The translations under genes and the position numbers were made by a program. 64,000 nt of DNA from positions 52,133 to 116,132 of the forward strand of contig OY282360.1 in the NCBI GenBank assembly GCA_958295675.1. The letters run 5' to 3'. Below are positions 1 to 64,000 of the stretch, piece by piece. This DNA comes from Minisyncoccota bacterium (GTDB lineage Bacteria > Patescibacteriota > Minisyncoccia > Phycocordibacterales > JABAAK01). Positions within the stretch are counted from its first letter, which is position 1; the number at the start of each line of letters is the position of its first letter. The notes beneath the pieces were generated by a model. It did not search any database. It was not told the DNA's origin and saw only the letters and a list, made by a program, of their open reading frames with translations.

Positions 1-1
1 T

Positions 2-124
2 AATACCGTTTCCCCGAATACCACGGTACAGGTATCAGAAGAAGATAAGGAAAAAATTAAATCATTGGTATCAGATCTCACAAATCAAAATGACACACAG
101 GAAGTGTACACCAATGAAGTGTAA
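2..124 (+). CDS. 3' end of an unknown CDS (partial, runs off the window start)
   Basis: Open frame from window edge to TAA at 122-124 (…QEVYTNEV*); no recognisable domain in the 40 aa seen. Confidence 0.3.
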   Translation, partial: NTVSPNTTVQVSEEDKEKIKSLVSDLTNQNDTQEVYTNEV

Positions 125-127
125 TAT

Positions 128-625
128 ATGAAACTTATATCCGTAGATCCGGGATACGGGCGAACAGGGTTCGCGATTCTGTCAGAAAAAGACAGAAAAC
201 CAATTCTTGTACACTCCGAGTGCTTTGAGACCGAAAAAAACACACCATATGAAGAACGGCTCACATTTGTCGGCAGACGACTGGAATACCTAATAAAAAC
301 ATATGGGCCGAACCATATGGCTATTGAAAAACTTTTCTTCGCAAAAAACAAAAAAACAGCGATGCATATCGCCGAGGTGCGCGGCATGTGTATCTATCAG
401 GCAAAGAACTTAAACATAGATATCACGGAATACACACCGAATCAGATAAAAAACGCGGTGACCGGAAACAGCAATGCGAACAAAAAAGATATTATCCGCA
501 TGATACCTCTCCTAATAACAATGAACGGAACGCAAAAAAAGCATGATGACGAATACGATGCGATAGCTGCCGGCATCACCCATCTTGCCGCGGCACGAGG
601 TGTGCATGTTGGCGAAGCGATATAA
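128..625 (+). CDS. ruvC: Crossover junction endodeoxyribonuclease RuvC (Holliday junction resolvase)
   Basis: 165 aa; N-terminal ISVDPGYGRTGFAIL (RuvC catalytic Asp motif); size and charge pattern typical of RuvC; ATG verified at 128. Confidence 0.85.
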   Translation: MKLISVDPGYGRTGFAILSEKDRKPILVHSECFETEKNTPYEERLTFVGRRLEYLIKTYGPNHMAIEKLFFAKNKKTAMHIAEVRGMCIYQAKNLNIDITEYTPNQIKNAVTGNSNANKKDIIRMIPLLITMNGTQKKHDDEYDAIAAGITHLAAARGVHVGEAI

Positions 626-657
626 GAAGGTATGCTGTACATAAGACACACAGATTT

Positions 658-3006
658 ATGATGAAACATAAAAAATACAGGTATGCGAAAGATATAATCC
701 TGCTCGGTGTATCGGGATGTTTTTTACTGATTGGCTGCATCGTTCTTTTCTATGCTCTCACACCGTTGCCGGATGTGGAAATAGAAAATATCGCGACCAA
801 ACAATCAATTGTCCTTGAAGACAGGAACGGTGAATTCCTCTTTGATTTCTCCAAAAATGAGAAAAGGATTTATACACCCCTCGGAGACATATCTGAAAAT
901 ATTATAGACGCGACAATCGCGATAGAAGACCATCTGTTTTTTGAACATAAAGGCATACGAATCGGCGCGTTCTTACGGGCACTGGTGAACAATATACGAA
1001 CCATGTCTTTCAGTCAGGGAGGGTCAACCATAACGCAGCAGGTGATAAAAAATGTTTTTCTTACAACAGAAAAAAACATAGAGAGAAAAATGAAAGAATT
1101 TCTTCTCGCAAAAAAACTTGAAGAACGGCTCGGCAAGGAAGATATCCTGGAATTATATCTCAACACCATACCGTACGGCGGCATAATCTACGGCATCGGT
1201 GAAGCGAGCAATTCATTTTTTGGGAAAAAGCCGAGCGAAATAACCATAGCCGAAGCGGCATATCTTGCGGCAATACCGAACGCACCAACCTATTTCTCAC
1301 CTTACGGATCTCACAAATCTGCACTGGAGGCGAGGAAAAATCTAGTTTTAGCGCGCATGCTTGAGTACGAACTTATCACCAGAAAAGAATACGCCGAAGC
1401 GAGGAAAGAACATGTTTACTTCCAGGAACAGGCCGCGTTTTCAATACAGGCACCACACTTTGTGTTCTTTGTGAAAGAGCATCTCGAGCGGGAGCACGGT
1501 GCAACTCTAAAACCGCTTGAGGGAACAAGAATACGCACCACCATTGATGTGAAACTGCAGAACGACATAGAAAAAATCATCACCGAATTCGGACCAACAT
1601 TTGAAGAGCGATATGGCGGAAAAAATATAGCATCTGTAGTGCTTGCAGCGAAAACTGGTGAGATACTGGCAATGGTCGGATCCAGAAACTTCTTTAACAA
1701 CGAAATTGACGGCAGGGTGAATATCATAACATCGTACAGGCAGCCAGGATCCACCTTCAAACCCATATCATACGCGAAAGCAATGGAAAAAGGTCTCCGT
1801 CCGGAAACGATTGTTTACGATGTTCCGACCCAGTTCAACAGTTCCTGTGATACGGATAAGTTTGAGACAACAAAAACTGACGGATGTTACTCACCGATCA
1901 ACTACACCGGAAAGTTTGCCGGTCCGGTATCGCTTCGTGAAGCACTCGCTCAATCAATTAACATCCCTGCTATCAAGGTACTGTATATAGCAGGAATCAA
2001 TGAAGTTGTAGATTTGGCGGAAGATATGGGAATTAACTCCATAAAAGATAAAAATCGGTTCCACGGCCTCAGTTTGGGGCTTGGCAGCGCGGAAATCACA
2101 CCATTAGAGCTGGCGCAAGCATATAGTGTTTTTGCGAATGACGGGATATTTATACCGTACATGTGGCTTCCAAATCAAGATAGGAATGGAAAAAGAAGAG
2201 TTCTTTCAAAAGATGCCGCACGGGATATCACCAGCATACTCACCGATGACAGCGCACGAGCGCCGCTATTCGGAAGAGGGTCTCCTCTGCACATCACCAA
2301 CCCTCGTGTCGCGGTAAAAACAGGAACGACGAACAACTCGGTGGACCTGTGGGTTGTCGGCTATTCACCCGATCTGGTTGTACTTGTATGGGGAGGGAAT
2401 TCAGACGGAACACCTCTTGAAATCGGAGCATCCGGTCTCGCATTCTCAAAAACATTCAAGAACATTATGCTCACCGCATCAGCAAAGTACGGAAATAAAG
2501 GGGCGTACTTCCCGACAAATACAAACGCATCTCATGGCGGTCCGAACATTCTTTTCGGAAAAATAAACACTGATGATCAGCACAGCATTCTTCACTACAT
2601 CCAAAAAGATGACATCGCGCAGGAACAAGAAAACCCTGAAAATGATGCGCAATATACACATTGGGAGTATGCCGTGCAACATTGGCTACAAAATAACGGT
2701 GAAAAAGAAATACAACAAAATAACAATCAGCAGGAACGCGCGCGCAGTTTCCAAATTCAATCACCGGAGCCGGGATCCGCAATACCGAGAGACCGCACAG
2801 TGACCATCATAACGACACAGGTACTCGCTGAAAACACACAATATGAATTCTATGTGAATGATCGTCTTATTGGCTCATCACATATCCCCCTGTTTGGATT
2901 TAATCCGGCGGTATCATCAGCTGATGAGAATGTGATTATACGGGTTGTCGCAAACAGTCCGATCGGAACATTTGTCGCGGAGGAATCCTATACAATTCAG
3001 AACTAA
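658..3006 (+). CDS. Class A penicillin-binding protein (PBP1A-type transglycosylase/transpeptidase)
   Basis: 782 aa; N-terminal TM anchor; GT51 motifs EDHLFFEHKGI and GGSTITQQ; transpeptidase SxxK (GSTFKP) and KTGTT motifs. Confidence 0.9.
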   Translation: MMKHKKYRYAKDIILLGVSGCFLLIGCIVLFYALTPLPDVEIENIATKQSIVLEDRNGEFLFDFSKNEKRIYTPLGDISENIIDATIAIEDHLFFEHKGIRIGAFLRALVNNIRTMSFSQGGSTITQQVIKNVFLTTEKNIERKMKEFLLAKKLEERLGKEDILELYLNTIPYGGIIYGIGEASNSFFGKKPSEITIAEAAYLAAIPNAPTYFSPYGSHKSALEARKNLVLARMLEYELITRKEYAEARKEHVYFQEQAAFSIQAPHFVFFVKEHLEREHGATLKPLEGTRIRTTIDVKLQNDIEKIITEFGPTFEERYGGKNIASVVLAAKTGEILAMVGSRNFFNNEIDGRVNIITSYRQPGSTFKPISYAKAMEKGLRPETIVYDVPTQFNSSCDTDKFETTKTDGCYSPINYTGKFAGPVSLREALAQSINIPAIKVLYIAGINEVVDLAEDMGINSIKDKNRFHGLSLGLGSAEITPLELAQAYSVFANDGIFIPYMWLPNQDRNGKRRVLSKDAARDITSILTDDSARAPLFGRGSPLHITNPRVAVKTGTTNNSVDLWVVGYSPDLVVLVWGGNSDGTPLEIGASGLAFSKTFKNIMLTASAKYGNKGAYFPTNTNASHGGPNILFGKINTDDQHSILHYIQKDDIAQEQENPENDAQYTHWEYAVQHWLQNNGEKEIQQNNNQQERARSFQIQSPEPGSAIPRDRTVTIITTQVLAENTQYEFYVNDRLIGSSHIPLFGFNPAVSSADENVIIRVVANSPIGTFVAEESYTIQN

Positions 3007-3013
3007 CAGGCAT

Positions 3014-4126
3014 CTATTTTTCAAGCAGCGGCGAAATAATTGTGGTAAGTGTTGTGTCATCAGCACCGCGAATCATAAGCGGTTTTGTTGCATCATTCAC
3101 CACACTGAAAACAATACGGTCGTCAGATATGACTGACAGCGCATCACTGACAAAGCGATAATTAAAGGACGGTAATGTATCAACCTTGCCTCGCATGGTT
3201 GCCGGGACAATATTTCTGGTTGATCCGACTGTTTCATTATCAAAACCAAGGAGAATTGATGACGCATCCTTAATATCAAACGAAAGTTTATTCAATTTAT
3301 CTGAAAATAGACGGGCCTTTTTCAAAAAATTCAAAAAATCACTCCGTAAAACAGTTATTTCAAGATCAAAATTACCCGGTATTATATTCCTATAATCGGG
3401 GAAACTGCCTTTCACGCTGTTCATCTTTATCAGCACATTTTCAGTAACCACAGTTATGGTGCCATCATAAACATACAAACTGACATCAGGGCTTGCAATA
3501 CCCTCTAAAACACGCAATATTTTAAGCACGCTCTTGATGGGAATGATAACAGATATATCATCACTTTGTGTTTCCTCCAGCAAAAACCTTGCTTCGGCAA
3601 GACGAAATGCATCAGTTGAAACAAAGTAAACTGAATCATTTTTTGTGTGTAAATACACACTTGCTATTTCAGGTTTTATCGCGCTTTCTGATGCGGCATG
3701 CTGCACATTCTTAAATCCTTGTACCAGCACCTCTCGTTTGATAACAAAAGATGGTTTTCCATCGGGCTTATCACCTTCAACAACGACATCGTCACCGCTT
3801 AGGATATATATTTCTGAGGTGCTGGTGTTGGTGCGGACAAGAATCTTCTTTTCCTCAAGTTCAATGGTTGTCATTGTATCTACTAACGATCCGACAACGC
3901 CGTCCAGTGCATGTATAGGAATAAAGGCTGTTCCATCCCGAACCTCGTCAACATCAACGGTGTATATAATATTAAAATCAAACTGCTGAGTTTTGAAAGA
4001 AACTTTTTGTGAAGAAACCTGAACAAGAATACCCCCGGATGATGAGCCCGGCACCTCTTTCGCAACAACTCTTGCGAGGGTGTTTGTGATGTTTTTCAAT
4101 ATATCTGTCTGTAGTGTAAATTTCAT
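3014..4126 (-). CDS. dnaN: DNA polymerase III beta sliding clamp
   Basis: 370 aa, immediately downstream of dnaA on the same strand; three-domain clamp length; ATG verified at 4126. Confidence 0.85.
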   Translation of the reverse strand: MKFTLQTDILKNITNTLARVVAKEVPGSSSGGILVQVSSQKVSFKTQQFDFNIIYTVDVDEVRDGTAFIPIHALDGVVGSLVDTMTTIELEEKKILVRTNTSTSEIYILSGDDVVVEGDKPDGKPSFVIKREVLVQGFKNVQHAASESAIKPEIASVYLHTKNDSVYFVSTDAFRLAEARFLLEETQSDDISVIIPIKSVLKILRVLEGIASPDVSLYVYDGTITVVTENVLIKMNSVKGSFPDYRNIIPGNFDLEITVLRSDFLNFLKKARLFSDKLNKLSFDIKDASSILLGFDNETVGSTRNIVPATMRGKVDTLPSFNYRFVSDALSVISDDRIVFSVVNDATKPLMIRGADDTTLTTIISPLLEK

Positions 4127-4358
4127 ATATAAAATATATTATTAGTATTATATATGGGTAAAAGTGTAAAAGCAAAAAATGTAATGAAACAAGCGTGTTT
4201 TTTCAGCAAAAGTTTTATGTACAAATATGTGTGTAATTTTTTGTAATTCATGGAATAAGTCGGTAAAAATATTTTTAATATCATTTTATGTGTACAAGAA
4301 AGACAATTAACAAGTTTTAGAGAAAATTTTAAAACTTTTACACAAAGTTTTCCATGTG
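4127..4358. promoter_or_regulatory. Candidate oriC / DNA unwinding element (extremely AT-rich dnaA-dnaN intergenic region)
   Basis: 232 nt of roughly 80% A+T between dnaA and dnaN; degenerate DnaA-box-like TTTTACACA / TGTGTAA elements; position matches oriC in many bacteria. Confidence 0.4.
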
Positions 4359-5720
4359 TTATATGTCAATTGTTTTCATCAAAGAGTCAAAATCTTTCTG
4401 AACAATGGAATTACTTTGCATCTCTTTCTGTATTTTTTCACATGCGTGCATGACTGTTGTGTGATCTCTGTTTCCGAATTGTTTGCCGATAAAGGAATAC
4501 GAAAGCCCTAAGTGCTCTCTGAAGATGTACATTATCACCTGTCTCGCATGCACCACCTCCCTTTTGCGCAACTTTGTTGAAAGAAGACCTGGTTGTATTT
4601 TATAAAATTCACAGACAATTTCAACAACATGTTCGTACGGTACAGAGGTTTTGGGGCGCACATGATTCCGTATATACTTCTTAACAGTAACAAGATCAAC
4701 CTGTTTTTGAGATGATTCCGCGGTGTGAAGGTGGATGCTTTTCAATGCCCCGCTCACCTCCCGTATATTTTTTGATACCTTTTCCACAACATAATCAATC
4801 GCATCGGGTGTCATATTTAAGCCCATCTTTCCTGCTTTTTCGGTGCAAACAATACGCATATCCTCATATTTTGGCTGTTCAATATCAATAACAACACCGG
4901 AGTTCAGGCGCGTTCTGATGCGGTCTTCCATTTTGTCCAGTTCCGCCGGGGGTTTGTCTGATGAAAGAACTATCTGCGCGTTTTTGTTTACCAGTGCATT
5001 GAACAGGTGAAACAATTCCATGAGAGTTGATTCGCTTTTCTGTAAAAAATGCACATCATCTATGACAAACAGCTGATAACTTCGGTACATATTCCTGAAT
5101 TCCTTCATGCGGTCTTTTTTCAGCGCAGAGATATAGTTTTCCACAAATGTTTCACTGGTTGTGTAATGCACATTTATTGAAGGATTTATTTTTTTTATCT
5201 TGTTGCCGATTGCCTGCAGAAGATGTGTTTTACCGACACCGGTCGGTCCGTATACATAAAACGGGTTGTACATTGTTCCGAATTTTTCTATAATTGTCTG
5301 AGCCGCTGTATATGCGAATCTGTTGTAAGGAGCAATAACAAAATCTTCAAAGGTAAGATCAGGATTAAGATTGGTTTCTTTATCAAAAGTATTCAATTCA
5401 AGCGGGAAACTTTTTATTTTACTCTTCGGTTTCACCGCTTTCTTGATTATCCTTCGTGATATGGTTAATTTTACACTGCGGACATTGGGACTTGCTTTCA
5501 TAACCTCAGAAGCAATGATACTCTGATAGTTTTTTTGTATCCACCCGCGGGTTAATTCATTCGGCACACCCAAAACAAGCACTCGCCCCTCTTCTTCAAA
5601 CCTGAGCGGAAATACACCCGAAAGCCATGTGTTAAAACTGTTCGCTGAAATGTACTCTTTAACAATCTCAGATACTTCAATCCATAGTGTTTGTATATCA
5701 AGGATGCGTGCAACATTCAT
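4359..5720 (-). CDS. dnaA: Chromosomal replication initiator DnaA
   Basis: 453 aa; Walker [20 protein letters not shown] box, C-terminal DnaA-box binding domain ([11 protein letters not shown]); ATG verified at 5720. Confidence 0.95.
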
Positions 5721-5835
5721 ATGCTTGTATTGTTCCCTATCCGACCCATTATGACAATAGTCAAAAAAGCGAGAAAACCGAAAAGACAGAAGAGAGATTT
5801 GTGCATAACTTGTTAATTAGTCGTCAGTATCGCCT

Positions 5836-5864
5836 ATTGCACCGACAGGCAGCTTGCTGTATAC
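5836..5864 (+). promoter_or_regulatory. Sigma70-like promoter upstream of rpmH (TTGCAC-17nt-TATACT)
   Basis: -35 TTGCAC (5836-5841), 17-nt spacer, -10 TATACT (5859-5864), ~27 nt before rpmH ATG. Confidence 0.4.
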
Positions 5865-5890
5865 TCAACAAACATAGAGTGCAAACTATT

Positions 5891-6025
5891 ATGAAAACAA
5901 AAGTGAAGAAAAGAATGCGTAAACACGGATTTTTAGCGCGCAGTAAAACACCCGCCGGTCGGAGGGTGCTTGCTCGGCGTCGAACAAAGGGCAGATCAAG
6001 ATTAGGTGTAAAAGGTCGCGCGTAA
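5891..6025 (+). CDS. rpmH: 50S ribosomal protein L34
   Basis: 44 aa [44 protein letters not shown]; classic L34; true start is the internal ATG at 5891 of the longer track ORF. Confidence 0.9.
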
Positions 6026-6033
6026 TACAAACC

Positions 6034-6324
6034 ATGAAAACATCATTGTGCCGAGACGAGGTGGGGCAAATTCTAAAAAAAGGAAAGAGAATTATACGCG
6101 ATGATATGATTATAGTTCATAGCGGCAAAAAGTCCGATGCCTGCAAGTATGCGATTCTCGTATCAAAAAAGAAGGTAAGAACAAGCGCGGAAAGGAATAA
6201 AGTGCGGCGAATCATGAGGGAGGTATTGAGGGAGACACCGCTGCCGTTTTCAAGGTTTGTCATTGTCTGTACTGCTAAGAAATATACAAATAAAAGTGTC
6301 AGGCAATCTTTGCAGAAGCAATAG
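6034..6324 (+). CDS. rnpA: Ribonuclease P protein component
   Basis: 96 aa basic protein directly after rpmH and before yidC (conserved rpmH-rnpA-yidC synteny). Confidence 0.8.
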   Translation: MKTSLCRDEVGQILKKGKRIIRDDMIIVHSGKKSDACKYAILVSKKKVRTSAERNKVRRIMREVLRETPLPFSRFVIVCTAKKYTNKSVRQSLQKQ

Positions 6325-6360
6325 ATAATGCTGTATACTGAATGTCATCATATCTAATCT

Positions 6361-7095
6361 ATGGGATTTTTTTTCACAACCTTTTATCAGCCAATAGCAA
6401 ATGTTCTTTTCTGGGTGATGGATGTGTTCAACAATTATAATCTCGCGTTTGGGATTCTGCTGCTTGTCATTATCGTCAAACTCGTCGTGCTTCCGTTGTC
6501 AGTAAAAAACACCAAGTTTCAAATACGAATGAAAGCCATCACGGACGATTTAAAAAAAATACGGGATACCATAAAAGATAAAAAAGAGCAGGCGGAAAAA
6601 ACGCTTGCTTTGTATAAAAAGGCCGGCATCAATCCTTTTACCCCTTTTCTTCTCCTGATTATACAAATACCGATATTCATCGGCGTTTTCTTTGTCGTTC
6701 GAGATTTGGGACAGGGAGATTTTTCGTACACAGACACACTCTACAGTTCCATTGTCCACCAGCCGATTGATCTGCAGTTTCTCTTTCTCAATCTTGCAGA
6801 TAAAGGCGGGCTTTTTATCGCATTGTTGGTCGGTATAACCCAATACATTTTAATGCATTTTTCTCAAAAACACCTCGGAACAACAGTATCAAAGGCACAA
6901 AAAATTGTTTTTACAGTCATTTTCCCCATCGTTGCGGGACTCATATCGTTTTTCTTTGTGGCTGCCGTCGGTGTTTACTGGTTGTTTATCAACCTTGTTT
7001 CAATACTGCAGGAATGTATTGTGCTGCATACTATACGGCAAAAGGAGAACAGGACACAGGACGACATCCCGGTATCTCCGCCAGATAATGTTTAA
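6361..7095 (+). CDS. yidC: Membrane protein insertase YidC/Oxa1 (short form)
   Basis: 244 aa, multi-TM, conserved position after rnpA. Confidence 0.85.
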   Translation: MGFFFTTFYQPIANVLFWVMDVFNNYNLAFGILLLVIIVKLVVLPLSVKNTKFQIRMKAITDDLKKIRDTIKDKKEQAEKTLALYKKAGINPFTPFLLLIIQIPIFIGVFFVVRDLGQGDFSYTDTLYSSIVHQPIDLQFLFLNLADKGGLFIALLVGITQYILMHFSQKHLGTTVSKAQKIVFTVIFPIVAGLISFFFVAAVGVYWLFINLVSILQECIVLHTIRQKENRTQDDIPVSPPDNV

Positions 7096-7221
7096 AACAG
7101 AGTATTTCCAGTACAAAACGCAACAGATTATTGACAATATAAATAATCACATTATAATAATAAATTGGTTGGCTCTTGACAGGGAGCCATTTCTTTTGCA
7201 CTCCATAAAACAGGAGGAAAG

Positions 7222-7533
7222 ATGATCAAACACGACATAGTCGGCTACCGTACCGAGGGTGGGGATATTGGGGCGGCGCGCCTTCTGGACATTTCTCGCG
7301 GATCAGTCGGAGAAGTCCAGCGGCTTGTCAAGAAATTGCCCGAAAACCGAGTCATCCTCATTATTGGCAATCCGGAGATGTTCGCCGATGTGGCAGCGAC
7401 AAAGGGCTGGCAATTGGGTGTTAGGTGTGACAGCAATAATCCACAGCAGTGGAGGTTTCGGGTTACAAACCACAACACCTTCTCAATATTTGTTGACAGC
7501 AGGTTGGTGACATTGTTCCCCACCGCCTGTTGA
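7222..7533 (+). CDS. Hypothetical protein (GC content visibly higher than neighbours)
   Basis: 103 aa ORF with AGGAGG 7 nt upstream of ATG and a stem-loop/T-run terminator right after the stop; no recognisable domain. Confidence 0.5.
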   Translation: MIKHDIVGYRTEGGDIGAARLLDISRGSVGEVQRLVKKLPENRVILIIGNPEMFADVAATKGWQLGVRCDSNNPQQWRFRVTNHNTFSIFVDSRLVTLFPTAC

Positions 7534-7537
7534 ACGC

Positions 7538-7570
7538 AAAGGACACCCTTTTGGGTGTCCTTATTTTTTT
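7538..7570 (+). terminator. Rho-independent terminator (GGACACCC-tttt-GGGTGTCC + T9)
   Basis: Perfect 8-bp GC-rich stem, 4-nt loop, followed by TTATTTTTTT. Confidence 0.6.
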
Positions 7571-7579
7571 GCACAACAC

Positions 7580-8920
7580 CTATATTTTCAGCATCCACAA
7601 AGAAAGATCAGTTTTGTTCACAAAAAAGAAGAATGCTCCGTCCTCGCTTATTCTCGGATTCACAACATCAAATGTTCTGTTATTTGATAGCCGTTGAATG
7701 TCGCTTTGATTGGGTGCCATAAGAAGTTTTTTCTCGCCGGTAACCGCATTGATCAGTATTATTGAATCGTTCAGTGTAATATCCCCCTGGTACCACGAAT
7801 CAGGAAAATGTGTTTCGTATCCGGATCGTGTTCTCGCCGGAACAGTGTTCGGAACAGCGCAAACGAATATTCCGTTAAAGCCGTCACATTTTTCCGGCAG
7901 AGTCATCGGCATCTTCACCACCTTTTCCCTTGATTGCTCAGTGATAACAGTGCTTCCGACCAATTCTCGTTTATTGGCTCGATACAAAACAAAATAACCG
8001 GACGATGTATCAACAAATGCCGAACCGCCGGACGGCACATTGACTAATTTATTTATCGGTATCTCATCCCTGGGATCAAGAAGGTACACATGACCTTTTG
8101 TGAGGTCGCTTATTGGCGTGGCGAGGGTGATGTACTCATTTCTTCCCCATTGCGGCAGCCAGTTAGTGAAATCTGATTCCCATATTACTTTTGTCTCTTC
8201 AGGGTTGGCAACATTAATCACCATACCGACAGTTTTATCATTAAACGACCTGACAAAGAAAAGATGGTTTGTATTGTTTGTTGCCACGCGGATATTGTTC
8301 TCAAACATTTGAATATTGTCAGATTCGGATGGCGTAAAAGAAACAAATGCTGATTTAATAACTGTTTCATCTTCCGGGTTCTCGTATAGCATCAGTGTTT
8401 TTCCGTTTGAAAATATATGGCTCTCCCGCACCCTGACAAACTCGCCCGGAGAAACGAAATTAAGTGAGTATGGGAATGTTTGAATACGATACCTATCACC
8501 TCTTCCGCCTTCAACAACTCGCACAATCCACCGTCCGTCAGCATTCTTATCAATGCGGTATCCGGCGGTCGGTCCGGCAAACAATCGAACTAATCTCGGC
8601 GCGCTTTCCGGTTCATTTTCCACTCTTTCTTCTTCGTCAGGAATAAAAAACACACGATCATCTCGCGGACCTTGATCATCAATATCGGTCACAGTATTAT
8701 CAGAAGGAAATTGCTGTTCGGGCAGCACTGTTATATTGTCAGCACCGAGCTGTCTTTCCGCTGTTGTTACAGCATCTCCGTTGCTCCGCTCAGTGGTACT
8801 TATATTCGGTTCGTTGTTGAAAATAAGAAAAAAAAGCAGAACAAGAGCAATAACTGACAGTAAAAAAATAATAGCAATCGTGATTTTTTTCCCTGTTAAT
8901 TTCATGCATGCAGTATACAA
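7580..8920 (-). CDS. Secreted/membrane-anchored hypothetical protein (last gene of the T4SS-like operon)
   Basis: 446 aa; N-terminal signal anchor (KKITIAIIFLLSVIALVLLFFLIF); likely start at the MKLTGKK codon (8905); no assignable domain. Confidence 0.6.
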   Translation of the reverse strand: MYTACMKLTGKKITIAIIFLLSVIALVLLFFLIFNNEPNISTTERSNGDAVTTAERQLGADNITVLPEQQFPSDNTVTDIDDQGPRDDRVFFIPDEEERVENEPESAPRLVRLFAGPTAGYRIDKNADGRWIVRVVEGGRGDRYRIQTFPYSLNFVSPGEFVRVRESHIFSNGKTLMLYENPEDETVIKSAFVSFTPSESDNIQMFENNIRVATNNTNHLFFVRSFNDKTVGMVINVANPEETKVIWESDFTNWLPQWGRNEYITLATPISDLTKGHVYLLDPRDEIPINKLVNVPSGGSAFVDTSSGYFVLYRANKRELVGSTVITEQSREKVVKMPMTLPEKCDGFNGIFVCAVPNTVPARTRSGYETHFPDSWYQGDITLNDSIILINAVTGEKKLLMAPNQSDIQRLSNNRTFDVVNPRISEDGAFFFFVNKTDLSLWMLKI

Positions 8921-8932
8921 TAACTATTATAC

Positions 8933-9550
8933 TTAATTACACCACCAGATATGCCAACACCCATCGTCGTCCGGCGGCTCTGCGACATCGTCACCCTTAT
9001 CACCTTTCTGGGTTTGTAAACTGGTTTGTGAGAGTCCAGAAAGGAGTTTTGAATCTAATAGCCTTGGGTTTATAAATTGTAAAATAAGATAGGAAAGCAA
9101 GAGCAAAACAATAGCGATAACAACACCAGTCAGCTTTGTTCGCATATCAAGCACCTTGCCCACATTGCCGCTCAATTTTCCGTAAATCATGCCGGTGCCA
9201 TGTACCGCAAGCATAATAACCGCGATTGTGCCGGCAAATGTGATTAGTATTTTGAGTAGTCCGTTGATTATATCACGCAACGTATCCCCATCCTTCTCAA
9301 CCGCGATTGTCTTCGTTCCGTTTGGTACTAAACCAAAAATATCTGTGACCAGTTTTAATTTTTTAAAACTTTCTTCCCCTCCTGGTAGTGGTATAGCTCT
9401 TATGTTTTCCGTTTCGAGATCTGCTGCTGCTTTTTTAGCATCTATTTCTTCTTCCTCTGCGATAACCGGATGAAACAGAAAGGCGAGAGTAAAAATGCTA
9501 TAAAACAACAGCAAATGTATAGTGTGCTTTTTGATTCTTCCTATTTTCAT
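8933..9550 (-). CDS. Candidate VirB2/TrbC-like pilin (signal peptide + two hydrophobic helices)
   Basis: Signal peptide MKIGRIKKHTIHLLLFYSIFTLAFLFHPVIA, acidic stretch, then two TM helices; placement inside T4SS-like operon; assignment by architecture only. Confidence 0.4.
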   Translation of the reverse strand: MKIGRIKKHTIHLLLFYSIFTLAFLFHPVIAEEEEIDAKKAAADLETENIRAIPLPGGEESFKKLKLVTDIFGLVPNGTKTIAVEKDGDTLRDIINGLLKILITFAGTIAVIMLAVHGTGMIYGKLSGNVGKVLDMRTKLTGVVIAIVLLLLSYLILQFINPRLLDSKLLSGLSQTSLQTQKGDKGDDVAEPPDDDGCWHIWWCN

Positions 9551-10508
9551 TTTCTGCCTGTATTCGCAGGGGTATAGTAACATCCTCCTGCCCATCCGCG
9601 GAAATATCAATTTTTCTACCTTCTTTGAGATGGTTTTGGTTGTTGTTCACAAACCACTTATATTGTATCGCATTTTTTTCAAAATCACCCTTACTGAAAT
9701 AAAACGGGTACACAGAGAAAGTTGCCGGTTTATCGTCGGATAAAGTAACATTTTTTGAGGCAGCGGCATTATCTGAAAGACCATGTAGGAGCGTTGAAGG
9801 ATAAACCAAAACCCTCGGTTCTGTTATAGGGACAAACAACACTCTTTCAAGCAACACATCGTTCCTGTTTATCAGCGTTGCTTCAACTCGCACAAAGACG
9901 GATTCACCAACATGTCGTGCACCCTTCCCGTACACCACACTACTGACCCCCGGTCCGCGGTCTTCAAGAAATTCAGATTTAACTTCCCAGCGAAACGAGA
10001 AATCGTCTTCTGTATATGTTGTGCCGTTTTGATCAATAAAATGTATTTTTGCGGAAATCTTTATCGGGGTTTCCGGGCTGACAAGACGGTGACCCCTATA
10101 CTGCGGTGTGGTCACCGCATCACCCTCCCACAGCAAATCAAAAACAATCGGTCTGACCCATTTTGTAACCTGCAAGGACCGCCTTTGGTCAAATGCGTTA
10201 AAATAAACAATATTCGCGACAATGTGTTTTGGGGAACTGTCAGTCGGCATGTCCAGCTGCAGTTTGTTTGCATATTGTTCCTGCTCATCGCCGTTGATGT
10301 ACCACCGAACCGATCGTATATTTGCCACCGAAGAACCGCCGGATCTGAGAGATGCTGTCACAAAACTGCCGGGAGATGGGTACTCTTCATCCAAAGAAAT
10401 GCTGTATGCGCCATGCTCTCCCTGCTGCGCGAGTGAAACTGTCGCTCCGACAAAAAACAGGAAAAGGAGGGTAATATAGGTAACGCAGGTGATATTTTTT
10501 ACATGCAT
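9498..10508 (-). CDS. Secreted hypothetical protein
   Basis: 336 aa with N-terminal signal peptide (…FFVGATVSLAQQ); part of co-directional operon. Confidence 0.55.
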   Translation of the reverse strand: MHVKNITCVTYITLLFLFFVGATVSLAQQGEHGAYSISLDEEYPSPGSFVTASLRSGGSSVANIRSVRWYINGDEQEQYANKLQLDMPTDSSPKHIVANIVYFNAFDQRRSLQVTKWVRPIVFDLLWEGDAVTTPQYRGHRLVSPETPIKISAKIHFIDQNGTTYTEDDFSFRWEVKSEFLEDRGPGVSSVVYGKGARHVGESVFVRVEATLINRNDVLLERVLFVPITEPRVLVYPSTLLHGLSDNAAASKNVTLSDDKPATFSVYPFYFSKGDFEKNAIQYKWFVNNNQNHLKEGRKIDISADGQEDVTIPLRIQAENENRKNQKAHYTFAVVL

Positions 10509-10573
10509 ACACAGTAGTATACATCACTACAGGGAAGTTACTTGTTTCTTCGTGAATACGGCGATCCTCAACG

Positions 10574-11083
10574 CTAATTTTTCAGCAACATCTTCGATAT
10601 TTCCCGTACCCGCAGAAACCACACAAAAAATGTCCAAAATGTAAAGCCGCCGACGAACGGCAATGATTCCACGAAAAAAACAAGAAGTCCGATAATACAA
10701 TCAAGCAGTGTGTAACTGCCTTTTGGTGTGGCGAGTACAATACTGAGAAATATACACAGCACGATGAGAGAAATGACAAAATGCAAGGTATACACACCAA
10801 GAGATGCACTTATAATAACCTCACCGGCTCGCTCTATATGCTCACCAACTTGCTCTATACTCTCAATCTTAAAATTAAAAAGCCAGTTCAGAGCATTGTT
10901 CACAACCTCGCCAAGCTTGCTCACAAGCTTGCCTACACCCTCAACAATGATACCTCCAGCAGCACCGATTGTTGCAGGCACTGCCGCCACAACCTGAAGA
11001 TTTAAAAAAACAACACCTATTGAATCAGCAATTGCAGCAATGCCGGTAAAAAAGAGCAGCGACATGGAAAGAGGTTTCTTCAT
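10574..11083 (-). CDS. Polytopic small membrane protein, translationally coupled to VirB4
   Basis: 169 aa, ~4 TM segments; start overlaps VirB4 stop by 4 nt (ATGA). Confidence 0.55.
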   Translation of the reverse strand: MKKPLSMSLLFFTGIAAIADSIGVVFLNLQVVAAVPATIGAAGGIIVEGVGKLVSKLGEVVNNALNWLFNFKIESIEQVGEHIERAGEVIISASLGVYTLHFVISLIVLCIFLSIVLATPKGSYTLLDCIIGLLVFFVESLPFVGGFTFWTFFVWFLRVREISKMLLKN

Positions 11084-12948
11084 ACCGTTTCCTGTTCATG
11101 GACAACAGGCGAGTCAGAGGTTTGGCTTTCAGGCGCACCTCCAATTTCTTCTTTCTTTGCCGCGGACTGTTGCGCCAACACCTGTGACGGATCGGAGGTG
11201 ATTATTTTATCTTCCGTCAGCGATGCGATTATTTTTATAGCAACCCTTTTAAGTCCGGCAATAAAAAGACCCTCGCCGAGACCTGCCTCTAAAAGCAGAT
11301 ATTTTTCATTATCAGTCAGGTTAAAAATCTCCTGTATTAAATCTATAGAAGTCGCCGATTGGCGCAGAAGCAGCACAAGTGATGCATTGTTCAATATTGG
11401 TTTCCCATATTTTGACCGAAGAAAGTCACTCACATCCTGTGTAATAGTACCGACACCGAGATAGTACTTTCTGCCCCGCTTCACAAGACCGAACAAAAAT
11501 GCCGCGGTATCATCCGATTGCATCATAATCCACGCTTCATCAACAACAAGCAGTCGTTTCTTCAGATTTTTTCGGACATTATTCCATATAAATCGGGTAA
11601 TAATATACATCGCCGCGGTTTTCAATTCGTCTTCCATATCACGAATTGAGAAGACGACAAACTGCTTGTCCATATCAACATTGGTCGGCTGGTTGATAAA
11701 ACCGGCCCACGAGCCGCTGGTATACCTGTCCAATCGCTCCGCAAGTTCTTCTCCGCCGTCAATGCCGGCAAGCACAAGCGCAAAATCAGACAAGAGAGGC
11801 GGCTCCATATTGCCGAACTCGCCGGACGGAGTGATGTCTTTCAACGCGTATGTTTCTCTGATGGCGCGGTCAACAATTGATTCTTCTTCCTGAGTTAAGC
11901 TGCCGAGCAGAACCCGGAAAAGACCTATAAGATTGATAATCGCACTCCGCAGTACATCGGCGGGGTTCTCATCCTCACCGACAGACGGCAAATCAAACGG
12001 ATTGATATGGTGGTGTGAATTAAGTGAGACATTAAAATACCTGCCTCCGGTTGCCTGCGCAAGCCGTTCAAACTCTTTTTCCGGATCTATAATAATAACA
12101 TTAGTGCCCACCATGAGTGATCGCAGCACTTCAAGTTTCATCGCGTATGATTTTCCCGCTCCAGATGTGGCGAATGTGACGGAGTTGTAGTTCGGCAGTG
12201 AGAAACGGTCAAACAGAATGAGAGATGCATTGTGTTCGTTAATGCCGTACAAGATACCTTTCTCAGACGATAAATCAAACGATACAAACGGGAACAAGCT
12301 CGCTAATGGTTCCGAATTTAATTTTGTGTGTATGGCGAGCAAATCAGTCCCGAAAGGACTGGTACTCCGGAATCCTTGTTCCTGCTGAAAGACGGTCGGC
12401 TTGACGAAAATAAGCCGCCCCTCAAGAATGGAGCGGACATCTTTCTCCACCTCATCAATTTCCTCAAGGTTTTCACCATAAATAGTGATATAAACACCAA
12501 CCTCAAACAGGCGTTCTGTCGCTTGCTGTATATTTGACCGCAAGGTCTCAAGGTCCTGATGAGCGGTATCTAGCTTCGGGTCACGCACCATTCCTTTCCG
12601 TTCCCGCTCAATAATCTGGCTTTCAACCTGCGCAACCTTTCTTCTGAATTTTCTCAGCACATCCTTTGATTCCATAGGGTGTATGTAAATAGCGATATCA
12701 AACTCCTTATTCATATTGATAATCGGAGAAAACCAGCCCTCATTGAGAAAACGCGGGTATGACACGATAGCGAAAGAGCGAACCACCTTATTGCCGAGAG
12801 AGATATTTTTTGGCGTAACCTGTATCGCTGCCGGAGCGATAACATCACGCAATCCGATGCTTGCCTGATCAAAAGATTCATGCGGAATGAAATGATCAAG
12901 GTCATTTTCTTCTTCCCTTCCTTTTTTTAAATTACTCAATAGACCCAT
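11080..12948 (-). CDS. VirB4/TraE/ConE-type type IV secretion ATPase, C-terminal 622 aa segment
   Basis: Walker A TSGAGKSYAMK, Walker B RLLVVDEAW; continuous in frame with upstream ORF across a single TAA. Confidence 0.85.
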   Translation of the reverse strand: MGLLSNLKKGREEENDLDHFIPHESFDQASIGLRDVIAPAAIQVTPKNISLGNKVVRSFAIVSYPRFLNEGWFSPIINMNKEFDIAIYIHPMESKDVLRKFRRKVAQVESQIIERERKGMVRDPKLDTAHQDLETLRSNIQQATERLFEVGVYITIYGENLEEIDEVEKDVRSILEGRLIFVKPTVFQQEQGFRSTSPFGTDLLAIHTKLNSEPLASLFPFVSFDLSSEKGILYGINEHNASLILFDRFSLPNYNSVTFATSGAGKSYAMKLEVLRSLMVGTNVIIIDPEKEFERLAQATGGRYFNVSLNSHHHINPFDLPSVGEDENPADVLRSAIINLIGLFRVLLGSLTQEEESIVDRAIRETYALKDITPSGEFGNMEPPLLSDFALVLAGIDGGEELAERLDRYTSGSWAGFINQPTNVDMDKQFVVFSIRDMEDELKTAAMYIITRFIWNNVRKNLKKRLLVVDEAWIMMQSDDTAAFLFGLVKRGRKYYLGVGTITQDVSDFLRSKYGKPILNNASLVLLLRQSATSIDLIQEIFNLTDNEKYLLLEAGLGEGLFIAGLKRVAIKIIASLTEDKIITSDPSQVLAQQSAAKKEEIGGAPESQTSDSPVVHEQETV

Positions 12949-12954
12949 ACGATG

Positions 12955-13566
12955 TTAGTATACCGCAGGCGGTGCTTGCGTGTCCCCAGGGTTAAATGTT
13001 TGATACAACAATTCGGTCACCTCTTCGGTGCCCAGCTGCACAGCACGCAGACCGAGAGAGCGAATATTGTTCTGTATGAAACCGACCCGCTGCAGCAGTT
13101 GTCCTTGCTGTTCCTCAAACTGCTTCTCTTTTTGTGTTTCAGTTTTTTTGAAGATTTGCAATCCACCTTTCCCTTTTGACTGCACCGGAGAGTAAGTAAC
13201 AATCACAAAGAATTGTTTGGTCATTATTTCATTCTGGTCGGTGAAATCTTTTATAAAATTAATGTATTCCTTTGTTTGCAGGCGAAGCAATTCATTCCCT
13301 TGTTTGTCATGAAGATCCTGCAGAAACTGAAGGTACGGCTTTATATTCAACCGTCTGGACTGTATAAGCACTTGAATACCAACCTCAAGAGAATTAAGCA
13401 GTGACTGAAATTGATACAGAATTGCCTCCCGCTCCGTTTCAGATTTTAAGTTAAAATTAAGAGCGGATACAAGCACAATTGCGCACAATACACCATCCTC
13501 ACGGACAATAATACCATCCTGTATCTCTCTGACAGGTACGAATGATTGTGTGGTGCTGTTTGTCAT
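12955..13566 (-). CDS. VirB4 N-terminal domain segment (203 aa), ends at an in-frame TAA 6 nt before the ATPase segment
   Basis: PVREIQDGIIVREDG…ALNFNLKSE resembles the N-terminus of Gram-positive-type VirB4 (ConE/TcpF/Orf16); same frame as 11080..12948. Confidence 0.7.
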   Translation of the reverse strand: MTNSTTQSFVPVREIQDGIIVREDGVLCAIVLVSALNFNLKSETEREAILYQFQSLLNSLEVGIQVLIQSRRLNIKPYLQFLQDLHDKQGNELLRLQTKEYINFIKDFTDQNEIMTKQFFVIVTYSPVQSKGKGGLQIFKKTETQKEKQFEEQQGQLLQRVGFIQNNIRSLGLRAVQLGTEEVTELLYQTFNPGDTQAPPAVY

Positions 13567-14000
13567 ATAGTTACTTCAATATCATCATCAGGAGCATCGT
13601 CAAACATAAGGTTAGTATTCAGATCATTCACTTTATTTGAATCATGAGTGGCCGCGCTTGACACATCTTCCGAGGTGCTTTGCCGCATTTTCCGTTCCAC
13701 ATATTTTTCATTTCCTTCCTTTTTCCACACATACATTTTTTTGCCGGTAAAAAAACGGATTATTGACTGCAGTACAACTGAGAACGGCTGATTGTTAAAA
13801 TTGAAAAACGCAAGCAATCCCGCGAGGAGCGCGACAGGGGACCCCAAAAACAAGGCGGGCAAGAAACCACCGGCAAAAAAGAAAAGAAATATCATAAAAC
13901 CACCCGCACCGCCGAGATACAACAACTGTTTAAAACTGAGCCCGAAGATGATAGTATCGGAAACATCCAAACTTTGCGGAACTTGAAAGCGCATACGCAC
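13563..14000 (-). CDS. PrgI/VirB3-like small membrane protein
   Basis: 145 aa, two adjacent TM helices, sits immediately upstream of VirB4 with 4-nt overlap, as VirB3/PrgI does in conjugation loci. Confidence 0.55.
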   Translation of the reverse strand: MRMRFQVPQSLDVSDTIIFGLSFKQLLYLGGAGGFMIFLFFFAGGFLPALFLGSPVALLAGLLAFFNFNNQPFSVVLQSIIRFFTGKKMYVWKKEGNEKYVERKMRQSTSEDVSSAATHDSNKVNDLNTNLMFDDAPDDDIEVTI

Positions 14001-14083
14001 ACAGTATACAACATATCAACAGCGCAAGACCAAACTCACGATCAAATCATGTATTACCACCTTCGTCCGTCCGAGGTCTGCCA

Positions 14084-16549
14084 TCACTCCCTGCCGCCGG
14101 GTCGTGGTGTTCCTTTTCTTGCAGCATTTACTTCCTGCCCAAAGTTGCCGATATCTGTTATTACCGGTTGCCCACCTCCTGGCGGTTGTGCAGGAGATGT
14201 TGGTGTTGTTGTCGGTGGTGGTGTTGTCGGTGGCGGCGTTGTCGGTGGTGGTGTTGGTGACCCACCACCACCTGCTAATATTTTTTCTGCCCTCCTCTTC
14301 ATATTTGGTTTTACATTAGGGTGTTTTTCAATAATTTCTGCTTGATAACGCGGTACTGTCGGACGGTTAAGAACAGTGTTCATAACACCAGTATTATTTG
14401 TATCCCCATCCATTGCACCCTTAATCATTTGTTTAAATTTCTCTTCCCCTTTTTCTCCACCGTCCTTCATCGTCTGACTTTGATTGAGAATATCATTGAT
14501 AACAGCACCACTTGCTTTTTTAACAAGTTTTTCAAACATTTCATCATATTGAGGTGCGGCAATATCACCGGGCACTTTTTTAACAATCTCAGATCGCAAT
14601 TTCATATTTTTATCCCCTGCGTAACTATTCAGAACATCAACATATGACCCTTCGTTATCATTCATATCTTCAATATTTTTCTCAATCTTCGCTTCCTCTG
14701 TTTTCATTCTCCTGATATCTTTTTCAATATTTGCCCTTCTGCTTGCTTTTTCAGGTTCTGTGATGTTTCGCGTGTTAAGATTCCTGATCATTTCCTCCGC
14801 TTGTCTTATATTTTCTTGAACTCCACTGAGTTCCTCATTCTCTTTGTTTCTCTCCTTATCATTTTCTTTAAGGTATGATATGGTCCCGTTAATGGATTTG
14901 ATCTGCTCTTTCTCATCAAGTTTTGCCGGCTCATATACCGATTGTTTTTGAATATTTTCCCTCGCCGCATTTCGGATAGCGATGTCAAGTTTCCCGTCAT
15001 CTGTTATTTTTTTCAAAGTTCTGGTCGAAGTATTTTTATTATTTGCAATCGCCTTCCAAGTCGCCTCATCTTTTTTGGCACCCTTTTCATTACCTTTTTT
15101 GAGACCTTGTTTAAGTATATTTAGTTGAGCCGCACTCAAGGTGTCGTTGGCGGCAAGAGTGGATCCGAAGCCGTTCTCTTTCAGATGTCTTACCTCTCTA
15201 TCCAAAAGTCCCGATGATTTGGCAAGTTTCATCTTCTCATCATATGTGCCGTCAACAACATCAGACCACCTTTCTCTCTGCTCGTTTCGCGTAGCGCGTA
15301 GTTCCTGTATACCTTTTTTCGCCTCTGGAGTGATTTTCTTCCCCCCGAGCACATCCTTGGCGACAGCGGTGTACGCTTTTCCGGTTCTATTGAGGTTTCG
15401 GAATGTTCGCCCCAAAAAAGCTCCCGCTCCAACCCCCACTCCGGTCTTTTGAGCAATCTTACCAAGAGTATTGCTCACGCGACCTGCCGGCAACATTCCC
15501 GCAACATTGCGGGCGATACCGAAGGATGCGCGACCAACAATACCTGCGCCTCGGGGCGAAACAAACTTGCGCAAGTGTTTACCAATCTCAAACTTGCCAA
15601 TCTTTATACTACTGACAATGCGACCCACATAGAAAATGCCGAAGATAAACACAATACTCACAATACACAATTCAACAAGAAATGCTTCAGTATTCGATGC
15701 ATTGTCCTTGAGTATCTTGTTGTTCGCTGTAGCGAATATGTTAAATATAATCAAAAAGCCAAAAATAAGCATGACCGGGGTCAGCAATGCCCTTCTGAAC
15801 ATGTCCTGCCATGTCTCAAAGAACTGCGCGATCATCTTAACACCCGGCGCCTCACGCACCTCTTTGGTAAAAAACCCTAAAAATGCAAGGGGTGATGAGA
15901 TGACCAATAAGATGGCGAGTATAAATCGTTCAATAAGCAGAATGGCAAACCACACAAAACCAAATGAAACAAAAAAGGTTGTAATAGCACCGATTGTTTG
16001 ATAAAGAAATCTCCATAATCCTGACTCAAATACGCCATCCAACCCCTCTTGAGTAGTAAAAAGACCTGTTTGCATAAGATGCTCAATCTCCACCACAGAG
16101 AGAACAGCAATAAACAGAGCGTTTGAAATGTCAAATAACGCTAACACAAAAAAAGCACTGAAGTTTACAAGCAGCGCCACCGCAAGCAGACCAAGTAAAA
16201 TTTTCTTGTTTCTCTCCCAATTTCCGAAAAGCGTGGTTATGGCGGTCAATATAAAGAACACCACAATGAGTAAATTGACGATATCCCGCACCGTCTGCCA
16301 AACGGGCTGCAATCCCAAATCTGTGGTCCAAAAATCGGCAAAATCAAGAATTGTGTACTGAATAACAAACAAAAAAAGTTTTATGCACAAGGCGAAAAAT
16401 CCATTGGCAGCATCCAATAATGCTGAACCCAACATATTACCGATTGCATTAAAAATAGCATATACCTCTATCGGGAATAATATTAACAGCAGCACAAAAA
16501 AGAGAAGCACTCTCAATATTGGTATGTTTTTTTGAAAAGATGTGCGCAT
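14084..16549 (-). CDS. VirB6/TrbL-like polytopic membrane protein with long coiled-coil and Pro/Thr-rich C-terminal tail
   Basis: 821 aa; ~8 TM segments in N-terminal 330 aa; C-terminal ~480 aa hydrophilic, K/E-rich, ending PTPPPTTPPPTTPPPTTTPTSPAQPPGGGQP. Confidence 0.6.
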   Translation of the reverse strand: MRTSFQKNIPILRVLLFFVLLLILFPIEVYAIFNAIGNMLGSALLDAANGFFALCIKLFLFVIQYTILDFADFWTTDLGLQPVWQTVRDIVNLLIVVFFILTAITTLFGNWERNKKILLGLLAVALLVNFSAFFVLALFDISNALFIAVLSVVEIEHLMQTGLFTTQEGLDGVFESGLWRFLYQTIGAITTFFVSFGFVWFAILLIERFILAILLVISSPLAFLGFFTKEVREAPGVKMIAQFFETWQDMFRRALLTPVMLIFGFLIIFNIFATANNKILKDNASNTEAFLVELCIVSIVFIFGIFYVGRIVSSIKIGKFEIGKHLRKFVSPRGAGIVGRASFGIARNVAGMLPAGRVSNTLGKIAQKTGVGVGAGAFLGRTFRNLNRTGKAYTAVAKDVLGGKKITPEAKKGIQELRATRNEQRERWSDVVDGTYDEKMKLAKSSGLLDREVRHLKENGFGSTLAANDTLSAAQLNILKQGLKKGNEKGAKKDEATWKAIANNKNTSTRTLKKITDDGKLDIAIRNAARENIQKQSVYEPAKLDEKEQIKSINGTISYLKENDKERNKENEELSGVQENIRQAEEMIRNLNTRNITEPEKASRRANIEKDIRRMKTEEAKIEKNIEDMNDNEGSYVDVLNSYAGDKNMKLRSEIVKKVPGDIAAPQYDEMFEKLVKKASGAVINDILNQSQTMKDGGEKGEEKFKQMIKGAMDGDTNNTGVMNTVLNRPTVPRYQAEIIEKHPNVKPNMKRRAEKILAGGGGSPTPPPTTPPPTTPPPTTTPTSPAQPPGGGQPVITDIGNFGQEVNAARKGTPRPGGRE
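14196..14280. repeat. Short tandem DNA repeat (GGTGGTGGTGTTGTCGGTGG units) encoding a PPTTPPPTT low-complexity tail
   Basis: Directly visible triplicated ~27-nt unit within the VirB6-like gene. Confidence 0.6.
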
Positions 16550-16557
16550 ACTCTATA

Positions 16558-18186
16558 TTACTCAAAAAACAACAGAATGTACTCCGGAGGAAGAGATTTT
16601 TGAATTCTGGTAATTGAATCGGTCATCTCCTTTTCTATTTTACCTCGGAACACACCGGCATTCCGATAGAGTGCGCGGGCATCTGATGCACTCAAATCCT
16701 TCCAAGTTCTCGTCAAGGCACTCAGATCGTTTTCTCCGACAAACACTCTTCCGAGTGAACTATATGCCTCCGAACGCCGCTGAGCCGCGGCGAAATCATA
16801 ATTCTCAAAATCGATTGATGGGGGTGTCAACGCCTGCTGTGCGGATGATGTCGGAAGAGTAACCTGTCCGGCATGTCCGAGCGCAAACAGGAGGTAAGCA
16901 ACCTCTTCTGTTTTTTGCGGCACGGTGTTTAGCATCAATGTAACTGCATTCCCAAAATCATTCAATGTGCAGTTTGTTTTGTATTTACCGGAGACAACCG
17001 GCGGTACCGGCGGATAGTGCCTTCCCAAACATGTCCGATCAGTCTCGTTCTCAAGGCATACAAACCTCCCTGTCTGACCCAATGTGGTAATATTCCTAAT
17101 TTCCGAAGAGGAATAGTGTCGTGCTGAACACTGCGCTTCCTCTTCTCCTTCATGGCACCCCATCTCTTGTGTTGTACATACTTCAGTTTCTGCGTTTTCC
17201 GCGCATACTCGCACATAGTTAACAAAACATCCGGGAAGAAAATCAAGGTCGTTGCGGTTTTGTACAAAAACACGCGCTGTTCCTGATCCAAAGGCGCGCC
17301 GCGTTGTTTCTTCAACCACCTGTCTCAATGAAATGCCCTGATAAAGAGATCTTTGTCCATCTTCACTCCTTTGTATATGCGTTTGATATCCGTTGAGAGA
17401 ACCGCCGTTCCCATAATCCTCATAAGTACCGACAAGTTCAATATATGCCTTTGCGGTTGTTTCATACACACCCTTCATGATAGACAGTCGACTCCGGTCT
17501 GTTTTCAATCCGCACCACGAATCAATAAACGGAGCGCGCTGTAGGTAGGAAGAGGGTCGTTTGATCATGTCAATAAGCTTCGCTCCTCCTCTGTATTGTT
17601 TGATCGCGCCGTCATGCACACCGATAAGATTGTTTTCCGGTCGGAGCACCGGTGTAGTTACAGTAAGATGTTCGGCAGAATCAAGCAGGGGTTCAGCAAC
17701 GCCATTTTGTGAATTCAAGGGGTTTTGATTCGTAACTGTGGCGATTGAAGAGGTCGCGCAGTTAATAGCAGAATCTGCCGTAAACAATAAAGTGTTCGGC
17801 ATTAATAAGGACGGAGTTCTGATATTTTTTAATATATATGAAAAAAGTGTGCTTCCGTCCCGAATAAGGATGTCGGCGACCACTAGTTCCATATATGTTT
17901 TGTTAAAAGAAACGCCGTTGAGTAAATTGACATCTTGCCCTATCCCTGCATTTCGGTTTATTGCTGTTTGTTCCGATGATATCCTCGGAATTTGTTCAAT
18001 ATAACTTCTGATACGGTCAATCTGCTGCTGTCGCTGTTTGATTTTTTGAGCAATTTGATCAATACTCAATTCACTTTTGCGGATGGTTTGAGCTGATACA
18101 GCATTATACTGACAAGAAACAAGAATAAAAAACAGAAAGAAAGCAAGAAAGATAAGGTGCGTGATTTTTGTTACATATATCGTCAT
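16558..18186 (-). CDS. Secreted Cys-containing hypothetical protein
   Basis: ~542 aa from ATG at 18186; signal anchor LIFLAFFLFFILVSCQ; multiple Cys in the C-terminal half. Confidence 0.55.
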   Translation of the reverse strand: MTIYVTKITHLIFLAFFLFFILVSCQYNAVSAQTIRKSELSIDQIAQKIKQRQQQIDRIRSYIEQIPRISSEQTAINRNAGIGQDVNLLNGVSFNKTYMELVVADILIRDGSTLFSYILKNIRTPSLLMPNTLLFTADSAINCATSSIATVTNQNPLNSQNGVAEPLLDSAEHLTVTTPVLRPENNLIGVHDGAIKQYRGGAKLIDMIKRPSSYLQRAPFIDSWCGLKTDRSRLSIMKGVYETTAKAYIELVGTYEDYGNGGSLNGYQTHIQRSEDGQRSLYQGISLRQVVEETTRRAFGSGTARVFVQNRNDLDFLPGCFVNYVRVCAENAETEVCTTQEMGCHEGEEEAQCSARHYSSSEIRNITTLGQTGRFVCLENETDRTCLGRHYPPVPPVVSGKYKTNCTLNDFGNAVTLMLNTVPQKTEEVAYLLFALGHAGQVTLPTSSAQQALTPPSIDFENYDFAAAQRRSEAYSSLGRVFVGENDLSALTRTWKDLSASDARALYRNAGVFRGKIEKEMTDSITRIQKSLPPEYILLFFE

Positions 18187-18188
18187 AC

Positions 18189-20690
18189 TTATGATTCTGA
18201 TGCACACTCTTCTCCCGCCTCTCTGATTTGTGCGCAAACATCAGAAAGGATATTTTCAACCTGAGAATGCACAAGGTTGAGATTATTCAATTCCTGCTCA
18301 AGGCGTTGTATACGATTAGTATATTCCTCATGAATGTCTTCATCTTCCTCCGTCCTCCTATCTATTCGAGATTGTTCAATCTGGGCGCGAATGTTTTCTT
18401 GCTCTTGTTCAATTTTTTCTTTCTCTGACATAAGTATGTTTCTAGATTCTCTATAACTACCAAGAAACAATGCTGCTTGACCTGTTTGGTTTGGTGTCGG
18501 GTTCTGGTTAGGATTATCATCTTGGAATTTAGTTCGAGAAGGTCTCGGCTGTTCGTCTCGAGTACCAGTCGGTCTATACTCATCACCGCTAATAGACCTG
18601 ACCAGCACACTCCCCCTTCCGTACGCTTTTCCACGTCCTTCTGTTATTGATTTTTTGATAAGACCGCCAACTGTCGCATCAACCACCTTTTGAAACACCT
18701 CACCCATCTCATCAGCTTCGGTAACCGGTTCAATCTGCAGATCTATAAACTTTTCCGCTCGATTGTTTATATTTTGTGCTGTTTGGTTAATTCTACAGCG
18801 AAGAAGATTTATTCTTGCCTCAGCACTATCTGTCTCACCAACCTCTTTCACTTCATCCGTGCAATCAAAAGCGGCGAGTGTGTCATCTTCAGCAAGGTTT
18901 GTGGAGCCGGGTGTTTGTTCGCCAATTTCTCTTGCGATCTCGTCAACTCTTCTCTGTTGTATGTGTCTCTGCATACCCAGCGATCCTCCGGTTTCTGCAA
19001 CATAATGTCCGAACAGCTTTGTCGTTTGATTAATCAAATTCTGCACCTCTCTGTTAATGCTTTCTCTCGGTCTGGTTCGCGGAACAGATCCGGAAGATAT
19101 ATTCACCGCACCTGAAATATTGATATCAAAAGGATTTTCCGCAAATTCTCTTAAATTATTTTTAAAATCAGACAGGGTGCACCTTGGTCTTTGAATTTGC
19201 GGTCGGGTGTACTGGATAGAGAGAATATTGGATATGTCAATCTCCACGCCATCAATATCACAGAGAAAACCAAGACCTTCCCGCTCCAACGCATCGCCGA
19301 TCGCTCTGTCTGTAAAATCTTTCCAGAACTGATTCGGATGTGATATGAAAAGTGGTCTACCATTAAAACCATCCATTGCAAAATTTATATATTCATTAGC
19401 AATATCAGCAGCTATTTCTTTAGCCCAATTATTGATATCAATATCACTAAAGCATTCCTTAAAAATATTTGGTCCATCAAGGTTTGCAACAGAAGTTGTT
19501 GCCACGAGGTTTGCAGCCAACCCGGCTGTGACACATGCGGCCATTGGACCAATCGTCGAAAAAGCCAACCCTTTTAATGCATTCTTAACAAAGTCATCCT
19601 CTTCATAACTACCCTCCTCAAAATTAAAATTCGGTCCATCTCCCGCGCTATATTGTGGGTCACCAAAGTCCAAAGGCGGTTGTCCGTCACCGCTCGGAAA
19701 CACAATACCCGGGAAATCAGCGGGAACAGCGGTTTGGTCAAAGGGGTTGCTACCCCCTTCGGAACCAGAAGGAGTGCTGTCCGGTGCATGCCGCGCCACA
19801 CACTCTGCATCAGTTTCATTCACAAAACACACATATTGTTTGCCGTCAATGGTTCGTACTTCAAACTGCGATTCAAAGCGATGTCTCGTGAGACACTCCG
19901 CATCAGTTTCATCTTTATGGCACAGAAGTTGCTGTGTTGTACATACCCGTTCTTCACCTTCACCGACGCACACCTCAATAGATCTGTACTCTGACTGTGC
20001 CGTATGCCGCGCCACACACTCCGCATCAGTTTCATTCACAAAACACACATATTGTTTGCCGTCAATGGTTCGTACTTCAAACTGCGATTCCAAGCGATGT
20101 CTCGCGAGACATTCCGCATCAGTTTCATCTTTATGGCACAGAAGTTGCTGTGTTGTACATACCCGTTCTTCACCTTCACCGACACACACTTCAATAGCTC
20201 TGTACTCTGATTGTGCTGTATGCCGCGCCACACACTCCGCATCAGTTTCATCTGTAAAGCACATAAATTGTTTGCCGTCAATGGTTCGTACTTCAAGACG
20301 GGCCAAATTCCTTTCCCGGCACTCTTCGTCAGTTTCGTCAGTGAAACACACCAATTGCCGTGTTGTACAGAATTCCCGCCCATCGCTTTCAATGCAAATT
20401 TCCATATTTTGTACCACAGTCCCTTGTATCACGGTTCCCTGTACCACAGTCCCTTGTATTCCACCTCGAGGAATACCTATTAAAAGACCGCCGTCCGGTG
20501 TGCCGGAGGCGACACGGTCCGAAAAAGGCGTACCGGATCCTCCATCACCGCCATTGAAACCAACATTGAAAACAAGCCAACCGCCAAGCGCTAAAGAGAG
20601 CACAACAACAACTCCCAGCACAATAGAAACCAAAGCAATACCACTATTGTCAGAGAAATATTTGTTCATACACACACAGTATACTCTCAA
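18189..20690 (-). CDS. Large membrane-anchored surface protein with tandem 82-aa Cys-rich acidic repeats
   Basis: 833 aa; N-terminal TM IALVSIVLGVVVVLSLALGGWLVF; ~3.5 repeats of CFTDETDAECVARHTAQSEYR…CVGEGEERVCTTQQLLCHKDETDAEC; coiled-coil C-terminus. Confidence 0.6.
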   Translation of the reverse strand: MRVYCVCMNKYFSDNSGIALVSIVLGVVVVLSLALGGWLVFNVGFNGGDGGSGTPFSDRVASGTPDGGLLIGIPRGGIQGTVVQGTVIQGTVVQNMEICIESDGREFCTTRQLVCFTDETDEECRERNLARLEVRTIDGKQFMCFTDETDAECVARHTAQSEYRAIEVCVGEGEERVCTTQQLLCHKDETDAECLARHRLESQFEVRTIDGKQYVCFVNETDAECVARHTAQSEYRSIEVCVGEGEERVCTTQQLLCHKDETDAECLTRHRFESQFEVRTIDGKQYVCFVNETDAECVARHAPDSTPSGSEGGSNPFDQTAVPADFPGIVFPSGDGQPPLDFGDPQYSAGDGPNFNFEEGSYEEDDFVKNALKGLAFSTIGPMAACVTAGLAANLVATTSVANLDGPNIFKECFSDIDINNWAKEIAADIANEYINFAMDGFNGRPLFISHPNQFWKDFTDRAIGDALEREGLGFLCDIDGVEIDISNILSIQYTRPQIQRPRCTLSDFKNNLREFAENPFDINISGAVNISSGSVPRTRPRESINREVQNLINQTTKLFGHYVAETGGSLGMQRHIQQRRVDEIAREIGEQTPGSTNLAEDDTLAAFDCTDEVKEVGETDSAEARINLLRCRINQTAQNINNRAEKFIDLQIEPVTEADEMGEVFQKVVDATVGGLIKKSITEGRGKAYGRGSVLVRSISGDEYRPTGTRDEQPRPSRTKFQDDNPNQNPTPNQTGQAALFLGSYRESRNILMSEKEKIEQEQENIRAQIEQSRIDRRTEEDEDIHEEYTNRIQRLEQELNNLNLVHSQVENILSDVCAQIREAGEECASES
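19780..20400. repeat. Intragenic tandem repeat, 246-bp period, ~2.5 copies
   Basis: Near-identical 246-nt units visible in the DNA and as repeated 82-aa blocks in both strands' translations. Confidence 0.7.
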
Positions 20691-21595
20691 TTTTCAGACG
20701 AAACACCTGATTGCAGTGAATTCACAACAGATAGTGCGATATTGATAAATGCGTTACGAGCCCCCTCTGTAGTCGGATCTTGAATATGTTGGAACATTTT
20801 TCCTGTAGTAAGCAGCTTGATCGCATAAAAATAGTTTTCCGCGGTATTGGATGCAACAGCGACATCAAGAGCTTCACAAAGATAGGTTATTCTCTCCAAA
20901 ATAAGATAATACGATTCATATACATCATTCGGCACATTTCTCGGTATAGTTTTCAGTGTAAAATCACATGCCGCTTGAACTCTTTTTGTGTCGGGAGACA
21001 CCGCGGTATTTTTTGCGAAAATCTCAAATACAAGATCGCCTATCGGTTGTTTTTCTTTAGAAAAAGATTGGAGTGCAAGCAGAAACTCACTCAGTACCAT
21101 CTCTCGGGAAACTGTGTTGTCAATATTCAAATGAACACGAGGCAAACCGCGCCGCTCAACCCGTTTCAGAAAATAGTCAGTGGATATATCAACAAATTGA
21201 TCTTTTTCTTCCGGAGAAACCTCAGAACCGTCAATATCACCCAGCAAGAACCTCATTACAATATCCTCAGTGAACTCCCCCGGACCGCCATACAACAATT
21301 CGTTAACGGTTATATTCTTGGTCAAGGCAATATCTTTGTGATACGGAAAAGAAGAGGCATTCAACGGATCGGATTCGGTGATATCTTCAAGCCAATCAGG
21401 AACACCATCACCATCACTGTCTGATTCTGTTGTGTGGGTTTCAAGACGAATACCGTGTTCGTCCAATTGGGATGTTGGCGTAGATTTCGAGAAAAAAATA
21501 ATAAGGAACACTGCGGCAAAAAAGATAAACAGCAACGCGATTCGTTTGCGAACAAGGGGTATGTTTTTAGGAAGTAATCGCATACCGTACAGCAA
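20687..21595 (-). CDS. Membrane-anchored hypothetical protein (first gene of the T4SS-like operon)
   Basis: 302 aa; N-terminal TM IALLFIFFAAVFLIIFF; acidic DSDGDGVPDW stretch. Confidence 0.55.
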   Translation of the reverse strand: MLYGMRLLPKNIPLVRKRIALLFIFFAAVFLIIFFSKSTPTSQLDEHGIRLETHTTESDSDGDGVPDWLEDITESDPLNASSFPYHKDIALTKNITVNELLYGGPGEFTEDIVMRFLLGDIDGSEVSPEEKDQFVDISTDYFLKRVERRGLPRVHLNIDNTVSREMVLSEFLLALQSFSKEKQPIGDLVFEIFAKNTAVSPDTKRVQAACDFTLKTIPRNVPNDVYESYYLILERITYLCEALDVAVASNTAENYFYAIKLLTTGKMFQHIQDPTTEGARNAFINIALSVVNSLQSGVSSEN

Positions 21596-21617
21596 TCATG
21601 GTACCATAATATGCATA

Positions 21618-22016
21618 ATGATATACTCAATATTCAATAGATTGTCTGCGAAAAAAACTATCGTTGCATTTTTTTGTTTTTTTTGTGTAGCACTGACTCC
21701 AATGACAGTACAGATGCAGGGTGTGTTGGATAATGAAGGCGGGCCGATTTTGGTATCCATTCCGTGCATATCCTCCGGTCCGTTCTTCGGTCCTGCTTTT
21801 TGGACGGTGAAACTTTCGTATCACGGTGTACCAATCCCAAAGACAATAATTTATCCGTGGCTTCCAGGTGCTGTTACAAAAATGTCGTTTCTACCAGCAA
21901 CTGTTGGCACTAAAACACTAGGGCATTCGTTTCCGACTGGTGTTTGTTATGCAGGATATACAGTGTTGACCGGCATGATGAGTGTTCAACACGGTATCGC
22001 GCCTTCCTCTTTGTAA
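21618..22016 (+). CDS. Small secreted hypothetical protein
   Basis: ~132 aa from ATG at 21618 with signal peptide (KKTIVAFFCFFCVALTP); opposite strand to flanking genes. Confidence 0.4.
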   Translation: MIYSIFNRLSAKKTIVAFFCFFCVALTPMTVQMQGVLDNEGGPILVSIPCISSGPFFGPAFWTVKLSYHGVPIPKTIIYPWLPGAVTKMSFLPATVGTKTLGHSFPTGVCYAGYTVLTGMMSVQHGIAPSSL

Positions 22017-22031
22017 CATATTACATACAGA

Positions 22032-22796
22032 TTAACCTGTTTTTTCGCGCGCGGTATCCAGCCACACAGCAAACGGCACATTCTCAGCACGGGCGGTGCG
22101 GTCAATGCTGTGTGCGGTTAAAATACGCTGTATTTGCGGTTCATTGTCAAATTTTTTAAACACATTCTTCCGTTTTTCATGGAAGGCAATATGTACAATT
22201 CTGAAAAATTCATCTTGAACCTCTTGCGATCGCGTACATATATCCGTTATAGTCACAAGCGCGGAATCTACAGCAGGAGGGGGTGAAAATGCGTTCGGTT
22301 GTATAGTCATGCCGTAGTGTGCTACACCAAAAAATTGCACAGAAAGCGAGAGAATGGATTCCTTGCCGTCTCTTTTTGTGATGCGTTCTGCTATCTCCCT
22401 CTGCACCACCAGTGCCATCGCGTTCGGCGGATGTGAATGTGTGAGCAGATCTCTGATAAGAAATCCGGTAAGGTAGTATGGAATGTTCGCGATAACGACA
22501 TAGGGTGTGTGCTGCACAAAGTCAACCCATCCTTCATCCCGCACATCGCCATGGTGGAGTACAAATGTTCCGTTTGCCACAGCATCAGCAAATCGTTCTT
22601 TCAATACAGAACAGAGTCCGCCATCTTTTTCAATCGCAAAAACTGTCCGTTTCTTCATCAGCAAATATTCCGTTAGTGCCCCCTTGCCGGGCCCAATTTC
22701 AACAATAACAGTATTATTCGGAACCGGCAGTGCGCGAGCGACGGCCTGCAGCACAGTTCGGGATCGCAGAAAATGTTGTCCGAGTTTCTTTCTCAC
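22032..22796 (-). CDS. rsmA: 16S rRNA (adenine1518/1519-N6)-dimethyltransferase
   Basis: LGQHFL, SAM-binding EIGPGKGALT, catalytic ANIPY motifs. Confidence 0.9.
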   Translation of the reverse strand: MRKKLGQHFLRSRTVLQAVARALPVPNNTVIVEIGPGKGALTEYLLMKKRTVFAIEKDGGLCSVLKERFADAVANGTFVLHHGDVRDEGWVDFVQHTPYVVIANIPYYLTGFLIRDLLTHSHPPNAMALVVQREIAERITKRDGKESILSLSVQFFGVAHYGMTIQPNAFSPPPAVDSALVTITDICTRSQEVQDEFFRIVHIAFHEKRKNVFKKFDNEPQIQRILTAHSIDRTARAENVPFAVWLDTAREKTG

Positions 22797-22797
22797 A

Positions 22798-24693
22798 TTA
22801 CCATTGTATATCTTCGGCGCTATTTTCGCCTGTTTCCGTATGATGAGTACTGTTTGCGGTAGGTGTTGTTGTGAGTAAGTGTTCCGGAATGTCGCTCAGG
22901 AAGGAGGACGGGTGCCTATTCTCATACCCTCCGAACACACCTCGCCGTCGCGCGAACGAACAGGACAAGGTGTCTTTCGCACGGGTCATGGCGACATAGC
23001 AAAGCCGTCGCTCTTCCTCCGGATCGTGAGTTGCGAATTCATCGCGCAGGAACGGAAATAATCCTTCTTCCATGCCGGCGATGAAGACATGGGGAAACTC
23101 AAGACCTTTCGCCGCGTGTACGGTCATGAGGCGCACGGTTTGCTTGTTAGTTGTACGCAGGGTGTCCTGATCGCTAACAAGCGCGACTTCTGCTAATAAT
23201 TGCGCGATACCGTCCGTGCCGGACAGGTGTGAAAAACGCTCGGCGAATACGATAAACTCGCGAACTTCATACATACGGTCTTCAGGATTATCAAATGTTT
23301 TGGTTAAATATGTTTTATAATCCAAGAAAGAGACGAGTTCACGCAGTACATGCGCGACCGGATGATGTTGCGCGAGTTCAGTAACCCGAGTGATATCAAA
23401 TCGTAACGCGGCAACTTTTGCTGAAATACCGGCGGACAGCAGGTGTTCCTCTTTGTTAAAAATGCGTTCCAGTGTTCGCGCGCCGATGCCGCGTTTCGGT
23501 GCGTTTGAAGCGCGTACAAACGCTTCCTGTGAAGCGGGATTCTGCACAAGAGTAAGATAAGCCAGTAAATCTTTTATTTCCGCGCGGTCAAAGAATCTTG
23601 CCCCCAACACAGTGTACGGTATGCGATTGGTGATCATGTGTGTTTCAAGGGCGCGCGCCTGAAAATTTACGCGAAATAAGACGGCGATATCACTATATGC
23701 GGCACCTTCGTTGCACAGGCGTATGATTTCCTTGGCGATCAATTCTCCTTCATGCTCTTCATCTTCGGCAGACAGCAGGGTGATAGGCGAGCCATCAGCG
23801 CGGGCGGTCATAAGATTTTTCTCCTGCCTGAAGACATTTTTCATAATAATGGCGTTCGCGGCAGCAAGAATATTGCCGGTTGAACGGTAATTTTGTGTCA
23901 GAAAGACGGTTGTTGCGGGTGCATATCGTTCTGTGAATCCGAGCATATTATGCACGCTCGCTCCTCGCCACGAGTAGATAGTTTGATCAGTGTCTCCGAC
24001 TGCGATAATACGGGTTTTCTCCCCTTTCAATAGCGCAACCAACTGATTCTGCAGGGTGTCGGTGTCCTGAAATTCGTCAACCAGAATGTAGGTGTAACGA
24101 TTCCGGACATGTTCGCGCACACGCGTTTCTTTTTGCAGCAGGGTAACTGTTTTGATAATAAGATCATCAAAATCAAGCGCGTGTTCATTCTGCATGGCAA
24201 GCGTGTATACCGGCAGCAGGTGCTCTGCCGTGTTCATAGTGTCACTTTCATCCTCTGCGGCAAGTCCTGTTTTGAGACGACCTATGGCATGCTGCATGGC
24301 GCGCGGTGTATAGTCGGTTATGCCTTCCTGTTTCATACACCGCTTTATCAGCCGTCGGCATGCATCCCGGTCAAAAATAATAAAATTGTTCGGCACCTTC
24401 GCTTCAACAGGAAATTCACGCAACAGTGACACACAGAACGAATGAAAAGTGCCGACAAACGGCACTTTGCCCGCGGTGAATCGTGCATGAACCCGGCCGC
24501 GCATCTCATCCGCCGCTTTGTTGGTGAATGTCAACGCGAGAACGGTATGTCCCGGTATGCCGTTTTGTAGTAGGCGGATAATTTTTTCCACCAATACATA
24601 TGTTTTTCCGGTACCGGCACCGGCAACAATTAACAATGAAGAGTCATTTGTTGCGATTGCCTTTTGTTGCTCTGTATTGTGTTCTGATTGCAT
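22798..24693 (-). CDS. ATP-dependent DNA helicase UvrD/PcrA family
   Basis: 631 aa; Walker A AGAGTGKT; LALTFTNKAADEM (helicase motif Ia), DEFQDT, later SF1 motifs. Confidence 0.9.
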   Translation of the reverse strand: MQSEHNTEQQKAIATNDSSLLIVAGAGTGKTYVLVEKIIRLLQNGIPGHTVLALTFTNKAADEMRGRVHARFTAGKVPFVGTFHSFCVSLLREFPVEAKVPNNFIIFDRDACRRLIKRCMKQEGITDYTPRAMQHAIGRLKTGLAAEDESDTMNTAEHLLPVYTLAMQNEHALDFDDLIIKTVTLLQKETRVREHVRNRYTYILVDEFQDTDTLQNQLVALLKGEKTRIIAVGDTDQTIYSWRGASVHNMLGFTERYAPATTVFLTQNYRSTGNILAAANAIIMKNVFRQEKNLMTARADGSPITLLSAEDEEHEGELIAKEIIRLCNEGAAYSDIAVLFRVNFQARALETHMITNRIPYTVLGARFFDRAEIKDLLAYLTLVQNPASQEAFVRASNAPKRGIGARTLERIFNKEEHLLSAGISAKVAALRFDITRVTELAQHHPVAHVLRELVSFLDYKTYLTKTFDNPEDRMYEVREFIVFAERFSHLSGTDGIAQLLAEVALVSDQDTLRTTNKQTVRLMTVHAAKGLEFPHVFIAGMEEGLFPFLRDEFATHDPEEERRLCYVAMTRAKDTLSCSFARRRGVFGGYENRHPSSFLSDIPEHLLTTTPTANSTHHTETGENSAEDIQW

Positions 24694-24967
24694 AGACAGA
24701 CACAGTATACATATTGTGGATTACTGCTGTTGCGTGAAATAAGTTACATTGGTACAATAACAACATAATTCGTTATGAAAAATTCATCAGGAACAGCCAA
24801 GTCACGGCGAAAACTGACAATGCTGCAGGTCTCTGTGATCATGATAGTAGTACTATTGTTTATTGCATGGAGTGTGAGCAGTATGATTACATACGGCAGC
24901 GACCGTCGTCCAAGTGAGGATTTATTTCTCAATTCACAAACAGTACAGGTAATGCAGGTGTAGGCAA

Positions 24968-26509
24968 CTACAAAGATGGCGGCACTCGGTAACTGACCGC
25001 TTCAAAAATATGGTCCGGCAGTATAGATTCACTATTTTCCATATCGGCGATAGTGCGCGCGCATTTCATGGTGCGATGATACCCGCGCGGAGAAAGCGAC
25101 ATTTTTACCGCGGCCTGCTGCAGCACAGATGCCGCTTCTGAAGAGATTGAAATATATTGTTCAATACCATCAGCATCAATTTCGTTATTTAGGTTGATAG
25201 GTGTGCCATCATATCGCTGTCGCTGCGCTTCCCGCGCCTCCCAAACCGCTTGTTTCACAGTATCACAGCGTGCCAAGTCGTCGGTATTCTGTGCCGACCC
25301 AAGCTCCTCAAATCCGGTTGCCTCAACAGAGACCCACACATCAATGCGGTCTACAATCGGACCTGTGAGTTTTTTTCGGTAGGACTGTTTTGTCGCAGGC
25401 GAGCAGGTGCACACCTTGTCTGTTCCGGTGTTGCCGCATGGACACAAGTTGAAAGCGATGACAAGTATACAGGATGCAGGAAAAGTGGCGATACCGCTGG
25501 ATCTGGTGATGGTGATGGAGTGTTCCTCAAGCGGTTCCCTGAGCGATTCTATAACCCGTCGGTCAAATTCGGGAAATTCATCCATAAATAAAACTCCGCG
25601 ATGCGCGAGGGATATTTCTCCGGGTCGTATCACAGTTCCACCGCCGATAACTGAAGTGTGGGATGAGGTGTGATGCGGATTTCTGAAAGGGGGTGTGCCG
25701 ATCGGGTCGGTTACATTTCTAGTGATAGAGTGCAATGCGGTAACTTCCACACACTCATCTTTGGTCAGTGGTGGAAGAATGGAGACAAGGGACCGCGCGA
25801 GCAGGGTTTTTCCGGTGCCGGGAGGTCCGTACAGAGCAATATTATGTCCGCCGGCACCGGCAACCGCAAGCGCCCGTTTCACACTTTCCTGTCCTTTAAT
25901 TGAAGTAAAGTTGATACTGTTTTCTGGCAGTGGAGGTGGTGTATATATGTGTGTAACGGGTTCAATACACTTTTCACCGCTCAAGTGAGTGATGATATCG
26001 CCGAGAGACATGCAGGGAAATATGGTTATACCGTCTATAAGCGCCGCTTCTTCGGCATTTGTTGCGGGAATGTATATTTCCGGAAACCCTTCTTGTTTTG
26101 CATGCTGCAACAGCGGCAGCATACCGACCGCCTTTTCCAGATTTCCATCCAATGTCAGTTCTCCAACAAATAATTTGCCTTCAGGGTTAAAATGAATATT
26201 TTTATTCGCAAGCAGATAGGTGAGTGCTATCGGCACATCAAACAATGTTCCTGTTTTGCGAAGTTCGCCCGGCGAAAGTGAAACAATAACTTTTTGATTA
26301 TTCCGTTCCGGCGGTATGAATCCAGCATGCTTGATCGCGGCGGAAACACGCCCGCGTGCTTCATCAACCGCCTTGTCCGGAAGACCGATGATTGAAAATG
26401 CGTACACACCCGGTGTTATGTCAGCTTCAACTCGGACAGTGCGCGCGGTAAGAGAAACGCGTTGCGCGCTGTATGTGTACGCGTGAAGTTTTTTCCGGTC
26501 GGTCTGCAT
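24968..26509 (-). CDS. comM: Mg-chelatase-like AAA+ ATPase ComM/YifB
   Basis: 513 aa; N-terminal Lon-like substrate domain (IIGLPDKAVDEARGRV), AAA+ core GPPGTGKT, C-terminal Mg-chelatase helical domain. Confidence 0.85.
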   Translation of the reverse strand: MQTDRKKLHAYTYSAQRVSLTARTVRVEADITPGVYAFSIIGLPDKAVDEARGRVSAAIKHAGFIPPERNNQKVIVSLSPGELRKTGTLFDVPIALTYLLANKNIHFNPEGKLFVGELTLDGNLEKAVGMLPLLQHAKQEGFPEIYIPATNAEEAALIDGITIFPCMSLGDIITHLSGEKCIEPVTHIYTPPPLPENSINFTSIKGQESVKRALAVAGAGGHNIALYGPPGTGKTLLARSLVSILPPLTKDECVEVTALHSITRNVTDPIGTPPFRNPHHTSSHTSVIGGGTVIRPGEISLAHRGVLFMDEFPEFDRRVIESLREPLEEHSITITRSSGIATFPASCILVIAFNLCPCGNTGTDKVCTCSPATKQSYRKKLTGPIVDRIDVWVSVEATGFEELGSAQNTDDLARCDTVKQAVWEAREAQRQRYDGTPINLNNEIDADGIEQYISISSEAASVLQQAAVKMSLSPRGYHRTMKCARTIADMENSESILPDHIFEAVSYRVPPSL

Positions 26510-26515
26510 AGAGTA

Positions 26516-28423
26516 TTATTGTGCGTTCGCTGAACGAATGCGGTTATTTATCTCCACAATTGCCTCCTCATTGCCGACAATAAACACAAGGATTGAACGG
26601 TTGAAGAAGTAGTACATCAAACGATACTCGCTTTTCGGGTTCTTTAGAATACGCACCTCTTTATTATCTATTAATCTCGTTTCAACAGAGGTGTTTTCCG
26701 TATTCGCGGATTGGATTGTGTTCGGAAATACATTGCTGAACGCGTTCAGCGCGTTCTTTTCCCAGTTGAGCATCCAAACAAGCGCGTCTCCATATCGTTC
26801 CACACCAACAATAAATACACCGTTCGCGCTCGTATTTGTGGTGTAATTGCCGGTGAAATACCAACCGCGCAATGTTTCAAGCAAACCGTTCGGCAGATTC
26901 ATGGTAAACAATCTTGAGAACTCCTCCAATGAGAGCAGAACATTCTGGTCTTCACGAATTGCATAAGGAATAAATTTGCTGATAGTGTATTGCTGACCGG
27001 CATTCCGTGTGATACCGTTCCAATCTTCAATTGCTGTGGTGATATCGACAGCAACCTGCCGCTCACTGATGATAACATCGGAAGATGGTTGTATTTCTTC
27101 CGGGGCAATAATACCGGAAGTTTCATTCGGACGGGTCGCTATAGAAATAATGACCACAACCAGTCCGACCAGAATAAGTAATACAATCAGTATCGCGACA
27201 ACACTTTGTTTCTGTATAATGATATTTTTCGGCGGGTGTACATCATATGACCGCACATCCCGTGTTTCAAATCCCTGTTCGCGTAACCGCTCTTTTTTCT
27301 CAGAAAATTCCTGCCATTTCTTTCGCATACTTTCTTTCTCAATCACCTCCTCTTGTTGTTGCTGCATGATCAGCTGTTCCGCTTCACTAAATGATTCTCG
27401 GCGTTTGCCGACATTGCGCAGCCATGCGAACATACCCGGCTTTTTAGGTAATTGTCCGGCGGTCTCCTGCGGAGCGGTTTCAATAGGGGCTGATGTTTTG
27501 TTTGTCTGAACTATGGATGCACCCAACGGCTGCGCGTTCATGGAAGGTTGTGTCGGTGCGGATTGTTCGGCGGCTGTTTCCGGCAATCGATCTCTTATCT
27601 CATCAACAGTCACAGTGTTCGGTTTTGTGCTTTTTTGTATGCTGTCCGAATCTGAACCATCCGCGACTGCATCGCTTGCGATATTCTGTTTCTCTGCTGC
27701 CGGAAACGGTTCAACATCTTTCATGTAGTCAGCCGCTCCCGCAATGGATTTTGTGATGTGCTCTTTATGTATATCTTGCTCCGTCTGTTCCGGTTTTCCC
27801 GTCTCTTTTTCCTTCCGCGACCATTTTTTCATGAGGTTTCGCTGTTCATCTTTCAGAACAGCGGATTCTTTCATAAGTTCACGCACATTCTGCCGGTATG
27901 TTTCCTGTGCTTTCTTTTTTTCTTCCATCTCGCGAGCAAGCACAGTTCGCAGTTCAGTACCTCCGGTCGTTTTTGCAACCTGCTGACTGTCGCCCCTATA
28001 TGTTCTGAGTGTCGGAATATGGATCACTTTCTTTTTTTCTTCAGGTGCAGCACCCTCTGTACTTGGGGAGGGTTCAGGAAAGCTTTTCGGACCGGATACT
28101 TTTTTTAAAGAACTTTCAGTTTCTACTGTCGGACCATCGGATGCGGATACCGCATGAGAATCAGCGGTACGATGGTCGGGCGGCACCTCATCCGCAATCG
28201 GCGCGTTCATCTGACTTGTATCACCACCTTGTTCTGATGGCGTTTCAGCAGCCACTGATTCAGGCGGTTTCTTTGATGCACCTGCATGTTGTGCGGTCAA
28301 CGCATTGTTTTTTGTCTGTGCGGACTCATTTGATCTCTCCACAGCGGAGTCGTCGGCTTGTTTTGCAGAACCCGGGATATCAAATTCACGCTTTACTATC
28401 TCTTTGTTGTCTTCTTCCTCCAT
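26516..28423 (-). CDS. Hypothetical membrane protein (long disordered N-terminal region, one TM, C-terminal globular domain)
   Basis: 635 aa; low-complexity charged N-terminal ~400 aa, TM VVAILIVLLILVGLVVVIISIA, ~200 aa C-terminal domain. Confidence 0.55.
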   Translation of the reverse strand: MEEEDNKEIVKREFDIPGSAKQADDSAVERSNESAQTKNNALTAQHAGASKKPPESVAAETPSEQGGDTSQMNAPIADEVPPDHRTADSHAVSASDGPTVETESSLKKVSGPKSFPEPSPSTEGAAPEEKKKVIHIPTLRTYRGDSQQVAKTTGGTELRTVLAREMEEKKKAQETYRQNVRELMKESAVLKDEQRNLMKKWSRKEKETGKPEQTEQDIHKEHITKSIAGAADYMKDVEPFPAAEKQNIASDAVADGSDSDSIQKSTKPNTVTVDEIRDRLPETAAEQSAPTQPSMNAQPLGASIVQTNKTSAPIETAPQETAGQLPKKPGMFAWLRNVGKRRESFSEAEQLIMQQQQEEVIEKESMRKKWQEFSEKKERLREQGFETRDVRSYDVHPPKNIIIQKQSVVAILIVLLILVGLVVVIISIATRPNETSGIIAPEEIQPSSDVIISERQVAVDITTAIEDWNGITRNAGQQYTISKFIPYAIREDQNVLLSLEEFSRLFTMNLPNGLLETLRGWYFTGNYTTNTSANGVFIVGVERYGDALVWMLNWEKNALNAFSNVFPNTIQSANTENTSVETRLIDNKEVRILKNPKSEYRLMYYFFNRSILVFIVGNEEAIVEINNRIRSANAQ

Positions 28424-28509
28424 ACCAGTGAATATGATACCTCATTCCGAGCGAAAGAACGGTACAAATAAAATAATTGACGCATGTGATTAGTTGTTCG
28501 GGTTGTATG

Positions 28510-30690
28510 TTAACGCCGCCTGCCTCGTGGCCGTCTTGTTTGTCTCTGTACATTTCCGCTTCGCCCTTTGCGCTGACTTTCTTTCGGTTGTTGTTTGATA
28601 AGCGCGTCAAAGAATGAAGGATCACGATCCTTGATACTCAGAGCAATGCGTCCGTCCGGACGAATTTCTTTTACTATCACAGGTACAGTGTCTCCAACCG
28701 CAACAATATCCTCAAGTGTATTCACCCGGGATGGAGAGAACTCGGAAATATGCACCATGCCGTCCTTGTTTGGTGTCATTTCAACAAACGCGCCGAATTC
28801 AATGATACTTTTAATTTTTCCTTCTAATGTATCTCCAACCTCAAACGAGCGGGTCATATTTGTTATCTGCGTAACAGCCGCAGTGACACAGTCCTTTTTA
28901 CCGCCCACTGTGACGGTGCCGTCATCATCAATATCAATACTATCAACACCGGTGTCAGCGCGCAGCGCTTTAACAGTTTTTCCGCCGGAACCGATTACCA
29001 AACCAATCGTGTCGGGATCAATAGTAACAGTTTGTATGTATGGCGCATACGGAGACATTTCACTTCTCGGTTCGGCAATCGCTTCGGCAATGGTTTCCAG
29101 TATAGTCATGCGTGCAGCACGCCCTTTTTCAAGTGCTTCATCAAGAATGTCCGGCGTAATGCCTTCAACTTTCACATCCATCTGTATCGCGGTAATGCCG
29201 TTTTTAGTGCCGGCAACCTTGAAATCCATATCGCCATAGTGGTCTTCAGGTCCCTGAATATCAGTCAACACCTTGTAGGTGTCACCGTGATGCATTAATC
29301 CGATAGCAATTCCGGCAACAGGTGCTGTGATAGGCACACCGCCATCCATCAGCGCGAGAGTTGAGGCGCACACAGATCCCATAGAAGTGGATCCATTGGA
29401 GGAGAAGCATTCGGAAACCAGCCGCATAGTGTACGGAAAATCATCCTGTGACGGTAGTGTGTAGCGCAGTGCCTTCTCCGCGAGTGCACCGTGTCCGATT
29501 TCTCGACGCCTCGGATTGCCGACCCGTCCGGTCTCACCTGTAGAGAATGGCGGAAAATTGTAGTGGTGCATGAATCGTTCGTTCGCATCCGGATCTTCAA
29601 CAGTGTTCAGTGCCAGCGCATCGCCGGGACTGCCGAGTGTTAATGCGGTGAATATGTGCGTTCCGCCGCGGTAAAAAATACCGGTGCCGTGTAAGCGCGG
29701 AGACACGCCGCCTGCCTGCGCGTACAACTGCCGAACCTCATCAAGAGCGCGACCGTCAACGCGCCGATTGTTTTCTACCGCTTCGGCGTGAATAAGATCA
29801 TCAATTGTTTTTTCAAAGTGCGCCTCGGCAAGCCGCCGTTCGGAAATGTCATCAATATGATCCCGGACAACCGCTCTCCATTCGCGCTCAAGTGTATGCA
29901 CATTCGTTCCCGGGTCAAATAAATTTTCTTTCAGTGTCGGCAGCGCGTGTTCCTTAAACAGGCGTCTGGTGTCGGCAGATATTTCCCGATTAGTAAGAAC
30001 TGTCTTCTCTTTGCCAATTTCTTTAATGATCCCATCTTGAAATTCCTGTAATTGTGTGATGATGGTCAGCGCATCCTTGCTCACCTGCTTCAGGTCTGTT
30101 TCCGGAACCTCTTTCCCCTCCATCTCAACCATGGTGATGCAGTTATCCTTACCGCACAGAAGAAAATGGTCTGTGCAGTCCCTCCCTTCCTCAAACGGTG
30201 TGAACACCTTCCAGTTATTTTTTGTATTGACATAGCGAACAGCAGAAACAGGACCGTTCCACGGAATGGATGAAGTGCCGAGCGCGAGTGATGCCCCAAT
30301 AACGGCAAGGACATCAGGATTATACATACCGAATGACAGCACGGTTGCGATGACCTGCACCTCGTTGCGCAGGTCTTTCGGAAACAGTGGTCGGATGGTG
30401 CGGTCAATGATTCTGGCGTTCAAAGTAGCTTCCTGTGACGGTCTTCCTTCCCGGCGCATAAAACGGCTGCCGAGAATAGCTCCGACAGAATAGAAGCGTT
30501 CCTCAAATTCAACAGATAGTGGAAAGTAGTCCTGAGACGCCTCATGATCTTCCATAACAGCAGTAACAAACACAACAGTATCACCGGCGCTGACCAATAC
30601 GGATCCATGCGCATGTTCCGCCATGTCAGTGAATGATGCGGTAATGGTTGTATCGCCCACGGTTGTCGTAAATTCTTGTTTTTTCTGCAT
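28510..30690 (-). CDS. pnp: Polyribonucleotide nucleotidyltransferase (PNPase)
   Basis: 726 aa; two RNase PH-like domains, KH and S1 C-terminal domains, basic tail; rpsO upstream. Confidence 0.95.
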   Translation of the reverse strand: MQKKQEFTTTVGDTTITASFTDMAEHAHGSVLVSAGDTVVFVTAVMEDHEASQDYFPLSVEFEERFYSVGAILGSRFMRREGRPSQEATLNARIIDRTIRPLFPKDLRNEVQVIATVLSFGMYNPDVLAVIGASLALGTSSIPWNGPVSAVRYVNTKNNWKVFTPFEEGRDCTDHFLLCGKDNCITMVEMEGKEVPETDLKQVSKDALTIITQLQEFQDGIIKEIGKEKTVLTNREISADTRRLFKEHALPTLKENLFDPGTNVHTLEREWRAVVRDHIDDISERRLAEAHFEKTIDDLIHAEAVENNRRVDGRALDEVRQLYAQAGGVSPRLHGTGIFYRGGTHIFTALTLGSPGDALALNTVEDPDANERFMHHYNFPPFSTGETGRVGNPRRREIGHGALAEKALRYTLPSQDDFPYTMRLVSECFSSNGSTSMGSVCASTLALMDGGVPITAPVAGIAIGLMHHGDTYKVLTDIQGPEDHYGDMDFKVAGTKNGITAIQMDVKVEGITPDILDEALEKGRAARMTILETIAEAIAEPRSEMSPYAPYIQTVTIDPDTIGLVIGSGGKTVKALRADTGVDSIDIDDDGTVTVGGKKDCVTAAVTQITNMTRSFEVGDTLEGKIKSIIEFGAFVEMTPNKDGMVHISEFSPSRVNTLEDIVAVGDTVPVIVKEIRPDGRIALSIKDRDPSFFDALIKQQPKESQRKGRSGNVQRQTRRPRGRRR

Positions 30691-30696
30691 AAATCG

Positions 30697-31206
30697 TTAT
30701 CGGGGGCGGATAAGGAATTTTCTTGAAGTAACGCATAAATCAACAAAATCGTCAGCAGTCTCCTGTAGTCGCTGCGAGCAGGTTTTACCGAACGCGATCA
30801 CCTCCACCTGACAGCCGAACTTTTTCACATACTCAAGCGCCGGTACAAAATCACCATCACCGGAAACCAATGCAATCACATCAAGTTTGGGCGCCAGCCC
30901 AATCATGTCAATCGCCAATCCGACATCCCAATCGGCTTTCTTTGCATTATCACTGAATATTTGTAAATCTTTGCTTCTTGTTTCAATACCCATATTTACT
31001 AACGCCTCAAGAAACCCGGTTTCCTCCCCGCTCTCAGTGCGGATAACATACGCGATAGCGCGTATAAGGGTGCGGTCGGATACGATTGTTTTCACAACCG
31101 ACTCAAAATTAACCCGCGAATCATAAAGATTTTTCGCGCTGTGATATAAATTTTGAACATCAAGAAAAACACCGACCCGCTGGTTTGGGTGCTTAATAAC
31201 TGTCAT
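30697..31206 (-). CDS. NYN-domain (LabA-like, PIN-like) ribonuclease-family protein
   Basis: GVFLDVQNLY … SGDGDF motifs of NYN/LabA fold; start taken at ATG 31206. Confidence 0.7.
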   Translation of the reverse strand: MTVIKHPNQRVGVFLDVQNLYHSAKNLYDSRVNFESVVKTIVSDRTLIRAIAYVIRTESGEETGFLEALVNMGIETRSKDLQIFSDNAKKADWDVGLAIDMIGLAPKLDVIALVSGDGDFVPALEYVKKFGCQVEVIAFGKTCSQRLQETADDFVDLCVTSRKFLIRPR

Positions 31207-31332
31207 ATATTTTAGAAAAGTAACATGAATAATGTGCAATTACTGACCTGCGCAGAGTGCGGTTGATACGCTCACACACCTTTGAAAAAATGTGCGCAAT
31301 AGGTGTGGAAATATACTTAAAAAACAATATGA

Positions 31333-31599
31333 TTACCTTCGCAGACCGAGTGTTTTGATGGTGTTCTCGTATATACCGTTACTCTTTCTTTTCAAATAAG
31401 AAAGGTGCTTACGCCGTCGCTCAACCAAACCGACCAATCCTCTGCGGGAATGCCTGTCTTTGTGATTATTTTTGAGATGATCACTCAATTTTTTGATACG
31501 CGCCGTCAGTATTGAAATCTGCACAGCGGAAGAGCCCGTGTCTGTATCACGAGTCCGTACCGCTGCTGCACTTGCTTGTTTTTCCTCTTTCGTAAGCAC
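31333..31599 (-). CDS. rpsO: 30S ribosomal protein S15
   Basis: 88 aa; …LTARIKKLSDHLKNNHKDRHSRRGLVGLVERRRKHLSYL…; likely GTG start at 31599. Confidence 0.85.
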   Translation of the reverse strand: MLTKEEKQASAAAVRTRDTDTGSSAVQISILTARIKKLSDHLKNNHKDRHSRRGLVGLVERRRKHLSYLKRKSNGIYENTIKTLGLRR

Positions 31600-31689
31600 A
31601 ATGCCAGTATATATGGGTGGTAAGGAATATGCAATAACACAAAACCTGTGCATCACACTGATGTGCAGAATGCATACTACAATATATAT

Positions 31690-32550
31690 ATGGAATTTTC
31701 CAAAGCAAAGCGGCAATTTCTGGAACATGTTGAGCTTGGGTTGGGGCGGTCAATTAAGACGGTTGAGAATTATGATCGCTATCTCACCACATTTGCCTCA
31801 ATAATGAAAGTAACAGACACAAACCAAATCACTGAGTCATTTATCCATACCTTCCGTCTCACACTAAACAGACGGGGGAATATGAAGAAAACGACGCAGA
31901 ATTACTATCTCATCGCACTACGGATGTTTCTTCGCCATTTGGAAAGCAACGGAGAACAATGTTTGTCGCCGACCGCGGTGGTGCTGGCGAAGACCGGCAT
32001 GCGGGATATTGATCTGATAACCGCGGATGAACTGAAACGCCTGTTTCAAACTGTATCCGGAGACACAACACAGGACATTCGTGATAGGGCAATTTTGGAG
32101 ACATTGTTTTCAACAGGGCTGCGCGTATCGGAATTGGTGTCGCTCACCCGCGACATTGATCTCTCCGCAAAAGAAGTGGTTGTGCGCGGCAAGGGTGAAA
32201 AGGTGCGCGTGGTTTTTTTCTCAGATTCGGCGGTGCGGGCTATACAAGCATACCAAAAGAAGAGAAAAGATATGTCCAGCGCGCTTTTTGCCGGTAGGAG
32301 CGATGCACAACTCACCGTTCGGTCTATTGAACGCATTGTCACTAAGCGCGCGCGCGAGGCGGGTATTACCAAAAAGGTAACACCGCATGTTCTGCGCCAC
32401 ATGTTCGCCACCACTCTGCTTGCGAACGGCGCGGATTTGCGCGCGGTGCAGGAAATGCTCGGGCATGCGCACATAGCGACAACGCAGGTCTATACACACA
32501 TCACAAATAAGCGGTTGAAAGATATTCATAAAAATTTTCACGGGTTGTAA
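31690..32550 (+). CDS. Tyrosine site-specific recombinase, XerC/XerD-like
   Basis: 287 aa from ATG 31690; catalytic region HVLRHMFATTLL … LGHAHIATTQVYTH (R-H-R-Y signature). Confidence 0.85.
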   Translation: MEFSKAKRQFLEHVELGLGRSIKTVENYDRYLTTFASIMKVTDTNQITESFIHTFRLTLNRRGNMKKTTQNYYLIALRMFLRHLESNGEQCLSPTAVVLAKTGMRDIDLITADELKRLFQTVSGDTTQDIRDRAILETLFSTGLRVSELVSLTRDIDLSAKEVVVRGKGEKVRVVFFSDSAVRAIQAYQKKRKDMSSALFAGRSDAQLTVRSIERIVTKRAREAGITKKVTPHVLRHMFATTLLANGADLRAVQEMLGHAHIATTQVYTHITNKRLKDIHKNFHGL

Positions 32551-32570
32551 GCGATGTATACTGACGGTGT

Positions 32571-33290
32571 ATGCGTCCTAAAACAGGCAATGGTTTTACA
32601 CTTATTGAACTGCTCATTGTGATTGCAATTCTCGGCATTTTGGTTGGTGTGGTTGTCGTCGCACTGTCCGGCAGTGGGACTGACACGGCAAGAATTAGTA
32701 ATACCATTCAGAATGCCGGTCGGGTGGAAATCTTCACCAAGCAACTGCATACACTCGGCTATGACGGCAATGCCATAGCGGCACGGATAAACAGTAATCC
32801 TGACTTTGCGACCTTCACAACAGCGGAAAAGGTGATAGGATCATACGGTTACATAATCAACTCGCTGGGCGGGAAAACATGCAATAGTGGTGTGGATAGT
32901 AGTGTGGGGGGTGGCAATAAAGAAGAAGTATATGAATTTTTGGAACATTTGGTGGGTGCATCGGCAGTGTTGGAGCATCATCCTGGTGGGACACTTCTGC
33001 AGAATGCCGAAATAAGCGTAATATGCTCGGCAGTTCGATCTGACTCAAGGCGTCTTTTCCTTATCGCTGTGAAAGTGGTTGACGACATTTGGTGGTGCTC
33101 GTCAAATTTTATATTCAACAAGTCTCATACACCGAGCGAAAAAAAATATCATAGTGGATTTTGGAATGGTTTCTATAGAACGGCACCATCAGGCAAGATA
33201 AATAAAGCATGTCACAATGCCAAAACACCTAGTAAGGACTCCACACTATTTGACGGCAGGCCGATACGGGACCACCAATCAAACTATTGA
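32571..33290 (+). CDS. Type IV pilin / pseudopilin with class III (prepilin peptidase) signal
   Basis: N-terminus MRPKTGNGFTLIELLIVIAILGIL: G|FTLIE cleavage/N-methylation motif followed by hydrophobic helix; 239 aa. Confidence 0.8.
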   Translation: MRPKTGNGFTLIELLIVIAILGILVGVVVVALSGSGTDTARISNTIQNAGRVEIFTKQLHTLGYDGNAIAARINSNPDFATFTTAEKVIGSYGYIINSLGGKTCNSGVDSSVGGGNKEEVYEFLEHLVGASAVLEHHPGGTLLQNAEISVICSAVRSDSRRLFLIAVKVVDDIWWCSSNFIFNKSHTPSEKKYHSGFWNGFYRTAPSGKINKACHNAKTPSKDSTLFDGRPIRDHQSNY

Positions 33291-33325
33291 ACACTGTGTT
33301 GCCGCAAATGCTACACTGCCTATAT

Positions 33326-34120
33326 ATGAAAATATATTCATGGAATGTAAACGGACTTCGGGCGGTACACAACAAAGGCGCACTGGACTCGTTCATAAAA
33401 AAAGAAAACCCTGACATTCTGCTGTTGCAGGAGATAAAAGTGAAGGAGGAGCAATTGAGCGATGCACTTACCGATGATTCTTTCATTCGCTGCTACAACC
33501 CTGCGGACAAAGCGGGATACTCAGGTGTCGCCATTTGGGTGCATCCGCGTAACAAAAAGATATTCAAGGAATTTTCAAAAGGTATGCCGCGCTGGAAAGA
33601 CGGTGAAGGACGGGTGGCGCAGTGTTCGTTGACAAACAAGACAGTCATTCTCTCCGTCTATGTACCGAACGGCGGCAAATCAGATGATGCGTATAAGGAT
33701 AAACTGCTGTTTTTCAACCTGCTCGCATCATACGCAAAAAAACTCCAGAAAGAGGGGCACAAGGTTATCATCGGCGGCGATTTTAATGTCGCGCGCAGCG
33801 AATTAGATCTTGCCGAGCCGGAAAAATTCAGAAACCATACCCACTTCAATGATGAGGTGCGGGCACACATGGAAAAACTCACAGCAGCCGGTCTTGTGGA
33901 TACCTACCGGACACGCAATCCGGACAAAGAAGGTGCGTACAGTTACTGGGACAACTTCAGTTTTTCACTTCCTCGCGGCACAAAACCCCGTGATGTAAAC
34001 AAGGGCTGGCGTCTTGACTACTTATTGGTTGATCCGTCTACAGACAAAAACATCAAAGAAGTTTCTATACACCAAAACATCTTCGGGTCGGATCACTGCC
34101 CTGTTTCAGTGCACCTATAG
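33326..34120 (+). CDS. xth: Exodeoxyribonuclease III (AP endonuclease, EEP family)
   Basis: MKIYSWNVNGLRA start motif, LLLQEIK, final SDHCPV; true ATG at 33326 (track ORF begins at an upstream TTG). Confidence 0.9.
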   Translation: MKIYSWNVNGLRAVHNKGALDSFIKKENPDILLLQEIKVKEEQLSDALTDDSFIRCYNPADKAGYSGVAIWVHPRNKKIFKEFSKGMPRWKDGEGRVAQCSLTNKTVILSVYVPNGGKSDDAYKDKLLFFNLLASYAKKLQKEGHKVIIGGDFNVARSELDLAEPEKFRNHTHFNDEVRAHMEKLTAAGLVDTYRTRNPDKEGAYSYWDNFSFSLPRGTKPRDVNKGWRLDYLLVDPSTDKNIKEVSIHQNIFGSDHCPVSVHL

Positions 34121-34126
34121 CGAACA

Positions 34127-35620
34127 TCACCGAACACCGTGTTTTTTGCGTATACTCATAATTTCTTCCTGTTCTTCCTCCATACGCCGCACCTTCCCTT
34201 TTTCACCAAGTGCCGCAAGTTTCTCGTCAGGCATTTGTGATAATTCCTTTGCGCGAACGAACAGCACCTCCTTCTCATTTTTTGTTGGATCTTCAAGCAC
34301 TTCGGCAAGCAGTGTATGCAGCATATAACCGATACGAGGTCCCGGTTTCATATCCAATTCCTTCATAAGCATGCTTCCGTCTATTACCAGTGTGCCGGGG
34401 GTAATCGGTTCTCGCAGCACTTCCTCCACCATTGCTGTGTACTTGCGCAGACGGTACGGCTGTTCTTTCGGACGACCGGTACCGATACGGTCGCACATAC
34501 GCAGATCAATCAAATCCCAAATATTTTGCGCGCCAACTCGTGCCACCATCCGCCGGACACCCGCCGCTGTAACTTGTTCTGTGTCCGAAAAAAACATGTG
34601 CCATCGCACCAGAAGTGATGCCATATCAACAATATCCTTTGAAAATCTCATACGCCGCAGAATCTTCCTCGCAACGCGCGCGCCGACAACTTCATGCGTG
34701 TAGAATGTCCAGTCCTGTTTCTCATTTGACCATTCGCGCGTTTCCGGTTTACTAATGTCGTGCAGCAGTGCGGCAAGCCGCAACTCAAGCGACAGCTCTT
34801 TCACCCGAGCGTGCTCAAGAGTGCGGACATTATGCTCAAACACATCGTACTTATGCGCCTGATTCTGTTCAATGGACACTCCGCGCAAAAGTTCAGGAAT
34901 AATATGCCGCATCAGTCCGATTTCTTTAAGCAGAAAAATACCCTCAGCGGGCTTGTCTGCCATTAGAATTTTCACAAATTCATCCCGCACCCGTTCCACA
35001 GCAATGACAGCGAGCGAATCAGCGTGTTTCCGTATCGCTTCTCCGGTTTTTTCTTCAATAGAGCCGTTTAGCTGGGTGGCAATGCGCACCGCCCGCATCA
35101 TGCGCAGCGCATCTTCATTAAACCGTTCTTCAGGGTTGCCGACTGCGCGTATGTGTCCGTTGTGCAGATCGGCAATCCCGTTGTGCAAATCAACCAATTC
35201 CTTAGTAATCGGGTTGTACGCCAATGCGTTTATAGTAAAATCCCGCCGCGACAAATCCTCTTCCAAAGAAACACCGAACATCACCGCATCCGGCCGTCTA
35301 TTGTCGCTATACCCTGTCTCCTTTCTGTACGGCGTCACCTCTATGAGATTTTGAGCAGGATCTTTAATATCGTCAAACACCACACCAACTGTGCCGTAAT
35401 CATTCTCATAAACAGTGTGATCAAACAAATCCTGTATCTGCTCGGGTGTCGCATTAGTGGTGAAGTCCCAGTCAGCAACCGGATACTTCATAATCATGCC
35501 GCGAACACATCCGCCGATAATGTACGCATCAAAACCGGCATTGTGCAGCGTTTCAGCGACGGAAAGCACATGCTTCGGAACATCAAGATCAACAATATTT
35601 TTTGTTTCTTGTTTTGCCAT
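34127..35620 (-). CDS. cca: tRNA nucleotidyltransferase (CCA-adding)/poly(A) polymerase family with HD domain
   Basis: GGCVRGMIM…DWDF pol-beta nucleotidyltransferase head; HD-domain in C-terminal half. Confidence 0.85.
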   Translation of the reverse strand: MAKQETKNIVDLDVPKHVLSVAETLHNAGFDAYIIGGCVRGMIMKYPVADWDFTTNATPEQIQDLFDHTVYENDYGTVGVVFDDIKDPAQNLIEVTPYRKETGYSDNRRPDAVMFGVSLEEDLSRRDFTINALAYNPITKELVDLHNGIADLHNGHIRAVGNPEERFNEDALRMMRAVRIATQLNGSIEEKTGEAIRKHADSLAVIAVERVRDEFVKILMADKPAEGIFLLKEIGLMRHIIPELLRGVSIEQNQAHKYDVFEHNVRTLEHARVKELSLELRLAALLHDISKPETREWSNEKQDWTFYTHEVVGARVARKILRRMRFSKDIVDMASLLVRWHMFFSDTEQVTAAGVRRMVARVGAQNIWDLIDLRMCDRIGTGRPKEQPYRLRKYTAMVEEVLREPITPGTLVIDGSMLMKELDMKPGPRIGYMLHTLLAEVLEDPTKNEKEVLFVRAKELSQMPDEKLAALGEKGKVRRMEEEQEEIMSIRKKHGVR

Positions 35621-35680
35621 ATATACAGTATATAGTTATTTGTCCGTGAACTGTAAAAACTGCTACACTGTGTGCTACAT

Positions 35681-35754
35681 GCGCCCGTAGCTCAGCTGGA
35701 CAGAGCGCCCGGCTTCGGACCGGGAGGTCGTGGGTTCAAATCCTACCGGGCGTG
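35681..35754 (+). tRNA. tRNA-Arg (anticodon TCG)
   Basis: Manual cloverleaf: acceptor GCGCCCG/CGGGCGT, D arm GCTC…GAGC, anticodon stem CCCGG/CCGGG with loop CTTCGGA, T arm GTGGG-TTCAAAT-CCTAC; 74 nt, no encoded CCA. Confidence 0.8.
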
Positions 35755-35798
35755 CTGAACACAAAAAACAATATACGAAAGCGTGATACAGTACCAGT

Positions 35799-37484
35799 AT
35801 GCAGAGCAAGCGCATAGGAGAAAAAGAGTTTAGTGCGGCACCATATTGGGCAGATGCCGTCGCCGATATCCTCATCGCTGCGCATCCGGACAAAAAAACA
35901 TTTGTCTGCGCCGCGGGCATTAGTCCCTCCGGATCGGTTCATTTCGGTAATTTCAGGGAAATTGTCACTTCATTCGCGGTCGCACAGGCACTCAAAGATA
36001 AAGGAAAAAAAGCGGAGTTAATATTTTCATGGGACAATTTTGACCGATTCAGAAAGGTGCCGGCAGGTATTCCAAAGGAATACGAGCAATATGTCGGCAA
36101 GCCGCTTTCAGGTATTCCATCCGCAAATAATACAAATGAATCGTATGCCGAAGTATACCAGAAAGAATTTCAGGATGCGATGAAAGAATTTGCAATCTCG
36201 ATTATTTATAAAGATCAAACAAAACTTTACACAGCAGGCACCTATGACCGCCACATTATTACCGCGATACAGAAACGAAAAGAGATAGCGGACATTCTGC
36301 TCGCGCACATGACGGATAAAGGAAAGGAACTGAAAGGTATCAGCGACCGTGAATACCGGGAATCCTACTACCCAATATCGGTATATTCGCGGTTTACAGG
36401 CAAGGATGCGACAGAGATTCTCTCATGTGACAATACAACTATCCGCTATCGCTGTAAAATCACAAAGGAGGAGGAGGAGATAGATTTCACACAAACACAT
36501 ATTGTGAAACTGAATTGGAAAATAGATTGGGCGATGCGCTGGATGCACGAGGATGTGTGTTTTGAGCCGGCAGGCAGCGATCACGCCGCGCCAAATGGCA
36601 GCTATGATGTTTCATCAGAAGTAGCGAGAAAGATATTCAACACAGAGCCGCCAATGTTCACCGAGTTCGGCTTCGTCGGACTGCGCGGTCTCGGCACCAA
36701 AATGTCCGGATCGTCGGGAAAAAATATCACACCGGCAATACTTCTCACCATCTACGAACCGGCACTACTGCTGTGGATGTATCTCCGTCGTCTTCCGAAA
36801 CAAACCTTTTCCCTCGCATTTGACACTGAAGTGTATAGGCAATACGATGAAATGGATAAAATATTTCGCATGCCGAAAGCAAATCGGTTAAAACATCTAT
36901 TAAAAATAAAAAAAGCGAATATCAACCGAACAGACGGCGCGGAAAAACGGGTAGCAGAAATGCTGAAAAAAATACACAGTATCAGCAGAAACCCAATTCC
37001 TTTCCGCCAGTTGGTGGGACTTGCACAAATTATTCAATGGGATGAAGCCAAACTCGGCAAACTGCTTGTGGCATCAGGACAATCGTTTGATTCTGAGACA
37101 ATCCGCGCCCGCTTACCGAAAGCGAAAACATGGGTTACTGAATATAACACGGATGCACTTGTCACTCTTCGGACTGAGGTAAACACAGAAGCATGGAAAG
37201 AGATAGATGAAGAAAACAGAGAATACATTCGTCAGCTTGGGGAATATATACAGCAGTACGGAACCGGCAATATACAAGAAACAGAGAAATTTCTCTACAA
37301 TCTTCCCAAAGTGCAGTACACAAATGAAAACGATTTAAAAAAAGCGCAACGAACCTTATTCAAACATATATATCGTCTTCTGATCGGTAAGGATGCCGGT
37401 CCGCGGCTCAGCACATTCCTTTGGTCTGTATCCGCAAAACAATTACTGCACCTTTTTTCATTTAATCAGGTGGAGGAACTTTAA
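35799..37484 (+). CDS. lysK: Lysine--tRNA ligase, class I (archaeal-type LysK)
   Basis: HIGH-type motif SGSVHFGNFRE, WDNFDRFRKVP (matches class I LysRS), KMSGS (KMSKS). Confidence 0.8.
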   Translation: MQSKRIGEKEFSAAPYWADAVADILIAAHPDKKTFVCAAGISPSGSVHFGNFREIVTSFAVAQALKDKGKKAELIFSWDNFDRFRKVPAGIPKEYEQYVGKPLSGIPSANNTNESYAEVYQKEFQDAMKEFAISIIYKDQTKLYTAGTYDRHIITAIQKRKEIADILLAHMTDKGKELKGISDREYRESYYPISVYSRFTGKDATEILSCDNTTIRYRCKITKEEEEIDFTQTHIVKLNWKIDWAMRWMHEDVCFEPAGSDHAAPNGSYDVSSEVARKIFNTEPPMFTEFGFVGLRGLGTKMSGSSGKNITPAILLTIYEPALLLWMYLRRLPKQTFSLAFDTEVYRQYDEMDKIFRMPKANRLKHLLKIKKANINRTDGAEKRVAEMLKKIHSISRNPIPFRQLVGLAQIIQWDEAKLGKLLVASGQSFDSETIRARLPKAKTWVTEYNTDALVTLRTEVNTEAWKEIDEENREYIRQLGEYIQQYGTGNIQETEKFLYNLPKVQYTNENDLKKAQRTLFKHIYRLLIGKDAGPRLSTFLWSVSAKQLLHLFSFNQVEEL

Positions 37485-37504
37485 AAAATGTATTCCATTG
37501 CCGG

Positions 37505-38473
37505 CTATTCTTTCAAATGTTTTTCAACAATTGAAACAACTTGATCAACACTAAGTTGTGAATCAACACCCTGCGGACTACCTCCGATAGTCGGCGATCC
37601 TCCCCACCCCGGCTCTAATTCATTGAGTTCCATAAGTGCTGCTTTAATATCTGCAAACTTCTTTTCAAAAGTGCAGACAGTGAACTTCTTGTATGGATCT
37701 TTTCCGTGCTGTTTGAAGGAGGGATTCAACGCAACAACAACCGGAGCGAGAGAATATCCGACAGTTGTTCCGGCTCGGTGTGTACTCTCCACAAATGCAA
37801 TTCTGCCGTCCGCTCTGGTTTCATAAGTAATATCACCATTTTCCAGCGCCTTTACCATATCCAATTTTTCTTCATGCACCTGCTTGCGGTATATTTCTGA
37901 TTCATTGCCGGTTTTTAACCACTCTTTCATTGATGCAACACGATCGGCAAGCGGTACCTTGAAGTCTGATATTTCCGCAGCAATCGCAGCAAGCACTTCT
38001 TCATTCTGATTATTCCATAATGTTTCTTGTGTGGGCAGCGGTTTCGGTCCGAGGTACCCTCCTTGTGCGAATTTATCAGAATCAGCAATGATTTTTACTC
38101 GTTCCATCGCTGCGTCATCAAGGACTCCGTCTTCAGATCGAATTGTAAATACAGCCATTGCGCCAACCGAATCAAGGTCAGCACGAACAGTGGCGAATAA
38201 GGCATCTTGAGGTGGGGTTTCAAATATAACAGCTTCCTCAATGGCGGCTGTGTCAGAATCCCCACCTGTGTGTTGGGGATCAATATTCACAACACAACGC
38301 TCCGCAAGTTCCGGTACAGTGACCTCAATACCGTATACATTATTACTTTCAAACACTTGATCATTATGCTCCCTTGCAGCCGGTATTGGTCTGGGGTCAA
38401 GTACTGCAAACGAATAAAAAGATGGTTTTTCCCGTTGCTCTTTATTTCCAAAATTATCAAATTTATTTTCCAT
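37505..38473 (-). CDS. Hypothetical protein (no recognisable domain; GC higher than the adjacent cassette)
   Basis: ~323 aa from MENKFDNF; acidic; ends at the left edge of the AT-rich cassette. Confidence 0.5.
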   Translation of the reverse strand: MENKFDNFGNKEQREKPSFYSFAVLDPRPIPAAREHNDQVFESNNVYGIEVTVPELAERCVVNIDPQHTGGDSDTAAIEEAVIFETPPQDALFATVRADLDSVGAMAVFTIRSEDGVLDDAAMERVKIIADSDKFAQGGYLGPKPLPTQETLWNNQNEEVLAAIAAEISDFKVPLADRVASMKEWLKTGNESEIYRKQVHEEKLDMVKALENGDITYETRADGRIAFVESTHRAGTTVGYSLAPVVVALNPSFKQHGKDPYKKFTVCTFEKKFADIKAALMELNELEPGWGGSPTIGGSPQGVDSQLSVDQVVSIVEKHLKE

Positions 38474-38599
38474 ATATACATCATAATAACACGCAAAACT
38501 CAAGACAGAATATATAAAAAACAATAAATGGATTTCTATAGATATCCAGGGTGCCGTTCAGGCGATTATGCTCGAACTATAGCACGAAAGTTGAAAGAG

Positions 38600-38760
38600 T
38601 ATTTTGAGAACAACACGCGCGCTCAGTAAGCACGAGAACTAGTCGCTCCGCCCTCCCGTGCCAATCACCGCTGTTATTTTCTTTTTCCATTCAATCCGTC
38701 CACTCCGTTTTTCCCACTCTGTCCTTTTGCTCCGCAAAAGTTCGAATCTGGAAATGCTTT
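38600..38760. repeat. Left copy of a ~130-nt imperfect inverted repeat flanking the AT-rich cassette
   Basis: CGCGCTCAGTAAGCACGAGAACTAGTCGCTCCGC…CTCCCGTGCCAATCACCGCTGTTATTTTCTTTTTCC is the reverse complement (roughly 80-85% by eye) of 43895-44025. Confidence 0.6.
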
Positions 38761-38776
38761 ATTATCTGTAGTATAA

Positions 38777-39691
38777 TTAGGCATCATCAAGATTATATTG
38801 TTTTAGTAATTCAACTCTCCAGTTAATAACTAGATTATTAAAAATCTCTACGCAATATTTTGTTAAAACCGTTTCTTCTAATAGAAATAAATTTGTATCA
38901 TAACACCTTTGTGTACGCGAATACTTATAATCTAATATACATTCCTCTTCCTCTCTTCTGATGTCTCCAATTTCAAATATAGATAATACACTAATAAAAT
39001 AATCTGTTAGAACAGTTTCTCCAAGAGGTTCAGACATGCTTAATCCAAGGTTTGGATTTCCAAATGGAGCTTGTGTTGGCATTATCTTATTCTTGTTCGT
39101 TTTTTGAATAAAATAATACCTTTCTACCCTAAAATTTATAAAAGAAAAAACTGTTTTTAATATCTGTTCATCAGTCATACTTTTTTTAAAAAAACTCTTT
39201 TTTGCCGCCATTTCTGATTGTACAAGAGTATTTAATTGTTCATTGAGTGTTTTAAATACTGATTCCTTAACAGACTTTTTCTCTTTCCGCTTTTTACACA
39301 AATTTTCTATGGTCATGTCATTCATAAAAACTTGCAACGCAAGGCTTTCAAAATAAATTAACAATCTTTGTTCTCTATCAGAGTATTTAAATTTAGTATT
39401 TTTAGGAGCTCGCATATCTTTTAGCATCTTATTGTGAAATTCCTTTATCTTTGCAGCGGAATTGCTTAATGAAATTGCGTGAGCACGTGAAATATGCATG
39501 AGAATAATTGCAAAATCATTTAAAGAAATACTTCCTTCCTCTTTTGCAGAATTCATTGTTTTTTTGAGAAAGTGGAAATTCTTTCTTGTCCCTTCAAGAT
39601 CAAACTTCACTCTAATTAATTTTTTTCGCCAATCTTTGAGCAAGTCAGCGCATTTTAACTCTGTTTTGTTTATGTTATCTCTTGTCTTCAT
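38777..39691 (-). CDS. Hypothetical protein of AT-rich cassette (possible abortive-infection/defense accessory)
   Basis: 304 aa, K-rich helical, no motif recognised; markedly lower GC than the chromosome backbone. Confidence 0.55.
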   Translation of the reverse strand: MKTRDNINKTELKCADLLKDWRKKLIRVKFDLEGTRKNFHFLKKTMNSAKEEGSISLNDFAIILMHISRAHAISLSNSAAKIKEFHNKMLKDMRAPKNTKFKYSDREQRLLIYFESLALQVFMNDMTIENLCKKRKEKKSVKESVFKTLNEQLNTLVQSEMAAKKSFFKKSMTDEQILKTVFSFINFRVERYYFIQKTNKNKIMPTQAPFGNPNLGLSMSEPLGETVLTDYFISVLSIFEIGDIRREEEECILDYKYSRTQRCYDTNLFLLEETVLTKYCVEIFNNLVINWRVELLKQYNLDDA

Positions 39692-39785
39692 AACTGAAAG
39701 GAAATTGCAGATACATAAAATATACCATATCTATTCTTTCGCACTGGGTCAGCGCCTACGATACCTCTAAGAAAAAGAAATTATA

Positions 39786-41258
39786 TCATGATGCTACAGA
39801 AGCTGACACTTTCTTTCTTGCGTCAATCAAAACAATATTTTCATCTTTTTCTAGACCAATCTCTTCTAGAATTTTAATAACTCTTTCATATTCACTTTTC
39901 TCAAAAAATAATATAACTGTAAAACCATTAAATGTTCTGTTTGCTCTTTTGTATATTTCTACCTGTTTTTGTAAATTTTGCTTTAATTTTTTATTTTTTG
40001 CAAGTTTAAATTCAACCAATGTCTTGTCTCTCTTGCTCGAGATAGTAAAATCAACTGAACCTCGACCATTATTCACCTCACGGTTTACATCAAAATCAGA
40101 ATTGTAACATGTCAAATGGAATAATAGTTGAAGATCTCTTTCATTGCTGATACATCCATCTTCACGATAGAAAAGCTTATATCCGTCCATGTTTTCTATA
40201 AAATCTTTCAGAATAAGAATCCTTTTCTTTGCCTCATGATAACTTCTCACTGGCTTATAAAAACCAAGGTTTTGTAATCGCCCAATCAGAGATTGTGCAT
40301 TTTCTACAAAGAAGGTATCAGAATAATCAACCTTTTGTTGACTGATATTTATTGCTTGGTCACCATTTTCTTCCTTATATTTTATGTAGTAATCAAAGAG
40401 CTCCGGAAACCTAATGAAAGTTGATCGTATCGCTGTATTCCTTTCTTCCTTTTTCATCTCCCTATTTCCTCTTTCGTACTGTTTTATACGATTTTTATAG
40501 TAATTATTTATTTGATGGCGTAGTTGAGCATTATCAATAGTACTTGGTATTTCTGTAAAATCTTCAATCAGACCTTTTCTATTAATCCATACATCATCTT
40601 TGGTCAATATATCTACTGGCGTTAAAATGACATAGTCATTTTCAAATTTTGGCAAGATAAAATTTTTTTCTGCCCACACTTCCGTATCATAGTTAAAATA
40701 AGATTTCTTGACCCTGAAAGTTCTCGTTAGTCTTTTGTCAATGTATCGTTTTGTAAATTTTTGGGTGTATTCAAGTAAAAAATGCTTGATTAAATTGGTA
40801 ACAAAATCACTTATATTATCCCTACCAACGCCATCCTTAACCAAGCACAATTTTTCTAAATGCGCCCCTCTCGTTATATTTTCTTCACCAAAATTTTGAA
40901 AAACAGTATTTAAATTTCCGTGCAGAGCTTCTGCAAATTTCATTCCGAGTGCGTGTCCTTTGTTTCCGATCACAGAATAACCAAGCCAGTTTTGCTGAAC
41001 CTCACTGAACATATACCATGACTTCATTTTGCCAACATCTACTTCTTCAGAAGATTTGTCTTTCACGAAAATTAAATATTTGATTATTTCATTGTGTAAT
41101 TTTTGATATTCTTCCTTTTCGCTATTAAAAAGAAGGAAAGGATCAATAAAAAGAGGTAAATCAGTAATAAGGGATATATTAAATGCTCCATATTCTTTGA
41201 GATCGTCTTTTTTTACATTAAAATAGTCTGAAAAGTGGGGTTTCACATGCTTGTGCAT
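39786..41258 (-). CDS. Hypothetical protein with C-terminal PD-(D/E)xK-like nuclease motif
   Basis: 490 aa; C-terminal …GRGSVDFTISSKRDKTLVEFKLAKN fits D…(D/E)xK spacing of restriction-endonuclease-like fold; N-terminal 380 aa unassigned. Confidence 0.5.
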   Translation of the reverse strand: MHKHVKPHFSDYFNVKKDDLKEYGAFNISLITDLPLFIDPFLLFNSEKEEYQKLHNEIIKYLIFVKDKSSEEVDVGKMKSWYMFSEVQQNWLGYSVIGNKGHALGMKFAEALHGNLNTVFQNFGEENITRGAHLEKLCLVKDGVGRDNISDFVTNLIKHFLLEYTQKFTKRYIDKRLTRTFRVKKSYFNYDTEVWAEKNFILPKFENDYVILTPVDILTKDDVWINRKGLIEDFTEIPSTIDNAQLRHQINNYYKNRIKQYERGNREMKKEERNTAIRSTFIRFPELFDYYIKYKEENGDQAINISQQKVDYSDTFFVENAQSLIGRLQNLGFYKPVRSYHEAKKRILILKDFIENMDGYKLFYREDGCISNERDLQLLFHLTCYNSDFDVNREVNNGRGSVDFTISSKRDKTLVEFKLAKNKKLKQNLQKQVEIYKRANRTFNGFTVILFFEKSEYERVIKILEEIGLEKDENIVLIDARKKVSASVAS

Positions 41259-41444
41259 ATGATATTATTATATCAAAACTGTCCTGTCAGGGCTTATTTC
41301 TCTTGCTTGTGATTGATTCAGGATTTTCTTCTGAATATATAAGGTTTGAAATACATAGTTCATTTTCTTTTTTCTTCATATCAACATTCTTCATTGCCCT
41401 GTTGTATCCTGTATGTTAGGCATTGAGGAGCCATCTTTTTCATT

Positions 41445-42536
41445 TTATTTTCCTGATTTAGTGCGGTTATCTTTTTTGCATAACATCTGGCAATTTTTTG
41501 CAATTGTTTTACCACCTTCATGCCAAGGGGTAATATGGTCAGCCTCCATCTCTTGAATCTCAAACCGTTTTTCGCATTTTGCGCAGATACCCTTTTGCCT
41601 CTCATACGCTTCTCGCTTCATGTTCTCGGTAAAGGTACGAATAGAAAGATGTTTTTCCTCTCTCGTTAAGACATAGGGGTAAATGCCAGATTTTTTAGTC
41701 ACATCTTCGTCTTGCATTAATTCAGTAATCTCAGTCTCTAGTTTTTTAGCATTCAGGTTTTGAGTATTGAATTGGTTATACAGTTCACCCCAATGTACAC
41801 TCGCCATCTCATTGCGGTAATTGGTAAAAGTCTTTCGCACCCAAGCAACCACCCTTTGAAAGTATTCCCATAATTCATCAGCATTTTTATCGTGCTGATG
41901 TTTTGCCATGTACTCTTCTATTTCTCCGTTATTGATCCAGGAAAGTGCAGTCTCTAGATAGTCCTGTCTTATCGGCGAACCCTTCAGAAGTGATCCATCA
42001 TCATTCGCCAAAAGGTATGCTGCACAACCTGTTTTGCTAAATTTTAGCTTTGCGTCAGAGAGCCACGGTCCGGTGTAGACCGCATTTCGTATTTCCTGGT
42101 CAGTTAATTCTGCACCGGCAATATTAATAATCCTAAACCAATCAAGCCGCTCTTTATCTGTGCCTTCGCAGAAGTAAATCATTAGTTCATAATTTAAAAT
42201 CTGGTCTTGTTCCTCGCCAGTTAAATTATGAAAATAGTGATTATTCAATGAAAAGTCACCGTTTATATATTGTCCTATACTTATAGTTCGTTGTTGACCG
42301 TCCAGCATTTCATAATTTCCACCTTCTTTTACCATCCAGTACATAACATTGAGTGGAAAACCATTTTTAATTGTTTCAATTACGGCATCACGCTGTTTGC
42401 CGGTATAGACAAACTCTCTTTGGTATTTAGGACGAATGTCTAATCTACCACCATAGGCGGTAACACCTTCCTCATCACTGTCTTTGTATTTCTCAACCAC
42501 ATCACGAACCAAAATCTTGTGTAATTCAATTTTCAT
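41445..42536 (-). CDS. DUF262 (ParB-like, DGQQR motif) + C-terminal HNH nuclease protein
   Basis: MLDGQQRTISIGQY (DGQQR signature) in N-terminal half; C-terminal CAKCEKRF…ADHITPWHEGGKT…NCQMLCKKDN = HNH (Cys4 + His-Asn-His); start overlaps MTase stop. Confidence 0.75.
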   Translation of the reverse strand: MKIELHKILVRDVVEKYKDSDEEGVTAYGGRLDIRPKYQREFVYTGKQRDAVIETIKNGFPLNVMYWMVKEGGNYEMLDGQQRTISIGQYINGDFSLNNHYFHNLTGEEQDQILNYELMIYFCEGTDKERLDWFRIINIAGAELTDQEIRNAVYTGPWLSDAKLKFSKTGCAAYLLANDDGSLLKGSPIRQDYLETALSWINNGEIEEYMAKHQHDKNADELWEYFQRVVAWVRKTFTNYRNEMASVHWGELYNQFNTQNLNAKKLETEITELMQDEDVTKKSGIYPYVLTREEKHLSIRTFTENMKREAYERQKGICAKCEKRFEIQEMEADHITPWHEGGKTIAKNCQMLCKKDNRTKSGK

Positions 42537-42537
42537 G

Positions 42538-43566
42538 TTATTTTTTTGCTTTTTTATTTCTTATTAATATTCTGAAGTATGTATACTTTCCATCTATCGA
42601 TAAATCCTTATCATCATCACCTTTTCTAAACTTTACTATCTCAAACTGGTCAGGATTATATTTGTCAAGGAATGTGATTGGGACACCTATAACACCATCA
42701 TAATTATAAGGTATATCGGTATATTTATCTACATTAATTGCATTATAATTATCATATTTTGGATATTCTTCCGGTGTGTATTTTTTATAAAGTACGATAT
42801 CGTTTTTGTGTTTTGTAACTTCAAGATTTGTAAACCAACATGAAGTTGCTACACGAGCAATCTTCTTGCCATTTTCATCAATATGGTGAAATTTTTCCCA
42901 ATCGTCTGGTACAACAAAAAACATTCCTACATTAAAATTAGTATAACCAGTTCGAATTTTATTTTCCTTGAAAAATTTAAAAATCTCTTTATATGTAATT
43001 GCATTTGTATTACCAATAATCAAGAATTCTTTATCAAGTTCTGTTAATTGTGTAACATACTCACGAAATAATGAAAATGGAGGGTTAGTAACCACCACAT
43101 CCGCTTGTTTGAGTAAATTGACACATTCTTCACTACGAAAATCACCATCACCTTCAAGAGGTTTTGCAACATTAGCATCTTGTCTCAGTAATTGCTCAAC
43201 GTCTTCCAAATTGACTGCACCATCATTATTAAGATCTTTAACTTCATTAATTTCAATTCTAAATGGCTCCTTTCCTTCAGGTTTTAATCCCTCTATTTCA
43301 ACGAGTGGCAACTGCCCACCAGCAATTGGTGACCTTATATAACTTGTGGCAATAAGTTTTTTAAGTTTCAGTGCGTTAAAATTAGCGGCAAAATACTTAA
43401 AAAAGTTACTTTCATAAGGATCATCGCAGTTACAGTACACAACCTTATCATGAAATTGTTCTTTGTAATGTCTTAACTCTTTCTCAATATCAACAAGTTG
43501 AGTATAAAACTCATCTTTTTTTGCTTTAGATGCCTGATGAAGAGCTGTATTTGAAGATTTAGCCAT
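42538..43566 (-). CDS. DNA methyltransferase (amino-methyltransferase, NPPF motif IV; N6A or N4C)
   Basis: DEFYTQ near N-terminus and VVVTNPPFS catalytic motif; 342 aa; translationally coupled to the DUF262-HNH gene. Confidence 0.8.
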   Translation of the reverse strand: MAKSSNTALHQASKAKKDEFYTQLVDIEKELRHYKEQFHDKVVYCNCDDPYESNFFKYFAANFNALKLKKLIATSYIRSPIAGGQLPLVEIEGLKPEGKEPFRIEINEVKDLNNDGAVNLEDVEQLLRQDANVAKPLEGDGDFRSEECVNLLKQADVVVTNPPFSLFREYVTQLTELDKEFLIIGNTNAITYKEIFKFFKENKIRTGYTNFNVGMFFVVPDDWEKFHHIDENGKKIARVATSCWFTNLEVTKHKNDIVLYKKYTPEEYPKYDNYNAINVDKYTDIPYNYDGVIGVPITFLDKYNPDQFEIVKFRKGDDDKDLSIDGKYTYFRILIRNKKAKK

Positions 43567-43894
43567 AACAATTTCTTATACTTAAAGTATGCCATCTAAT
43601 TTTTATGATAATCCAACAGAAGAAATTCCAGCAAAAACAAATTATCCACCCATTTTTCTTATAACGACAGTGTGTATTCTCATAATAGGAAATCCGTCCG
43701 TGAAAACCCTATCGGGAGGTTCACTGGCGGATTACTAGTTTTCCTCTCCTTCGCCAACGCCGAACATTTTCTTTTGCAGTTTTGATACGTGCCGTTAAGG
43801 CATAGAAAGGTTCTAGTGATACATATTGATGACCCACCTGCTCTCCGTACCGAATCCGCGGCGAGCACGCGGAGTTGGGGCGGTGGAAGAATAG

Positions 43895-44025
43895 AAAAAG
43901 AAAATAACGGCGGTGATTGGCACGGGAGCGGAGCGAACGGAGGGGTCTTGTCGCAGGCATGTCCCCGCAACGATGCGGAGCGACTAGTTTTCATGTTTAC
44001 TGAGCGCGAATGTGTGTCATCTTGT
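43895..44025. repeat. Right copy of the imperfect inverted repeat (contains a 46-nt insertion relative to the left copy)
   Basis: GAAAAAGAAAATAACGGCGGTGATTGGCACGGGAG…CGGAGCGACTAGTT…TACTGAGCGCG matches the reverse complement of 38600-38700. Confidence 0.6.
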
Positions 44026-44034
44026 ATCCTTGGG

Positions 44035-44105
44035 TGCGGGCGGGGAGAATCGAACTCCCGTTTTCCGCTTGGAAGGCGGATGTTCTACCACTAAACTACG
44101 CCCGC
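44035..44105 (-). tRNA. tRNA-Gly (anticodon TCC)
   Basis: Cloverleaf on minus strand: acceptor GCGGGCG/CGCCCGC, anticodon stem TCCGC/GCGGA, loop CTTCCAA, T arm GGGAG-TTCGATT-CTCCC; 71 nt. Confidence 0.85.
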
Positions 44106-44132
44106 GAGGTCAACGCTTTTACTATACTACAC

Positions 44133-44170
44133 AAAAAGCGAAGACAAGATTTCCTGCCTTCGCTTTTTTG
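44133..44170. terminator. Bidirectional-looking stem-loop (AAAAGCGAAG…CTTCGCTTTT) flanked by A-run and T-run
   Basis: 10-bp stem, 14-nt loop, T6 on plus side and A5 on the other. Confidence 0.45.
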
Positions 44171-44448
44171 TATTGCATAATTTTCAATTACTCACTTCCC
44201 TCTCCTCCAGCTGTTTCTGCACCTGCCTCCTTCCGCTCTTCATCGTTGCCCTCACCAGGAGTATTGTTCTGCATTTCGTCTGTGTTTTCGTTCATCATAT
44301 ATGATTGATTTGATTTTTTGATAATACAGTCCGTATGGACATAACCACATAATACTACATGCCAGCAAGATATCAATAGGAAGCAAAATACAGGAGTATA
44401 AAATACAATACTTGCATATATGTCAAGTTTATGCTAATATAGTACTAT

Positions 44449-44742
44449 ATGATTAATAAAACAGAACAAAAAACCATAAAAATCAAGGTCTTTTTCACCG
44501 TGTTTATCGCAGTTTTGCTGGCATCGTTTATAGCAGTACCTCTGTATACCAATGCGCATACACCCACCAATGATGTCTGTCAGGAAGAGAGAATAGAGGA
44601 AAACCGTCGCTTTCTTGGCATTCTCATCACACTTTTGGGTATGTTAGAGGATGAATCCGTAGGTGGCGAATCTCCTGCAGACGATGGCAGTGATAGGCAG
44701 AGTACAGCAACCACTGGTAAAAATATGCTTGCATCTGTCTAA
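44449..44742 (+). CDS. Small membrane protein, hypothetical
   Basis: 97 aa; TM FFTVFIAVLLASFIAVPLY; acidic C-terminus. Confidence 0.4.
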   Translation: MINKTEQKTIKIKVFFTVFIAVLLASFIAVPLYTNAHTPTNDVCQEERIEENRRFLGILITLLGMLEDESVGGESPADDGSDRQSTATTGKNMLASV

Positions 44743-44792
44743 GAAAGTGTCATAAACATCGTATTATTTCATTATCAATTACATTATTACCC

Positions 44793-44858
44793 CTCACGCC
44801 CCCTGGTGTGTCCGTGCTTTATTACTACCCTCTTCACGGACACACCAGGGGGCGTGAG
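44793..44858. repeat. Perfect 24-bp inverted repeat hairpin (18-nt loop) immediately 3' of tRNA-Pro(CGG)
   Basis: CTCACGCCCCCTGGTGTGTCCGTG …18 nt… CACGGACACACCAGGGGGCGTGAG; no mismatches. Confidence 0.7.
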
Positions 44859-44874
44859 CATTATATATACATTG

Positions 44875-44946
44875 TCGGAGAGCCGGGACTCGAACCCGGA
44901 GTCACACGCACCCGAAGCGTGTATGTTACCCTTACACTACTCTCCG
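44875..44946 (-). tRNA. tRNA-Pro (anticodon CGG)
   Basis: Acceptor CGGAGAG/CTCTCCG, anticodon stem CACGC/GCGTG, loop TTCGGGT, T arm CCGGG-TTCGAGT-CCCGG; 72 nt. Confidence 0.85.
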
Positions 44947-45022
44947 AATACTAATAATATAGTACACAACTTCAATACTATACAGCACCTGTAATCATTT
45001 CATATGATACAGTACCTACATC

Positions 45023-45751
45023 ATGGCGGTAGAAATTGTATCCCTGCTTATTGTTATCGGCATTCTACTATATGTGTTGCCGTCCCTTATTGCGCATTAT
45101 CGTGGACACAAGCACACACTCCAGATTATCCTACTCAACCTTTTCCTTGGTTGGACAATTGTTTGTTGGTTCGGTGCATTCGTTTGGTCTGTTCTGACAG
45201 ACACACCACCAATTGATCTGAAACAGGTACTTAAGAAAATATTGATCACACTTCTTATTGTCACACTGCTTTTCATTGGATTAGTGTTCGGAATAAATCG
45301 GTTTCTGTACACATCTATTACTTCAGAATCGGAAGATATTTCTTGGCAACTCTCCACACAAGTAGGTTATCTCATATCACCATATCCATTCGCACAATTA
45401 CATTCAGACACTGCGCATGGCAGTCAATCATCTCTCTACATACATTGTCGGCATGACTTTCTGCAAGTACATATAGCTACCAACTTGCACGGACAGTTAC
45501 CCGGTGATGAATCAGATAAGCAGGTAAGGGCGCGACATCGAATAGGTCAGGGTGACTGGATAGATTTGGAATGGATTGCAAAACGCGGCGGTGTTACTTA
45601 TCCAGACACTGATTTTGTTCATTTTGTGAATTCACTGGACCAAGAAAAATCTGACCTTGTGATTGAATTTGAAACCGGCACCAAAGTTCAATTCCCTATT
45701 TGGAACGGTTACGACGATATGCGCAATCATATTACTTGTTTGCGGCAATAG
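45023..45751 (+). CDS. Superinfection-immunity-like (Imm/SIP family) membrane protein with C-terminal extension
   Basis: N-terminal …LPSLIAHYRGHKHTLQIILLNLFLGWTIVCWFGAFVWSV matches the two-helix superinfection immunity protein signature; second TM pair follows; 242 aa. Confidence 0.6.
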   Translation: MAVEIVSLLIVIGILLYVLPSLIAHYRGHKHTLQIILLNLFLGWTIVCWFGAFVWSVLTDTPPIDLKQVLKKILITLLIVTLLFIGLVFGINRFLYTSITSESEDISWQLSTQVGYLISPYPFAQLHSDTAHGSQSSLYIHCRHDFLQVHIATNLHGQLPGDESDKQVRARHRIGQGDWIDLEWIAKRGGVTYPDTDFVHFVNSLDQEKSDLVIEFETGTKVQFPIWNGYDDMRNHITCLRQ

Positions 45752-45863
45752 ATGTTTTATCCGGTATTGTATAACGACAACACTTTCCGTGGTTGAACAG
45801 ATAGAGCACTGCATACAATTGAACCCGCATGTCCACAATAACAGATACAAAAATTCCTTTCAG

Positions 45864-45936
45864 TCGGGGAGCCGGGATTCGAACCCGGAGTCACCCGCAC
45901 CCAAAGCGGGCATGTTAGCCGTTACACCACTCCCCG
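45864..45936 (-). tRNA. tRNA-Pro (anticodon TGG)
   Basis: Acceptor CGGGGAG/CTCCCCG, anticodon stem CCCGC/GCGGG, loop TTTGGGT, T arm CCGGG-TTCGAAT-CCCGG; 73 nt. Confidence 0.85.
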
Positions 45937-45985
45937 GATAAGCAGTGGTAATTATACCATATATGCACTGTGCTATACTGTATAC

Positions 45986-46723
45986 ATGAAAGAAAAAAGA
46001 AATTTTTTTCTTGCTATTATAGGGATATTAATTATTCTATTAATTTTCTCTCTTTTTTCAGATTATAAGGAGCATGTATATGAAGAGAGAAAAGTGTTGT
46101 ATGAAGATGAAAGTGTTGAAGTTGCCAATCAGGAAAACCGTCCTAAATCCTGCAACAGTAATATTAAGGAGGTTGTTTCTGAAGAAGGTATGATTGCTGT
46201 TACATATGAAAGACCATCATGGCTGACCGGGCATGTAAAACAATGTGATATTGAACAATATATCTATGCACAGTATGCAGAGATTAAAAAAAGTGCGGAC
46301 GATTTGTTAGCCGAATTTCCGGATAGTGCACTACTTCCCTTTCGGCTGAATATAAAAATAAAACAGTATGTTGTTGATCCATACGAAAGTATTATTATTG
46401 AAAACTGGCATTATACCGGCGGCGCACATGGCAATGTTGCATATAAATATTATAATTTAAAGGAAAAGAGTGACATCTCATTTGAAAAATATCTGAATGA
46501 TATCAGATATGATAAGCAGAATCTATTACAACAAGTGAACAAGCAACTAGAAGAAGATGGAAATGATATGATAGAAAAATTTGAATCGGAATATGAAGAT
46601 CAGGAAGTTTCATTTCCATGGCATATACACCAGCGCGAAGACGAATCCTTGGGCATCACATTCATTTTTCCTCCATATTTTGTCGCATCATATGCGGCTG
46701 GCACGATTGTGTATTCATTTTAA
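45986..46723 (+). CDS. DUF3298/DUF4163-like membrane-anchored protein
   Basis: N-terminal TM FFLAIIGILIILLIFSLF; WHYTGGAHGN motif characteristic of DUF3298 (RsiV/PdaC-type) domains. Confidence 0.6.
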   Translation: MKEKRNFFLAIIGILIILLIFSLFSDYKEHVYEERKVLYEDESVEVANQENRPKSCNSNIKEVVSEEGMIAVTYERPSWLTGHVKQCDIEQYIYAQYAEIKKSADDLLAEFPDSALLPFRLNIKIKQYVVDPYESIIIENWHYTGGAHGNVAYKYYNLKEKSDISFEKYLNDIRYDKQNLLQQVNKQLEEDGNDMIEKFESEYEDQEVSFPWHIHQREDESLGITFIFPPYFVASYAAGTIVYSF

Positions 46724-46764
46724 ACACTTCTTTTCTTTCCTCCCTTTATATTGCTTAAAACAGA

Positions 46765-47172
46765 TTATACCCAGAAAATTTCTATACTCGGATACAAACG
46801 ATCGTGCGGCAAGATAACACCAATAACACCTAATGCAACACCAGTATATTTCGGATGACTATTTAAATAATAGTTGCCAAATTGTGACATTCGTTGTATT
46901 TTCTTTTTTGTAATTCGGTCTGATAGACAAAAATCAAAATCAATTATATTATCAACATTTTGTGTGTTTCTATGTGAAACATTAGAAGATGTTTCACGTG
47001 AAACACTCTTAACTTCAAATATATAAAGCACCTGATTCTTTTTTGCAATAATATCCACTTCTATAAATTTAGCTTTGTATTGCATGGCTATTATTGTATA
47101 TCCACAACTTTTCAAATACTTTTCCGCATATTTTTCCCCAGTATTTCCAATAAATTTCTGAAGTGTAAACAT
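46765..47172 (-). CDS. YraN/UPF0102-family predicted endonuclease (PD-(D/E)xK fold)
   Basis: GEKYAEKYLKSCGYTII…FIEVDIIAKKNQVLYIFEVKS matches the YraN signature; contains a perfect parS 16-mer in its coding sequence (46990-47005). Confidence 0.7.
   Translation of the reverse strand: MFTLQKFIGNTGEKYAEKYLKSCGYTIIAMQYKAKFIEVDIIAKKNQVLYIFEVKSVSRETSSNVSHRNTQNVDNIIDFDFCLSDRITKKKIQRMSQFGNYYLNSHPKYTGVALGVIGVILPHDRLYPSIEIFWV
46990..47005. promoter_or_regulatory. parS consensus site (TGTTTCACGTGAAACA) inside the YraN-like gene
   Basis: Perfect match to the 16-bp palindromic chromosomal ParB/Spo0J binding consensus. Confidence 0.7.
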
Positions 47173-47196
47173 AGTTCTCTACAATTTATATACCAT

Positions 47197-47858
47197 TGTT
47201 TCACGTGAAACATGTACAAATACACATATTTCACACACAAGTGTTTCACGTGAAACAGTTTCCTTGTGAAACGATTTACGTAAAATAAGGATATTTTTGC
47301 ACAAAGATGTTTCACGTGAAACATGCAGAGCCGTTAAACACACACAAGTGTTTCACGTGAAACAGTTTCCTTGTGAAACGATTTACGTAAAATAAGGATA
47401 TTTTTGCACAAAGATGTTTCACGTGAAACATGCAGAGCCGTTAAACACACACAAGTGTTTCACGTGAAACAGTTTCCTTGTGAAACGATTTACGTAAAAT
47501 AAGGATATTTTTGCACAAAGATGTTTCACGTGAAACATGCAGAGCCGTTAAACACACACAAGTGTTTCACGTGAAACAGTTTCCTTGTGAAACGATTTAC
47601 GTAAAATAAGGATATTTTTGCACAAAGATGTTTCACGTGAAACATGCAGAGCCGTTAAACACACACAAGTGTTTCACGTGAAACAGTTTCCTTGTGAAAC
47701 GATTTACGTAAAATAAGGATATTTTTGCACAAAGATGTTTCACGTGAAACATGCAGAGCCGTTAAACACACACAAGTGTTTCACGTGAAACAGTTTCCTT
47801 GTGAAACGATTTACGTAAAATAAGGATATTTTTGCACAAAGATGTTTCACGTGAAACA
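47197..47858. repeat. Tandem array of 13 perfect parS sites: six identical 107-bp direct repeats, two parS each, plus one flanking copy
   Basis: TGTTTCACGTGAAACA found at 47197, 47242, 47308, 47349, 47415, 47456, 47522, 47563, 47629, 47670, 47736, 47777, 47843; 107-bp period verified by coordinates; each unit also carries a GTGAAACG half site. Confidence 0.85.
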
Positions 47859-47961
47859 TGTTTCACAAGGTAACACTTACAAGGTGTTTATAGCATTATA
47901 GTAGATACTTGTATAGAATCCTATTTTATTAATAAAAAGAATGGGACAGATATATTATTTC

Positions 47962-47993
47962 AAAAAAATTCCTCTTTTGTGTAAAAGAGGAAT
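47962..47993 (-). terminator. Rho-independent terminator for the minus-strand small membrane protein gene
   Basis: On minus strand: TTCCTCTTTT-acac-AAAAGAGGAA followed by TTTTTTTG. Confidence 0.5.
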
Positions 47994-48021
47994 AATCAGG
48001 CGATGCCTGATGAGAATGTCG

Positions 48022-48309
48022 CTATGAACACTCAATTGATGTAAATGGAAAGATCTGCATCAACAGAACTCCGCCGAAGATGGTAAGACCGATCGTCAAG
48101 AAAAACACAAGTTCTGAGACACCTCCGTCTTTAACCCGCTTCAGCACAGAAATCGCTACTGAGATGACGGATGGGACGAGAAAAGCAAGCACAACGGCAT
48201 TGATCATTACTGGTGCCACATTCGGCAGTCCGGTTACAACAAAAATGCTGAGTATCAATGTGGCAACAAGAACAGAGAGAGTTCCCAGCCTAGTTGTTTG
48301 TTTTGCCAT
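48022..48309 (-). CDS. Small two/three-TM membrane protein, hypothetical
   Basis: 95 aa from ATG at 48309 with GGAG 8 nt upstream; hydrophobic helices throughout. Confidence 0.5.
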   Translation of the reverse strand: MAKQTTRLGTLSVLVATLILSIFVVTGLPNVAPVMINAVVLAFLVPSVISVAISVLKRVKDGGVSELVFFLTIGLTIFGGVLLMQIFPFTSIECS

Positions 48310-48480
48310 GTTTCTATCTCCTTTTATGGAAAGAAAGTGGAAATCTAGCAGGCGAGCACGAGAAAAGGTATTTTGCCTCCTACAAGCACTCAAGTACATA
48401 ATACCACTTTTAATGATATTTCACAATAAGTAAAATATCCATTTTTTAAAAAGTATCCCTATGTGAAAAAATTGACAATT

Positions 48481-48774
48481 TTATATCTTCACCTTATAAT
48501 TTTTCCCATTATATATAATAGCAACCCCTTCCTTTTCAAGTATATGTTTTTTTCGATGAATACCGCCACGATTGTAGTTACCGAGTGTGCCATCACTTTT
48601 TATCACTCTGTGGCAGGGAACTGACGGATTATGGTTATGTGCCATGAGAGTGCCAACAGCTCGTTGTGCATTAGGATTGCCGGCTTTGCGCGCAACTTCT
48701 TGGTATGTCATGGTACTTCCTTTCGGTATTGATGAGACAATATATAGAACTTTTTCTTTAAATGCGGTTGTCAT
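48481..48774 (-). CDS. Methylated-DNA-protein-cysteine methyltransferase DNA-binding domain protein (minimal MGMT/Ogt-like)
   Basis: 97 aa; active-site motif VPCHRVI with Cys retained; only the C-terminal alkyltransferase domain present. Confidence 0.7.
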   Translation of the reverse strand: MTTAFKEKVLYIVSSIPKGSTMTYQEVARKAGNPNAQRAVGTLMAHNHNPSVPCHRVIKSDGTLGNYNRGGIHRKKHILEKEGVAIIYNGKNYKVKI

Positions 48775-48782
48775 ATTATCAG

Positions 48783-48853
48783 TGCGGGTAGGGAGAATCG
48801 AACTCCCGTCTTAGCCATGGCAAGGCCACGTTCTACCACTAAACTATACCCGC
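48783..48853 (-). tRNA. tRNA-Gly (anticodon GCC)
   Basis: Acceptor GCGGGTA/TACCCGC, anticodon stem TGGCC/GGCTA, loop TTGCCAT, T arm GGGAG-TTCGATT-CTCCC; 71 nt. Confidence 0.85.
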
Positions 48854-48961
48854 GGACAGAATGCGACATGCATGCGGTACACACAATGTCGCGCGAATAT
48901 AGTATAGCGTATACAGACGATATGAAAACCAATCTCTGTTAATGGTACACACAACTTGTTT

Positions 48962-49032
48962 GACAAGCAGGTTAGTATGCAATACACTGGTGTTGTGTAA
49001 TAGTTGTATTCCGCCTCAGGCGGGATTTTTTA
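48962..49032 (+). promoter_or_regulatory. Possible nusA promoter (TTGACA-17-TACACT) followed by a leader hairpin with T-run
   Basis: TTGACAagcaggttagtatgcaaTACACT then CGCCTCAGGCGG + GATTTTTT ~25 nt before the nusA ATG. Confidence 0.3.
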
Positions 49033-49054
49033 ATCCAATTTTGTAAAAAAAGAT

Positions 49055-50386
49055 ATGTTTGATATAAAAGAAATAAAAAATGTTGTGCAGCAGATTGCGG
49101 AGACGAGACAATTATCCGAGGATGCATTATGGTCGGCGATTGAAGCGGCTTTTGCCGCGGCGTACAAAAGAGAGTATGCAAAGAACGATCAAATTATCCG
49201 AGCGCGTATCAATCGCGAGAACGGAGAATTCAATTTTTTTCAGGTGAAACAGGTTCTTGATGAGTCACAAATTCTTCCGGAGGATGAACAGTCGGAAGAT
49301 GAGGAGGAAACGCGTGTGCGGTTTAATCCGGAACGACATATGATGGTTGATGACGCGCAATTAGTCCGACAGGGTATTAAGGCAGGTGAGGAGATTCTGT
49401 TTCCGCTTGAAGTAAAGACCGATTTCGGTAGAATAGCGGCACAGTCAGCGCGACAGGCAGTAACGCAAAAGATACATGAAGCGGAACGGGAAGCTGCAAT
49501 GTCAGAGTTTGAAGGGAAAGAGCACACACTGGTGCATGGGCAGGTACAGCGCATTGAGCGTGGAAATGTGTTTGTTGATCTCGGCAGGACGGTCGCGATT
49601 CTTCCGTTTTCCGAACAAATTCGCAACGAGCGATTTAAACAAGGGGATACAATTCGCACATATATTCAGTCAATTGATACAACACGAAGAAGCGGCGGCT
49701 TTGTCCGCCTCTCCAGATCGGTGCCGGAGTTTGTTGTGAAACTGTTTGAGATGGAGGTGCCTGAGCTCATGGATGGTGTTTTAGAAATAAAAGCAATAGC
49801 CCGGGATCCTGGTGTACGGACAAAAATTGCAGTTGAAACAAAAGATCCGTCGGTTGATCCGGTGGGTTCGTTCGTTGGACAGCGTGGTGTGCGAGTAATG
49901 ACAGTGAAGAGTGAATTGGGGGGTGAACAGATTGATATTATCAATTGGTCAGAAAATGTTAATGAGTTTATCGGTGAATCATTACTGCCGGCGGAGGTAA
50001 TGGGTGTGACGGTTGATAATAATGCACAACGGGCATTAGTGCGGGTGACTGATGAGCAAATACCGATTGCCATCGGTCGCGGTGGTCAGAATATTCGGCT
50101 GGCCGCACAACTAACCAAATGGACTGTTGTTATTGTGGATAGTAGTGAGATTGAGGTTGCTCAGGCAAATCCTGAGGGTGAAATAAATATCATAAAAAAA
50201 GATGATCGTAATGCCACTCCGAACCAAAAGAAAGACGCGGCGGACGAAAAATCAGACATGGAATTGGCGGGCAATGAAGACACCAATAGTAATGGACAAA
50301 AACAAGAAAATATTACAGAAAGTGTTCCTGATGATATAGGAACAGATGAATTAAAAGAGAATGCAGATGAAAAAAAACCAGAGTGA
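49055..50386 (+). CDS. nusA: Transcription termination/antitermination factor NusA (with acidic C-terminal tail)
   Basis: 443 aa; NusA N-terminal domain, S1 domain (HTLVHGQVQRIERGNVFVDLG), two KH domains, long D/E/K-rich tail. Confidence 0.9.
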   Translation: MFDIKEIKNVVQQIAETRQLSEDALWSAIEAAFAAAYKREYAKNDQIIRARINRENGEFNFFQVKQVLDESQILPEDEQSEDEEETRVRFNPERHMMVDDAQLVRQGIKAGEEILFPLEVKTDFGRIAAQSARQAVTQKIHEAEREAAMSEFEGKEHTLVHGQVQRIERGNVFVDLGRTVAILPFSEQIRNERFKQGDTIRTYIQSIDTTRRSGGFVRLSRSVPEFVVKLFEMEVPELMDGVLEIKAIARDPGVRTKIAVETKDPSVDPVGSFVGQRGVRVMTVKSELGGEQIDIINWSENVNEFIGESLLPAEVMGVTVDNNAQRALVRVTDEQIPIAIGRGGQNIRLAAQLTKWTVVIVDSSEIEVAQANPEGEINIIKKDDRNATPNQKKDAADEKSDMELAGNEDTNSNGQKQENITESVPDDIGTDELKENADEKKPE

Positions 50387-50473
50387 AATCGGAACAGGAG
50401 AAAGAAAATACCAAGTAAATAAAGGGTATTTTGTGCCTTTGCGAAATATGAATCCATGGTATACTAAAAGCGC

Positions 50474-50998
50474 ATGAACTTATTGCACGATGTTGATCCA
50501 GGGGATAGTGATGTGATACATGCGATTATTGAAATCCCCCGTGGATCGAAAAATAAGTACGAAATAGATAAGGAAACCGGTTTTATTACTTTAGACCGGG
50601 CAATGCATACGGCGCAGGACTATCCTGTTGATTATGGGTTTGTGCCGCAGACCTTATGGGATGACAATGATGCACTTGATATTGCAGTTATCACAACCTA
50701 CCCACTATACCCCGGCATTATGGTACGCGCCCGTCCGGTGGGCATTATCCGGATGATTGATGATGGGGAGAGTGATGATAAGGTGATCAGTGTGCCGGTG
50801 GACGACCCAAGATTTGATGAGGTGCAGGATATACAGAATGTAAATAAACATAGGGTACTGGAGATACAACATTTTTTCAGCACATACAAACAGATGCAGA
50901 ACAAGGTGGTAACCATACAAGGTGTCGGCACCGCAGCCGAAGCAAAACAGGCATTTGAACGCGCTTGTAAGATGTACAAAGAAAGCCTAACCAAGTAA
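50474..50998 (+). CDS. ppa: Inorganic pyrophosphatase (family I)
   Basis: 174 aa; EIPRGSKNKYE, DYGF, DDNDALD active-site motifs. Confidence 0.9.
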   Translation: MNLLHDVDPGDSDVIHAIIEIPRGSKNKYEIDKETGFITLDRAMHTAQDYPVDYGFVPQTLWDDNDALDIAVITTYPLYPGIMVRARPVGIIRMIDDGESDDKVISVPVDDPRFDEVQDIQNVNKHRVLEIQHFFSTYKQMQNKVVTIQGVGTAAEAKQAFERACKMYKESLTK

Positions 50999-51006
50999 TA
51001 TCTGAC

Positions 51007-51651
51007 ATGTTTATACACCACGAAAATAACACAAGGGATCATACTGGCGGTATGCGCATTTCTGATGCGGTGGTGCTGGTGGTGATAGTGTGTATATTTG
51101 TTTCACCAGTACTTATACTGCCGCTATTTCGCGTGCTTGCGGAGACAGTAGTGGTACAACAGGAGCAGATTGACACATTGGAGACCACGATAAACCACAA
51201 GGACTATAACATACTGTTGTCGTCATTGTTCGGTCGTGTGCAGCGTGATGTTTCTGATGAGGCGCACGACTATGTGCGGGATATTGATGAATACCGTATC
51301 AGGGTTGCACGCGGTGTTGAGGAGAATAATGAACTGCTTGCAGCTGTTTCAGTGCTTATACAGGATTATCCGAAGCAATTGGCGGACGGTTATCGTGAAG
51401 AGATAGAACAATTACAGAGAAAGGTGCAGAAACACAAACAGACCCTCCTGCCATACATAGAGAATGATGTATTTCTCAGTGATGCGGTGGTAGATTATTT
51501 TGATTTATATCCGTCTATTGTTGAGCGGTTAATCGGACAGGTAAAACGGAATACATCAGTTGATTATTTGAATGCGATACGGCAGGATTCATACACACTG
51601 CGCCGGGAGATTACTGTTCTGTATGCACGGGCGCGTGATGTGCTGCGTTAA
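51007..51651 (+). CDS. Membrane-anchored hypothetical protein
   Basis: 214 aa; single TM AVVLVVIVCIFVSPVLILPLF; coiled-coil rest. Confidence 0.5.
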   Translation: MFIHHENNTRDHTGGMRISDAVVLVVIVCIFVSPVLILPLFRVLAETVVVQQEQIDTLETTINHKDYNILLSSLFGRVQRDVSDEAHDYVRDIDEYRIRVARGVEENNELLAAVSVLIQDYPKQLADGYREEIEQLQRKVQKHKQTLLPYIENDVFLSDAVVDYFDLYPSIVERLIGQVKRNTSVDYLNAIRQDSYTLRREITVLYARARDVLR

Positions 51652-51693
51652 TAACACATCATAAAGTTGCTTAAACTATAGCAAAGGTGTATC

Positions 51694-51999
51694 GTGCAGG
51701 TGATGGAGCGTAAAAAAGACCGATCAACCTATAGCGCAATCTTTGCAGTTCTCTTGATTGTCCTTATCATTGTCATTATCGGTTATAGTGCAGTGCAGGA
51801 TATTGTGCGCGACTGGAAAGATGGATTCGGAGATCAAGTAACAGCGGTAAATACCACAGATGTTCCGTCAGAGAGCACAGTGCTTTATGAAAATCTGTCT
51901 GATGAGGAGGCAGATCAGATTATTAAAGAACTACTGCAGTCGGGAAAGACAAACTTAGAGAGAATAGAAGAGATAGAATCAATAATTTTAGATAAATAA
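51694..51999 (+). CDS. Small membrane-anchored hypothetical protein
   Basis: 101 aa; TM AIFAVLLIVLIIVIIGY; stop overlaps tig start (TAATG). Confidence 0.45.
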   Translation: MQVMERKKDRSTYSAIFAVLLIVLIIVIIGYSAVQDIVRDWKDGFGDQVTAVNTTDVPSESTVLYENLSDEEADQIIKELLQSGKTNLERIEEIESIILDK

Positions 52000-53102
52000 T
52001 GAATACAGCACAACAAACATTTTCATTGGAAATTCAAAAGGATGAAGAAAGGTCGCATGCCGAAATAACAGGCACAGTTCCGAGAGAGAAGATAGAGGAG
52101 GTCCGCACATCTGTTTTGGAGCGTTTGCAGAAACAGAAGAAGATAGATGGATTCCGGGACGGCACTGCACCGCTTGATATCGTTGAACGCACAGTTGGTT
52201 CACTGGAAGTGTGGCGACAGAGCACACATGAAGTGATCATGCGCCATTTTCCTGAGATAGTCGCGGAAGAGGGATTGGCACCGCTCGGCTCTCCGAATTT
52301 ACAACTTACCAGCATGCCGGTTAATGGTGATGTCGCGTTTCGCATTAGTTTTTTCACAATGCCGAAAGTGACCTTGCCCGACTATGCGGCGATTGTAAGA
52401 GCGATGGATGATCCTAAGTCACCGGAACCTGCAACCGATGAGGAAGTACAACAGATAGTGAATGATGTTCGCAGAAGTTTATATAAAAAAGCGCATCTGG
52501 AAAAACAACCACCAACTGACGAGAAAGATCTTCCGGAACTTACTGATGAATACATTCAGGAGATATCGCAGCAGTACAAAGACAGGGAAAGTTTTCTGAA
52601 AGGAGTCCGAGAATCCATTACCGCAGAGAAGAAAATGCAGGCACGCGCGATGTTCCGGGAAAGCATGTTGGATGCGATTATCGCCAAGACAGCGATTACA
52701 ATACCGGATGTTGTGGTTGAAGAGGACAGTAAAAGGGCGTATATGGACCTTGAAAAACAAGCAGAGCGTCTCGGTACCACGATAGCACAATACCTCAAGG
52801 AACAAAATATTAATGAGGAACAGTTGCGCGGACAACTTAAAGAGGAATCAAAAAAGCGGGCACACTTGCAATTGGTGATGAATGCCATCAGCGCGAAAGA
52901 GCATATTCATCCGGACAGCAAGGATGTTGAGAAGGAGGTTGCGCGATTTAGGGATCGTGCGGGTGACATGACTGATGAGCAAGTGCATACCTATATTGAA
53001 TCAATTTTAACAAACGAGGCAGTGATGCAGTTTTTGGAAAAACAACAGGGAAAAGAGCATGATGCGCAAGGGAACCCGCCGCAAAATACCGCCAGTGGAT
53101 AA
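51999..53102 (+). CDS. tig: Trigger factor (short form)
   Basis: Ribosome-binding signature IDGFRDGTAP (GFRxGxxP); conserved position directly upstream of clpP. Confidence 0.8.
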   Translation: MNTAQQTFSLEIQKDEERSHAEITGTVPREKIEEVRTSVLERLQKQKKIDGFRDGTAPLDIVERTVGSLEVWRQSTHEVIMRHFPEIVAEEGLAPLGSPNLQLTSMPVNGDVAFRISFFTMPKVTLPDYAAIVRAMDDPKSPEPATDEEVQQIVNDVRRSLYKKAHLEKQPPTDEKDLPELTDEYIQEISQQYKDRESFLKGVRESITAEKKMQARAMFRESMLDAIIAKTAITIPDVVVEEDSKRAYMDLEKQAERLGTTIAQYLKEQNINEEQLRGQLKEESKKRAHLQLVMNAISAKEHIHPDSKDVEKEVARFRDRAGDMTDEQVHTYIESILTNEAVMQFLEKQQGKEHDAQGNPPQNTASG

Positions 53103-53135
53103 CATCTCTTGTTTTATGCTACACTGCGTGTACGT

Positions 53136-53714
53136 ATGAGTTTAATTATCCCAACTGTTATTGAGCAGACCAGCACCGGTACCCGTGCGTATGACATCTA
53201 TTCCCGTCTTTTGAATGATAGGATTATTTTTCTCGGCGGACCGATTGATGATCACAGTGCAAATCTCATTGTTGCACAGTTGTTGCTCCTTGATTCTCAG
53301 AATAAAGAGAAACCGATGCATCTCTACATTAATTCTCCGGGCGGTTCTGTCACTGCGGCAATGGCAATACTGGACACAATGAACCATGTGAAGGCCGATG
53401 TGGCGACAGTGTGTGTGGGGCTTGCAGCATCGGCGGGCGCGGTAATTCTTGCCAGTGGCGCGCGCGGAAAACGATCAGCATTAAAGAACGCCGAAATTAT
53501 GATCCATCAACCCCACGGAGGTGTGGAAGGTCAGGTGACGGATATCGCTATTGCGGCGAAGCGGATGCATGATATCAAGACACGAATGAACAAGATTTTG
53601 GCGAAGATAACAGAAAAAAGCGTGGAACAAATCGCAAAGGATGTTGAACGGGACAACTATATGACTGCAGACGAGGCAAAAAAGTACGGCTTAATAGACA
53701 AAATTCATAGTTAG
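53136..53714 (+). CDS. clpP: ATP-dependent Clp protease proteolytic subunit
   Basis: [11 protein letters not shown], catalytic Ser in GLAASAGA, His in MIHQP; ATG verified at 53136. Confidence 0.95.
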
Positions 53715-53839
53715 TATTGTAATAGGTATCCAAAGACGGAAATAGTGAATATATACAATATGTCCACCAACCTATTTTTCCTTTGCTATACTTATGACAT
53801 GGGCAAAAGCCCTCGTTACAAGAAATAAAATATAGCTAT

Positions 53840-54115
53840 ATGATAAATAAAGCAAACTTGATTGAGAAAGTGCAGGAGGAAAACGATTTTACCAAAGCAC
53901 AGGCGGAGCAAATTGTTGATATGATATTTGACTGCATTGTGGACGAGGTGAAAAAAGGTAGCACTGTTTCCGTTGCCGGCTTTGGTATTTTTGAGGCAAA
54001 AAAACGAGCTGCACGAATGGGGCGAAATCCGAAGACAGGTGAAACCATTCAAATCAAGGCATCTACTTCTCCGAAGTTTCGCCCGGCAAAGGCATTCAAG
54101 GAGGCGGTTAACTAA
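53840..54115 (+). CDS. hup: DNA-binding protein HU
   Basis: 91 aa; MINKANLIEKV…GFGIFEAKKRAARMGRNPKTGETIQIKAS…PKFRPAKAFKEAV. Confidence 0.9.
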   Translation: MINKANLIEKVQEENDFTKAQAEQIVDMIFDCIVDEVKKGSTVSVAGFGIFEAKKRAARMGRNPKTGETIQIKASTSPKFRPAKAFKEAVN

Positions 54116-54136
54116 AGGTGTCGCAAAAAGCATGCT

Positions 54137-54178
54137 ATATACAACGACCGCACCTGCGGTCGTTGTATATTATTTAAG
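54137..54178 (+). terminator. Rho-independent terminator after hup
   Basis: 13-15 bp stem ATATACAACGACCGC/GCGGTCGTTGTATAT with ACCT loop, followed by TATTTAA. Confidence 0.6.
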
Positions 54179-54208
54179 TGTAAAAATTAAGCGTATACTA
54201 ATACATAT

Positions 54209-54913
54209 ATGCGGTCTGTACTCATTCATAACTGGAAAACATATATACCATCTGAAGATGCGGCTGTTGCACTTGCTGCTGCGTTACATGCACCGACTGA
54301 TACACTTTTGGTTGTCTGTCCATCCGCAGTGCATATACCCGTGATTAGGGAACACCTTTCAGGAAAAGGGATACATCTCGGAGCGCAGGATATTAGCGTT
54401 TCACGTGAAACACCGCAGACAGGCAGGTTATCAGGGGATCAACTCACTGATATGGGCGTACAGCATGTCATTGTAGGACATGCGGAAACCAGAGCAAACG
54501 GAGTGATTAATGCTATGGTTGTAGAAAAGGTAAAACATGCTACGGCAACAGGTATAACGCCAATTATCTGTATAAGCGAGCAAAAGAAGGATGAACCGTC
54601 AATAGGGGATGAGGTAGTCGGACAACTGCAAGAAATTGTGGAAAAAACTGACTCTATAGAACAAAGCATCATCGCGTATGAACCAACCGCGCACATTGGT
54701 GCGGAAAACGCACTTGATACGCAGGCGATAGGGGTTATAACAGCACGATTGCGCGATGTGCTGAAGAAAGACAGTATCCCCATACTCTATGGCGGGTCTG
54801 TTGATGCTGACAATGCGGTAGATATTATGAAAAATGGCGGGGTAAACGGCTTTCTGCTCGGACGGGCAAGTGTCAAGGCGGACACAGCAAATGCTATAAC
54901 CGCATTATTTTAA
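54209..54913 (+). CDS. tpiA: Triosephosphate isomerase
   Basis: NWK start motif, GAQD, GHAETR (GHSERR), YEPTAHIGA (YEPxWAIGTG), YGGSV; contains near-perfect parS at 54397. Confidence 0.85.
   Translation: MRSVLIHNWKTYIPSEDAAVALAAALHAPTDTLLVVCPSAVHIPVIREHLSGKGIHLGAQDISVSRETPQTGRLSGDQLTDMGVQHVIVGHAETRANGVINAMVVEKVKHATATGITPIICISEQKKDEPSIGDEVVGQLQEIVEKTDSIEQSIIAYEPTAHIGAENALDTQAIGVITARLRDVLKKDSIPILYGGSVDADNAVDIMKNGGVNGFLLGRASVKADTANAITALF
54397..54412. promoter_or_regulatory. parS-like site CGTTTCACGTGAAACA (15/16) inside tpiA coding sequence
   Basis: One mismatch at position 1 relative to TGTTTCACGTGAAACA. Confidence 0.5.
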
Positions 54914-54915
54914 CT

Positions 54916-56094
54916 ATGTTACTGCCCACCATACAACAAAAACACATACCAAGCGGTACCCAGGTGCTTATCCGAACTGCGCTTAATGTGCCGATAGAGA
55001 ATGGTGAAGTAATCAGTATGTTTCGCTTATACAGTGCTTTGCCGACAATTAAATTTCTCAAAGAAAAAGGTGCGCGTATCACCTTAATAAGCCATCTCAG
55101 CGACGAGACCGCATCACTCGCACCAGTGCATCAAATGCTCAACAAATTCATACCCGTCTCATTCATTCCGCACCTGACAGGAGAAGCGCCGTTTGCGGCA
55201 CGGCAACAACTGCAGCCGGGTGAAGTGCTTCTCCTTGAAAATACAAGGCACGATAAGCGAGAAAAACAGAACGACAGTCTGTTTGCTGAAGAACTTGCCG
55301 CAAATGCAGATATGTTCGTGTTTGATGATTTTACTGCAGCACATCGCGAGCACACCTCAACAACCGGAGTTATGGAATATCTCCCGCCGTATGCCGGTAT
55401 AAGGTTTTATGAAGAAGTGACCGCACTTTTACGCATAACAGAACGGCTTGAAAGACCGGCGGTCGCGGTACTCGGCGGTGCGAAATGTGAGACAAAAATT
55501 CCATTGATAGCGGAACTTGTGGAAACATATGACACGATATTCGTCAGTGGTGTCATCGCCAACACTCTGCTGAAGCATCGCGGACACAATATCGGCAATT
55601 CAAGGGTAGAAGATGTAGAAATACCGAAAGAAGTTGCTGAGGCAAACAATATCATACTCCCACAGGAAGTTGTCGTTACAAAAGATTTCATGAAGACGCG
55701 TATGGTACCGCTGGAAAAGGTGGAGGAGGATGACACCATCGTTGATGTTGGTGATCAGGTACTGAAAATAATGCAGTATCATTTTGAAAAAGCAAAAACC
55801 ATTGTGATGAACGGACCGACCAGCTGGTATGAAAAAGGATTTACAAAACAGACCGTACTGATAACAGAGATGGTGCGGCAATCAAACGCATATAGTTTTC
55901 TCGGTGGCGGTGATATTGTCGGCTTGCTTGAACAGAGAGACATGCTGAAAGGATTAATGTTTGTTTCAACCGGAGGCGGCTCATTGCTTGAATATTTAGC
56001 GAGCGGCACACTACCGGTCTTACGCGCATTTGAAAAGAAAATACAGGACAGGCAGATGCTCGGTGAAATGGTTCAGGAAACAAATCATATATAA
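54916..56094 (+). CDS. pgk: Phosphoglycerate kinase
   Basis: 392 aa; N-terminal R…LNVP substrate-binding motif, hinge and C-terminal nucleotide-binding domain GGGDIV…; tpiA-pgk adjacency. Confidence 0.9.
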   Translation: MLLPTIQQKHIPSGTQVLIRTALNVPIENGEVISMFRLYSALPTIKFLKEKGARITLISHLSDETASLAPVHQMLNKFIPVSFIPHLTGEAPFAARQQLQPGEVLLLENTRHDKREKQNDSLFAEELAANADMFVFDDFTAAHREHTSTTGVMEYLPPYAGIRFYEEVTALLRITERLERPAVAVLGGAKCETKIPLIAELVETYDTIFVSGVIANTLLKHRGHNIGNSRVEDVEIPKEVAEANNIILPQEVVVTKDFMKTRMVPLEKVEEDDTIVDVGDQVLKIMQYHFEKAKTIVMNGPTSWYEKGFTKQTVLITEMVRQSNAYSFLGGGDIVGLLEQRDMLKGLMFVSTGGGSLLEYLASGTLPVLRAFEKKIQDRQMLGEMVQETNHI

Positions 56095-56109
56095 TGATAT
56101 TCTGAAAAT

Positions 56110-56946
56110 ATGAATAAAAAGATACTTATTCTTATCGCCGGCATTGCCATCATCACACTTTTTTATTGTTCAGCAACCACACTGTACCGGCATATATTTT
56201 CAGAAGAAGCGATGCCTCTTGATGAGCACATACACCTGCTTGAGCCGTTTCTTGAGGTGATTCGACCGGCGGACATTATAGGCAAAACACCAGTTGTGGT
56301 AATTGTACCCGGCTGTCTGCACACCGTCAGCCATAATCCCTCGTGGCATGATCTCTTTCTGGAATCAGGTTATGCAGTGGTCATAATGGACAGTTTTACT
56401 CCGAGAGATTTGGAGGGTGATGCGCTGGAGAGGGTATGCTCATTACTTGCTGTGCCGGGATTTGACAGGGCAGGCGACATGTACGCAACTGTGGAGTATC
56501 TCAGACGACAGGATTGGGTTGATGCGGACCGTATTGCACTCGCCGGCTGGTCTCATGGCGGATGGGCGGTGATGGATGCGATGGCATTTTACGAAGAGCG
56601 AAAAAATCCATACAACATATCAGGAGAGATACCCAATCACCTTGATGGTGTGAGCGCTATTTTCATTGTGTACCCGCATTGCGGATTCGGTACCGCGGCA
56701 CATAACGGCTTTTTATGGAGCAAACGCATCCCGACGCTTATACTTATCGCAGGACAGGATCGTGGAGTGGATCCTGAAAAATGTATCAAATGGCACAACA
56801 AGCAAGAAAACCCTAATCTGCGGTTCACGATTCTTGAGAATGCGGAGCACACTTTTGATATTCCTGCACCGTACAACAGAGATCCGGTCCGATTTTCAGA
56901 GGAGTACTTGCGCGAAGCGATGAATATGGTACGCAATCTACTCTGA
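56110..56946 (+). CDS. Dienelactone hydrolase-family alpha/beta hydrolase (membrane-anchored)
   Basis: N-terminal TM; nucleophile elbow GWSHGG; Asp/His downstream (AEHTFD). Confidence 0.65.
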   Translation: MNKKILILIAGIAIITLFYCSATTLYRHIFSEEAMPLDEHIHLLEPFLEVIRPADIIGKTPVVVIVPGCLHTVSHNPSWHDLFLESGYAVVIMDSFTPRDLEGDALERVCSLLAVPGFDRAGDMYATVEYLRRQDWVDADRIALAGWSHGGWAVMDAMAFYEERKNPYNISGEIPNHLDGVSAIFIVYPHCGFGTAAHNGFLWSKRIPTLILIAGQDRGVDPEKCIKWHNKQENPNLRFTILENAEHTFDIPAPYNRDPVRFSEEYLREAMNMVRNLL

Positions 56947-57372
56947 CTCTTTATATTGTGATTTAACCATATCGGCGATTTGTTGTGCAATTTTCACCTG
57001 TTCTTCATCACTTTCATACTTTGTGTGGGGCAATCTGCCGAATTCAGTTTTATTGAATCGGGGAATAATATGAAAATGTAAATGGAATACTTCTTGTCCC
57101 GCCTCCGATCCGTTGTTTGAGATGATATTGATACCCGGCGCACCGGTTGCCTTTTTCACCGCATCGGCAACTACAACAATTGCCCGCATAAGATCGCCGG
57201 CGGCGATGTCGGAGAGCGTATGTATGTCTTTTATCGGTTTCTTCGGTATCACCAATGTGTGTCCTTTATGTACCGGGTTGATATCTAAAAATGCAAGCAC
57301 GGTGTCGGTCTCATATACCTTGCTTGCAGGAATTTCTCCGTTAATAATTTTTTGAAATATTGTCTCTGCCAT
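56938..57372 (-). CDS. HIT-family (histidine triad) nucleotide hydrolase
   Basis: Histidine triad EVFHLHFHIIPR; start MAETIFQKIINGEIP verified at 57372. Confidence 0.85.
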   Translation of the reverse strand: MAETIFQKIINGEIPASKVYETDTVLAFLDINPVHKGHTLVIPKKPIKDIHTLSDIAAGDLMRAIVVVADAVKKATGAPGINIISNNGSEAGQEVFHLHFHIIPRFNKTEFGRLPHTKYESDEEQVKIAQQIADMVKSQYKESE

Positions 57373-57416
57373 ACATGGTTCAGTATAGCCGATTCGTAGT
57401 AAGGACACATGCTACC

Positions 57417-59117
57417 ATGCGTATAATGTATTCTGTAAGGGAGAATCCGCCTCAGGATATTCAAAAAACACTTGAAGGGCATGATGAACTCACCCAGCGT
57501 CTGCTCTATGCGCGAGGCATCACCACTCAAAAAGATGCAGATCTATTTCTCCGTAAAGTATGGGAGGATATTAATCCGTATATATATGCCGATATGCGCA
57601 AGGCGGCAGAACGCATACTTACTGCCGTGGCAAAAAAAGAGATTATCGGCATATATGGTGATTATGATTGTGACGGTATACCGGCAGCGGCAGCACTGTA
57701 TTCAACTCTCAGGGCGTTCGGACATAACGACATTGTGTACCATGTGCCGGACCGAAACAGAGATGGGTTTGGTCTGAACACCAAAGGCATACAGCATCTT
57801 ATTGACAGCGGCGTGACTGTAGCGTGTATTCTTGATTGCGGAACTTCAGATCCTGATGGTATTGCGCAGATGCGAACTGCGGGAATTGACACGGTGGTTA
57901 TAGATCACCATTTACCCGGCAAAACAGTACCTGATACATTCGCCATGCTGAATCCGACATTAGAAAAAGAAATATCTGAACCGCATCCATGCGCCGCCGG
58001 TATTACCTATTTCTTCATCCAAGCTCTTATTCTGCAGGCACAGGATATGCCGCTTGCTGTAAAACCGAAGCCGGGCTGGGAAAAATGGCAGTTAGATGTG
58101 GTGTGTTTAGCAACATTATCAGACATGGTGCCGTTACGCGGTATCAACAGACAAATTGCCCACTACGGTCTCTCGGTTATGCGAAAGAGTCCGCGCCCGG
58201 GTATTCACGCGCTTTGCGAAGATCTCAAAATTAATCAGCGGCAGATCACGCAGGATGACCTCACCTTTCTCATTGTTCCGCGCATCAATGCGGCATCCCG
58301 TATGGGTGATGCCCGCATCGCGTTCAATCTTCTCACTTCAGATGATGTGGTTGAGGCAAAAGAATTAGTAAAAATACTCACCAAACTGAATAATAAAAGA
58401 AAAACAACTGTGGCAACTATGGTGCGCGAAACACATAAACATGCGGAAAAAAAGAATGAGAATAAGGCGGTGTGGGTATTCGGCAACCGCACATGGAAAC
58501 CATCCCTTGTCGGATTGGTCGCGCAGAAACTGGTAGAAACATATGGCAAAACGATATTTGTGTGGGGACAGGAAGATAGTCGTGAGAAATCGGTTATTAG
58601 AGGGTCATGCAGATCAGCAAAGCACAACACTTTCAATATGATGCAGGAAATACCGGATCTTTTTGTTGAAGCGGGCGGTCATGCACAGGCAGGAGGATTT
58701 ACACTTACAGAAGCAGCTGAAATTACACTTGAAGATCGGTTAAATGAGACGCTCGCGTGCAAGCAAGAGGAAACATCCGTGTATTATGTTGACAGTGAAT
58801 GTGTGATTGGCGATATACAGCGGCTTCTGTCGCTTTGTGAGCGTTTCGCGCCATTTGGTGCGGAAAATGAGCAGGTGCGGGTCGCAATACCGAAATGCAC
58901 GGTACGCAGGCAGATTTGGTTCGGGAAGAATAAAGAGCATATACGGTATGTATTTTCAGATGATACCGGCGAGGTAGACGGCATATCGTTCTTTGCTGGA
59001 AAAAAGGAGGATGGTGAAACACTGGAACGCGCGTCCTTACGCGCTGTAATCGGTCTGCTTGAATGGGATTTTTTTAGAAACCGACCGCGTGTGCGGGTAA
59101 AAGATATTGTGCGGTAG
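57417..59117 (+). CDS. recJ: Single-stranded-DNA-specific exonuclease RecJ
   Basis: DHH-family motifs GDYDCDG, VIDHHLPG, DHHA1 region GGHAQAGG; ATG 57417 avoids overlap with divergent HIT gene. Confidence 0.85.
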   Translation: MRIMYSVRENPPQDIQKTLEGHDELTQRLLYARGITTQKDADLFLRKVWEDINPYIYADMRKAAERILTAVAKKEIIGIYGDYDCDGIPAAAALYSTLRAFGHNDIVYHVPDRNRDGFGLNTKGIQHLIDSGVTVACILDCGTSDPDGIAQMRTAGIDTVVIDHHLPGKTVPDTFAMLNPTLEKEISEPHPCAAGITYFFIQALILQAQDMPLAVKPKPGWEKWQLDVVCLATLSDMVPLRGINRQIAHYGLSVMRKSPRPGIHALCEDLKINQRQITQDDLTFLIVPRINAASRMGDARIAFNLLTSDDVVEAKELVKILTKLNNKRKTTVATMVRETHKHAEKKNENKAVWVFGNRTWKPSLVGLVAQKLVETYGKTIFVWGQEDSREKSVIRGSCRSAKHNTFNMMQEIPDLFVEAGGHAQAGGFTLTEAAEITLEDRLNETLACKQEETSVYYVDSECVIGDIQRLLSLCERFAPFGAENEQVRVAIPKCTVRRQIWFGKNKEHIRYVFSDDTGEVDGISFFAGKKEDGETLERASLRAVIGLLEWDFFRNRPRVRVKDIVR

Positions 59118-59118
59118 C

Positions 59119-60627
59119 ATGCTTCGCCTATTTATTGCGTCAATTTCAATTGCTTTTGTAATCGGCTGTATCATAGCGTACAGTATTGTCCCGCAATCGT
59201 TCTACATTGCGACCGCAATATCAGTAATAGCGGTAGTCATGTTCATATTTCGCAGGAGCGGCATAGCAGTTCTTGTATGTGTGTCGCTCATCGCTCTGCT
59301 TCTGGGCATGCTGCGTGTAGAACATTTAGAACAGATGCAGGTGGATGATTGGCAATCACTGTACGGCACAGAAGTATTGATTTCAGGGAAGGTGATAGGG
59401 GATATAGAACAGCGAGAATCCAGCAGTAGATTTGTGGTGGAGATACAGACATTAAAAACAGAACATGGTGAAATACTGCATCCGGATGGATCAGTTCTAT
59501 TATATGAACCATATCCGACAATGTGTGTTACAGGAGAAGAGATGTCCGCAGCAATACGGCTTCAGGAACCGGAGGATTTTTTGACAGAAGCAAATAGAAT
59601 CTTTCGCTACAAACAGTACCTCCGTCTGTTTGATATATACGCCACATCTTTTATACGGGAGAGCGGATGCGCAGGTAATTCAGAGCATACGGACATATTT
59701 GCCGCACTTCGTAAGCGTTTTATGGAAGCAATACACAGTGTGCTGCCGGTGCAGGAGGCATCACTCCTTGGCGGTCTTTTGCTCGGTCTGCGCGGATCGC
59801 TCTCAGATGAGATAATGGAGATATTCAGAGTTACCGGATTAATACATATTATTGTGCTTTCAGGATACAATATCACACTTGTTGCCGAGGCAGTCCGCCG
59901 TGTATTTGCTCGGACACCACGAATGATGTCGCTCATCATGTCACTTATTACTATCATTGCGTTTGTGCTGCTTGCCGGTGCGCAGACGGCAGCGGTACGC
60001 GCTGGCAGTATGGCAACTATTGCACTTGTTGCTCGAGCGAATTTTAGAGAGTATGACGGCGTCAGAATCCTATTGCTCGTCGGTGCACTAATGGTGCTAT
60101 ACAATCCGGATCAGATACTATTCAGCACTTCATTTCATATGTCATTCCTCGCCACTCTCGGTTTGCTCATTTTTTCTCCGGCGTTTGAGAACATGCTCAC
60201 AGGAATAACAGAACGATTTCAAATACGCAACATCATTGCTGCAACACTCGCGACACAGATTTTTCTGTTGCCGTATTTAGCGTATTCAATCGGAGAAGTG
60301 TCAATCATCGGCATTCTTGCGAATATTTTAGTGCTGCCGCTTGTGCCGGTGGCAATGGCGCTCGGCGCGCTGCTCATTGTTATAGCAATTATCGCGCCAT
60401 TTGCAGCGGCTGCTGTTGCGCCGGCGGCATATTTACCGCTCGCCGCTATTATTTGGATTGCCGACATGCTCGCGGTGCCGTTTGCGGTGTTCACACTGCC
60501 GAAAATTTCCGCGGTAACTATGCTGATCGCCGTCGCTGTTTTAGCGTACATAGGACTTAAAAGTAGTAAGGATAGCAGAGAAAAGTCGTATAGCAACAAA
60601 CATCTCTATAGTAATGATGATGGCTGA
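59119..60627 (+). CDS. comEC: ComEC/Rec2 competence channel, membrane core only (no fused MBL domain)
   Basis: ~10 TM segments; conserved competence-domain region LLAGAQTAAVRAGSMATIALVARANFR; ends without beta-lactamase domain. Confidence 0.8.
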   Translation: MLRLFIASISIAFVIGCIIAYSIVPQSFYIATAISVIAVVMFIFRRSGIAVLVCVSLIALLLGMLRVEHLEQMQVDDWQSLYGTEVLISGKVIGDIEQRESSSRFVVEIQTLKTEHGEILHPDGSVLLYEPYPTMCVTGEEMSAAIRLQEPEDFLTEANRIFRYKQYLRLFDIYATSFIRESGCAGNSEHTDIFAALRKRFMEAIHSVLPVQEASLLGGLLLGLRGSLSDEIMEIFRVTGLIHIIVLSGYNITLVAEAVRRVFARTPRMMSLIMSLITIIAFVLLAGAQTAAVRAGSMATIALVARANFREYDGVRILLLVGALMVLYNPDQILFSTSFHMSFLATLGLLIFSPAFENMLTGITERFQIRNIIAATLATQIFLLPYLAYSIGEVSIIGILANILVLPLVPVAMALGALLIVIAIIAPFAAAAVAPAAYLPLAAIIWIADMLAVPFAVFTLPKISAVTMLIAVAVLAYIGLKSSKDSREKSYSNKHLYSNDDG

Positions 60628-60746
60628 CCTATTGCAAAGATAATAAGCAGGAGAATAAGAAGCGGAATCCACATATTTCCGCCGCCATTGCTTGGTTTGT
60701 CTGCCATACACCGCTTAGTATACCAGTTGCTGTAAAATATACATGT

Positions 60747-61409
60747 ATGTATGAGACACATTTTCTGAAAGATGACGGCAGATTGTCTGCTGAAACAAAA
60801 GCACACATAGAGACGGTAGTCGGAGAAGGGTACGGCAAAGTACACACAACCCTCAACTTGATTGACTGCAACATCTTTTTTATTATCAGTGAGAAAAGAA
60901 TATTGCCGGGAGAATGTTTTCAGGAGTCACCATGCGATCATGATTCCTTATATATGTTTATTGACTGCGGTATAGAGAAGAGATTGGAAGATAATCAACA
61001 ATATGTCACAGACAACCTTATTGACCACCTGTTCGGCGGTCTGTACGCGACTGCACGAGCAAAAAATATAGGCCTTACTGCCGAGTGCGGTCTGATAGAG
61101 GAAATTATCAGTGAAGGTTTTTCCGGTCATTTTATAGCGGAACAGAACGGCGGACAGGTAAAGCCGTACTATACCAATTTACAAAAAAATGAAATTGCAT
61201 CACTGTGGCGGCACGTAATTGATGAAGGTGCGGTGAACAATACGGATATTGAAAAATGGTATTGGGGCAGCGATAAGGAAAAAATACCACCTCTTGCCGC
61301 GCTATCACTCGGTTATGCCGCAGTAAACAGCTATCTGCGACAAATAAAAAGAGACAGTGGTGTAGGACTCACAACACCGGCAGGGCGTGTCGTTGCGACA
61401 ATTCGTTAA
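60747..61409 (+). CDS. Hypothetical protein
   Basis: 220 aa; no recognisable motif. Confidence 0.5.
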   Translation: MYETHFLKDDGRLSAETKAHIETVVGEGYGKVHTTLNLIDCNIFFIISEKRILPGECFQESPCDHDSLYMFIDCGIEKRLEDNQQYVTDNLIDHLFGGLYATARAKNIGLTAECGLIEEIISEGFSGHFIAEQNGGQVKPYYTNLQKNEIASLWRHVIDEGAVNNTDIEKWYWGSDKEKIPPLAALSLGYAAVNSYLRQIKRDSGVGLTTPAGRVVATIR

Positions 61410-61996
61410 CGCGCGACAAATGTATCCTCAACAGTTTTCCAATTCACTGCCTGTAAGTATGCGTCAACATAACTCCCTTTTTCAGCCGGCACATAATCCA
61501 AAAGATACGCATGCTCCCACATATCAACCGCAAGCACCACAGGAAGATTTACATTACCGAGTTCGTGGTCGGACACCCACACAATATGCAGAGTTTCTTT
61601 CTCTTTATCATGGACGACAAGCACCCAACCGATACCACGCATCACCTCCGCGGTCTTTTTTACCCCATTGACAAAACCATCAAATGATCCGAATTGTTTA
61701 ATAACCTGTGCGTGAAGCGGACTTCCTTCAGTGCATGCGGACGGTCCGTTTTCCAAAGCACTGAAAAAACACTCATGATTTAGAACACCGGCGAGTTCAA
61801 AACCAATCCGCCTTGTCACCGCAGAAAGCACTGTCGGATCTCCGGGACCTTTTTCACACAATGAACGGAGTGCGGTATAGTGTGCGTTCAAATTTTTCAC
61901 ATACCCGGCATATAATCCGAGATGAATCTCCATCGCCTTTTCAGAAATGCCGTCCACTTTCGGAATAGAGAATGTTTTTACCTCATATTGTTTCAT
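61406..61996 (-). CDS. sodA: Superoxide dismutase (Fe/Mn family)
   Basis: Metal ligands in HLGLY…, DMWEHAYLLDY signature near C-terminus. Confidence 0.9.
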   Translation of the reverse strand: MKQYEVKTFSIPKVDGISEKAMEIHLGLYAGYVKNLNAHYTALRSLCEKGPGDPTVLSAVTRRIGFELAGVLNHECFFSALENGPSACTEGSPLHAQVIKQFGSFDGFVNGVKKTAEVMRGIGWVLVVHDKEKETLHIVWVSDHELGNVNLPVVLAVDMWEHAYLLDYVPAEKGSYVDAYLQAVNWKTVEDTFVAR

Positions 61997-62050
61997 GCGA
62001 AGACAGTGTACCACATACCAGCACCATAAAAACTTGCGGTATGATATTAT

Positions 62051-62941
62051 TTGATGAATTTTCGTATCGTACTTCTGATACAGATAATCCTCGTTCTACT
62101 CATCGGCTACTGGTGGTACACATTGGTGGTGGTGTCACTGCGCGCCGATACTGACGAGGTACGGGTACATTTTTTGAATGTCGGGCAGGGTGATGCTGTA
62201 CTTATTGAAACAAGCAATACAGGACAGATACTTATTGACGCAGGACGGGGTATTAAAGTGTTGGATGAATTGGATAACATACTGCCGATGCATGACAGAG
62301 AGATTGAGATTGTGGTGATGACACATCCGGATGCCGACCATGTGGGCGGGTTTATTCCGGTTTTTAGGCAGTACGATACAAATACAATCATCAGGTCTTT
62401 TGTTGAGTCAAAGACAAGTGTGTGGAAAAAAGTAAAGGAGGAAATACAGAAAGAATTGAAAGATGGCGCGAAGGAGCATGTTATTACCCGCGCGTACTCA
62501 TTCTCACTGAACGGCGCGAAGTTTGATATATTGTGGCCGTTAAATGAAGAGGTGAAAGAAACAAACGCCGCATCAGTTATTCTCCTAATGACCTATGGTG
62601 ATAACAAAGTGCTGCTCACCGGAGATGCAAACATGGCGGTTGAAGATAAAATGGTCAGTATTTTTGGCGGACTGATTGAGGATGTAGATATATTGAAAGC
62701 AGGGCACCATGGATCAAAAACATCAACATCTGCGTTATTTTTGAATCATACAAAACCGAATGCAATTGTATATTCAGCATCTGAACATAATCGGTACGGA
62801 CATCCGCACGACATAGTGCGTGAACGCGTGCTTGTTTACAGTGAGCATCATCCGGAACAGCAATTACAGGAGTATGAGACAAAGGATGGCGCAATTTCAT
62901 TCTGTCTGAGCAGAACAATATTCAAAGAGTGTGACGCATGA
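62051..62941 (+). CDS. ComEC-associated metallo-beta-lactamase-fold protein (stand-alone MBL domain with N-terminal TM)
   Basis: HFLNVGQGDAVLIE and MTHPDADHVGG (HxHxDH) motifs typical of the ComEC C-terminal MBL domain; N-terminal TM. Confidence 0.75.
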   Translation: MMNFRIVLLIQIILVLLIGYWWYTLVVVSLRADTDEVRVHFLNVGQGDAVLIETSNTGQILIDAGRGIKVLDELDNILPMHDREIEIVVMTHPDADHVGGFIPVFRQYDTNTIIRSFVESKTSVWKKVKEEIQKELKDGAKEHVITRAYSFSLNGAKFDILWPLNEEVKETNAASVILLMTYGDNKVLLTGDANMAVEDKMVSIFGGLIEDVDILKAGHHGSKTSTSALFLNHTKPNAIVYSASEHNRYGHPHDIVRERVLVYSEHHPEQQLQEYETKDGAISFCLSRTIFKECDA

Positions 62942-62946
62942 AAGAT

Positions 62947-63189
62947 TTAAATAATCCGAGCACTGCGAAGACCTTTTTCAACTCCTTGCTTCTTCAAAAC
63001 ACGCAATCCCTTCGGTGTTAACGCGACTTTGACTGATTTGCCGAGCGACGGTATAAATATCTTCTTTTTTTGCAGGTTTATCTGCTTTCGAACCTTGCCA
63101 GTCGGATTAAACTTAGTCGCGCGGGTACGATTACTATACCCGCCTCCGACGGTTCCGGTCTTTTGTGTAATCGGACAGATTTTTGCCAT
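62947..63189 (-). CDS. rpmB: 50S ribosomal protein L28
   Basis: 80 aa basic protein MAKICPITQKTGTVGGGYSNRTRATKFNPTGKVRK…. Confidence 0.75.
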   Translation of the reverse strand: MAKICPITQKTGTVGGGYSNRTRATKFNPTGKVRKQINLQKKKIFIPSLGKSVKVALTPKGLRVLKKQGVEKGLRSARII

Positions 63190-63325
63190 ACAGCACATAC
63201 TGTACCATACAGGTATCGCAAACCGCAACAAATCAGCGGATCACTCTTAAACGCAAAAATTTATAATATATCCTTTCGTACACTGCACAGAGAAACCACA
63301 TCTATGCTGTGGTCCGTCTAAAAGC

Positions 63326-63673
63326 TTATGTATCAGACCAAACAGCAAGTTCATTGCCGAATGGATCGCGGAAATGAAAGCGCCGCCCACCGGGAAATGA
63401 AAATATCTCTCTTAAAATAGTGCCACCCGCTTTTTGAACCGACATCGCACTTTCTTCTAAATTGTGTGAGTAGAGCACAACAAGCACACCGCCTTCCCGC
63501 ACCTCGGCGGTCTGAGTAAAACCACCAATCTCTTTATCACGACCTTTGATGCCGACATAGGTTGAGGAATAATCCGTGAATTCCCAATCAAACGCTTTGC
63601 TATAAAAATGTTTTGCCTCGGCGATATTAGTCACACTGAATTCAATATAATCAACTTCGTGATGTATATGCAT
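63326..63673 (-). CDS. Glyoxalase/bleomycin-resistance (VOC) family protein
   Basis: 115 aa; paired beta-alpha-beta-beta-beta modules (VDYIEFSVTNIAEAKHFY … HFRDPFGNELAVW). Confidence 0.7.
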   Translation of the reverse strand: MHIHHEVDYIEFSVTNIAEAKHFYSKAFDWEFTDYSSTYVGIKGRDKEIGGFTQTAEVREGGVLVVLYSHNLEESAMSVQKAGGTILREIFSFPGGRRFHFRDPFGNELAVWSDT

Positions 63674-64000
63674 ATATGCAGCATAACCCGCAGAATATCT
63701 AGCGAATGATATACAATAGTATATATGGTTCAACATCTAAAAAATTGGATTTTCAACAGATTTTTTAATATTCCAAACGGCAATAGATGGTTCTCCGGTA
63801 GATTTTTAGCGGTAAACTTTATCTCAATTATTCTTGTGATTCTATATGCCATAATTGTCGGCATCATCCCTCTGTGGTTAGATAGATTGCTGACCAATCT
63901 TTTTATACTCGTATGGTTTTTGATTGCGCTCAGATATATCGTGCAGGCAATCCGAATGCGAAAAATACTTGATACTGCCGGTGTGGTGTTTATTACACTT

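Follow-up and report, generated by a model that had tools for sequence, protein, structure and literature searches.

The locus lies between a conserved gene encoding a 339-aa protein and a tRNA-Gly(TCC) gene, within the 64-kb stretch of DNA analysed here (the window), which derives from the Patescibacteria (Paceibacterota-like) genome of a tiny bacterium in the candidate phyla radiation (CPR). It contains a cassette of four minus-strand genes (38777-43566), whose open reading frames and coordinates agree with those in a preliminary description of this DNA. The GC content of these genes is 29-39%, compared with 40-50% in the neighbouring genes, and sliding GC is 0.28-0.34 over 38750-43500 and 0.41-0.51 on both sides. 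Expressed as GC/GC3, the values are 0.294/0.243 for the gene encoding a 304-aa protein, 0.315/0.269 for that encoding a 490-aa protein, 0.388/0.365 for a nuclease gene and 0.309/0.201 for a methyltransferase gene, against 0.42-0.50/0.34-0.54 in 16 of the 18 reference genes up to 38473 and in all five from NusA on (23 of 26 in all). The two upstream exceptions (3014-4126 and 4359-5720) have a GC content of 0.395-0.397, and three genes at 45023-47172 form a second AT-rich stretch (GC 0.30-0.42). Codon-usage divergence is raised in three of the four cassette genes, and the AT-rich block described earlier is thus set apart from its neighbours by sliding GC, per-gene GC and codon usage. Composition, codon usage and the existence of a relative without the block support its acquisition by horizontal transfer. 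Profile searches also bear out the gene content first proposed, namely an NPPF methyltransferase of the EcoRI family, a DUF262+HNH nuclease, a 490-aa protein of the PD-(D/E)xK type and an unknown protein of 304 aa.

The EcoRI-family N6-adenine DNA methyltransferase (42538..43566, minus strand; NPPF motif) matches PF13651 (E 1.7e-133) and PADLOC MTase_II (E 4e-123). Its gene is located 1 nt upstream of that for a DUF262-HNH restriction endonuclease (41445..42536, minus strand), which combines a DUF262 domain (GmrSD_N, DGQQR motif) with a C-terminal HNH domain (PF03235, E 7e-16; PF01844, E 9e-11) and matches PADLOC REase_II PDLC03418 over its full length (E 1.3e-132). Plasmid-borne homologues of the nuclease (52-61% identity) adjoin EcoRI-family methyltransferases, and abutting or overlapping gene pairs of this type are found on plasmids of Aeromonas, Mammaliicoccus, Sulfitobacter, Gordonia, Variovorax and Ruania; for Macrococcoides and Chryseobacterium the DUF262 gene alone is listed under the match. 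By these sequence relationships, the two genes constitute a Type II restriction-modification pair. The spacer between the methyltransferase gene and the repeat-bearing DNA described below (43567..43839) is non-coding and has a host-like GC content; it contains no convincing ORF, no Rfam match and no similarity to proteins of the relative L001 (see below), its fold z-scores are only -2.3 and -1.2, and it presumably holds the promoter of the restriction-modification pair.

The 490-aa product of the third gene (39786..41258, minus strand) carries the Pfam pair DUF8370/DUF8371, as recorded on an identical protein. Its C-terminal domain is a PD-(D/E)xK nuclease domain by both catalytic motif (D403/E416/K418) and fold; no PDB structure matches the N-terminal region. 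CPR bacteria, Omnitrophota and Thermodesulfovibrionales together have more than 6,300 homologues with 53-77% identity, and ten viral contigs of IMG/VR carry homologues. The closest relative, a solitary gene next to Mrr in another CPR genome, shows 83.5% DNA identity that is confined to the gene itself, and elsewhere the neighbours differ, among them an SF1 helicase, integrases and a serine recombinase. This protein is a candidate stand-alone defence nuclease. A literature search for PDC-M36 (a PADLOC candidate system matched by its N-terminal region), DUF8370 and DUF8371 returned nothing.

The remaining gene (38777..39691, minus strand) encodes a 304-aa near-orphan that is predicted to be all-helical. 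No Pfam, PADLOC, NCBIfam or PHROG family was matched above threshold, the Pfam family WAPL being rejected as sub-threshold (16.5 bits against a cut-off of 24.6 bits). A word-indexed search returned the self-match alone, and an exhaustive HMMER search of 1.84 billion representatives yielded one true homologue (P0242; 31% identity, E 4e-25), whose neighbours include DpnI, reverse-transcriptase and HTH genes (locus L065). A single-sequence AlphaFold2 model of the protein was unusable (pLDDT 37).

The right border of the locus is the tRNA-Gly(TCC) gene (44033..44105, minus strand; ARAGORN, and Rfam at 76.7 bits), which has the same orientation as the cassette genes. The proximity to this tRNA in the preliminary description is accurate, with about 20 nt between its 3' end and the right arm of the inverted repeat described below, as is the lack of an integrase or transposase, such domains being absent from all four cassette proteins in profile searches. 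Neither a target-site duplication nor, at the far border, a direct repeat of the tRNA 3' end was found. Among the approximately 40 window ORFs scanned, a subset of the total, there was no transposase and one recombinase, an Xer-like enzyme encoded 6 kb away; this is 77% identical to its syntenic orthologue in L001, and is therefore a housekeeping enzyme. ComEC is encoded in the window and is a plausible route of DNA uptake.

An inverted repeat brackets the cassette. Its left arm (38613-38692) and right arm (43889-44013) share two blocks, core1 (38653-38692 versus 43889-43928; 38/40 identical, 95%) and core2 (38613-38651 versus 43975-44013; 34/39 identical, 87%), with blastn E values within the 64-kb window of 1e-14 and 5e-8. 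The imperfect inverted repeats reported initially are therefore significant, but not to the reported extent (38600-38760, about 130 nt): similarity falls to just 23/49 between 38693-38755 and 43840-43888, so that the arms measure 80 nt and 125 nt rather than 130-160 nt. Between the two blocks the right arm has 46 nt (43929-43974) and the left arm 1 nt. The corresponding "46-nt insertion" in the right copy stands as a length difference but not as an event, because L001 also has about 52 nt at this point, indicating instead a deletion from the left arm between GCGGAGCGA direct repeats. No third copy of the repeat was detected in the window (nhmmer --max) or in 1.09 Mb from related loci; metagenome and viral contigs, scanned for exact patterns, gave a single match, inside an oxidoreductase gene, which was attributed to chance. 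The repeat is likewise absent from all homologous cargo-gene loci examined in other genomes. The arms and their flanks have a host-like GC content (0.44 for 38525-38776 and 0.455 for 43567-44032, compared with 0.327 for the cassette).

The window is assigned to Patescibacteria by its LysRS. The relative L001 (66% identity in LysRS) lacks the cassette, and shares with the window the gene order tRNA-Arg, LysRS, tRNA-Gly(TCC), tRNA-Gly(GCC), NusA. Its LysRS to tRNA-Gly interval spans only 1.6 kb and is occupied by other, small genes (SocA/Panacea, a truncated retropepsin, an 84-aa ORF); the tRNA-Gly at the syntenic position is 93% identical, about 15 nt downstream included. L001 possesses a single copy of the repeat, in syntenic position and in the orientation of the left arm, and colinear with that arm and its outer flank, such that homology crosses the outer end of the arm uninterrupted. 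The right arm is inverted relative to the L001 copy. Outside the left arm, and overlapping its outer end, is a possible 33-codon ORF (38528..38629, plus strand) of uncertain status, which belongs to the host-like "down" portion of a conserved element. A colinear ORF in L001 (12431-12532, plus strand) also has 33 codons, with 13/33 residues identical (tblastn E 0.001-0.003), and the DNA of 38528-38612 is 50/85 identical. The "up" part of the element (43840..43888) is retained only in the right copy and matches L001 12666-12710 (35/45 identical), which there forms the 3' end of the truncated retropepsin-like ORF (12639-12899; Asp_protease_2, profile positions 8-61 of 90). A cassette-free site is thus seen in a syntenic relative but not in a sister strain, the nearest relatives standing at 66-70% protein identity; for this reason both the sequence of events and its mechanism are inferred.

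Core1 is identical to L001 at 32/39 positions in the left arm and 33/39 in the right (82-85%). Since the two window copies resemble each other (95%) more than either resembles L001, a duplication in the lineage of the window is indicated, and since core1 is more conserved than LysRS gene DNA (70%), a function for the element is suggested. We estimate a probability of roughly 70% that the locus is a composite defence island, horizontally acquired in a variable locus and bordered by a partial duplication, in inverted orientation, of a host element. The best reading of the inverted repeats is that they are duplicated host DNA and not the ends of a mobile element, so that the defence island is an ordinary one apart from a single unexplained feature. 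The cassette genes have separate relatives in separate contexts, and nothing therefore shows that they travelled as one unit. Of the "atypical mobile or defence island" originally suggested, the defence-like gene content is upheld, but a mobile element bounded by the repeats is disfavoured by their host-like GC, the L001 copy and the missing target-site duplication.

The locus would have received by horizontal transfer an island of at least two, and probably three, independent modules. In the first, the EcoRI-family enzyme would methylate adenine in host sites and the DUF262-HNH enzyme would cut unmethylated incoming DNA. The second would be the DUF8370/71 protein, in which the PD-(D/E)xK domain is probably the effector that cuts DNA and the N-terminal two-thirds probably serve in sensing or regulation; this protein most likely acts alone. 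The 304-aa orphan would form the third. The arms may be viewed as oppositely oriented copies of a conserved non-coding element belonging to the host locus. The left copy would occupy the ancestral position, and the right copy would be an inverted partial duplicate set against the tRNA, most likely generated by rearrangement accompanying the insertions; the left-arm deletion would have followed the duplication.

It is conceivable, if rather unlikely, that the duplication was selected, the arms being two working copies of a small lineage-specific element that face outward from the foreign DNA. Core1 is better conserved than neighbouring protein genes at the DNA level and is, tRNAs and a 107-nt tandem array aside, the sole non-coding blastn match to L001 in 34000-50500. 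On the outward-reading strand of each arm, core2 contains a small hairpin with a T-containing tail behind it. Nevertheless, Rfam gives no match even at E <= 10, predicted folding is not clearly more favourable than in shuffled sequences (z -2.3 to +0.1), the middle segment is variable in both length and sequence and the left copy dispenses with it, and the five inter-arm substitutions show no consistent G-U-compatible direction. The comparison covers three sequences. Candidates for such an element include a small RNA, a terminator or insulator and a protein-binding site, and none of them conflicts with the main reading of the genes. If the function of core1 were recombination, a passive duplication would be the wrong reading.

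The presence of inverted repeats at both edges of a foreign block with no recombinase inside, the right end being 20 nt from a tRNA gene, might suggest a non-autonomous cargo transposon (mobile insertion cassette) whose termini are served by a transposase encoded elsewhere. We consider this improbable, given the composition of the arms, the passage of L001 homology through the left arm into the flank, the single cassette-free copy in L001, the want of a target-site duplication, of further copies and of a transposase in the sequences searched, and cargo-gene relatives that never carry the arms.

Long repeats bound some large invertible segments, such as the C segment of phage P1. Recombination between arms of 80-125 nt that enclose the whole gene set could similarly flip the 5.2-kb cassette and thereby switch its expression with respect to an outside promoter, for example through read-through from the upstream tRNA-Gly, with which the genes are co-oriented; three related CPR contigs with the 339-aa flank gene (62-70% identity) encode RecA. 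However, there is no adjacent invertase, and the longest uninterrupted identity between the arms, about 18-19 nt, is short for RecA-driven exchange. Five substitutions and two indels separate the arms, which argues against recent homogenisation; joint off-switching of a Type II methyltransferase and nuclease would be risky for the cell, and a promoter scan found sites no more numerous than in shuffled sequence. Phase variation is accordingly improbable here. A misassembly joining foreign DNA to the chromosome at a repeat is scarcely credible: the genome is evidently metagenome-derived, the AT-rich block lies between repeats and the identical proteins are recorded on one 724,510-bp contig, but inverted repeats of about 100 nt would not yield such a join, L001 is colinear with both flanks, the intact genes follow the local direction of replication and transcription, and the closest DUF8370/71 relative also comes from a CPR genome.

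A composite island of this kind resembles tRNA-adjacent genomic and defence islands in having defence genes of foreign composition at the 3' side of a tRNA, at a locus whose content varies among relatives. It differs in having neither an integrase nor a direct repeat of the tRNA 3' end, and in being bordered by an inverted duplication of host sequence. Long inverted repeats around the cargo and the lack of an internal recombinase are shared with mobile insertion cassettes (IS-derived inverted repeats, no transposase) and with invertible segments of the P1 type. In contrast to both, the repeats here are host-locus sequence, present once in a cargo-free relative, and no target-site duplication, other copy or adjacent invertase was found. 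The N-terminal 260 residues of the 490-aa protein match PDC-M36A of PADLOC (E 1.8e-21); the match is confined to the N-terminal half and the other three cassette proteins match no PDC-M36 model, and in other genomes partners of the DUF8370/DUF8371 family are absent or variable. In gene order, tight spacing and full-length REase_II and MTase_II matches, the two-gene unit resembles Type II restriction-modification modules, pairs of which occur at the identities given above on plasmids of Proteobacteria, Firmicutes and Actinobacteria, with a DUF262 gene on a Bacteroidota plasmid (59% identity). Here, in contrast, the host is a CPR bacterium and GAATTC is neither avoided nor depleted in the window. 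DUF262 domains are more familiar in Type IV enzymes that depend on modification, GmrSD, BrxU and SspE among them (PMC12707154), and the cassette enzyme is distinguished from these by its methyltransferase partner.

Close relatives of the class I LysRS encoded at 35799-37484 are found only in genomes of Paceibacterota, Saccharibacteria and Parcubacteria, and on sequence grounds the source of the window is a Patescibacteria (CPR) genome. The best LysRS match (66% identity) is encoded on the 641-kb chromosome of a relative (OZ244939.1, hereafter L001), and proteins identical to those of the window have a single contig of 724,510 bp as their indexed location. Four minus-strand ORFs between 38777 and 43566, encoding proteins of 304, 490, 363 and 342 aa, form a block whose sliding GC content is 0.28-0.34 versus 0.41-0.51 outside it. 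Gene by gene the block has GC values of 0.29-0.39 and GC3 values of 0.20-0.37, whereas the core genes on either side have GC 0.42-0.50 and GC3 0.34-0.54 in 23 of 26 reference genes. Exceptions among these 26 are two upstream genes (GC 0.395-0.397) and three at 45023-47172 (GC 0.30-0.42), the latter belonging to a second AT-rich stretch. In codon usage, the genes that deviate most from the remainder of the window are those for the 304-aa protein and the methyltransferase. The AT-rich four-gene block beside tRNA-Gly(TCC) recognised in the preliminary description is thus borne out by GC, GC3, codon usage and ORF coordinates, and its interpretation as a horizontally acquired island of defence type is supported by composition, by the gene families present and by the cassette-free locus of L001.

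Two of the four genes encode a restriction-modification pair. The 342-aa product (minus strand) is an EcoRI-family N6-adenine methyltransferase (PF13651, E 1.7e-133; PADLOC MTase_II, E 4e-123) containing an NPPF motif, which is of the N6-adenine D/N-P-P-Y/F type. The 363-aa product, encoded on the same strand, is a nuclease in which a DUF262/GmrSD_N domain is combined with an HNH domain at the C-terminus; its DGQQR and HNH motifs are intact, and PDLC03418, the PADLOC model for Type II REases, covers its full length (E 1.3e-132). The two genes are separate, co-oriented and 1 nt apart. In eight of the twelve plasmid matches listed, the DUF262 gene overlaps or abuts an EcoRI-family methyltransferase gene; these paired plasmids are from Aeromonas, Mammaliicoccus, Sulfitobacter, Gordonia, Variovorax and Ruania, with nuclease homologues of 52-61% identity, and in the Aeromonas locus (L066) gene order and overlap are as in the window pair. 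Plasmids of Macrococcoides and Chryseobacterium have the DUF262 gene alone listed under the match. Judged from these matches, the pair is a known, widely travelling Type II R-M module. Across the whole window four-base palindromes are strongly avoided, namely TCGA (40 observed/157 expected), GGCC (22/106), ACGT (29/95) and AGCT (60/121), while no avoidance of GAATTC was found across the window (18 copies). Palindrome avoidance cannot be assigned to the cassette R-M pair; it suggests that restriction systems different from that of the cassette, or predating it, have exerted pressure over a long time.

The 490-aa protein is identical over 490/490 residues to a database protein (P0001) with precomputed matches to PF28123 and PF28130 (DUF8370 and DUF8371), and more than 6,300 homologues (53-77% identity) are distributed over many phyla. 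It possesses the D...(D/E)xK catalytic signature and a restriction-endonuclease-like fold. Residues E373, D403, E416 and K418 are invariant; the AlphaFold2 model, built from 42 sequences (pLDDT 81), is poorly defined at residues 390-410 (pLDDT <50), and a Foldseek search of the whole model against the PDB returned no match. Its nearest relative, 77% identical in protein and 83.5% in DNA, resides in another CPR genome, where homology stops at the gene limits and no partner gene is present. Other DUF8370/71 genes are preceded by an HTH gene and a gene for a 1,526-aa SF1 helicase, or neighbour integrases or a serine recombinase, and ten IMG/VR contigs carry such a gene. Because the closest relative is without a partner, the neighbours vary and the gene occurs on IMG/VR contigs, the DUF8370/71 gene behaves as a mobile single-gene unit, its PD-(D/E)xK product being a widespread, mobile candidate defence nuclease. 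An identical DUF8370/71 protein (P0063) is encoded in more than 20 contigs, L058-L061 among them, in the order HTH gene, 1,526-aa SF1 helicase bearing a zinc ribbon of Top1 type, P0063 and a 130-165-aa ORF, and in L060 a large serine recombinase adjoins this cluster. The P0063 clusters may constitute a distinct multi-gene system around the same putative nuclease.

The 304-aa protein is a true near-orphan. Family searches gave nothing above threshold, the sole sub-threshold Pfam match being to WAPL (16.5 bits), the single-sequence structural model was unusable, and only one homologue (31% identity) was detected among 1.84 billion representative proteins. The context of that homologue (L065) is defence-like, with DpnI, reverse transcriptase and HTH genes. 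The protein was rejected as a conserved partner of DUF8370/71, being absent from all eleven other contexts examined; the protein partnering the L065 homologue (278 aa) is unrelated to DUF8370/71 (hhalign probability 0.2%).

The inverted repeat that bounds the cassette consists of two matching blocks, core1 (38653-38692 versus 43889-43928, 38/40 identical) and core2 (38613-38651 versus 43975-44013, 34/39 identical), for which blastn within the window gives E values of 1e-14 and 5e-8. The blocks are separated by 46 nt in the right arm versus 1 nt in the left. Past 38692 similarity fades (23/49), and therefore the arms measure 80 nt and 125 nt: the repeat itself stands, at less than the ~130 nt originally ascribed to it. 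The right arm lies 20 nt from the 3' end of tRNA-Gly(TCC) (44033-44105, minus strand), and GC is host-like in both flanks (0.44 and 0.455). All five substitutions between the arms are transitions. The arms were rejected as a pseudogene, since frames shift between copies and every copy stops within ~15-30 codons; one frame reads a Rossmann-like (A/G)VIG(T/A)G in all three copies of the repeat (two in the window, one in L001), and tblastn of L001 proteins against the right flank gave a best E of 0.04. A single transcript whose two arms pair over a long distance was likewise dismissed, as the G-U compatibility of the substitutions splits 3:2 between strands.

The corresponding locus of L001 has the order tRNA-Arg, LysRS, tRNA-Gly(TCC), tRNA-Gly(GCC), NusA, and only 1.6 kb separates LysRS from tRNA-Gly, without a cassette. 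Within this interval, 11893-13144 is occupied by a gene with a SocA/Panacea domain, by an ORF for a retropepsin-like aspartyl protease and, overlapping, by an ORF of 84 aa. The repeat sequence is present there as a single copy (12525-12710) oriented like the left arm of the window, and the retropepsin-like ORF is truncated exactly at the start of this conserved element. Outside the left arm, the stretch 38528-38612 is colinear with L001 12430-12524 (50/85 identical), and in place of the 46 extra nt of the right arm L001 has ~52 nt. The single copy, its orientation, the colinear flank and the ~52-nt middle indicate that the repeat is native to the host locus. The "up" part (43840-43888), which accompanies the right copy only, is 35/45 identical to L001 and matches the 3' end of the truncated retropepsin ORF. 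From these comparisons it would follow that the left copy occupies the ancestral position, that a deletion between GCGGAGCGA direct repeats removed the middle segment of this copy, and that partial duplication in inverted orientation gave the right copy, the sole keeper of the "up" part. The 46-nt insertion formerly proposed for the right copy thus reflects a real length difference, but one that is better read as a left-arm deletion given the ~52 nt of L001. The window copies of core1 are 95% identical to each other and 82-85% identical to L001, which indicates that the duplication is specific to the lineage of the window.

Homologues (62-70% identity) of the conserved 339-aa flank gene left of the cassette occur in three contigs of ERZ19489113 (L055, L056 and L077), where their immediate neighbours are further restriction genes (ResIII helicase, N6_N4 methyltransferase, M78 peptidase and Mrr), those of L077 being visibly degraded to fragments. 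By sequence comparison, the neighbourhood of the 339-aa gene appears to be repeatedly a defence region, though on its other side; these contigs were not accepted as the same hot spot, since the restriction genes lie on the opposite side of the 339-aa homologue and the neighbourhood is rearranged. They loosely support the reading of a variable region.

None of the four cassette genes encodes a recombinase domain, confirming the reported lack of an integrase or transposase, and no ORF of at least 60 aa fills the flanks convincingly. The Xer-like tyrosine recombinase gene at 31648-32550 has a syntenic orthologue in L001 (77% identity) and is therefore housekeeping. No flanking direct repeat indicative of a target-site duplication was found. 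Further repeat copies were not found in the window or in 66 fetched loci (1.09 Mb), nor in metagenome and viral contigs scanned with exact 25-base patterns, the rest of the source genome lying outside this search; a dispersed repeat or MITE was rejected because none of these sequences yielded an extra copy. The single metagenome match (L057) corresponds to the Rossmann motif at the N-terminus of a Gfo/Idh/MocA oxidoreductase from a high-GC organism, a chance or convergent resemblance. Classical att sites were also rejected, as no tRNA-derived direct repeat was found at the distal border: no direct k-mer of at least 9 nt is common to 44000-44125 and 37400-39000, and the one 9-mer they share belongs to the inverted repeat. 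A mobile element bounded by inverted repeats, as initially envisaged, finds no support given the host-like arms, the L001 homology and the lack of a recombinase, target-site duplication or extra copy, and mobilisation of the recombinase-free cassette in trans is improbable. The flanking inverted repeats are a feature shared with invertible (phase-variable) segments; no dedicated invertase is encoded in the segment or its immediate neighbours, and we regard inversion too as having a low probability.

At the DNA level the LysRS genes of the window and L001 are 70% identical, below core1, and because core1 is the better conserved of the two a function of the element is suspected; its conservation argues for some function. 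Rfam searches at the gathering threshold (whole window) and at E <= 10 (both flanks) returned only tRNA and noise, and a known RNA family in the flanks was therefore rejected. A stable RNA structure was rejected, as fold z-scores of -2.3 to +0.1 for the four strand/flank combinations show no clear energy excess. Promoter- or terminator-like sites are no commoner at the element than in shuffled sequence, no reading frame is consistent across the repeat copies, and the three element sequences compared are too few for a covariation test. We consider it unlikely that the ~125-170-nt element (core1 GAAAAAGAA...GTGATTGGCRCGGGAG) works as a lineage-specific boundary to a defence hot spot lying close to the origin in Paceibacterota-like CPR bacteria. 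Such an element might anchor recombination, be a site of inversion, or act as a small RNA or terminator facing outward, and the inverted duplication would then permit flipping or exchange of a recombinase-free cassette; that both copies are functional, outward-facing elements is of similarly low probability. Only the conserved non-coding core might conceal something novel. Immediately beyond the left arm and on the strand opposite to the cassette genes, a 33-codon ORF (38528-38629, plus strand) ends inside core2 of that arm and has a counterpart of equal length in L001 (12431-12532, plus strand), with 13/33 residues identical and the conserved pattern …CR.G..A..IA..LK.YFE…; it may be a real small protein. 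Misassembly of the locus is improbable.

At ~44000-48000 the GC skew changes sign (negative on the left, positive on the right) and genes, mostly on the minus strand to the left, are mostly on the plus strand to the right. Both changes are typical of a replication origin, which makes the region a probable origin and places the cassette and a tandem array at or beside it; no dnaA is present among the window genes scanned. The array (47232-47860) is perfect and non-coding, with 5.9 copies of a 107-nt unit that are 100% identical, each unit holding TTTCACGTGAAA-type palindromes. A related array of 98-nt period (74-78% identity) occupies the syntenic place in L001 (14600-15138) in opposite orientation, and is thus conserved between genomes otherwise alignable in genes only. 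The second AT-rich stretch (45986-47172, ~33% GC) encodes a DUF3298/PdaC-like protein, which L001 also has, and a small nuclease of UPF0102/NERD-like type (gene at 30% GC). The gene at 45023-45751, ~1 kb past the tRNA-Gly and tRNA-Pro genes, encodes a 242-aa product carrying a superinfection-immunity (Imm_superinfect) domain, and in the related contig L055 a homologue of this gene lies at the edge of a restriction island resembling Type III.

Taken together, the cassette would represent a defence island of composite make-up, situated next to tRNA-Gly in a variable locus near the origin and assembled from a Type II R-M pair, a DUF8370/71 PD-(D/E)xK gene and an orphan gene; on its flanks, a conserved non-coding element of the host has probably been duplicated in part and in inverted orientation. 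A CPR genome of very small size, ~0.7 Mb if the contig with identical proteins is taken as a guide, appears to hold foreign defence genes, without an island-encoded recombinase, at a variable locus beside a tRNA gene and close to the probable replication origin. Since the window encodes ComEC, the DNA-uptake channel (59107-60627), uptake by competence followed by illegitimate or homology-assisted recombination fits these observations; both the ComEC and the Xer-type tyrosine recombinase genes look like core genes. Current understanding is left unchanged by these findings.

Compared with known systems, the block differs from integrase-mediated islands that target tRNA genes in that it has neither a terminal integrase nor an attL/attR repeat of the tRNA 3' end. 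It is also distinct from non-autonomous transposons bounded by terminal inverted repeats (mobile insertion cassettes or MITE-like elements), whose repeats end where homology to the empty site ends, whereas here L001 homology crosses the outer end of the left arm; the arms are host-like in GC, and the target-site duplication and additional copies expected of such transposons were not found. Resemblance to the PADLOC candidate system PDC-M36 is partial: PDC-M36A matches only the N-terminal half of the 490-aa protein (residues 5-262 of 490, E 1.8e-21) rather than its full length, no PDC-M36 model is matched by the other three cassette proteins, so that no partner is present, and a literature search for PDC-M36, DUF8370 and DUF8371 found nothing. 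In contrast, the nuclease and methyltransferase genes correspond to a Type II R-M system in their N6-adenine motif, in the adjacent, co-oriented nuclease gene and in a pairing that recurs in unrelated genomes.

Follow-up and report, generated by a model that had tools for sequence, protein, structure and literature searches.

What are the long inverted repeats that bracket a low-GC (33%) four-gene defence cassette in a Patescibacteria (CPR) genome, and how did they come to stand there? The cassette lies in a window of 64,000 nucleotides (64 kb), the whole stretch of DNA that was analysed, and all positions refer to it. An earlier note had described imperfect inverted repeats of ~130 nt at the two cassette ends and suggested that they could be inverted duplicated promoter or 5'UTR segments, a family of small RNA genes, or recombination sites of an uncharacterised element. 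We found the repeats at these ends, but the part shared by the two arms is ~80 nt long and only the right arm reaches ~125 nt. The arms and the short repeats within them are arranged as follows.

38613-38692, + strand: left arm, consisting of block A (38613-38651), CC and block B (38653-38692), without the 45-nt middle segment
43889-44013, - strand: right arm, the complete unit, consisting of block A (44013-43975), the middle '46-nt' segment (43974-43929) and block B (43928-43889)
43983-43975 and 43936-43928, - strand: 9-nt direct repeats TCGCTCCGC that bracket the segment missing from the left arm (the BLAST alignment starts at 43936)

Block A (ACAC/TG/TCGCGCTCAGTAA...AACTAGTCGCTCCGC; 39 nt) is 87% identical between the arms, with 31/34 matches in its core, and block B (CTCCCGTGCCAATCACCGCYGTTATTTTCTTTTTCYATTC; 40 nt) is 95% identical (38/40). 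Together the arms are ~91% identical over 79 nt, and all five substitutions within the block cores (5/5) are transitions. Between the blocks, the right arm carries 47 nt where the left arm has 2 nt, a net difference of 45 nt. The similarity is well beyond chance: a 35-nt core occurs exactly twice in the window and 0 times in 100 dinucleotide shuffles, and the arm-versus-arm BLAST alignments have E-values of 1e-14 and 4e-8. A two-arm profile searched against the window with nhmmer recovered both arms and no third copy; its E-values of 6e-43 and 4e-23 are circular, since the profile was built from the same two arms. The similarity ends sharply on both sides, and neither the inner nor the outer flanks align better than shuffles. 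Both arms have a GC content of 54%, whereas the cassette genes have 33% and the window as a whole 43%, so the repeat core is indeed GC-richer than the cassette, as had been noted. It had also been remarked that the arms are too long for typical IS ends, and we agree that they are not ordinary IS ends. By inspection of the sequence, neither arm carries inverted repeats at its own two ends.

Between and beside the arms lie the following genes.

37505-38470, - strand: conserved CPR protein of 322 aa with a DHH/DHHA1-type phosphoesterase fold, whose upstream region abuts the left arm
38777-39691, - strand: orphan gene of 304 aa at the left cassette edge, no family match above threshold
39786-41258, - strand: candidate defence protein of 490 aa, PDC-M36A-like (PADLOC 1.8e-21; weak DpnII-MboI nuclease match)
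41445-42536, - strand: Type II restriction endonuclease with GmrSD_N/DUF262 and HNH domains (Pfam; PADLOC REase_II 1.3e-132)
42538-43566, - strand: Type II N6-adenine methyltransferase of the EcoRI family (Pfam PF13651 1.7e-133; PADLOC MTase_II 4e-123)
44033-44105, - strand: tRNA-Gly(TCC), right border of the variable slot, 98.6% identical to 7500-7571 of the related locus L130

The right arm starts 20 nt downstream of the tRNA-Gly(TCC) 3' end. Pfam and PADLOC searches revealed no transposase or integrase within the cassette. The sole match of the 304-aa protein among 5.8 billion clusters is itself, and the 490-aa protein has no other member in its 90%-identity cluster and no viral relatives. 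The methylase/restriction pair moves independently of the arms: it is found in other CPR contigs as a two-gene module with 73-81% DNA identity, the homology is confined to 41446-43560, and those contigs have no arms. On the other side of the left arm, the 322-aa protein has 576 homologues, of which the best 120 are 54-70% identical to it. Its AF2 model has a pLDDT of 89, and the best Foldseek matches in the PDB are PAP phosphatase, GdpP and RecJ2. This neighbour was considered as a hidden recombinase, which is ruled out by its predicted DHH/DHHA1 phosphoesterase fold.

Comparison with L130, a syntenic relative with the same flanks on both sides, provided the polarity of the repeat. Two further features of the region emerge from it.

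38652-44032, no strand: variable slot, holding here the defence cassette, block B and the right arm, and in L130 a multicopper oxidase and DUF411 (synteny map)
37400-38632, no strand: tract of near-identity to L130, 92-100% in most 60-nt windows with a dip to 0.82-0.85 near 38180-38270 (sliding identity)

The region between the 322-aa gene and tRNA-Gly is a slot with exchangeable cargo. The slot content of L130 is unrelated to ours, and no L130 border sequences were found relocated within the window. L130 carries a single copy of block A and the '46-nt' segment, at the position and in the orientation of the left arm; block B is absent from it, no further copy lies beside its tRNA-Gly, and its cargo is not bracketed by an inverted repeat. 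Right-arm block A and the middle segment align to L130 9856-9776 with 86% identity over 81 nt, and L130 keeps the middle segment flanked at both ends by shorter GCTCCGC repeats. Since block A and the middle segment occur once in L130, at the left-arm site, they are native border DNA. What the earlier note took for a 46-nt insertion in the right copy is therefore ancestral sequence, and it is the left arm that lost a net 45 nt, with the TCGCTCCGC repeats as the likely slippage or microhomology deletion points. Beyond its outer end, the left arm continues unbroken into DNA upstream of the 322-aa gene, where identity to L130 is 100%. Of the two arms, the left is the original and the right its younger, inverted duplicate. 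Within the 22-nt tail of block A, the arms differ from each other at 3 positions and each differs from L130 at 6, suggesting that the duplication, or the last conversion between the arms, post-dates the split from L130. L130 is the only informative outgroup and also carries cargo, so block A and the middle segment could be the vestige of an older element end common to both lineages.

The locus is recombination-prone. The near-identity tract ends inside left-arm block A, and the LysRS beside it is only ~70% identical to L130; judged by these identities, 37400-38632 looks like a recent recombination tract. In a strain that is 97-98% identical, the contig breaks at positions corresponding to 37243 and 44088 of the window. 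A methylase at least 90% identical to the one described here is encoded on a 6,081-bp ENA contig, which may supply the stretch that this strain lacks.

These observations are best explained, we think with moderate confidence, by an inverted duplication, specific to this lineage, of ~125 nt of native intergenic DNA, left as a scar at a recombination hotspot. The same segment stands inverted at both ends of the region and one copy is contiguous with the ancestral flank, which is the mark of duplication-with-inversion. The original unit, composed of block A, the 46-nt segment and block B, would have been located at the left border of the slot beside the 322-aa gene. A copy would have been placed in reverse 20 nt downstream of tRNA-Gly(TCC), giving the right arm, and the left arm, still contiguous with its conserved flank, would later have lost 45 nt by slippage between the TCGCTCCGC repeats. 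The inverted duplication and the left-arm deletion are evident from the comparison with L130, and an inversion may have accompanied the duplication. The cassette may have been flipped or installed by duplication associated with inversion or by a staggered-break inversion, a model of how inversions arise. If so, a native copy, an inverted copy at the opposite breakpoint, sharp ends and the lack of a target-site duplication are the expected layout. The duplicated unit spans both the conserved border (block A and the 46-nt segment) and the slot-specific block B, suggesting that a single copying event took it up whole, once the slot had acquired its present content. At present the arms probably serve no sequence-specific function, although their 34-40-nt homologies could permit rare re-inversion of the RecA type.

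The full repeat unit has only two copies in the 64-kb window, which covers part of a 724-kb genome, and none was found in 46 kb from two relatives (L130-L132), where L130 holds only its block A and middle segment, in ten less related loci (L120-L129), or by exact-pattern scans of JGI metagenomes and IMG/VR. A 17-mer, CCCGTGCCAATCACCGC, occurs at at least 119 loci in a genome collection; these are chance matches in GC-rich genomes, and 0 among the matches listed carry the longer repeat. Within the DNA covered here, the search for further copies that the earlier note had recommended yielded none. One possible degenerate, partial third copy lies near the right arm.

43734-43776, + strand: R2, ACTAGTTTTCCTCTCCTTCGCCAACGCCGAACATTTTCTTTT, inverted relative to the right arm; the evidence for it is marginal

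Its local alignment beats 497-499 of 500 shuffles, nhmmer does not detect it, and in the predicted fold it pairs long-range with block B (z about -2). R2 contains one of only four ACTAGT sites in the window. If it is a copy, it is not accounted for by a single duplication event.

The duplicated DNA could instead be a functional cis element of the slot border, for instance an insulator or terminator, a regulatory region of the 322-aa gene or a small RNA, that was duplicated to both cassette ends. Its GC content is high for non-coding DNA, and block A with the middle segment is kept at 86% between the right arm and L130, lineages whose adjacent LysRS is ~70% identical, which hints at constraint and hence at a possible function. 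The sole terminator-like feature in the arms, a weak hairpin on the - strand of left-arm block A, lies upstream of the 322-aa gene, and the GC-rich region on the right, taken as a whole, has a slightly more stable fold than shuffles (z about -2). However, this hairpin is weakened in the right arm by the three block-A differences, and no hairpin precedes the T-rich end of block B. The RNA structure analysis that the earlier note called for gave a negative answer, as neither arm folds better than shuffled sequence on either strand (z -0.6 to +1.1). Rfam 15 covariance models, applied at the gathering threshold and at E<=5, matched only tRNAs and nothing in the arms even at E<=5, and we found no promoter-like or canonical terminator site in the arms in shared orientation. 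The left arm tolerated a 45-nt deletion, and the small ORFs across the arms are not conserved. On this balance, a functional cis element is unlikely. A 39-aa ORF that starts in the left arm on the - strand was rejected as a coding candidate: the right arm has ATA for its ATG, and 3/3 block-A differences fall at the first codon position and are non-synonymous. With only two copies in 64 kb, no Rfam match and arms that fold like shuffles, the proposal of a small RNA gene family is not sustained. That of an inverted duplicated promoter or 5'UTR was literally right about the inverted duplication, but the promoter part found no counterpart in the arms.

Mobility offers a different account of the arms, as the terminal inverted repeats of a non-autonomous, transposon-like defence unit mobilised in trans. 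Such a unit would sit just downstream of a tRNA gene, and tRNA genes are common targets for mobile DNA. The low-GC RM/defence cassette was acquired horizontally, contains no transposase and lies between long imperfect repeats (~91% over 79 nt), and block B is missing from L130. The arrangement resembles that of an RM unit in X. oryzae whose 65-bp repeats (60/65) likewise have no other copies in the genome (PMC2853133). The borders speak against it, because a target-site duplication is missing (near the ends, a single 7-mer matches directly, not adjacent to them and with ~0.25 expected by chance), because L130 has block A and the middle segment at the same site without the cassette, block B or the right arm, and because the outer end of the left arm passes unbroken into DNA 100% identical to L130. 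The arms (54% GC) are also unlike the cargo (33%), the methylase/restriction pair moves elsewhere without them, and the metagenome and viral collections scanned hold no copies. What we found is thus a pair of bracketing repeats without a mobility gene, with no target-site duplication and with part of the repeat present in the relative; a transposon-like unit appears improbable, and the presence of block A and the middle segment at the same place in a relative without the cassette or the second arm also weakens the suggestion that the arms are recombination sites of an uncharacterised element. Several more specific candidates were rejected. An IS element or MITE does not fit two copies in 64 kb with none in the relatives' loci, no transposase, and arm ends that are not mutual inverted repeats; an island made by a tRNA-targeting integrase would contain the integrase gene and repeat the tRNA 3' end directly at its far border, neither of which is seen; and the search for att-type direct repeats, or for a decayed tRNA outside the left arm, gave nothing but a 7-mer. 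The arms might also serve a programmed, switch-like inversion of the cassette, as they bracket a one-directional operon downstream of a tRNA gene. A gene for a Xer-type tyrosine recombinase is found ~6 kb away (31648-32550; its homologues in L130 and L132 carry Phage_integrase domains), and the assembly of the close strain breaks on both sides of the region. Yet the unit contains no recombinase gene and has none next to it. Known invertase sites are far shorter and less diverged than the arms, the 45-nt indel reveals an arm architecture free of constraint, and L130 has one arm only. Allelic replacement accounts better than a flip for the two assembly breaks, which both fall outside the arms, one of them ~1.4 kb to the left. 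We regard such a switch as very unlikely. The chance is remote that block A, the 46-nt segment and block B form the recognition site of a recombination system exchanging or flipping cargo beside tRNA-Gly in Patescibacteria, an integron- or shufflon-like platform without a recognisable integrase, in which repeated cycles would have produced the right arm and R2. Nothing points to a new RNA or mobile element; the inverted duplication that we favour is an event of an ordinary kind, and the arms open no new mechanism.

The locus provides a clean, dated CPR example of defence-island remodelling, with unrelated cargo in the same slot and a recombination tract ending at the border. It also cautions annotators that defence genes may be surrounded by long inverted repeats that are neither transposon ends nor RNA genes. 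As in the allelic substitution of RM and defence genes and in tRNA-adjacent islands, one slot holds unrelated cargo in related genomes (defence here, copper resistance in L130). In contrast to tRNA-adjacent islands, the locus has neither an integrase nor directly repeated copies of the tRNA 3' end, and the exchange of cargo appears to rely on flanking homology. The transposon-like RM units with long imperfect inverted repeats, such as the 65-bp repeats (60/65) in X. oryzae (Furuta, Abe and Kobayashi, 2010, NAR 38:2428; PMC2853133), share with this locus Type II RM genes that are bracketed by such repeats without a transposase, and their repeats too occur nowhere else. Those units, however, come with 8-bp target duplications, and the genome with the empty site lacks their repeats, whereas here there is no target duplication and half of the repeat is native, being present in a relative without the cassette. 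A third likeness is to DNA duplication associated with inversion in H. pylori (Furuta et al., 2011, PNAS, as cited in PMC3120642 and PMC4671568). As far as these citing papers describe it, a breakpoint segment reappears inverted at the other end with one copy in its native context, as also in the staggered-break model, and no target-site duplication or recombinase is involved, in a plastic, RM-rich region. Set against that description, the duplicated piece here is short (125 nt) and non-coding, the host belongs to the Patescibacteria, and the inversion of the intervening DNA is putative. The inverted duplication thus records a rearrangement, and it supports the view from H. pylori, as conveyed in the same papers, that RM-linked rearrangements create inverted duplications without transposases.

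An inverted repeat is present at both ends of the defence cassette, as the earlier note had observed. The features of the locus are as follows.

Features of the variable slot and its borders
37505-38470, minus strand: gene for a 322-aa protein, no Pfam match
38613-38692, plus strand: left arm of the inverted repeat
between the arms, minus strand: EcoRI-family adenine methylase (Pfam, 1.7e-133)
between the arms, minus strand: DUF262/GmrSD_N-HNH Type II restriction enzyme (PADLOC, 1.3e-132)
between the arms, minus strand: PDC-M36A-like candidate defence gene (1.8e-21)
between the arms, minus strand: 304-aa orphan gene (0 homologues among 5.8 billion protein clusters)
43889-44013, minus strand: right arm of the inverted repeat
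44033-44105, minus strand: tRNA-Gly(TCC)

The arms share a 39-nt block A (87% identity; 31/34 in its core) and a 40-nt block B (95% identity). The window contains exactly two occurrences of a 35-nt core, which 100 dinucleotide shuffles never produced. Searched with a profile of both arms, the window yielded only the arms themselves; the E-values are circular, and the informative part is the absence of a third copy. The similarity stops sharply, with alignments of the inner and the outer flanks that do not exceed those of shuffled sequence, so the shared part is ~80 nt. The previously estimated length of ~130 nt fits the right arm alone (~125 nt), in which 47 nt separate the blocks, against 2 nt in the left arm. 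This middle segment is flanked on both sides by the 9-nt direct repeat TCGCTCCGC. The arms are GC-richer (54%) than the four co-directional genes between them (33%), as claimed, and than the window (43%). The corrections to the original observation are minor.

The left arm lies ~140 nt upstream of the 322-aa gene, and the right arm begins 20 nt downstream of tRNA-Gly(TCC), on the same strand. After this tRNA gene the sequence reads CCC, with no encoded CCA; the gene belongs to a cluster of four (Gly, Pro, Pro, Gly), all on the minus strand. The 322-aa protein has 576 homologues, those listed being mostly from the candidate phyla radiation (CPR), with 54-70% identity across the best 120. Its predicted structure (pLDDT 89) resembles the DHH/DHHA1 phosphoesterases PAP phosphatase, GdpP and RecJ2, with a DPQH motif where DHH is expected, and a DHH/DHHA1 phosphoesterase fold is predicted with high confidence. 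A role as recombinase was rejected, as the model is that of a housekeeping-type enzyme. The gene also adjoins restriction-modification (RM) islands in two less related loci, L120 and L121. Homologues whose sources carry a name assign the genome to the Patescibacteria, and matches at 100% lie on a contig of 724,510 bp.

Comparison with L130, a 113-kb contig reached via cluster look-up, provided insights into the origin of the arms. Synteny between L130 and the window extends to either side of the slot: window 30004-38651 corresponds to L130 20956-9823, and on the right both share the order tRNA-Gly(TCC), tRNA-Pro, Imm_superinfect gene, second tRNA-Pro, tandem-repeat region, tRNA-Gly(GCC) and NusA. 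In L130 the slot from the 322-aa gene to tRNA-Gly(TCC) lacks the defence cassette and is occupied by a multicopper oxidase gene and a DUF411 gene, with no flanking inverted repeat. A single block A with the 46-nt segment after it (9856-9776) is placed and oriented as the left arm is, and runs on into the DNA upstream of the 322-aa gene; nothing arm-like lies next to the L130 tRNA-Gly, and block B is absent from the 21 kb searched. It follows that block A with the 46-nt segment is native border DNA of the slot rather than cassette-borne, and that the left arm is the original and the right arm derived from it. The extra 46 nt in the right copy, taken earlier for an insertion, are indeed there, but they are ancestral: a deletion between the direct repeats removed 45 nt from the left arm. 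Over the 22-position tail of block A, the arms differ from each other at 3 positions and each from L130 at 6, which places the duplication, or the last conversion between the arms, after the split from L130.

The locus stands out as a recombination hotspot. Over window 37400-38632, identity to L130 9823-11100 is 92-100% in most 60-nt windows, with one dip to 0.82-0.85, whereas LysRS identity is ~70% and the two genomes are otherwise ~70-80% identical. This 1.2-kb tract covers the LysRS end, takes in the 322-aa gene with the DNA upstream of it, and reaches 20 nt into block A; it looks like a recent inter-lineage recombination tract ending inside the left arm. In a strain 97-98% identical to the window, contigs (L131 and L132; ENA ERZ19488997 contig_3 and contig_6) end at window 37243 and resume at 44088. 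The missing 6.8-kb segment (322-aa gene, both arms, cassette), unassembled there, fits population-level variation at the locus.

Other repeats occur in the window. A tandem array of 107-nt period at 47125-47959 (plus 46981-47005 and 47197-47221), between a UPF0102-family gene and tRNA-Gly(GCC), has at least 6 copies, the central 4 being 100% identical; its unit contains two palindromes, AAGTGTTTCACGTGAAACAGTT and ATGTTTCACGTGAAACAT. Its length appears different in L131, and L130 matches fragments only. A GC-rich hairpin at 44793-44858, with a perfect 24-bp stem and an 18-nt loop, lies between a 97-aa ORF (plus) and tRNA-Pro(CGG) (minus); it has no BLAST match in L130 and resembles either a bidirectional terminator or a palindrome of recent origin. 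A 216-nt tandem repeat (19785-20296; ~2.4 copies, 89-96% identity) lies within a long ORF (18189-20690, minus).

The arms had been suggested to be duplicated promoter/5'UTR segments, small RNA genes, or recombination sites of a new element. The first reading is not supported: no promoter-like site was found in them. The lone terminator-like match, on the minus strand in block A of the left arm, is a weak hairpin, and the two copies do not share conserved ORFs across the arms. A small-RNA family is not supported either: no Rfam family matches the arms even at E<=5, neither arm has a better fold than its shuffles on plus or minus strand, and the window holds no third copy. Exact-pattern scans for blocks A and B gave 0 matches in JGI metagenomes and IMG/VR. 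Downstream of the tRNA, a GC-rich region of 343 nt has a slightly better fold than its shuffles (z ~-2) because block B pairs with R2 (43734-43776), a possible degenerate copy that beats 497-499 of 500 shuffles and was missed by nhmmer; its standing as a partial copy is marginal. The window has only 4 ACTAGT sites; R2 has one of them, and together with the arms it accounts for three. The palindromic hexamers AACGTT, GACGTC, CCTAGG, GCTAGC and TGGCCA are absent from the 64 kb, which together with the rarity of ACTAGT may reflect restriction-site avoidance. Recombination sites of a new element are unsupported, the border part of the repeat being native at the same place in L130; the cassette encodes no transposase, integrase or invertase. 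Close methylase homologues (73-81% DNA identity) occur on eight other CPR contigs in unrelated contexts, and in all eight the homology is limited to the methylase/restriction pair (41446-43560) and arm sequence is absent, so the RM pair is a two-gene module that is mobile without the repeats. A further methylase relative, P0260 (at least 90% identical), is on a separate 6,081-bp contig.

The duplicated unit spans both conserved border DNA (block A and the 46-nt segment) and slot-specific DNA (block B), so it was copied in one piece with the present slot content already there. A duplication associated with inversion would keep one copy in its native context and set an inverted copy against the opposite slot border, leaving sharp ends without target duplication or recombinase. 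The arms match this expectation, and no target-site duplication or tRNA-derived direct repeat was found flanking the unit. A staggered-break inversion would yield the same arrangement. We infer that the cassette itself may have been inverted; no L130 border sequences were found relocated within the window, and the L130 slot content is unrelated. Duplication associated with inversion has been described for H. pylori, in work cited by two papers (PMC3120642; PMC4671568), and the setting fits, as RM genes are known for an enrichment of flanking repeats and for links to inversions (PMC2853133). Among alternatives already described, the nearest is the transposon-like RM unit, which has long imperfect inverted repeats (65 bp, 60/65 identical) and an 8-bp target duplication (PMC2853133). 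It is less likely here because the arms depart from it in two defining traits: no target duplication flanks them, and part of the repeat is present in a relative without the unit. It may still apply, as the only outgroup also holds cargo in the slot. The most probable reading of the arms is a scar left by rearrangement where a defence/cargo slot adjoins a tRNA gene in a CPR genome, a fresh example, of modest significance, of an already known type of event.

What the first reader, a model, noticed from the sequence alone, without database searches (positions are those of the whole stretch)
38777..41258. Two unassigned cassette proteins (490 aa with C-terminal PD-(D/E)xK-like motif; 304 aa helical unknown) as candidate novel defense components
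Neither protein shows a motif I can assign beyond a C-terminal D…ExK arrangement (GSVDFTIS…LVEFKLAKN) in the 490 aa protein. Their position downstream of the R-M-like pair, in the same low-GC cassette, is typical of stacked or accessory defense modules such as abortive-infection or nuclease effector-plus-sensor pairs.
Basis: inference. Interest (0 to 1): 0.6.

Follow-up and report, generated by a model that had tools for sequence, protein, structure and literature searches.

The report
Modular sensor-nuclease defence candidate plus orphan gene
The 490-aa protein belongs to a large, untested family that keeps one conserved front module and swaps its toxic rear domain (here a DNA-cutting nuclease), and it usually sits beside restriction systems and mobile-element genes, so it is a credible one-protein anti-phage candidate; the 304-aa neighbour is a gene with no detectable relative and is not its conserved partner.

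Summary
Both ORFs exist exactly as described, on the minus strand: 490 aa at 39786-41258 and 304 aa at 38777-39691. They lie in a 29-39% GC cassette behind an EcoRI-like methylase and a DUF262-HNH restriction enzyme.

**The 490-aa protein**
- It carries Pfam DUF8370 + DUF8371 and has more than 6,300 relatives across many phyla and on plasmids.
- Residues 1-370 have no sequence or fold match.
- An invariant polar set in that module (D33, D39, H55, E86, N99, H133, E135, D147, S150, D151) is kept in about 85 of 90 diverse relatives.
- Relatives replace or extend the nuclease with TIR, SEFIR, CHAT, caspase+EAD7, SIR2 or PNP domains.
- All ten long-form relatives tested, and the window protein, match the untested PADLOC candidate PDC-M36A in this N-terminal module.
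- Neighbours vary, but restriction systems, Mokosh-like helicases, integrases and transposons recur.
- I read it as a single-polypeptide sensor-effector defence protein.

**The 304-aa protein**
- It is a real gene but an orphan, found only as itself among 5.8 billion proteins.
- It is absent from 111 homolog loci, so the "pair" idea is not supported.

**Verdict:** partly supported. It is a new variant of a known kind, already catalogued but never tested.

The parts
39786..41258 (-). Gene for the 490-aa DUF8370/DUF8371 protein. It combines an N-terminal conserved module with a C-terminal PD-(D/E)xK nuclease.
   Evidence: ORF. The exact protein, P0001, carries precomputed PF28123+PF28130, named DUF8370/DUF8371. 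PADLOC PDC-M36A 1.8e-21. Full-length match to phrog_30194, 5.6e-33. AF2 model pLDDT 78.8, pTM 0.80.
40149..41258 (-). Residues 1-370: the family-defining N-terminal module, a putative sensor or regulatory (possibly enzymatic) domain. Its invariant polar set is D33, D39, H55, E86, N99, H133, E135, D147, S150, D151.
39789..40142 (-). Residues 373-490: RecB/Cas4-like PD-(D/E)xK nuclease domain with E373, E394, D403, E416-F-K418 and Q432xxxY436.
38777..39691 (-). Gene for the 304-aa orphan protein. It is a passenger of the same low-GC cassette and has no detectable relative.
   Evidence: ORF. It is the only hit to itself among 5.8 billion proteins, even at E<=10. No Pfam, NCBIfam, PADLOC or PHROG family. 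No phage, plasmid or PDB match. GC 29.4% and GC3 24%, like the rest of the island.
41445..42536 (-). DUF262 (GmrSD_N) + HNH restriction endonuclease. It recurs as an upstream neighbour of the family.
   Evidence: Pfam GmrSD_N 7e-16 and HNH 9e-11. PADLOC REase_II 1.3e-132. Orthologs at 73%, 58% and 36% identity lie upstream of DUF8370/1 genes in L028, L029 and L020.
42538..43566 (-). EcoRI-like N6-adenine DNA methyltransferase, partner of the REase. One base separates the two genes.
   Evidence: Pfam EcoRI_methylase 1.7e-133. PADLOC MTase_II 4e-123. Orthologs in L029 and L020.
38613..38692 (+). Left arm of the imperfect inverted repeat that brackets the four-gene cassette.
43889..44013 (-). Right arm of the inverted repeat. 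It contains a 46-nt insert and lies directly 3' of tRNA-Gly(tcc) at 44033-44105.

Best explanation
The 490-aa protein is a single-polypeptide sensor-effector immunity protein carried on a horizontally acquired, restriction-linked cassette.

**What is shown**
- It has two modules.
- Residues 1-370 are a very strongly conserved module of unknown fold with an invariant acidic/His/Asn pocket.
- Residues 373-490 are a catalytically intact RecB/Cas4-like PD-(D/E)xK nuclease.
- In relatives the same N-terminal module drives other toxic effectors: TIR, SEFIR, CHAT, caspase, SIR2 and PNP.
- The gene sits at the 3' end of restriction or helicase operons, or on mobile elements.

**What is inferred**
- The N-terminal module detects an infection cue, such as a ligand, a nucleic-acid feature, or failure or inhibition of the neighbouring restriction system.
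- It then releases or oligomerises the C-terminal nuclease.
- The nuclease degrades DNA, which blocks phage replication, probably at the cost of the cell (abortive infection).

**The 304-aa gene**
It is an unrelated lineage-specific passenger of the same cassette. Its function cannot be assigned, and it is not required by the family.
For: **Architecture and conservation**
- Residues E373, E394, D403, E416, K418, Q432 and Y436 are invariant in 42 close homologs.
- The N-terminal set D33, D39, H55, E86, N99, H133, E135, D147, S150, D151 is kept in about 85 of 90 diverse representatives, whatever the C-terminus.

**Fold**
- AF2 pLDDT 78.8, pTM 0.80.

**Effector swapping**
- TIR_2 in P0162, P0164, P0195 and P0212.
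- CHAT in P0185 and P0127.
- Caspase, with EAD7 in one case, in P0145 and P0163.
- SIR2 in P0150.
- Among 90 representatives: TIR 9, CHAT 3, caspase 2, EAD7 2, SIR2 1, SEFIR 1, PNP_UDP_1 1.
- All ten long-form relatives tested keep the PDC-M36A N-terminal hit.

**Family size and spread**
- More than 6,307 90%-identity clusters and 2,149 50%-identity clusters.
- It occurs in CPR lineages, Omnitrophota, Thermodesulfovibrionales, Bdellovibrionales and Gemmatimonadaceae.
- It also occurs on rhizobial, Roseomonas, Janthinobacterium and actinobacterial plasmids.

**Genomic context**
- Mrr plus a Panacea toxin-antitoxin.
- HTH plus a MkoA/MkoC/PDC-S37-like helicase.
- A Cas4-like DUF2779 protein plus HerA.
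- The same MTase and DUF262-HNH pair in L020, L028 and L029.
- A type III R-M system.
- HsdM-HsdS followed by the gene after a 4-nt gap.
- MTase, DEAD helicase and GIY-YIG followed by the gene, with overlap.
- Tn3 cargo next to AbiEii.
- Among 113 immediate (+/-1) neighbours: 7 type I S subunits, 5 integrases, and also Mrr, ResIII, AlwI, TIR and KAP proteins.
- The upstream gene is on the same strand with a gap of 40 nt or less in 34 of 99 loci.
Against: - No member of the family has been tested. PDC systems are explicitly untested candidates.
- The PADLOC hit covers only profile positions 4-255 of 457.
- The N-terminal module has no recognisable fold or ligand, so "sensor" is inferred from architecture alone. 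Its invariant acidic/His residues would fit an enzyme equally well.
- Many homologs sit next to ordinary housekeeping genes, and there is no universal partner.
- The neighbour survey has no matched random control, so enrichment is qualitative.
- AF2 confidence is low (pLDDT <50) in the loops that carry several invariant residues (87-102, 127-131, 141-149, 390-408).
Confidence: 0.6

Rival explanations
1. The protein is a guard of the adjacent restriction system, working as PrrC and RloC do. It monitors the neighbouring R-M or helicase machinery and fires its nuclease only when a phage anti-restriction factor disables that machinery.
For: The gene is often the last gene of R-M or helicase operons, with gaps of 4-24 nt or overlap. 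The triad MTase, DUF262-HNH and DUF8370/1 recurs in the window, L028, L029 and L020. PDC-M36 itself was found embedded in BREX, DISARM or type I R-M systems.
Against: The upstream partners are unrelated machines: type I/IIB-like, type II, type III, an SF1 helicase and GIY-YIG. One strictly conserved sensor pocket is unlikely to read all of them. Many homologs have no restriction neighbour, including the 77%-identical one, which has only a convergent Mrr.
Confidence: 0.15
2. The protein is itself a restriction endonuclease, either modification-dependent type IV or a second type II enzyme. On this reading the N-terminal module is a DNA-recognition domain.
For: The best fold matches are type II REases BstYI, BglII and BamHI. 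There is a weak DpnII-MboI Pfam hit. It lies adjacent to methyltransferases. A stand-alone occurrence is compatible with a type IV enzyme.
Against: Paralogous family members replace the nuclease with TIR, SIR2, caspase, CHAT or PNP domains, which do not cut DNA. The N-terminal module is 50-60% identical across phyla and has an invariant acidic/His pocket. That is atypical of fast-evolving DNA-specificity domains.
Confidence: 0.12
3. The 490-aa and 304-aa proteins form a two-gene system: nuclease effector plus sensor, or toxin plus immunity/antitoxin.
For: The genes are on the same strand, 94 nt apart, with the same low GC. Both lie inside the same inverted-repeat-bounded cassette.
Against: The 304-aa protein has no homolog in 5.8 billion proteins, even at E<=10. 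It has none in 111 loci encoding homologs of the 490-aa protein. The +1 position is occupied by unrelated genes, or by convergent genes, elsewhere. It has no PADLOC hit.
Confidence: 0.08
4. The protein is a housekeeping or mobile-element maintenance nuclease, acting in recombination, repair or plasmid addiction rather than in immunity.
For: It has a RecB/Cas4-like motif with QxxxY. It occurs as Tn3 cargo, on conjugative plasmids and next to integrases.
Against: Its distribution is patchy, it sits in a low-GC island, and its genomic locations vary even between close relatives. The variant effectors (TIR, caspase, SIR2) are typical of conflict systems, not repair.
Confidence: 0.05

Closest known systems
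PADLOC phage-defence candidate PDC-M36 (protein PDC-M36A; Payne et al., bioRxiv 10.1101/2024.01.29.577857)
   Same: The N-terminal ~250 residues match the PDC-M36A profile at 1.8e-21. So do all ten long-form relatives tested, whatever their effector. Both are found by association with restriction systems.
   Different: Only positions 4-255 of the 457-position profile are matched. PDC-M36 is a three-gene cassette (FAM_01399>>FAM_00303>>FAM_00303), and its other genes are not seen here. PDC-M36 is itself untested.
Pfam DUF8370 (PF28123) + DUF8371 (PF28130)
   Same: The exact window protein carries both precomputed domains.
   Different: These are names only. No function is attached and no paper mentions them. 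The models are not in the local Pfam copy, so I could not re-score them.
PD-(D/E)xK nucleases: RecB/Cas4 family, PDDEXK_9, and the BstYI/BglII/BamHI fold
   Same: It has the E...D...ExK...QxxxY motif and the core fold.
   Different: It has no Cas4 Fe-S cysteine cluster or helicase partner, and no significant sequence hit to any solved nuclease. It is fused to a large unique N-terminal module.
Modular immune proteins with interchangeable effectors (Lamassu LmuA, Avs/NLR-like proteins, Thoeris ThsA/ThsB, EAD-linked conflict systems)
   Same: A conserved core is combined with alternative TIR, SIR2, caspase/CHAT, nuclease or PNP effectors. EAD7 is present on one caspase relative.
   Different: It has no STAND, SMC or other NTPase domain and no SLOG or SAVED domain. 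The conserved core is a different, unassigned fold.
PrrC / RloC (nucleases embedded in type I R-M loci that guard restriction)
   Same: It is an accessory nuclease placed in or next to R-M operons.
   Different: PrrC and RloC are ABC-ATPase-regulated anticodon RNases. There is no sequence or domain similarity here, and the partners vary.

Membership tests
PD-(D/E)xK nuclease superfamily (RecB/Cas4-like branch) | Catalytic motif D...(D/E)xK preceded by an acidic helix residue, with QxxxY in the RecB-like branch | tested here: met
   E373, D403, E416-F-K418, Q432 and Y436 are invariant in 42 homologs. The motif is present in about 46 of 90 diverse relatives.
PD-(D/E)xK nuclease superfamily (RecB/Cas4-like branch) | Alpha-beta-beta-beta-alpha-beta restriction-endonuclease-like core fold | tested here: met
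PD-(D/E)xK nuclease superfamily (RecB/Cas4-like branch) | Metal-dependent nuclease activity | not testable with these tools
   Needs a biochemical assay.
Pfam DUF8370 + DUF8371 | Significant match to both Pfam models | tested here: met
   Precomputed hits PF28123.1 and PF28130.1 on P0001, which is 100% identical and full length; named. I could not rerun them because the models are absent from the local Pfam copy.
PADLOC PDC-M36 | Full-length match to the PDC-M36A profile | tested here: not met
   Only residues 5-262 match profile positions 4-255 of 457.
PADLOC PDC-M36 | Presence of the other cassette genes (three-gene cassette FAM_01399>>FAM_00303>>FAM_00303) | tested here: not met
   The 304-aa and 339-aa neighbours have no PADLOC hit. 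The upstream genes are type II MTase and REase.
Anti-phage defence system (generic) | Homologs co-localise with known defence genes or mobile elements | tested here: met
   The result is qualitative, with no matched background control.
Anti-phage defence system (generic) | Confers phage resistance when expressed | not testable with these tools
   Needs a heterologous expression and phage challenge experiment.
Two-gene system of the 490-aa and 304-aa proteins | Co-occurrence of homologs of both genes across genomes | tested here: not met
   The 304-aa protein has no homolog. tblastn finds none in the homolog loci.
Type II R-M system (the upstream pair, as context) | Adjacent methyltransferase and endonuclease genes with significant family matches | tested here: met
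   EcoRI_methylase 1.7e-133, and GmrSD_N+HNH with REase_II 1.3e-132. The genes are 1 nt apart.

The most novel reading that the evidence does not exclude
The ~370-residue N-terminal module (DUF8370 region) is a previously unrecognised, universally conserved immune sensor or enzyme fold. Its invariant D/H/E/N/S pocket would bind or process a specific infection signal and could drive at least seven different effector types. That would define a new widespread family of single-gene defence systems that is especially common in CPR/Patescibacteria. In the restriction-linked versions it might act as a back-up that fires when restriction is overcome.
Probability: 0.35. Interest if true: 0.75.

Novelty: new variant of a known kind. 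Interest (0 to 1): 0.55.

Why it matters
If the prediction holds, this family adds a new sensor domain to the prokaryotic immune repertoire.
- The family is large: more than 6,000 sequence clusters across many phyla, including small-genome CPR bacteria that carry few known defences.
- The sensor has no structural precedent, yet it is wired to effectors shared with eukaryotic innate immunity (TIR, caspase, SIR2).
- The invariant pocket gives a concrete target for mutagenesis and ligand discovery.
- Cultured hosts and plasmids carry close homologs and offer direct experimental entry points: Sinorhizobium meliloti pSmeSM11a, Paenarthrobacter pA and a Roseomonas plasmid.
- The 304-aa orphan matters only as an example of lineage-specific cargo at the variable 3' edge of such islands.

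Tried and rejected
**304-aa protein: nothing found**
- Pfam, NCBIfam, PADLOC and PHROG scans gave nothing below chance.
- Two whole-database protein searches, the second at E<=10, returned only the protein itself.
- tblastn against phages and plasmids gave no match. The PDB sequence search gave none.
- The single-sequence AF2 model has pLDDT 36.7 and is unusable, so no fold search was attempted.
- tblastn against all homolog loci gave only chance hits.
- BLASTP against the unknown genes that sit between R-M genes and the DUF8370/1 gene in L020 and L023, and against the small downstream genes in L006-L010, gave nothing.

**N-terminal module of the 490-aa protein: nothing found**
- The afdb50 library was unavailable.

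**Searches that were wasted or empty**
- Literature searches for PDC-M36 and DUF8370/8371 found nothing.
- The PDC paper's supplement gives only family numbers for PDC-M36.

**Cassette-level checks that led nowhere**
- Promoter and terminator scans were no better than shuffled sequence, so operon structure in the window is unresolved.
- The inverted-repeat arm has no Rfam match and no stable RNA fold. It has no copy in any fetched locus.

**Explanations considered and rejected**
- A housekeeping repair nuclease.
- A conserved toxin-antitoxin pair with the 304-aa gene.
Full report
**1. Observation**

Upstream on the same strand lie a 363-aa protein and a 342-aa protein.
- The 363-aa protein (41445..42536) has GmrSD_N/DUF262 and HNH domains. 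It matches a PADLOC type II REase profile over its full length at 1.3e-132.
- The 342-aa protein (42538..43566) is an EcoRI-like adenine methyltransferase, Pfam 1.7e-133.

The four genes are 29-39% GC (GC3 20-37%), against 43-50% for the flanking housekeeping genes. The quoted motif GSVDFTIS...LVEFKLAKN is present. The 304-codon frame cannot be a chance ORF, with probability of about 3e-13 at the local composition.

**2. The 490-aa protein: family**

It is not an orphan.
- The identical sequence is in the public collection (P0001, on a 724,510-bp contig). It carries two precomputed Pfam domains, PF28123 and PF28130, named DUF8370 and DUF8371.
- More than 6,307 90%-identity clusters match it. 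So do 2,149 clusters at 50% identity, 280 of them at E<=1e-30.
- Named sources include Magasanikbacteria, Gracilibacteria, Berkelbacteria, Woykebacteria, Peregrinibacteria, Omnitrophota, Thermodesulfovibrionales, Bdellovibrionales and Gemmatimonadaceae.
- Homologs at 45-49% identity lie on plasmids of Sinorhizobium, Rhizobium, Roseomonas and Paenarthrobacter. Where the record is annotated they are called "hypothetical protein".
- A full-length PHROG of unknown function matches. Only 5 viral contigs were found, one on a terminase-carrying element where the gene is split.

**3. The 490-aa protein: architecture**

An alignment of 42 close homologs shows the C-terminal residues E373, E394, D403, E416-F-K418, Q432 and Y436 to be invariant. 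This is the RecB/Cas4-type PD-(D/E)xK signature including QxxxY.

The AF2 model has pLDDT 78.8 and pTM 0.80.
- Foldseek against PDB gave nothing significant.

**4. Effector swapping**

This is the most informative result.
- Relatives that align to the query only up to about residue 333-399 continue into a TIR domain (P0162, P0164, P0195, P0212) or a CHAT protease (P0185).
- Others keep the full length and add a CHAT domain (P0127), a caspase domain (P0163, and P0145 with EAD7 as well) or a SIR2 domain (P0150).
- Across the 90 representatives the counts are TIR 9, CHAT 3, caspase 2, EAD7 2, SIR2 1, SEFIR 1 and PNP_UDP_1 1. About half retain the canonical nuclease motif.
- All ten long-form relatives tested, like the window protein, match PADLOC profile PDC-M36A through the N-terminal ~250 residues.

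From established knowledge of defence systems, one conserved module combined with alternative NADase, protease or nuclease domains is the standard signature of conflict systems. Thoeris, Lamassu, Avs and EAD-linked systems all show it.

**5. Genomic context of homologs**

I examined about 100 non-redundant loci. No partner is universal, but the recurring neighbours are telling.

| Context | Loci / calls |
|---|---|
| Same EcoRI-like MTase + DUF262-HNH pair directly upstream | L028 (REase 73% id, 24-nt gap), L029 (MTase 57%, REase 58%, preceded by a T5orf172 gene) |
| Same pair, with two unknown genes between | Woykebacteria L020 (47% / 36%); |
| HTH, HSDR_N_2, N6_Mtase and HsdS, then the gene after 4 nt | |
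| Type III Mod+Res | |
| HTH plus a 1,526-aa SF1 helicase matching PDC-S37, MkoA and MkoC | 9 loci; |
| Mrr plus Panacea toxin-antitoxin | Closest relative, 77% identity; |
| Cas4-like DUF2779 protein, with or without HerA | |
| MTase, DEAD helicase, GIY-YIG, then the gene (overlapping) | Paenarthrobacter plasmid; |
| Tn3 cargo beside AbiEii | S. meliloti plasmid; |
| Serine or tyrosine recombinases | |

Other points from the survey:
- Of 113 immediate neighbours, 7 are type I specificity subunits and 5 are integrases. Mrr, ResIII, AlwI, TIR, KAP and AAA_13 proteins also occur.
- The upstream gene is on the same strand within 40 nt in 34 of 99 loci. The downstream gene is so in only 16. The gene therefore tends to close an operon.
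- Some homologs sit among ordinary metabolic genes.
- I had no matched random control, so the enrichment is qualitative.

**6. The 304-aa protein**

- It shares the island's composition but has no relative.
- Two whole-database searches, the second at E<=10, returned only the protein itself.
- No family library, phage, plasmid or PDB hit was found.
- No tblastn match appears in any locus that encodes a homolog of the 490-aa protein.
- There is no similarity to the unknown genes that occupy comparable positions elsewhere.
- Its AF2 model is unusable, pLDDT 36.7.
- The 77%-identical homolog of the 490-aa protein lies in a different genomic site, with neither the 304-aa gene nor the R-M pair.

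**7. Mechanism**

What is shown:
- A two-module protein with an intact nuclease.
- An invariant polar pocket in a module of unknown fold.
- Alternative toxic effectors in paralogous family members.
- A restriction-linked or mobile-element context.

What is inferred:
- The N-terminal module senses an infection cue and activates the nuclease, probably by oligomerisation or release of autoinhibition.
- The outcome is DNA degradation and abortive infection.

I give this reading 0.6. The rivals are:

| Rival | Confidence | Main objection |
|---|---|---|
| PrrC-like guard of the neighbouring restriction system | 0.15 | The partners are too heterogeneous for one conserved pocket |
| Bona fide type IV or type II restriction enzyme | 0.12 | Contradicted by non-nuclease effectors in relatives |
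| Two-gene system with the 304-aa protein | 0.08 | No co-occurrence |
| Repair or mobile-element maintenance nuclease | 0.05 | Patchy distribution and conflict-type effectors |

**8. Comparison with what is known**

The closest catalogued entity is PADLOC PDC-M36. It is one of 145 untested "phage defence candidates" derived by guilt-by-embedding in BREX, DISARM or type I R-M systems. It is a three-gene cassette.

The window protein shares only the N-terminal module, and the other cassette genes are absent. It is therefore a relative, not a member.

It is a member of Pfam DUF8370/DUF8371 and of the PD-(D/E)xK superfamily. It works like modular sensor-effector immune proteins but lacks their NTPase, SLOG or SAVED cores. 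I found no paper on the family.

**9. Novelty and score**

The family is already indexed, and its defence role has been suspected through a distant relative. It has never been tested, and its sensor fold is unassigned. I rate it a new variant of a known kind, with interest 0.55. The most novel reading not excluded is a new universal sensor or enzyme fold driving seven or more effector types, possibly backing up restriction (probability 0.35, interest 0.75 if true).

**10. Seen in passing**

The four-gene cassette is bracketed by an imperfect inverted repeat.
- The left arm is 38613-38692 and the right arm is 43889-44013.
- Two blocks match: 34 nt with 3 transitions, and 40 nt with 2 mismatches. 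A 46-nt insert separates them in the right arm.
- The right arm abuts tRNA-Gly(tcc) at 44033-44105.
- No recombinase lies inside the cassette.
- The arms have no Rfam match, no stable fold, and no copy elsewhere in the window or the fetched loci.

Noticed in passing
window 38613-38692 (+) and 43889-44013 (-): An imperfect inverted repeat brackets the whole low-GC four-gene cassette. Two blocks match (34 nt with 3 transitions, 40 nt with 2 mismatches), and the right arm has a 46-nt insert between them. The right arm lies directly 3' of tRNA-Gly(tcc) at 44033-44105. There is no integrase or transposase inside. These are the only two copies in the window, and none occur in the fetched loci. The arms are more GC-rich than the cassette, so they may be host sequence (a palindromic target) rather than element ends.
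   Followed up: partly
window 41445-43566 (-); L020 1915-4276; L028 362-1468; L029 517-2944: The EcoRI-like methylase plus DUF262(GmrSD_N)-HNH endonuclease pair recurs upstream of DUF8370/1 genes in at least four independent contexts. In two of them (L020, L029) a T5orf172 gene precedes it. The REase in L028 is 73% identical to the window's, while the linked DUF8370/1 protein is only 59% identical. This suggests the modules of the cassette have been shuffled.
   Followed up: partly
L006 1207-7891; L007, L008, L009; L019, L026, L027: In about 9 loci the family member is the third gene of a conserved cassette: a small XRE HTH, a 1,526-aa SF1 helicase (AAA_11/AAA_12 plus Zn_ribbon_Top1; PADLOC PDC-S37, MkoA and MkoC hits), the DUF8370/1 gene after a 6-nt gap, and then an overlapping unknown protein of 132-164 aa. 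This may be a distinct multi-gene system.
   Followed up: partly
L107 427-5319; L110 254-6065: The cassette here is HTH, HSDR_N_2 nuclease, N6_Mtase and HsdS (type I/IIB-like), with the DUF8370/1 gene 4 nt after HsdS. No helicase-type HsdR is visible, and the contigs end just after the gene. Eleven of 99 loci end within 300 nt of the gene's 3' end, which hints at a strain-variable junction there.
   Followed up: no
L013 1257-5103; L020 7492-9542: A DUF2779 protein (weak Cas4-like PD-(D/E)xK hit; the two copies are 35% identical) lies next to the DUF8370/1 gene in two unrelated genomes. In one it is accompanied by a HerA/DUF87 ATPase and in the other by a HEPN protein.
   Followed up: no
window 37505-38524 (-): A 339-aa protein just outside the left repeat arm has host-like GC (42.7%) and no hit in Pfam, NCBIfam, PADLOC or PHROGs.
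   Followed up: no
L105 8587-12831 (Paenarthrobacter plasmid pA): Convergent with the DUF8370/1 gene lies a three-gene block: a hypothetical protein, an Hsp70-family protein and another hypothetical protein. It is next to an MTase, DEAD-helicase and GIY-YIG operon and may be another defence-type module.
   Followed up: no
L017 7483-8969; L018 7959-9487: On two viral contigs, one with a terminase-like gene and several DNA methyltransferases, the family member is split into two ORFs (259 + 215 aa). It may be a pseudogene or a frameshifted copy.
   Followed up: no

What the first reader, a model, noticed from the sequence alone, without database searches (positions are those of the whole stretch)
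41445..43566. Translationally coupled NPPF methyltransferase + DUF262(DGQQR)-HNH nuclease: unusual restriction-modification-like pair
The MTase stop overlaps the start of a protein whose N-terminal half has the DGQQR ParB-like (DUF262) signature and whose C-terminus is a canonical HNH nuclease with a Cys4 zinc knuckle. DUF262 nucleases are best known from modification-dependent (type IV, GmrSD-like) enzymes. Coupling one to a cognate MTase instead implies a type II-like system using a DUF262-HNH restriction component, or a MTase that protects against its own modification-dependent partner. Either arrangement is uncommon.
Basis: partly seen in the sequence, partly recalled or inferred. Interest (0 to 1): 0.6.

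Follow-up and report, generated by a model that had tools for sequence, protein, structure and literature searches.

The report
EcoRI-type methylase with DUF262-HNH nuclease
This is a real two-gene restriction-modification cassette, an EcoRI-family adenine methylase followed by a ParB-like/HNH nuclease, that turns out to be a very common, already catalogued mobile module whose cutting enzyme has never been studied biochemically as far as I could find.

Summary
On the minus strand, a 342-aa EcoRI-family N6-adenine methyltransferase (42538-43566, NPPF intact, 51% identical to true M.EcoRI) is followed after TAA-C-ATG by a 363-aa protein (41445-42536). The spacer is 1 nt, so the genes do not overlap. 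The second protein has an N-terminal DUF262/ParB-like domain (DGQQR), a helical middle and a C-terminal Cys4 HNH.

The pairing is not accidental. 77 of 80 related genome loci, 46 of 46 plasmid records and one Flavobacterium phage keep methylase-then-nuclease on one strand. 45 of the 77 loci share the junction AAATAA-T-ATGAAA, and one fused methylase-nuclease protein exists. The downstream genes of the window are not conserved with the pair.

"Uncommon" is wrong. The searches hit their 8,000-protein cap, and the family spans Patescibacteria, Proteobacteria, Firmicutes, Actinobacteria, an archaeal MAG, plasmids and phage. PADLOC already has a full-length "Type II REase" model for it (E=1e-132).

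Best reading: a mobile Type II-like R-M cassette, with a likely GAATTC/AATT-core target (inferred). Its nuclease is built like the modification-sensing GmrSD/BrxU/SspE enzymes. Whether it is simply blocked by m6A or senses it SspE-style is unresolved. I found no biochemical study or solved structure.

Verdict: new member of a known, catalogued kind; moderate-low interest.

The parts
42538..43566 (-). Gene for an EcoRI-family (gamma-class) N6-adenine DNA methyltransferase, 342 aa; first gene of the cassette
   Evidence: Pfam PF13651 E=1.7e-133. PADLOC MTase_II PDLC03297 E=4e-123. 51% identity over the full length to M.EcoRI from an E. coli plasmid, where that gene sits next to R.EcoRI.
43075..43086 (-). 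Catalytic motif IV, NPPF, of the methyltransferase
   Evidence: Translation. The motif is identical in all 71 aligned methylases, including M.EcoRI.
42534..42540 (-). Gene junction TAA-C-ATG: methylase stop, 1-nt spacer, nuclease start
   Evidence: Sequence. The same junction type, AAATAA-T-ATGAAA, occurs in 45 of 77 related loci, and 8 more overlap by 4 or 11 nt.
41445..42536 (-). Gene for the DUF262-helical-HNH endonuclease, 363 aa; the putative restriction component
   Evidence: Pfam GmrSD_N + HNH. PADLOC REase_II PDLC03418 E=1.3e-132, residues 1-363 against model positions 1-372 of 372. AlphaFold model pLDDT 93.7, pTM 0.79.
42075..42437 (-). DUF262 / ParB-Srx-like NTP-binding domain (Pfam match, residues 34-154; the fold starts near residue 1)
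42288..42302 (-). DGQQR signature of the DUF262 domain
   Evidence: Translation. D79, G80 and R83 are invariant and Q81, Q82 at least 90% conserved in 54 relatives at 35-56% identity.
41637..42074 (-). Mostly helical middle region (residues about 155-300), without its own Pfam family; candidate DNA-recognition or linker region (inferred)
   Evidence: Secondary structure of the confident model. Conserved W232, F237, R190, Q191. No separate fold match.
41454..41585 (-). HNH nuclease domain with Cys4 zinc site (C318, C321, C349, C353; D333-H334, N348, N357)
   Evidence: Pfam PF01844 E=9e-11. Translation. PDB 4h9d, Cas9 HNH and McrA matches.
38600..43700 (.). Low-GC island (about 0.33 against about 0.45 in the flanks) that carries the cassette plus two unrelated genes
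   Evidence: Composition profiles. The island is less depleted in TCGA, AGCT and CTAG than the rest of the window.
44033..44105 (-). tRNA-Gly(UCC) on the same strand, 466 bp upstream of the methylase start; the flank of the island, not part of the cassette
   Evidence: ARAGORN and Rfam. A same-strand tRNA lies within 1 kb upstream of the methylase in 9 of 60 related loci.

Best explanation
This is a mobile, two-gene, Type II-like restriction-modification cassette.

The first gene encodes an EcoRI-family N6-adenine methyltransferase that marks host DNA at a short site. That site probably contains the AATT core and is most likely GAATTC or a close relative (inferred).

The second gene starts one base after the methylase stop. 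It is therefore probably made by re-initiation and never without the methylase message. It encodes a compact endonuclease that attacks DNA lacking that mark.

The nuclease combines three parts:
- a ParB/Srx-like DUF262 domain with an intact DGQQR nucleotide-binding motif;
- a helical middle region;
- a zinc-stabilised HNH active site that does the cutting.

By analogy with GmrSD, BrxU and SspE, the DUF262 domain probably binds or hydrolyses a nucleotide and acts as the DNA-sensing and regulatory switch, while the HNH domain cleaves or nicks.

Shown here: the domain identities, the intact motifs, the conserved pairing and gene order, and the mobility. Inferred: the target sequence, that m6A blocks cutting, nucleotide dependence, and the oligomeric state.
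For: Domains and motifs.

Pairing:
- 77/80 genome loci have an EcoRI-family methylase upstream on the same strand.
- 45 of these share the 1-nt spacer junction and 8 overlap.
- 46/46 plasmid records with a full-length relative (33-61% identity) have the methylase next to it.
- Flavobacterium phage laban6-1 carries PF13651 then DUF262, overlapping by 4 nt.
- A 688-aa fusion combines EcoRI_methylase + GmrSD_N + HNH.
- All 71 methylases keep NPPF, so methylation is under selection.
- PADLOC places both proteins in Type II R-M models over their full length.

Target: the methylase is 51% identical to M.EcoRI across its whole length, including the C-terminal half. M.EcoRI is only slightly more distant from the cassette methylases (median 52%) than they are from each other (median 62%, minimum 46%). 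Per PMC5896346, predicted EcoRI isoschizomers share 50-70% identity and M.LraI protects DNA from EcoRI cleavage (context only). GAATTC is mildly under-represented in the pooled 832 kb of host loci (O/E 0.79, rank 8 of 64 palindromes).
Against: - No experiment or paper on this family was found. The provenance of the PADLOC model, characterised or only putative REBASE entries, could not be established.
- Every structurally characterised DUF262-nuclease relative (BrxU, SspE, the DndI-type protein) senses modified DNA rather than being blocked by it.
- Three of 80 loci (L038, L065, L068) have no methylase hit upstream of the nuclease. In L065 and L068 the nuclease gene is full-length. L038 has only 463 bp of upstream sequence. 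A lone classical REase would be dangerous unless a methylase sits elsewhere in the genome.
- GAATTC and AATT are not depleted in the window, and the pooled depletion is weak.
- The one fusion protein has TFPSF in place of NPPF.
Confidence: 0.65

Rival explanations
1. SspE/DndI-like modification-sensing system. The DUF262 domain reads the m6A mark laid down by the partner methylase on host DNA and uses it as a self signal that tunes its NTPase and HNH activity. The HNH domain nicks or cuts invading DNA with little sequence specificity of its own. The methylase alone would then define the specificity.
For: - SspE works together with a host modification module.
- Within the sampled clade the nuclease is more uniform (median 81% pairwise identity) than its methylases (62%).
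- Methylase and nuclease distances correlate weakly (Spearman 0.25). This is easier to understand if the nuclease does not have to match a site independently.
- Full-length nuclease genes occur without an adjacent methylase in L065 and L068.
Against: - The loci were chosen by nuclease similarity, so part of the 81% against 62% contrast is selection bias. At larger distances on plasmids the two proteins diverge in step, for example 38% and 40%.
- The nuclease domain is a classical Cys4 HNH (PF01844), not DUF1524.
- The protein is 363 aa, against 560-590 for SspE and BrxU, and lacks their long helical parts.
- Strict methylase-first coupling is the classic Type II layout.
Confidence: 0.2
2. Type IV arrangement. 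The DUF262-HNH enzyme attacks foreign modified DNA (for example hypermodified cytosines). The linked methylase either protects host DNA from it or serves another purpose.
For: DUF262 nucleases with known function include the Type IV enzymes GmrSD and BrxU. BrxU is the best structural match.
Against: - Type IV enzymes need no cognate methylase, yet here the pair is kept in 77/80 genome loci and 46/46 plasmids, tightly coupled and even fused.
- All the methylases keep their catalytic motif.
- PADLOC's Type IV and GmrSD-type models did not match. The only full-length hit is REase_II.
Confidence: 0.06
3. Mainly a selfish addiction or homing cassette. The pair persists because losing it kills the cell or because the HNH nuclease promotes its own spread, with little role in defence.
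For: - About 80% protein identity across very distant phyla, and presence on plasmids and a phage.
- Low-GC island in the window.
- Repeated location just downstream of tRNA genes.
- Unrelated cargo genes inserted between the two genes in about 15 loci.
Against: This does not exclude the R-M mechanism, since Type II systems are known to behave selfishly. No repeats, integrase or target duplication were found around the island. Homing HNH genes do not normally travel with a methylase.
Confidence: 0.05

Closest known systems
EcoRI restriction-modification system (M.EcoRI + R.EcoRI, Type IIP)
   Same: The methylase is a clear homologue: PF13651, 51% identity over the full length to M.EcoRI, NPPF conserved. 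Both are two-gene cassettes, and both occur on small mobile plasmids.
   Different: The nuclease is unrelated to R.EcoRI. It is ParB-like DUF262 + HNH rather than PD-(D/E)XK. The gene order is methylase first, whereas in the EcoRI plasmid the R gene precedes M. The target sequence is not established.
GmrSD / BrxU family Type IV restriction enzymes (DUF262 + DUF1524)
   Different: The protein is about 200 residues shorter. Its nuclease is a Cys4 PF01844 HNH rather than DUF1524. It is always linked to an m6A methylase, which Type IV enzymes do not need. Modification dependence has not been shown here.
SspABCD-SspE and Dnd phosphorothioate systems
   Different: The modification here is adenine methylation by a single enzyme, not phosphorothioation by a multi-protein machine. 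The nuclease domain differs. Whether the mark is sensed is unknown.
HNH-type Type II restriction enzymes (KpnI, Hpy99I, PacI, SphI and others; review PMC4081073)
   Same: Type II context with a beta-beta-alpha-metal nuclease and a Cys4 zinc site.
   Different: The HNH passages I read in that review name no enzyme with a ParB-like or DUF262 domain, and the word ParB does not occur in the paper. No sequence similarity outside the HNH core.
REBASE putative Type II enzymes annotated as DUF262 proteins (e.g. Ban8145ORF124P, RTCAGG, in Bifidobacterium animalis; PMC13091528)
   Same: Precedent that curators already pair DUF262 proteins with Type II methylases as the restriction component.
   Different: A different site (asymmetric) and a different methylase. 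Relatedness to this protein was not tested. That entry is also only putative.

Membership tests
EcoRI-family N6-adenine DNA methyltransferases (Pfam PF13651) | Full-length match to the family profile above the curated threshold | tested here: met
   445.7 bits against a cut-off of 26.4; residues 9-319 on profile positions 2-306 of 345.
EcoRI-family N6-adenine DNA methyltransferases (Pfam PF13651) | Catalytic motif IV (NPPF) present | tested here: met
   NPPF at residues 161-164; the same in 71/71 aligned members, including M.EcoRI.
EcoRI-family N6-adenine DNA methyltransferases (Pfam PF13651) | Methylates the second adenine of GAATTC | not testable with these tools
   Only indirect evidence: 51% identity to M.EcoRI and weak pooled depletion of GAATTC.
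Type II restriction-modification system | Separate methylase and endonuclease genes, adjacent and co-oriented | tested here: met
   1-nt spacer in the window. The layout is conserved in 77/80 loci and 46/46 plasmids. PADLOC MTase_II and REase_II models match over the full length.
Type II restriction-modification system | The endonuclease cuts at or near a defined sequence and is blocked by the cognate methylation, without needing ATP/NTP | not testable with these tools
   No biochemical data found. The intact DGQQR nucleotide-binding motif raises the possibility of NTP dependence, which would be atypical for Type II.
GmrSD-family Type IV restriction enzymes | N-terminal DUF262 domain with the DGQQR motif | tested here: met
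GmrSD-family Type IV restriction enzymes | C-terminal DUF1524 (PF07510) nuclease domain | tested here: not met
   The Pfam scan reports PF01844 and PF14279 HNH, not DUF1524. The architecture is DUF262 + Cys4 HNH.
GmrSD-family Type IV restriction enzymes | Stand-alone, modification-dependent enzyme with no cognate methylase | tested here: not met
   An active-looking methylase is linked in 77/80 loci and 46/46 plasmids. Modification dependence itself is not testable here.
SspE-type modification-sensing nucleases | Partner of a phosphorothioate modification module (SspABCD or Dnd) | tested here: not met
   The only conserved neighbour is the EcoRI-family methylase. No ssp or dnd genes appear in the window ORF list or the family scans.

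The most novel reading that the evidence does not exclude
The DUF262-HNH protein is not a conventional Type II enzyme. It is a nucleotide-gated restriction nuclease that uses its ParB-like domain to read adenine methylation, the m6A counterpart of phosphorothioate-sensing SspE. A GmrSD-type, modification-sensing scaffold would then have been turned into the restriction arm of a methylase-protected system, and this would be the predominant natural partner of EcoRI-family methylases.
Probability: 0.2. Interest if true: 0.7.

Novelty: new member of a known kind. Interest (0 to 1): 0.33.

Why it matters
For this window it matters little. The cassette is one more copy, about 80% identical to thousands of others, of a module that defence-system annotation tools already file under Type II R-M.

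The family as a whole is more interesting than its annotation ("DUF262 domain-containing protein") suggests:
- In this sample it is the usual partner of EcoRI-family methylases outside the enterobacteria.
- It is spread across very distant phyla, plasmids and a phage.
- It is especially common in the small genomes of Patescibacteria, where R-M is a main line of defence.
- Its nuclease is built on the scaffold of modification-sensing Type IV enzymes.
- I found no biochemical study, recognition site or structure for it.

Characterising one member would show how a ParB-like NTP-binding domain works in a methylation-protected restriction enzyme. It might also yield a new enzyme class for an AATT-core site.

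Tried and rejected
- Identifying a characterised REBASE enzyme behind PADLOC model PDLC03418. Seven literature searches and a reading of the PADLOC papers gave no answer. Candidates recalled from memory (AATT-core enzymes such as ApoI, MluCI, Sse9I, Tsp509I) are only leads.
- Inferring the target from word avoidance. GAATTC O/E is 0.79 in the pooled loci (rank 8/64) but 0.98 in the window, and AATT is not depleted. This is not decisive, and I had no control set of genomes without the cassette.
- The 490-aa downstream gene as the true restriction partner. It has a weak DpnII/MboI-like hit (E=0.0035, below threshold). Rejected because it has no tblastn match in any of the 80 related loci.
- First structure prediction with 39 sequences at about 80% identity. 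It failed (pLDDT 50.7) and was replaced by a diverse alignment.
- Exact look-up of the window protein's contig: not on record. The host is known only as a 724,510-bp contig from NCBI/ENA.
- Attachment-site repeats around the island: none found.
- An RNA gene in the GC-rich spacer 43700-44000: no Rfam match and only a modest fold z-score of -2.3.
Full report
**What is in the sequence**

Two ORFs on the minus strand fill the stated interval exactly.

The upstream ORF (42538-43566, 342 aa) matches Pfam EcoRI_methylase (PF13651) at E=1.7e-133 over nearly the whole profile. It matches PADLOC MTase_II PDLC03297 at E=4e-123. It carries NPPF at 43075-43086.

The downstream ORF (41445-42536, 363 aa) matches GmrSD_N/DUF262 (PF03235, E=7e-16, residues 34-154) and HNH (PF01844, E=9e-11, residues 318-361). 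DGQQR is at 42288-42302. The HNH segment reads CAKC...DH...NCQMLC...N.

The junction is TAA-C-ATG. This is a one-base spacer, not an overlap. The ATG is the first start codon after an in-frame stop, so no longer overlapping reading exists.

**Structure**

A first AlphaFold run on 39 close homologues failed (pLDDT 50.7). A run on 54 relatives at 35-56% identity gave a confident model (pLDDT 93.7, pTM 0.79).
- Foldseek against the PDB hits the CTP-binding N-terminal domains of Noc and ParB (probability 0.98-0.99), BrxU, and the Gme, McrA and Cas9 HNH domains.
- No match spans the whole chain, and no solved structure is a close sequence relative.

Across the 54 divergent relatives, Q39, R40, D79, G80, R83, N138, Q147, E148, N151, C318 and N348 are invariant, and H334, C321 and C353 are at least 90% conserved. 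Both the nucleotide-binding motif and the nuclease site are therefore under selection. The attribution of NTPase activity to the DGQQR motif comes from work on GmrSD (PMC4619093) and BrxU (PMC12707154).

**Is the pairing real?**

A scan of one genome per species found 283 relatives. The best 80 (76-83% identity) come mainly from Patescibacteria. Others come from Gammaproteobacteria, Bdellovibrionales, Omnitrophota, Flavobacteriaceae, Anaerolineaceae, Atribacterota and an archaeal MAG.

In 77 of these 80 loci an EcoRI-family methylase lies upstream on the same strand. None of the window's other island genes is found in any of them. The spacing in the 77 loci is as follows:
- 45 have a spacer of exactly 1 nt, with the near-identical junction AAATAA-T-ATGAAA;
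- 8 have genes that overlap by 4 or 11 nt;
- 9 have spacers of 2-23 nt;
- 15 have 300-1900 bp inserted between the genes. The eight inserts of 550 bp or more that I examined, plus L002 (506 bp), contain a long ORF. Those I scanned belong to DUF2130, T5orf172, RhuM and Bro-N families.

On plasmids of cultured bacteria, all 46 records with a full-length relative (33-61% identity) have the methylase beside it, methylase first. The hosts include Macrococcoides, Mammaliicoccus, Enterococcus, lactobacilli, Leuconostoc, Aeromonas, Vibrio, Moraxella, Variovorax, Sulfitobacter and many Actinobacteria.

Seen from the methylase side, 60 plasmid records were listed.
- Ten enterobacterial ones have a methylase of EcoRI length (about 326 aa) at 49-51% identity. 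The one I inspected sits next to R.EcoRI.
- About 42 of the other 50 carry the DUF262-HNH gene.

Flavobacterium phage laban6-1 has the same pair, overlapping by 4 nt. One 688-aa protein fuses EcoRI_methylase, GmrSD_N and HNH, although its motif IV is degenerate (TFPSF). All 71 aligned methylases keep NPPF.

The association is therefore ancient, specific and far beyond chance. The window's 490-aa neighbour, with its sub-threshold DpnII-like hit, is not the partner.

**How common is it?**

The first 120 hits are 79-82% identical to the window protein and almost all 363 aa long. The exhaustive search of 50%-identity cluster representatives found 497 clusters at E<1e-30. PADLOC has a dedicated REase_II model that aligns end to end (1-363 against 1-372 of 372, E=1.3e-132).

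**What does it do?**

The layout is the standard one for Type II R-M: an active methylase first, a nuclease tightly coupled behind it, always together, and mobile. I take that as the most likely function (about 0.65).

The likely target is inferred.
- The methylase is 51% identical to genuine M.EcoRI over its full length, including the C-terminal half.
- M.EcoRI is an outgroup to the cassette methylases, but only just: median 52% identity, against 62% among themselves and a minimum of 46%.
- PMC5896346 reports that predicted EcoRI isoschizomers share 50-70% identity and that M.LraI protects DNA from EcoRI cleavage.
- GAATTC is mildly under-represented in the pooled host loci (O/E 0.79, rank 8 of 64) but not in the window. 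This is weak evidence only.

What is unusual is the nuclease scaffold. Its solved relatives either require modification (GmrSD, BrxU) or sense a host modification (SspE, DndI-type). This leaves a real alternative (about 0.2): the DUF262 domain reads the m6A mark rather than the protein simply being blocked at a site.

Points in favour of that alternative:
- The nucleases in the sampled clade are more uniform (median 81%) than their methylases (62%), with weak co-divergence (Spearman 0.25).
- Two loci hold a full-length nuclease gene with no methylase upstream.

Caveats:
- The loci were selected by nuclease similarity.
- On plasmids the two proteins diverge in parallel.
- The missing methylases may lie elsewhere in those MAGs.

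A pure Type IV role is unlikely given the obligatory, catalytically intact methylase. A purely selfish role does not exclude the R-M mechanism.

**Context in the window**

The cassette lies in a low-GC island, about 38.6-43.7 kb (GC about 0.33 against about 0.45). The island sits immediately downstream of tRNA-Gly(UCC) on the same strand. It is flanked by housekeeping genes: class I LysRS, CCA-adding enzyme, PNPase, NusA, trigger factor and PGK.

The host contig is 724,510 bp. Together with the relatives' taxonomy, this fits a Patescibacteria-type small genome (inference). No att-like repeats or integrase were found.

**Novelty and literature**

I found no paper describing this enzyme family, its recognition site or its structure. 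The Type II review (PMC4081073) names no ParB/DUF262-containing enzyme in the HNH passages I read, and the word ParB does not occur in it. REBASE does already label at least one DUF262 protein as a putative Type II enzyme (PMC13091528), and PADLOC models this family as REase_II.

The window's cassette is thus a new member of a catalogued but apparently uncharacterised kind. Interest for the window itself is low. Interest for the family is moderate, because the mechanism of a GmrSD-like scaffold in a methylase-protected system is open and easy to test.

Noticed in passing
window 39786-41258 (-) and 38777-39691 (-): These are the two other genes of the low-GC island. The 490-aa protein matches PADLOC defence candidate PDC-M36A over its N-terminal 260 residues (E=1.8e-21) and has a sub-threshold DpnII/MboI-like nuclease hit at residues 370-452. 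The 304-aa protein has no family. They may form a second, separate defence unit. Neither is found next to the cassette in the 80 related loci.
   Followed up: partly
whole window 1-64000: Several 4-base palindromes are very strongly depleted: GGCC O/E 0.21, TCGA 0.26, ACGT 0.30, AGCT 0.49, CTAG 0.49. This suggests a long history of several 4-cutter R-M systems in this lineage. The island is less depleted in TCGA, AGCT and CTAG than the rest of the window, which fits recent acquisition, but the counts are small.
   Followed up: partly
L011, L044, L001, L054, L025, L031, L020, L018 and other related loci, between the methylase and nuclease genes: In 15 of 77 related loci, 300-1900 bp are inserted between the two genes. 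The eight inserts of 550 bp or more that I examined, plus L002 (506 bp), hold a long ORF; those scanned belong to DUF2130, T5orf172/MUG113, RhuM and Bro-N families. These are genes often seen inside other R-M operons, so the junction looks like an insertion hot spot.
   Followed up: partly
window 44033-44105 and L002, L003, L005, L016, L022, L023, L035, L036, L049: A tRNA gene on the same strand lies 39-825 bp upstream of the methylase start in 9 of 60 related loci, and in the window (466 bp). The tRNA identities differ (Gln, Ser, Met, Arg, Leu, Gly). My rough estimate from tRNA density puts the chance expectation at about 2%. This suggests insertion at tRNA 3' flanks or use of tRNA read-through for expression.
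   Followed up: partly
window 43700-44000: A GC-rich stretch (0.52) of about 300 bp lies between tRNA-Gly and the low-GC cassette. It has no convincing ORF and no Rfam match even at E<=1. Its predicted RNA fold is modestly more stable than shuffles (z=-2.3). It remains unexplained.
   Followed up: partly
window 45023-45751 (+): A 242-aa ORF with an N-terminal superinfection-immunity domain (PF14373, E=4e-17) sits between two tRNA-Pro genes, in a stretch with four tRNA genes within 5 kb.
   Followed up: no
L065 984-2090 and L068 3305-4396: These are full-length DUF262-HNH genes (368 and 363 aa) with no EcoRI-family methylase upstream: a DnaJ-like ORF lies upstream in L065 and seryl-tRNA synthetase in L068. 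Either the methylase is elsewhere in these MAGs or the nuclease is tolerated alone. This bears on the mechanism.
   Followed up: partly
proteins P0123 (464 aa) and P0126 (480 aa): These relatives carry a C-terminal extension of about 100 aa, and their HNH region has lost most zinc-binding cysteines (CAITGKE....MVSIKGH). They may be a variant with an altered or inactive nuclease.
   Followed up: no
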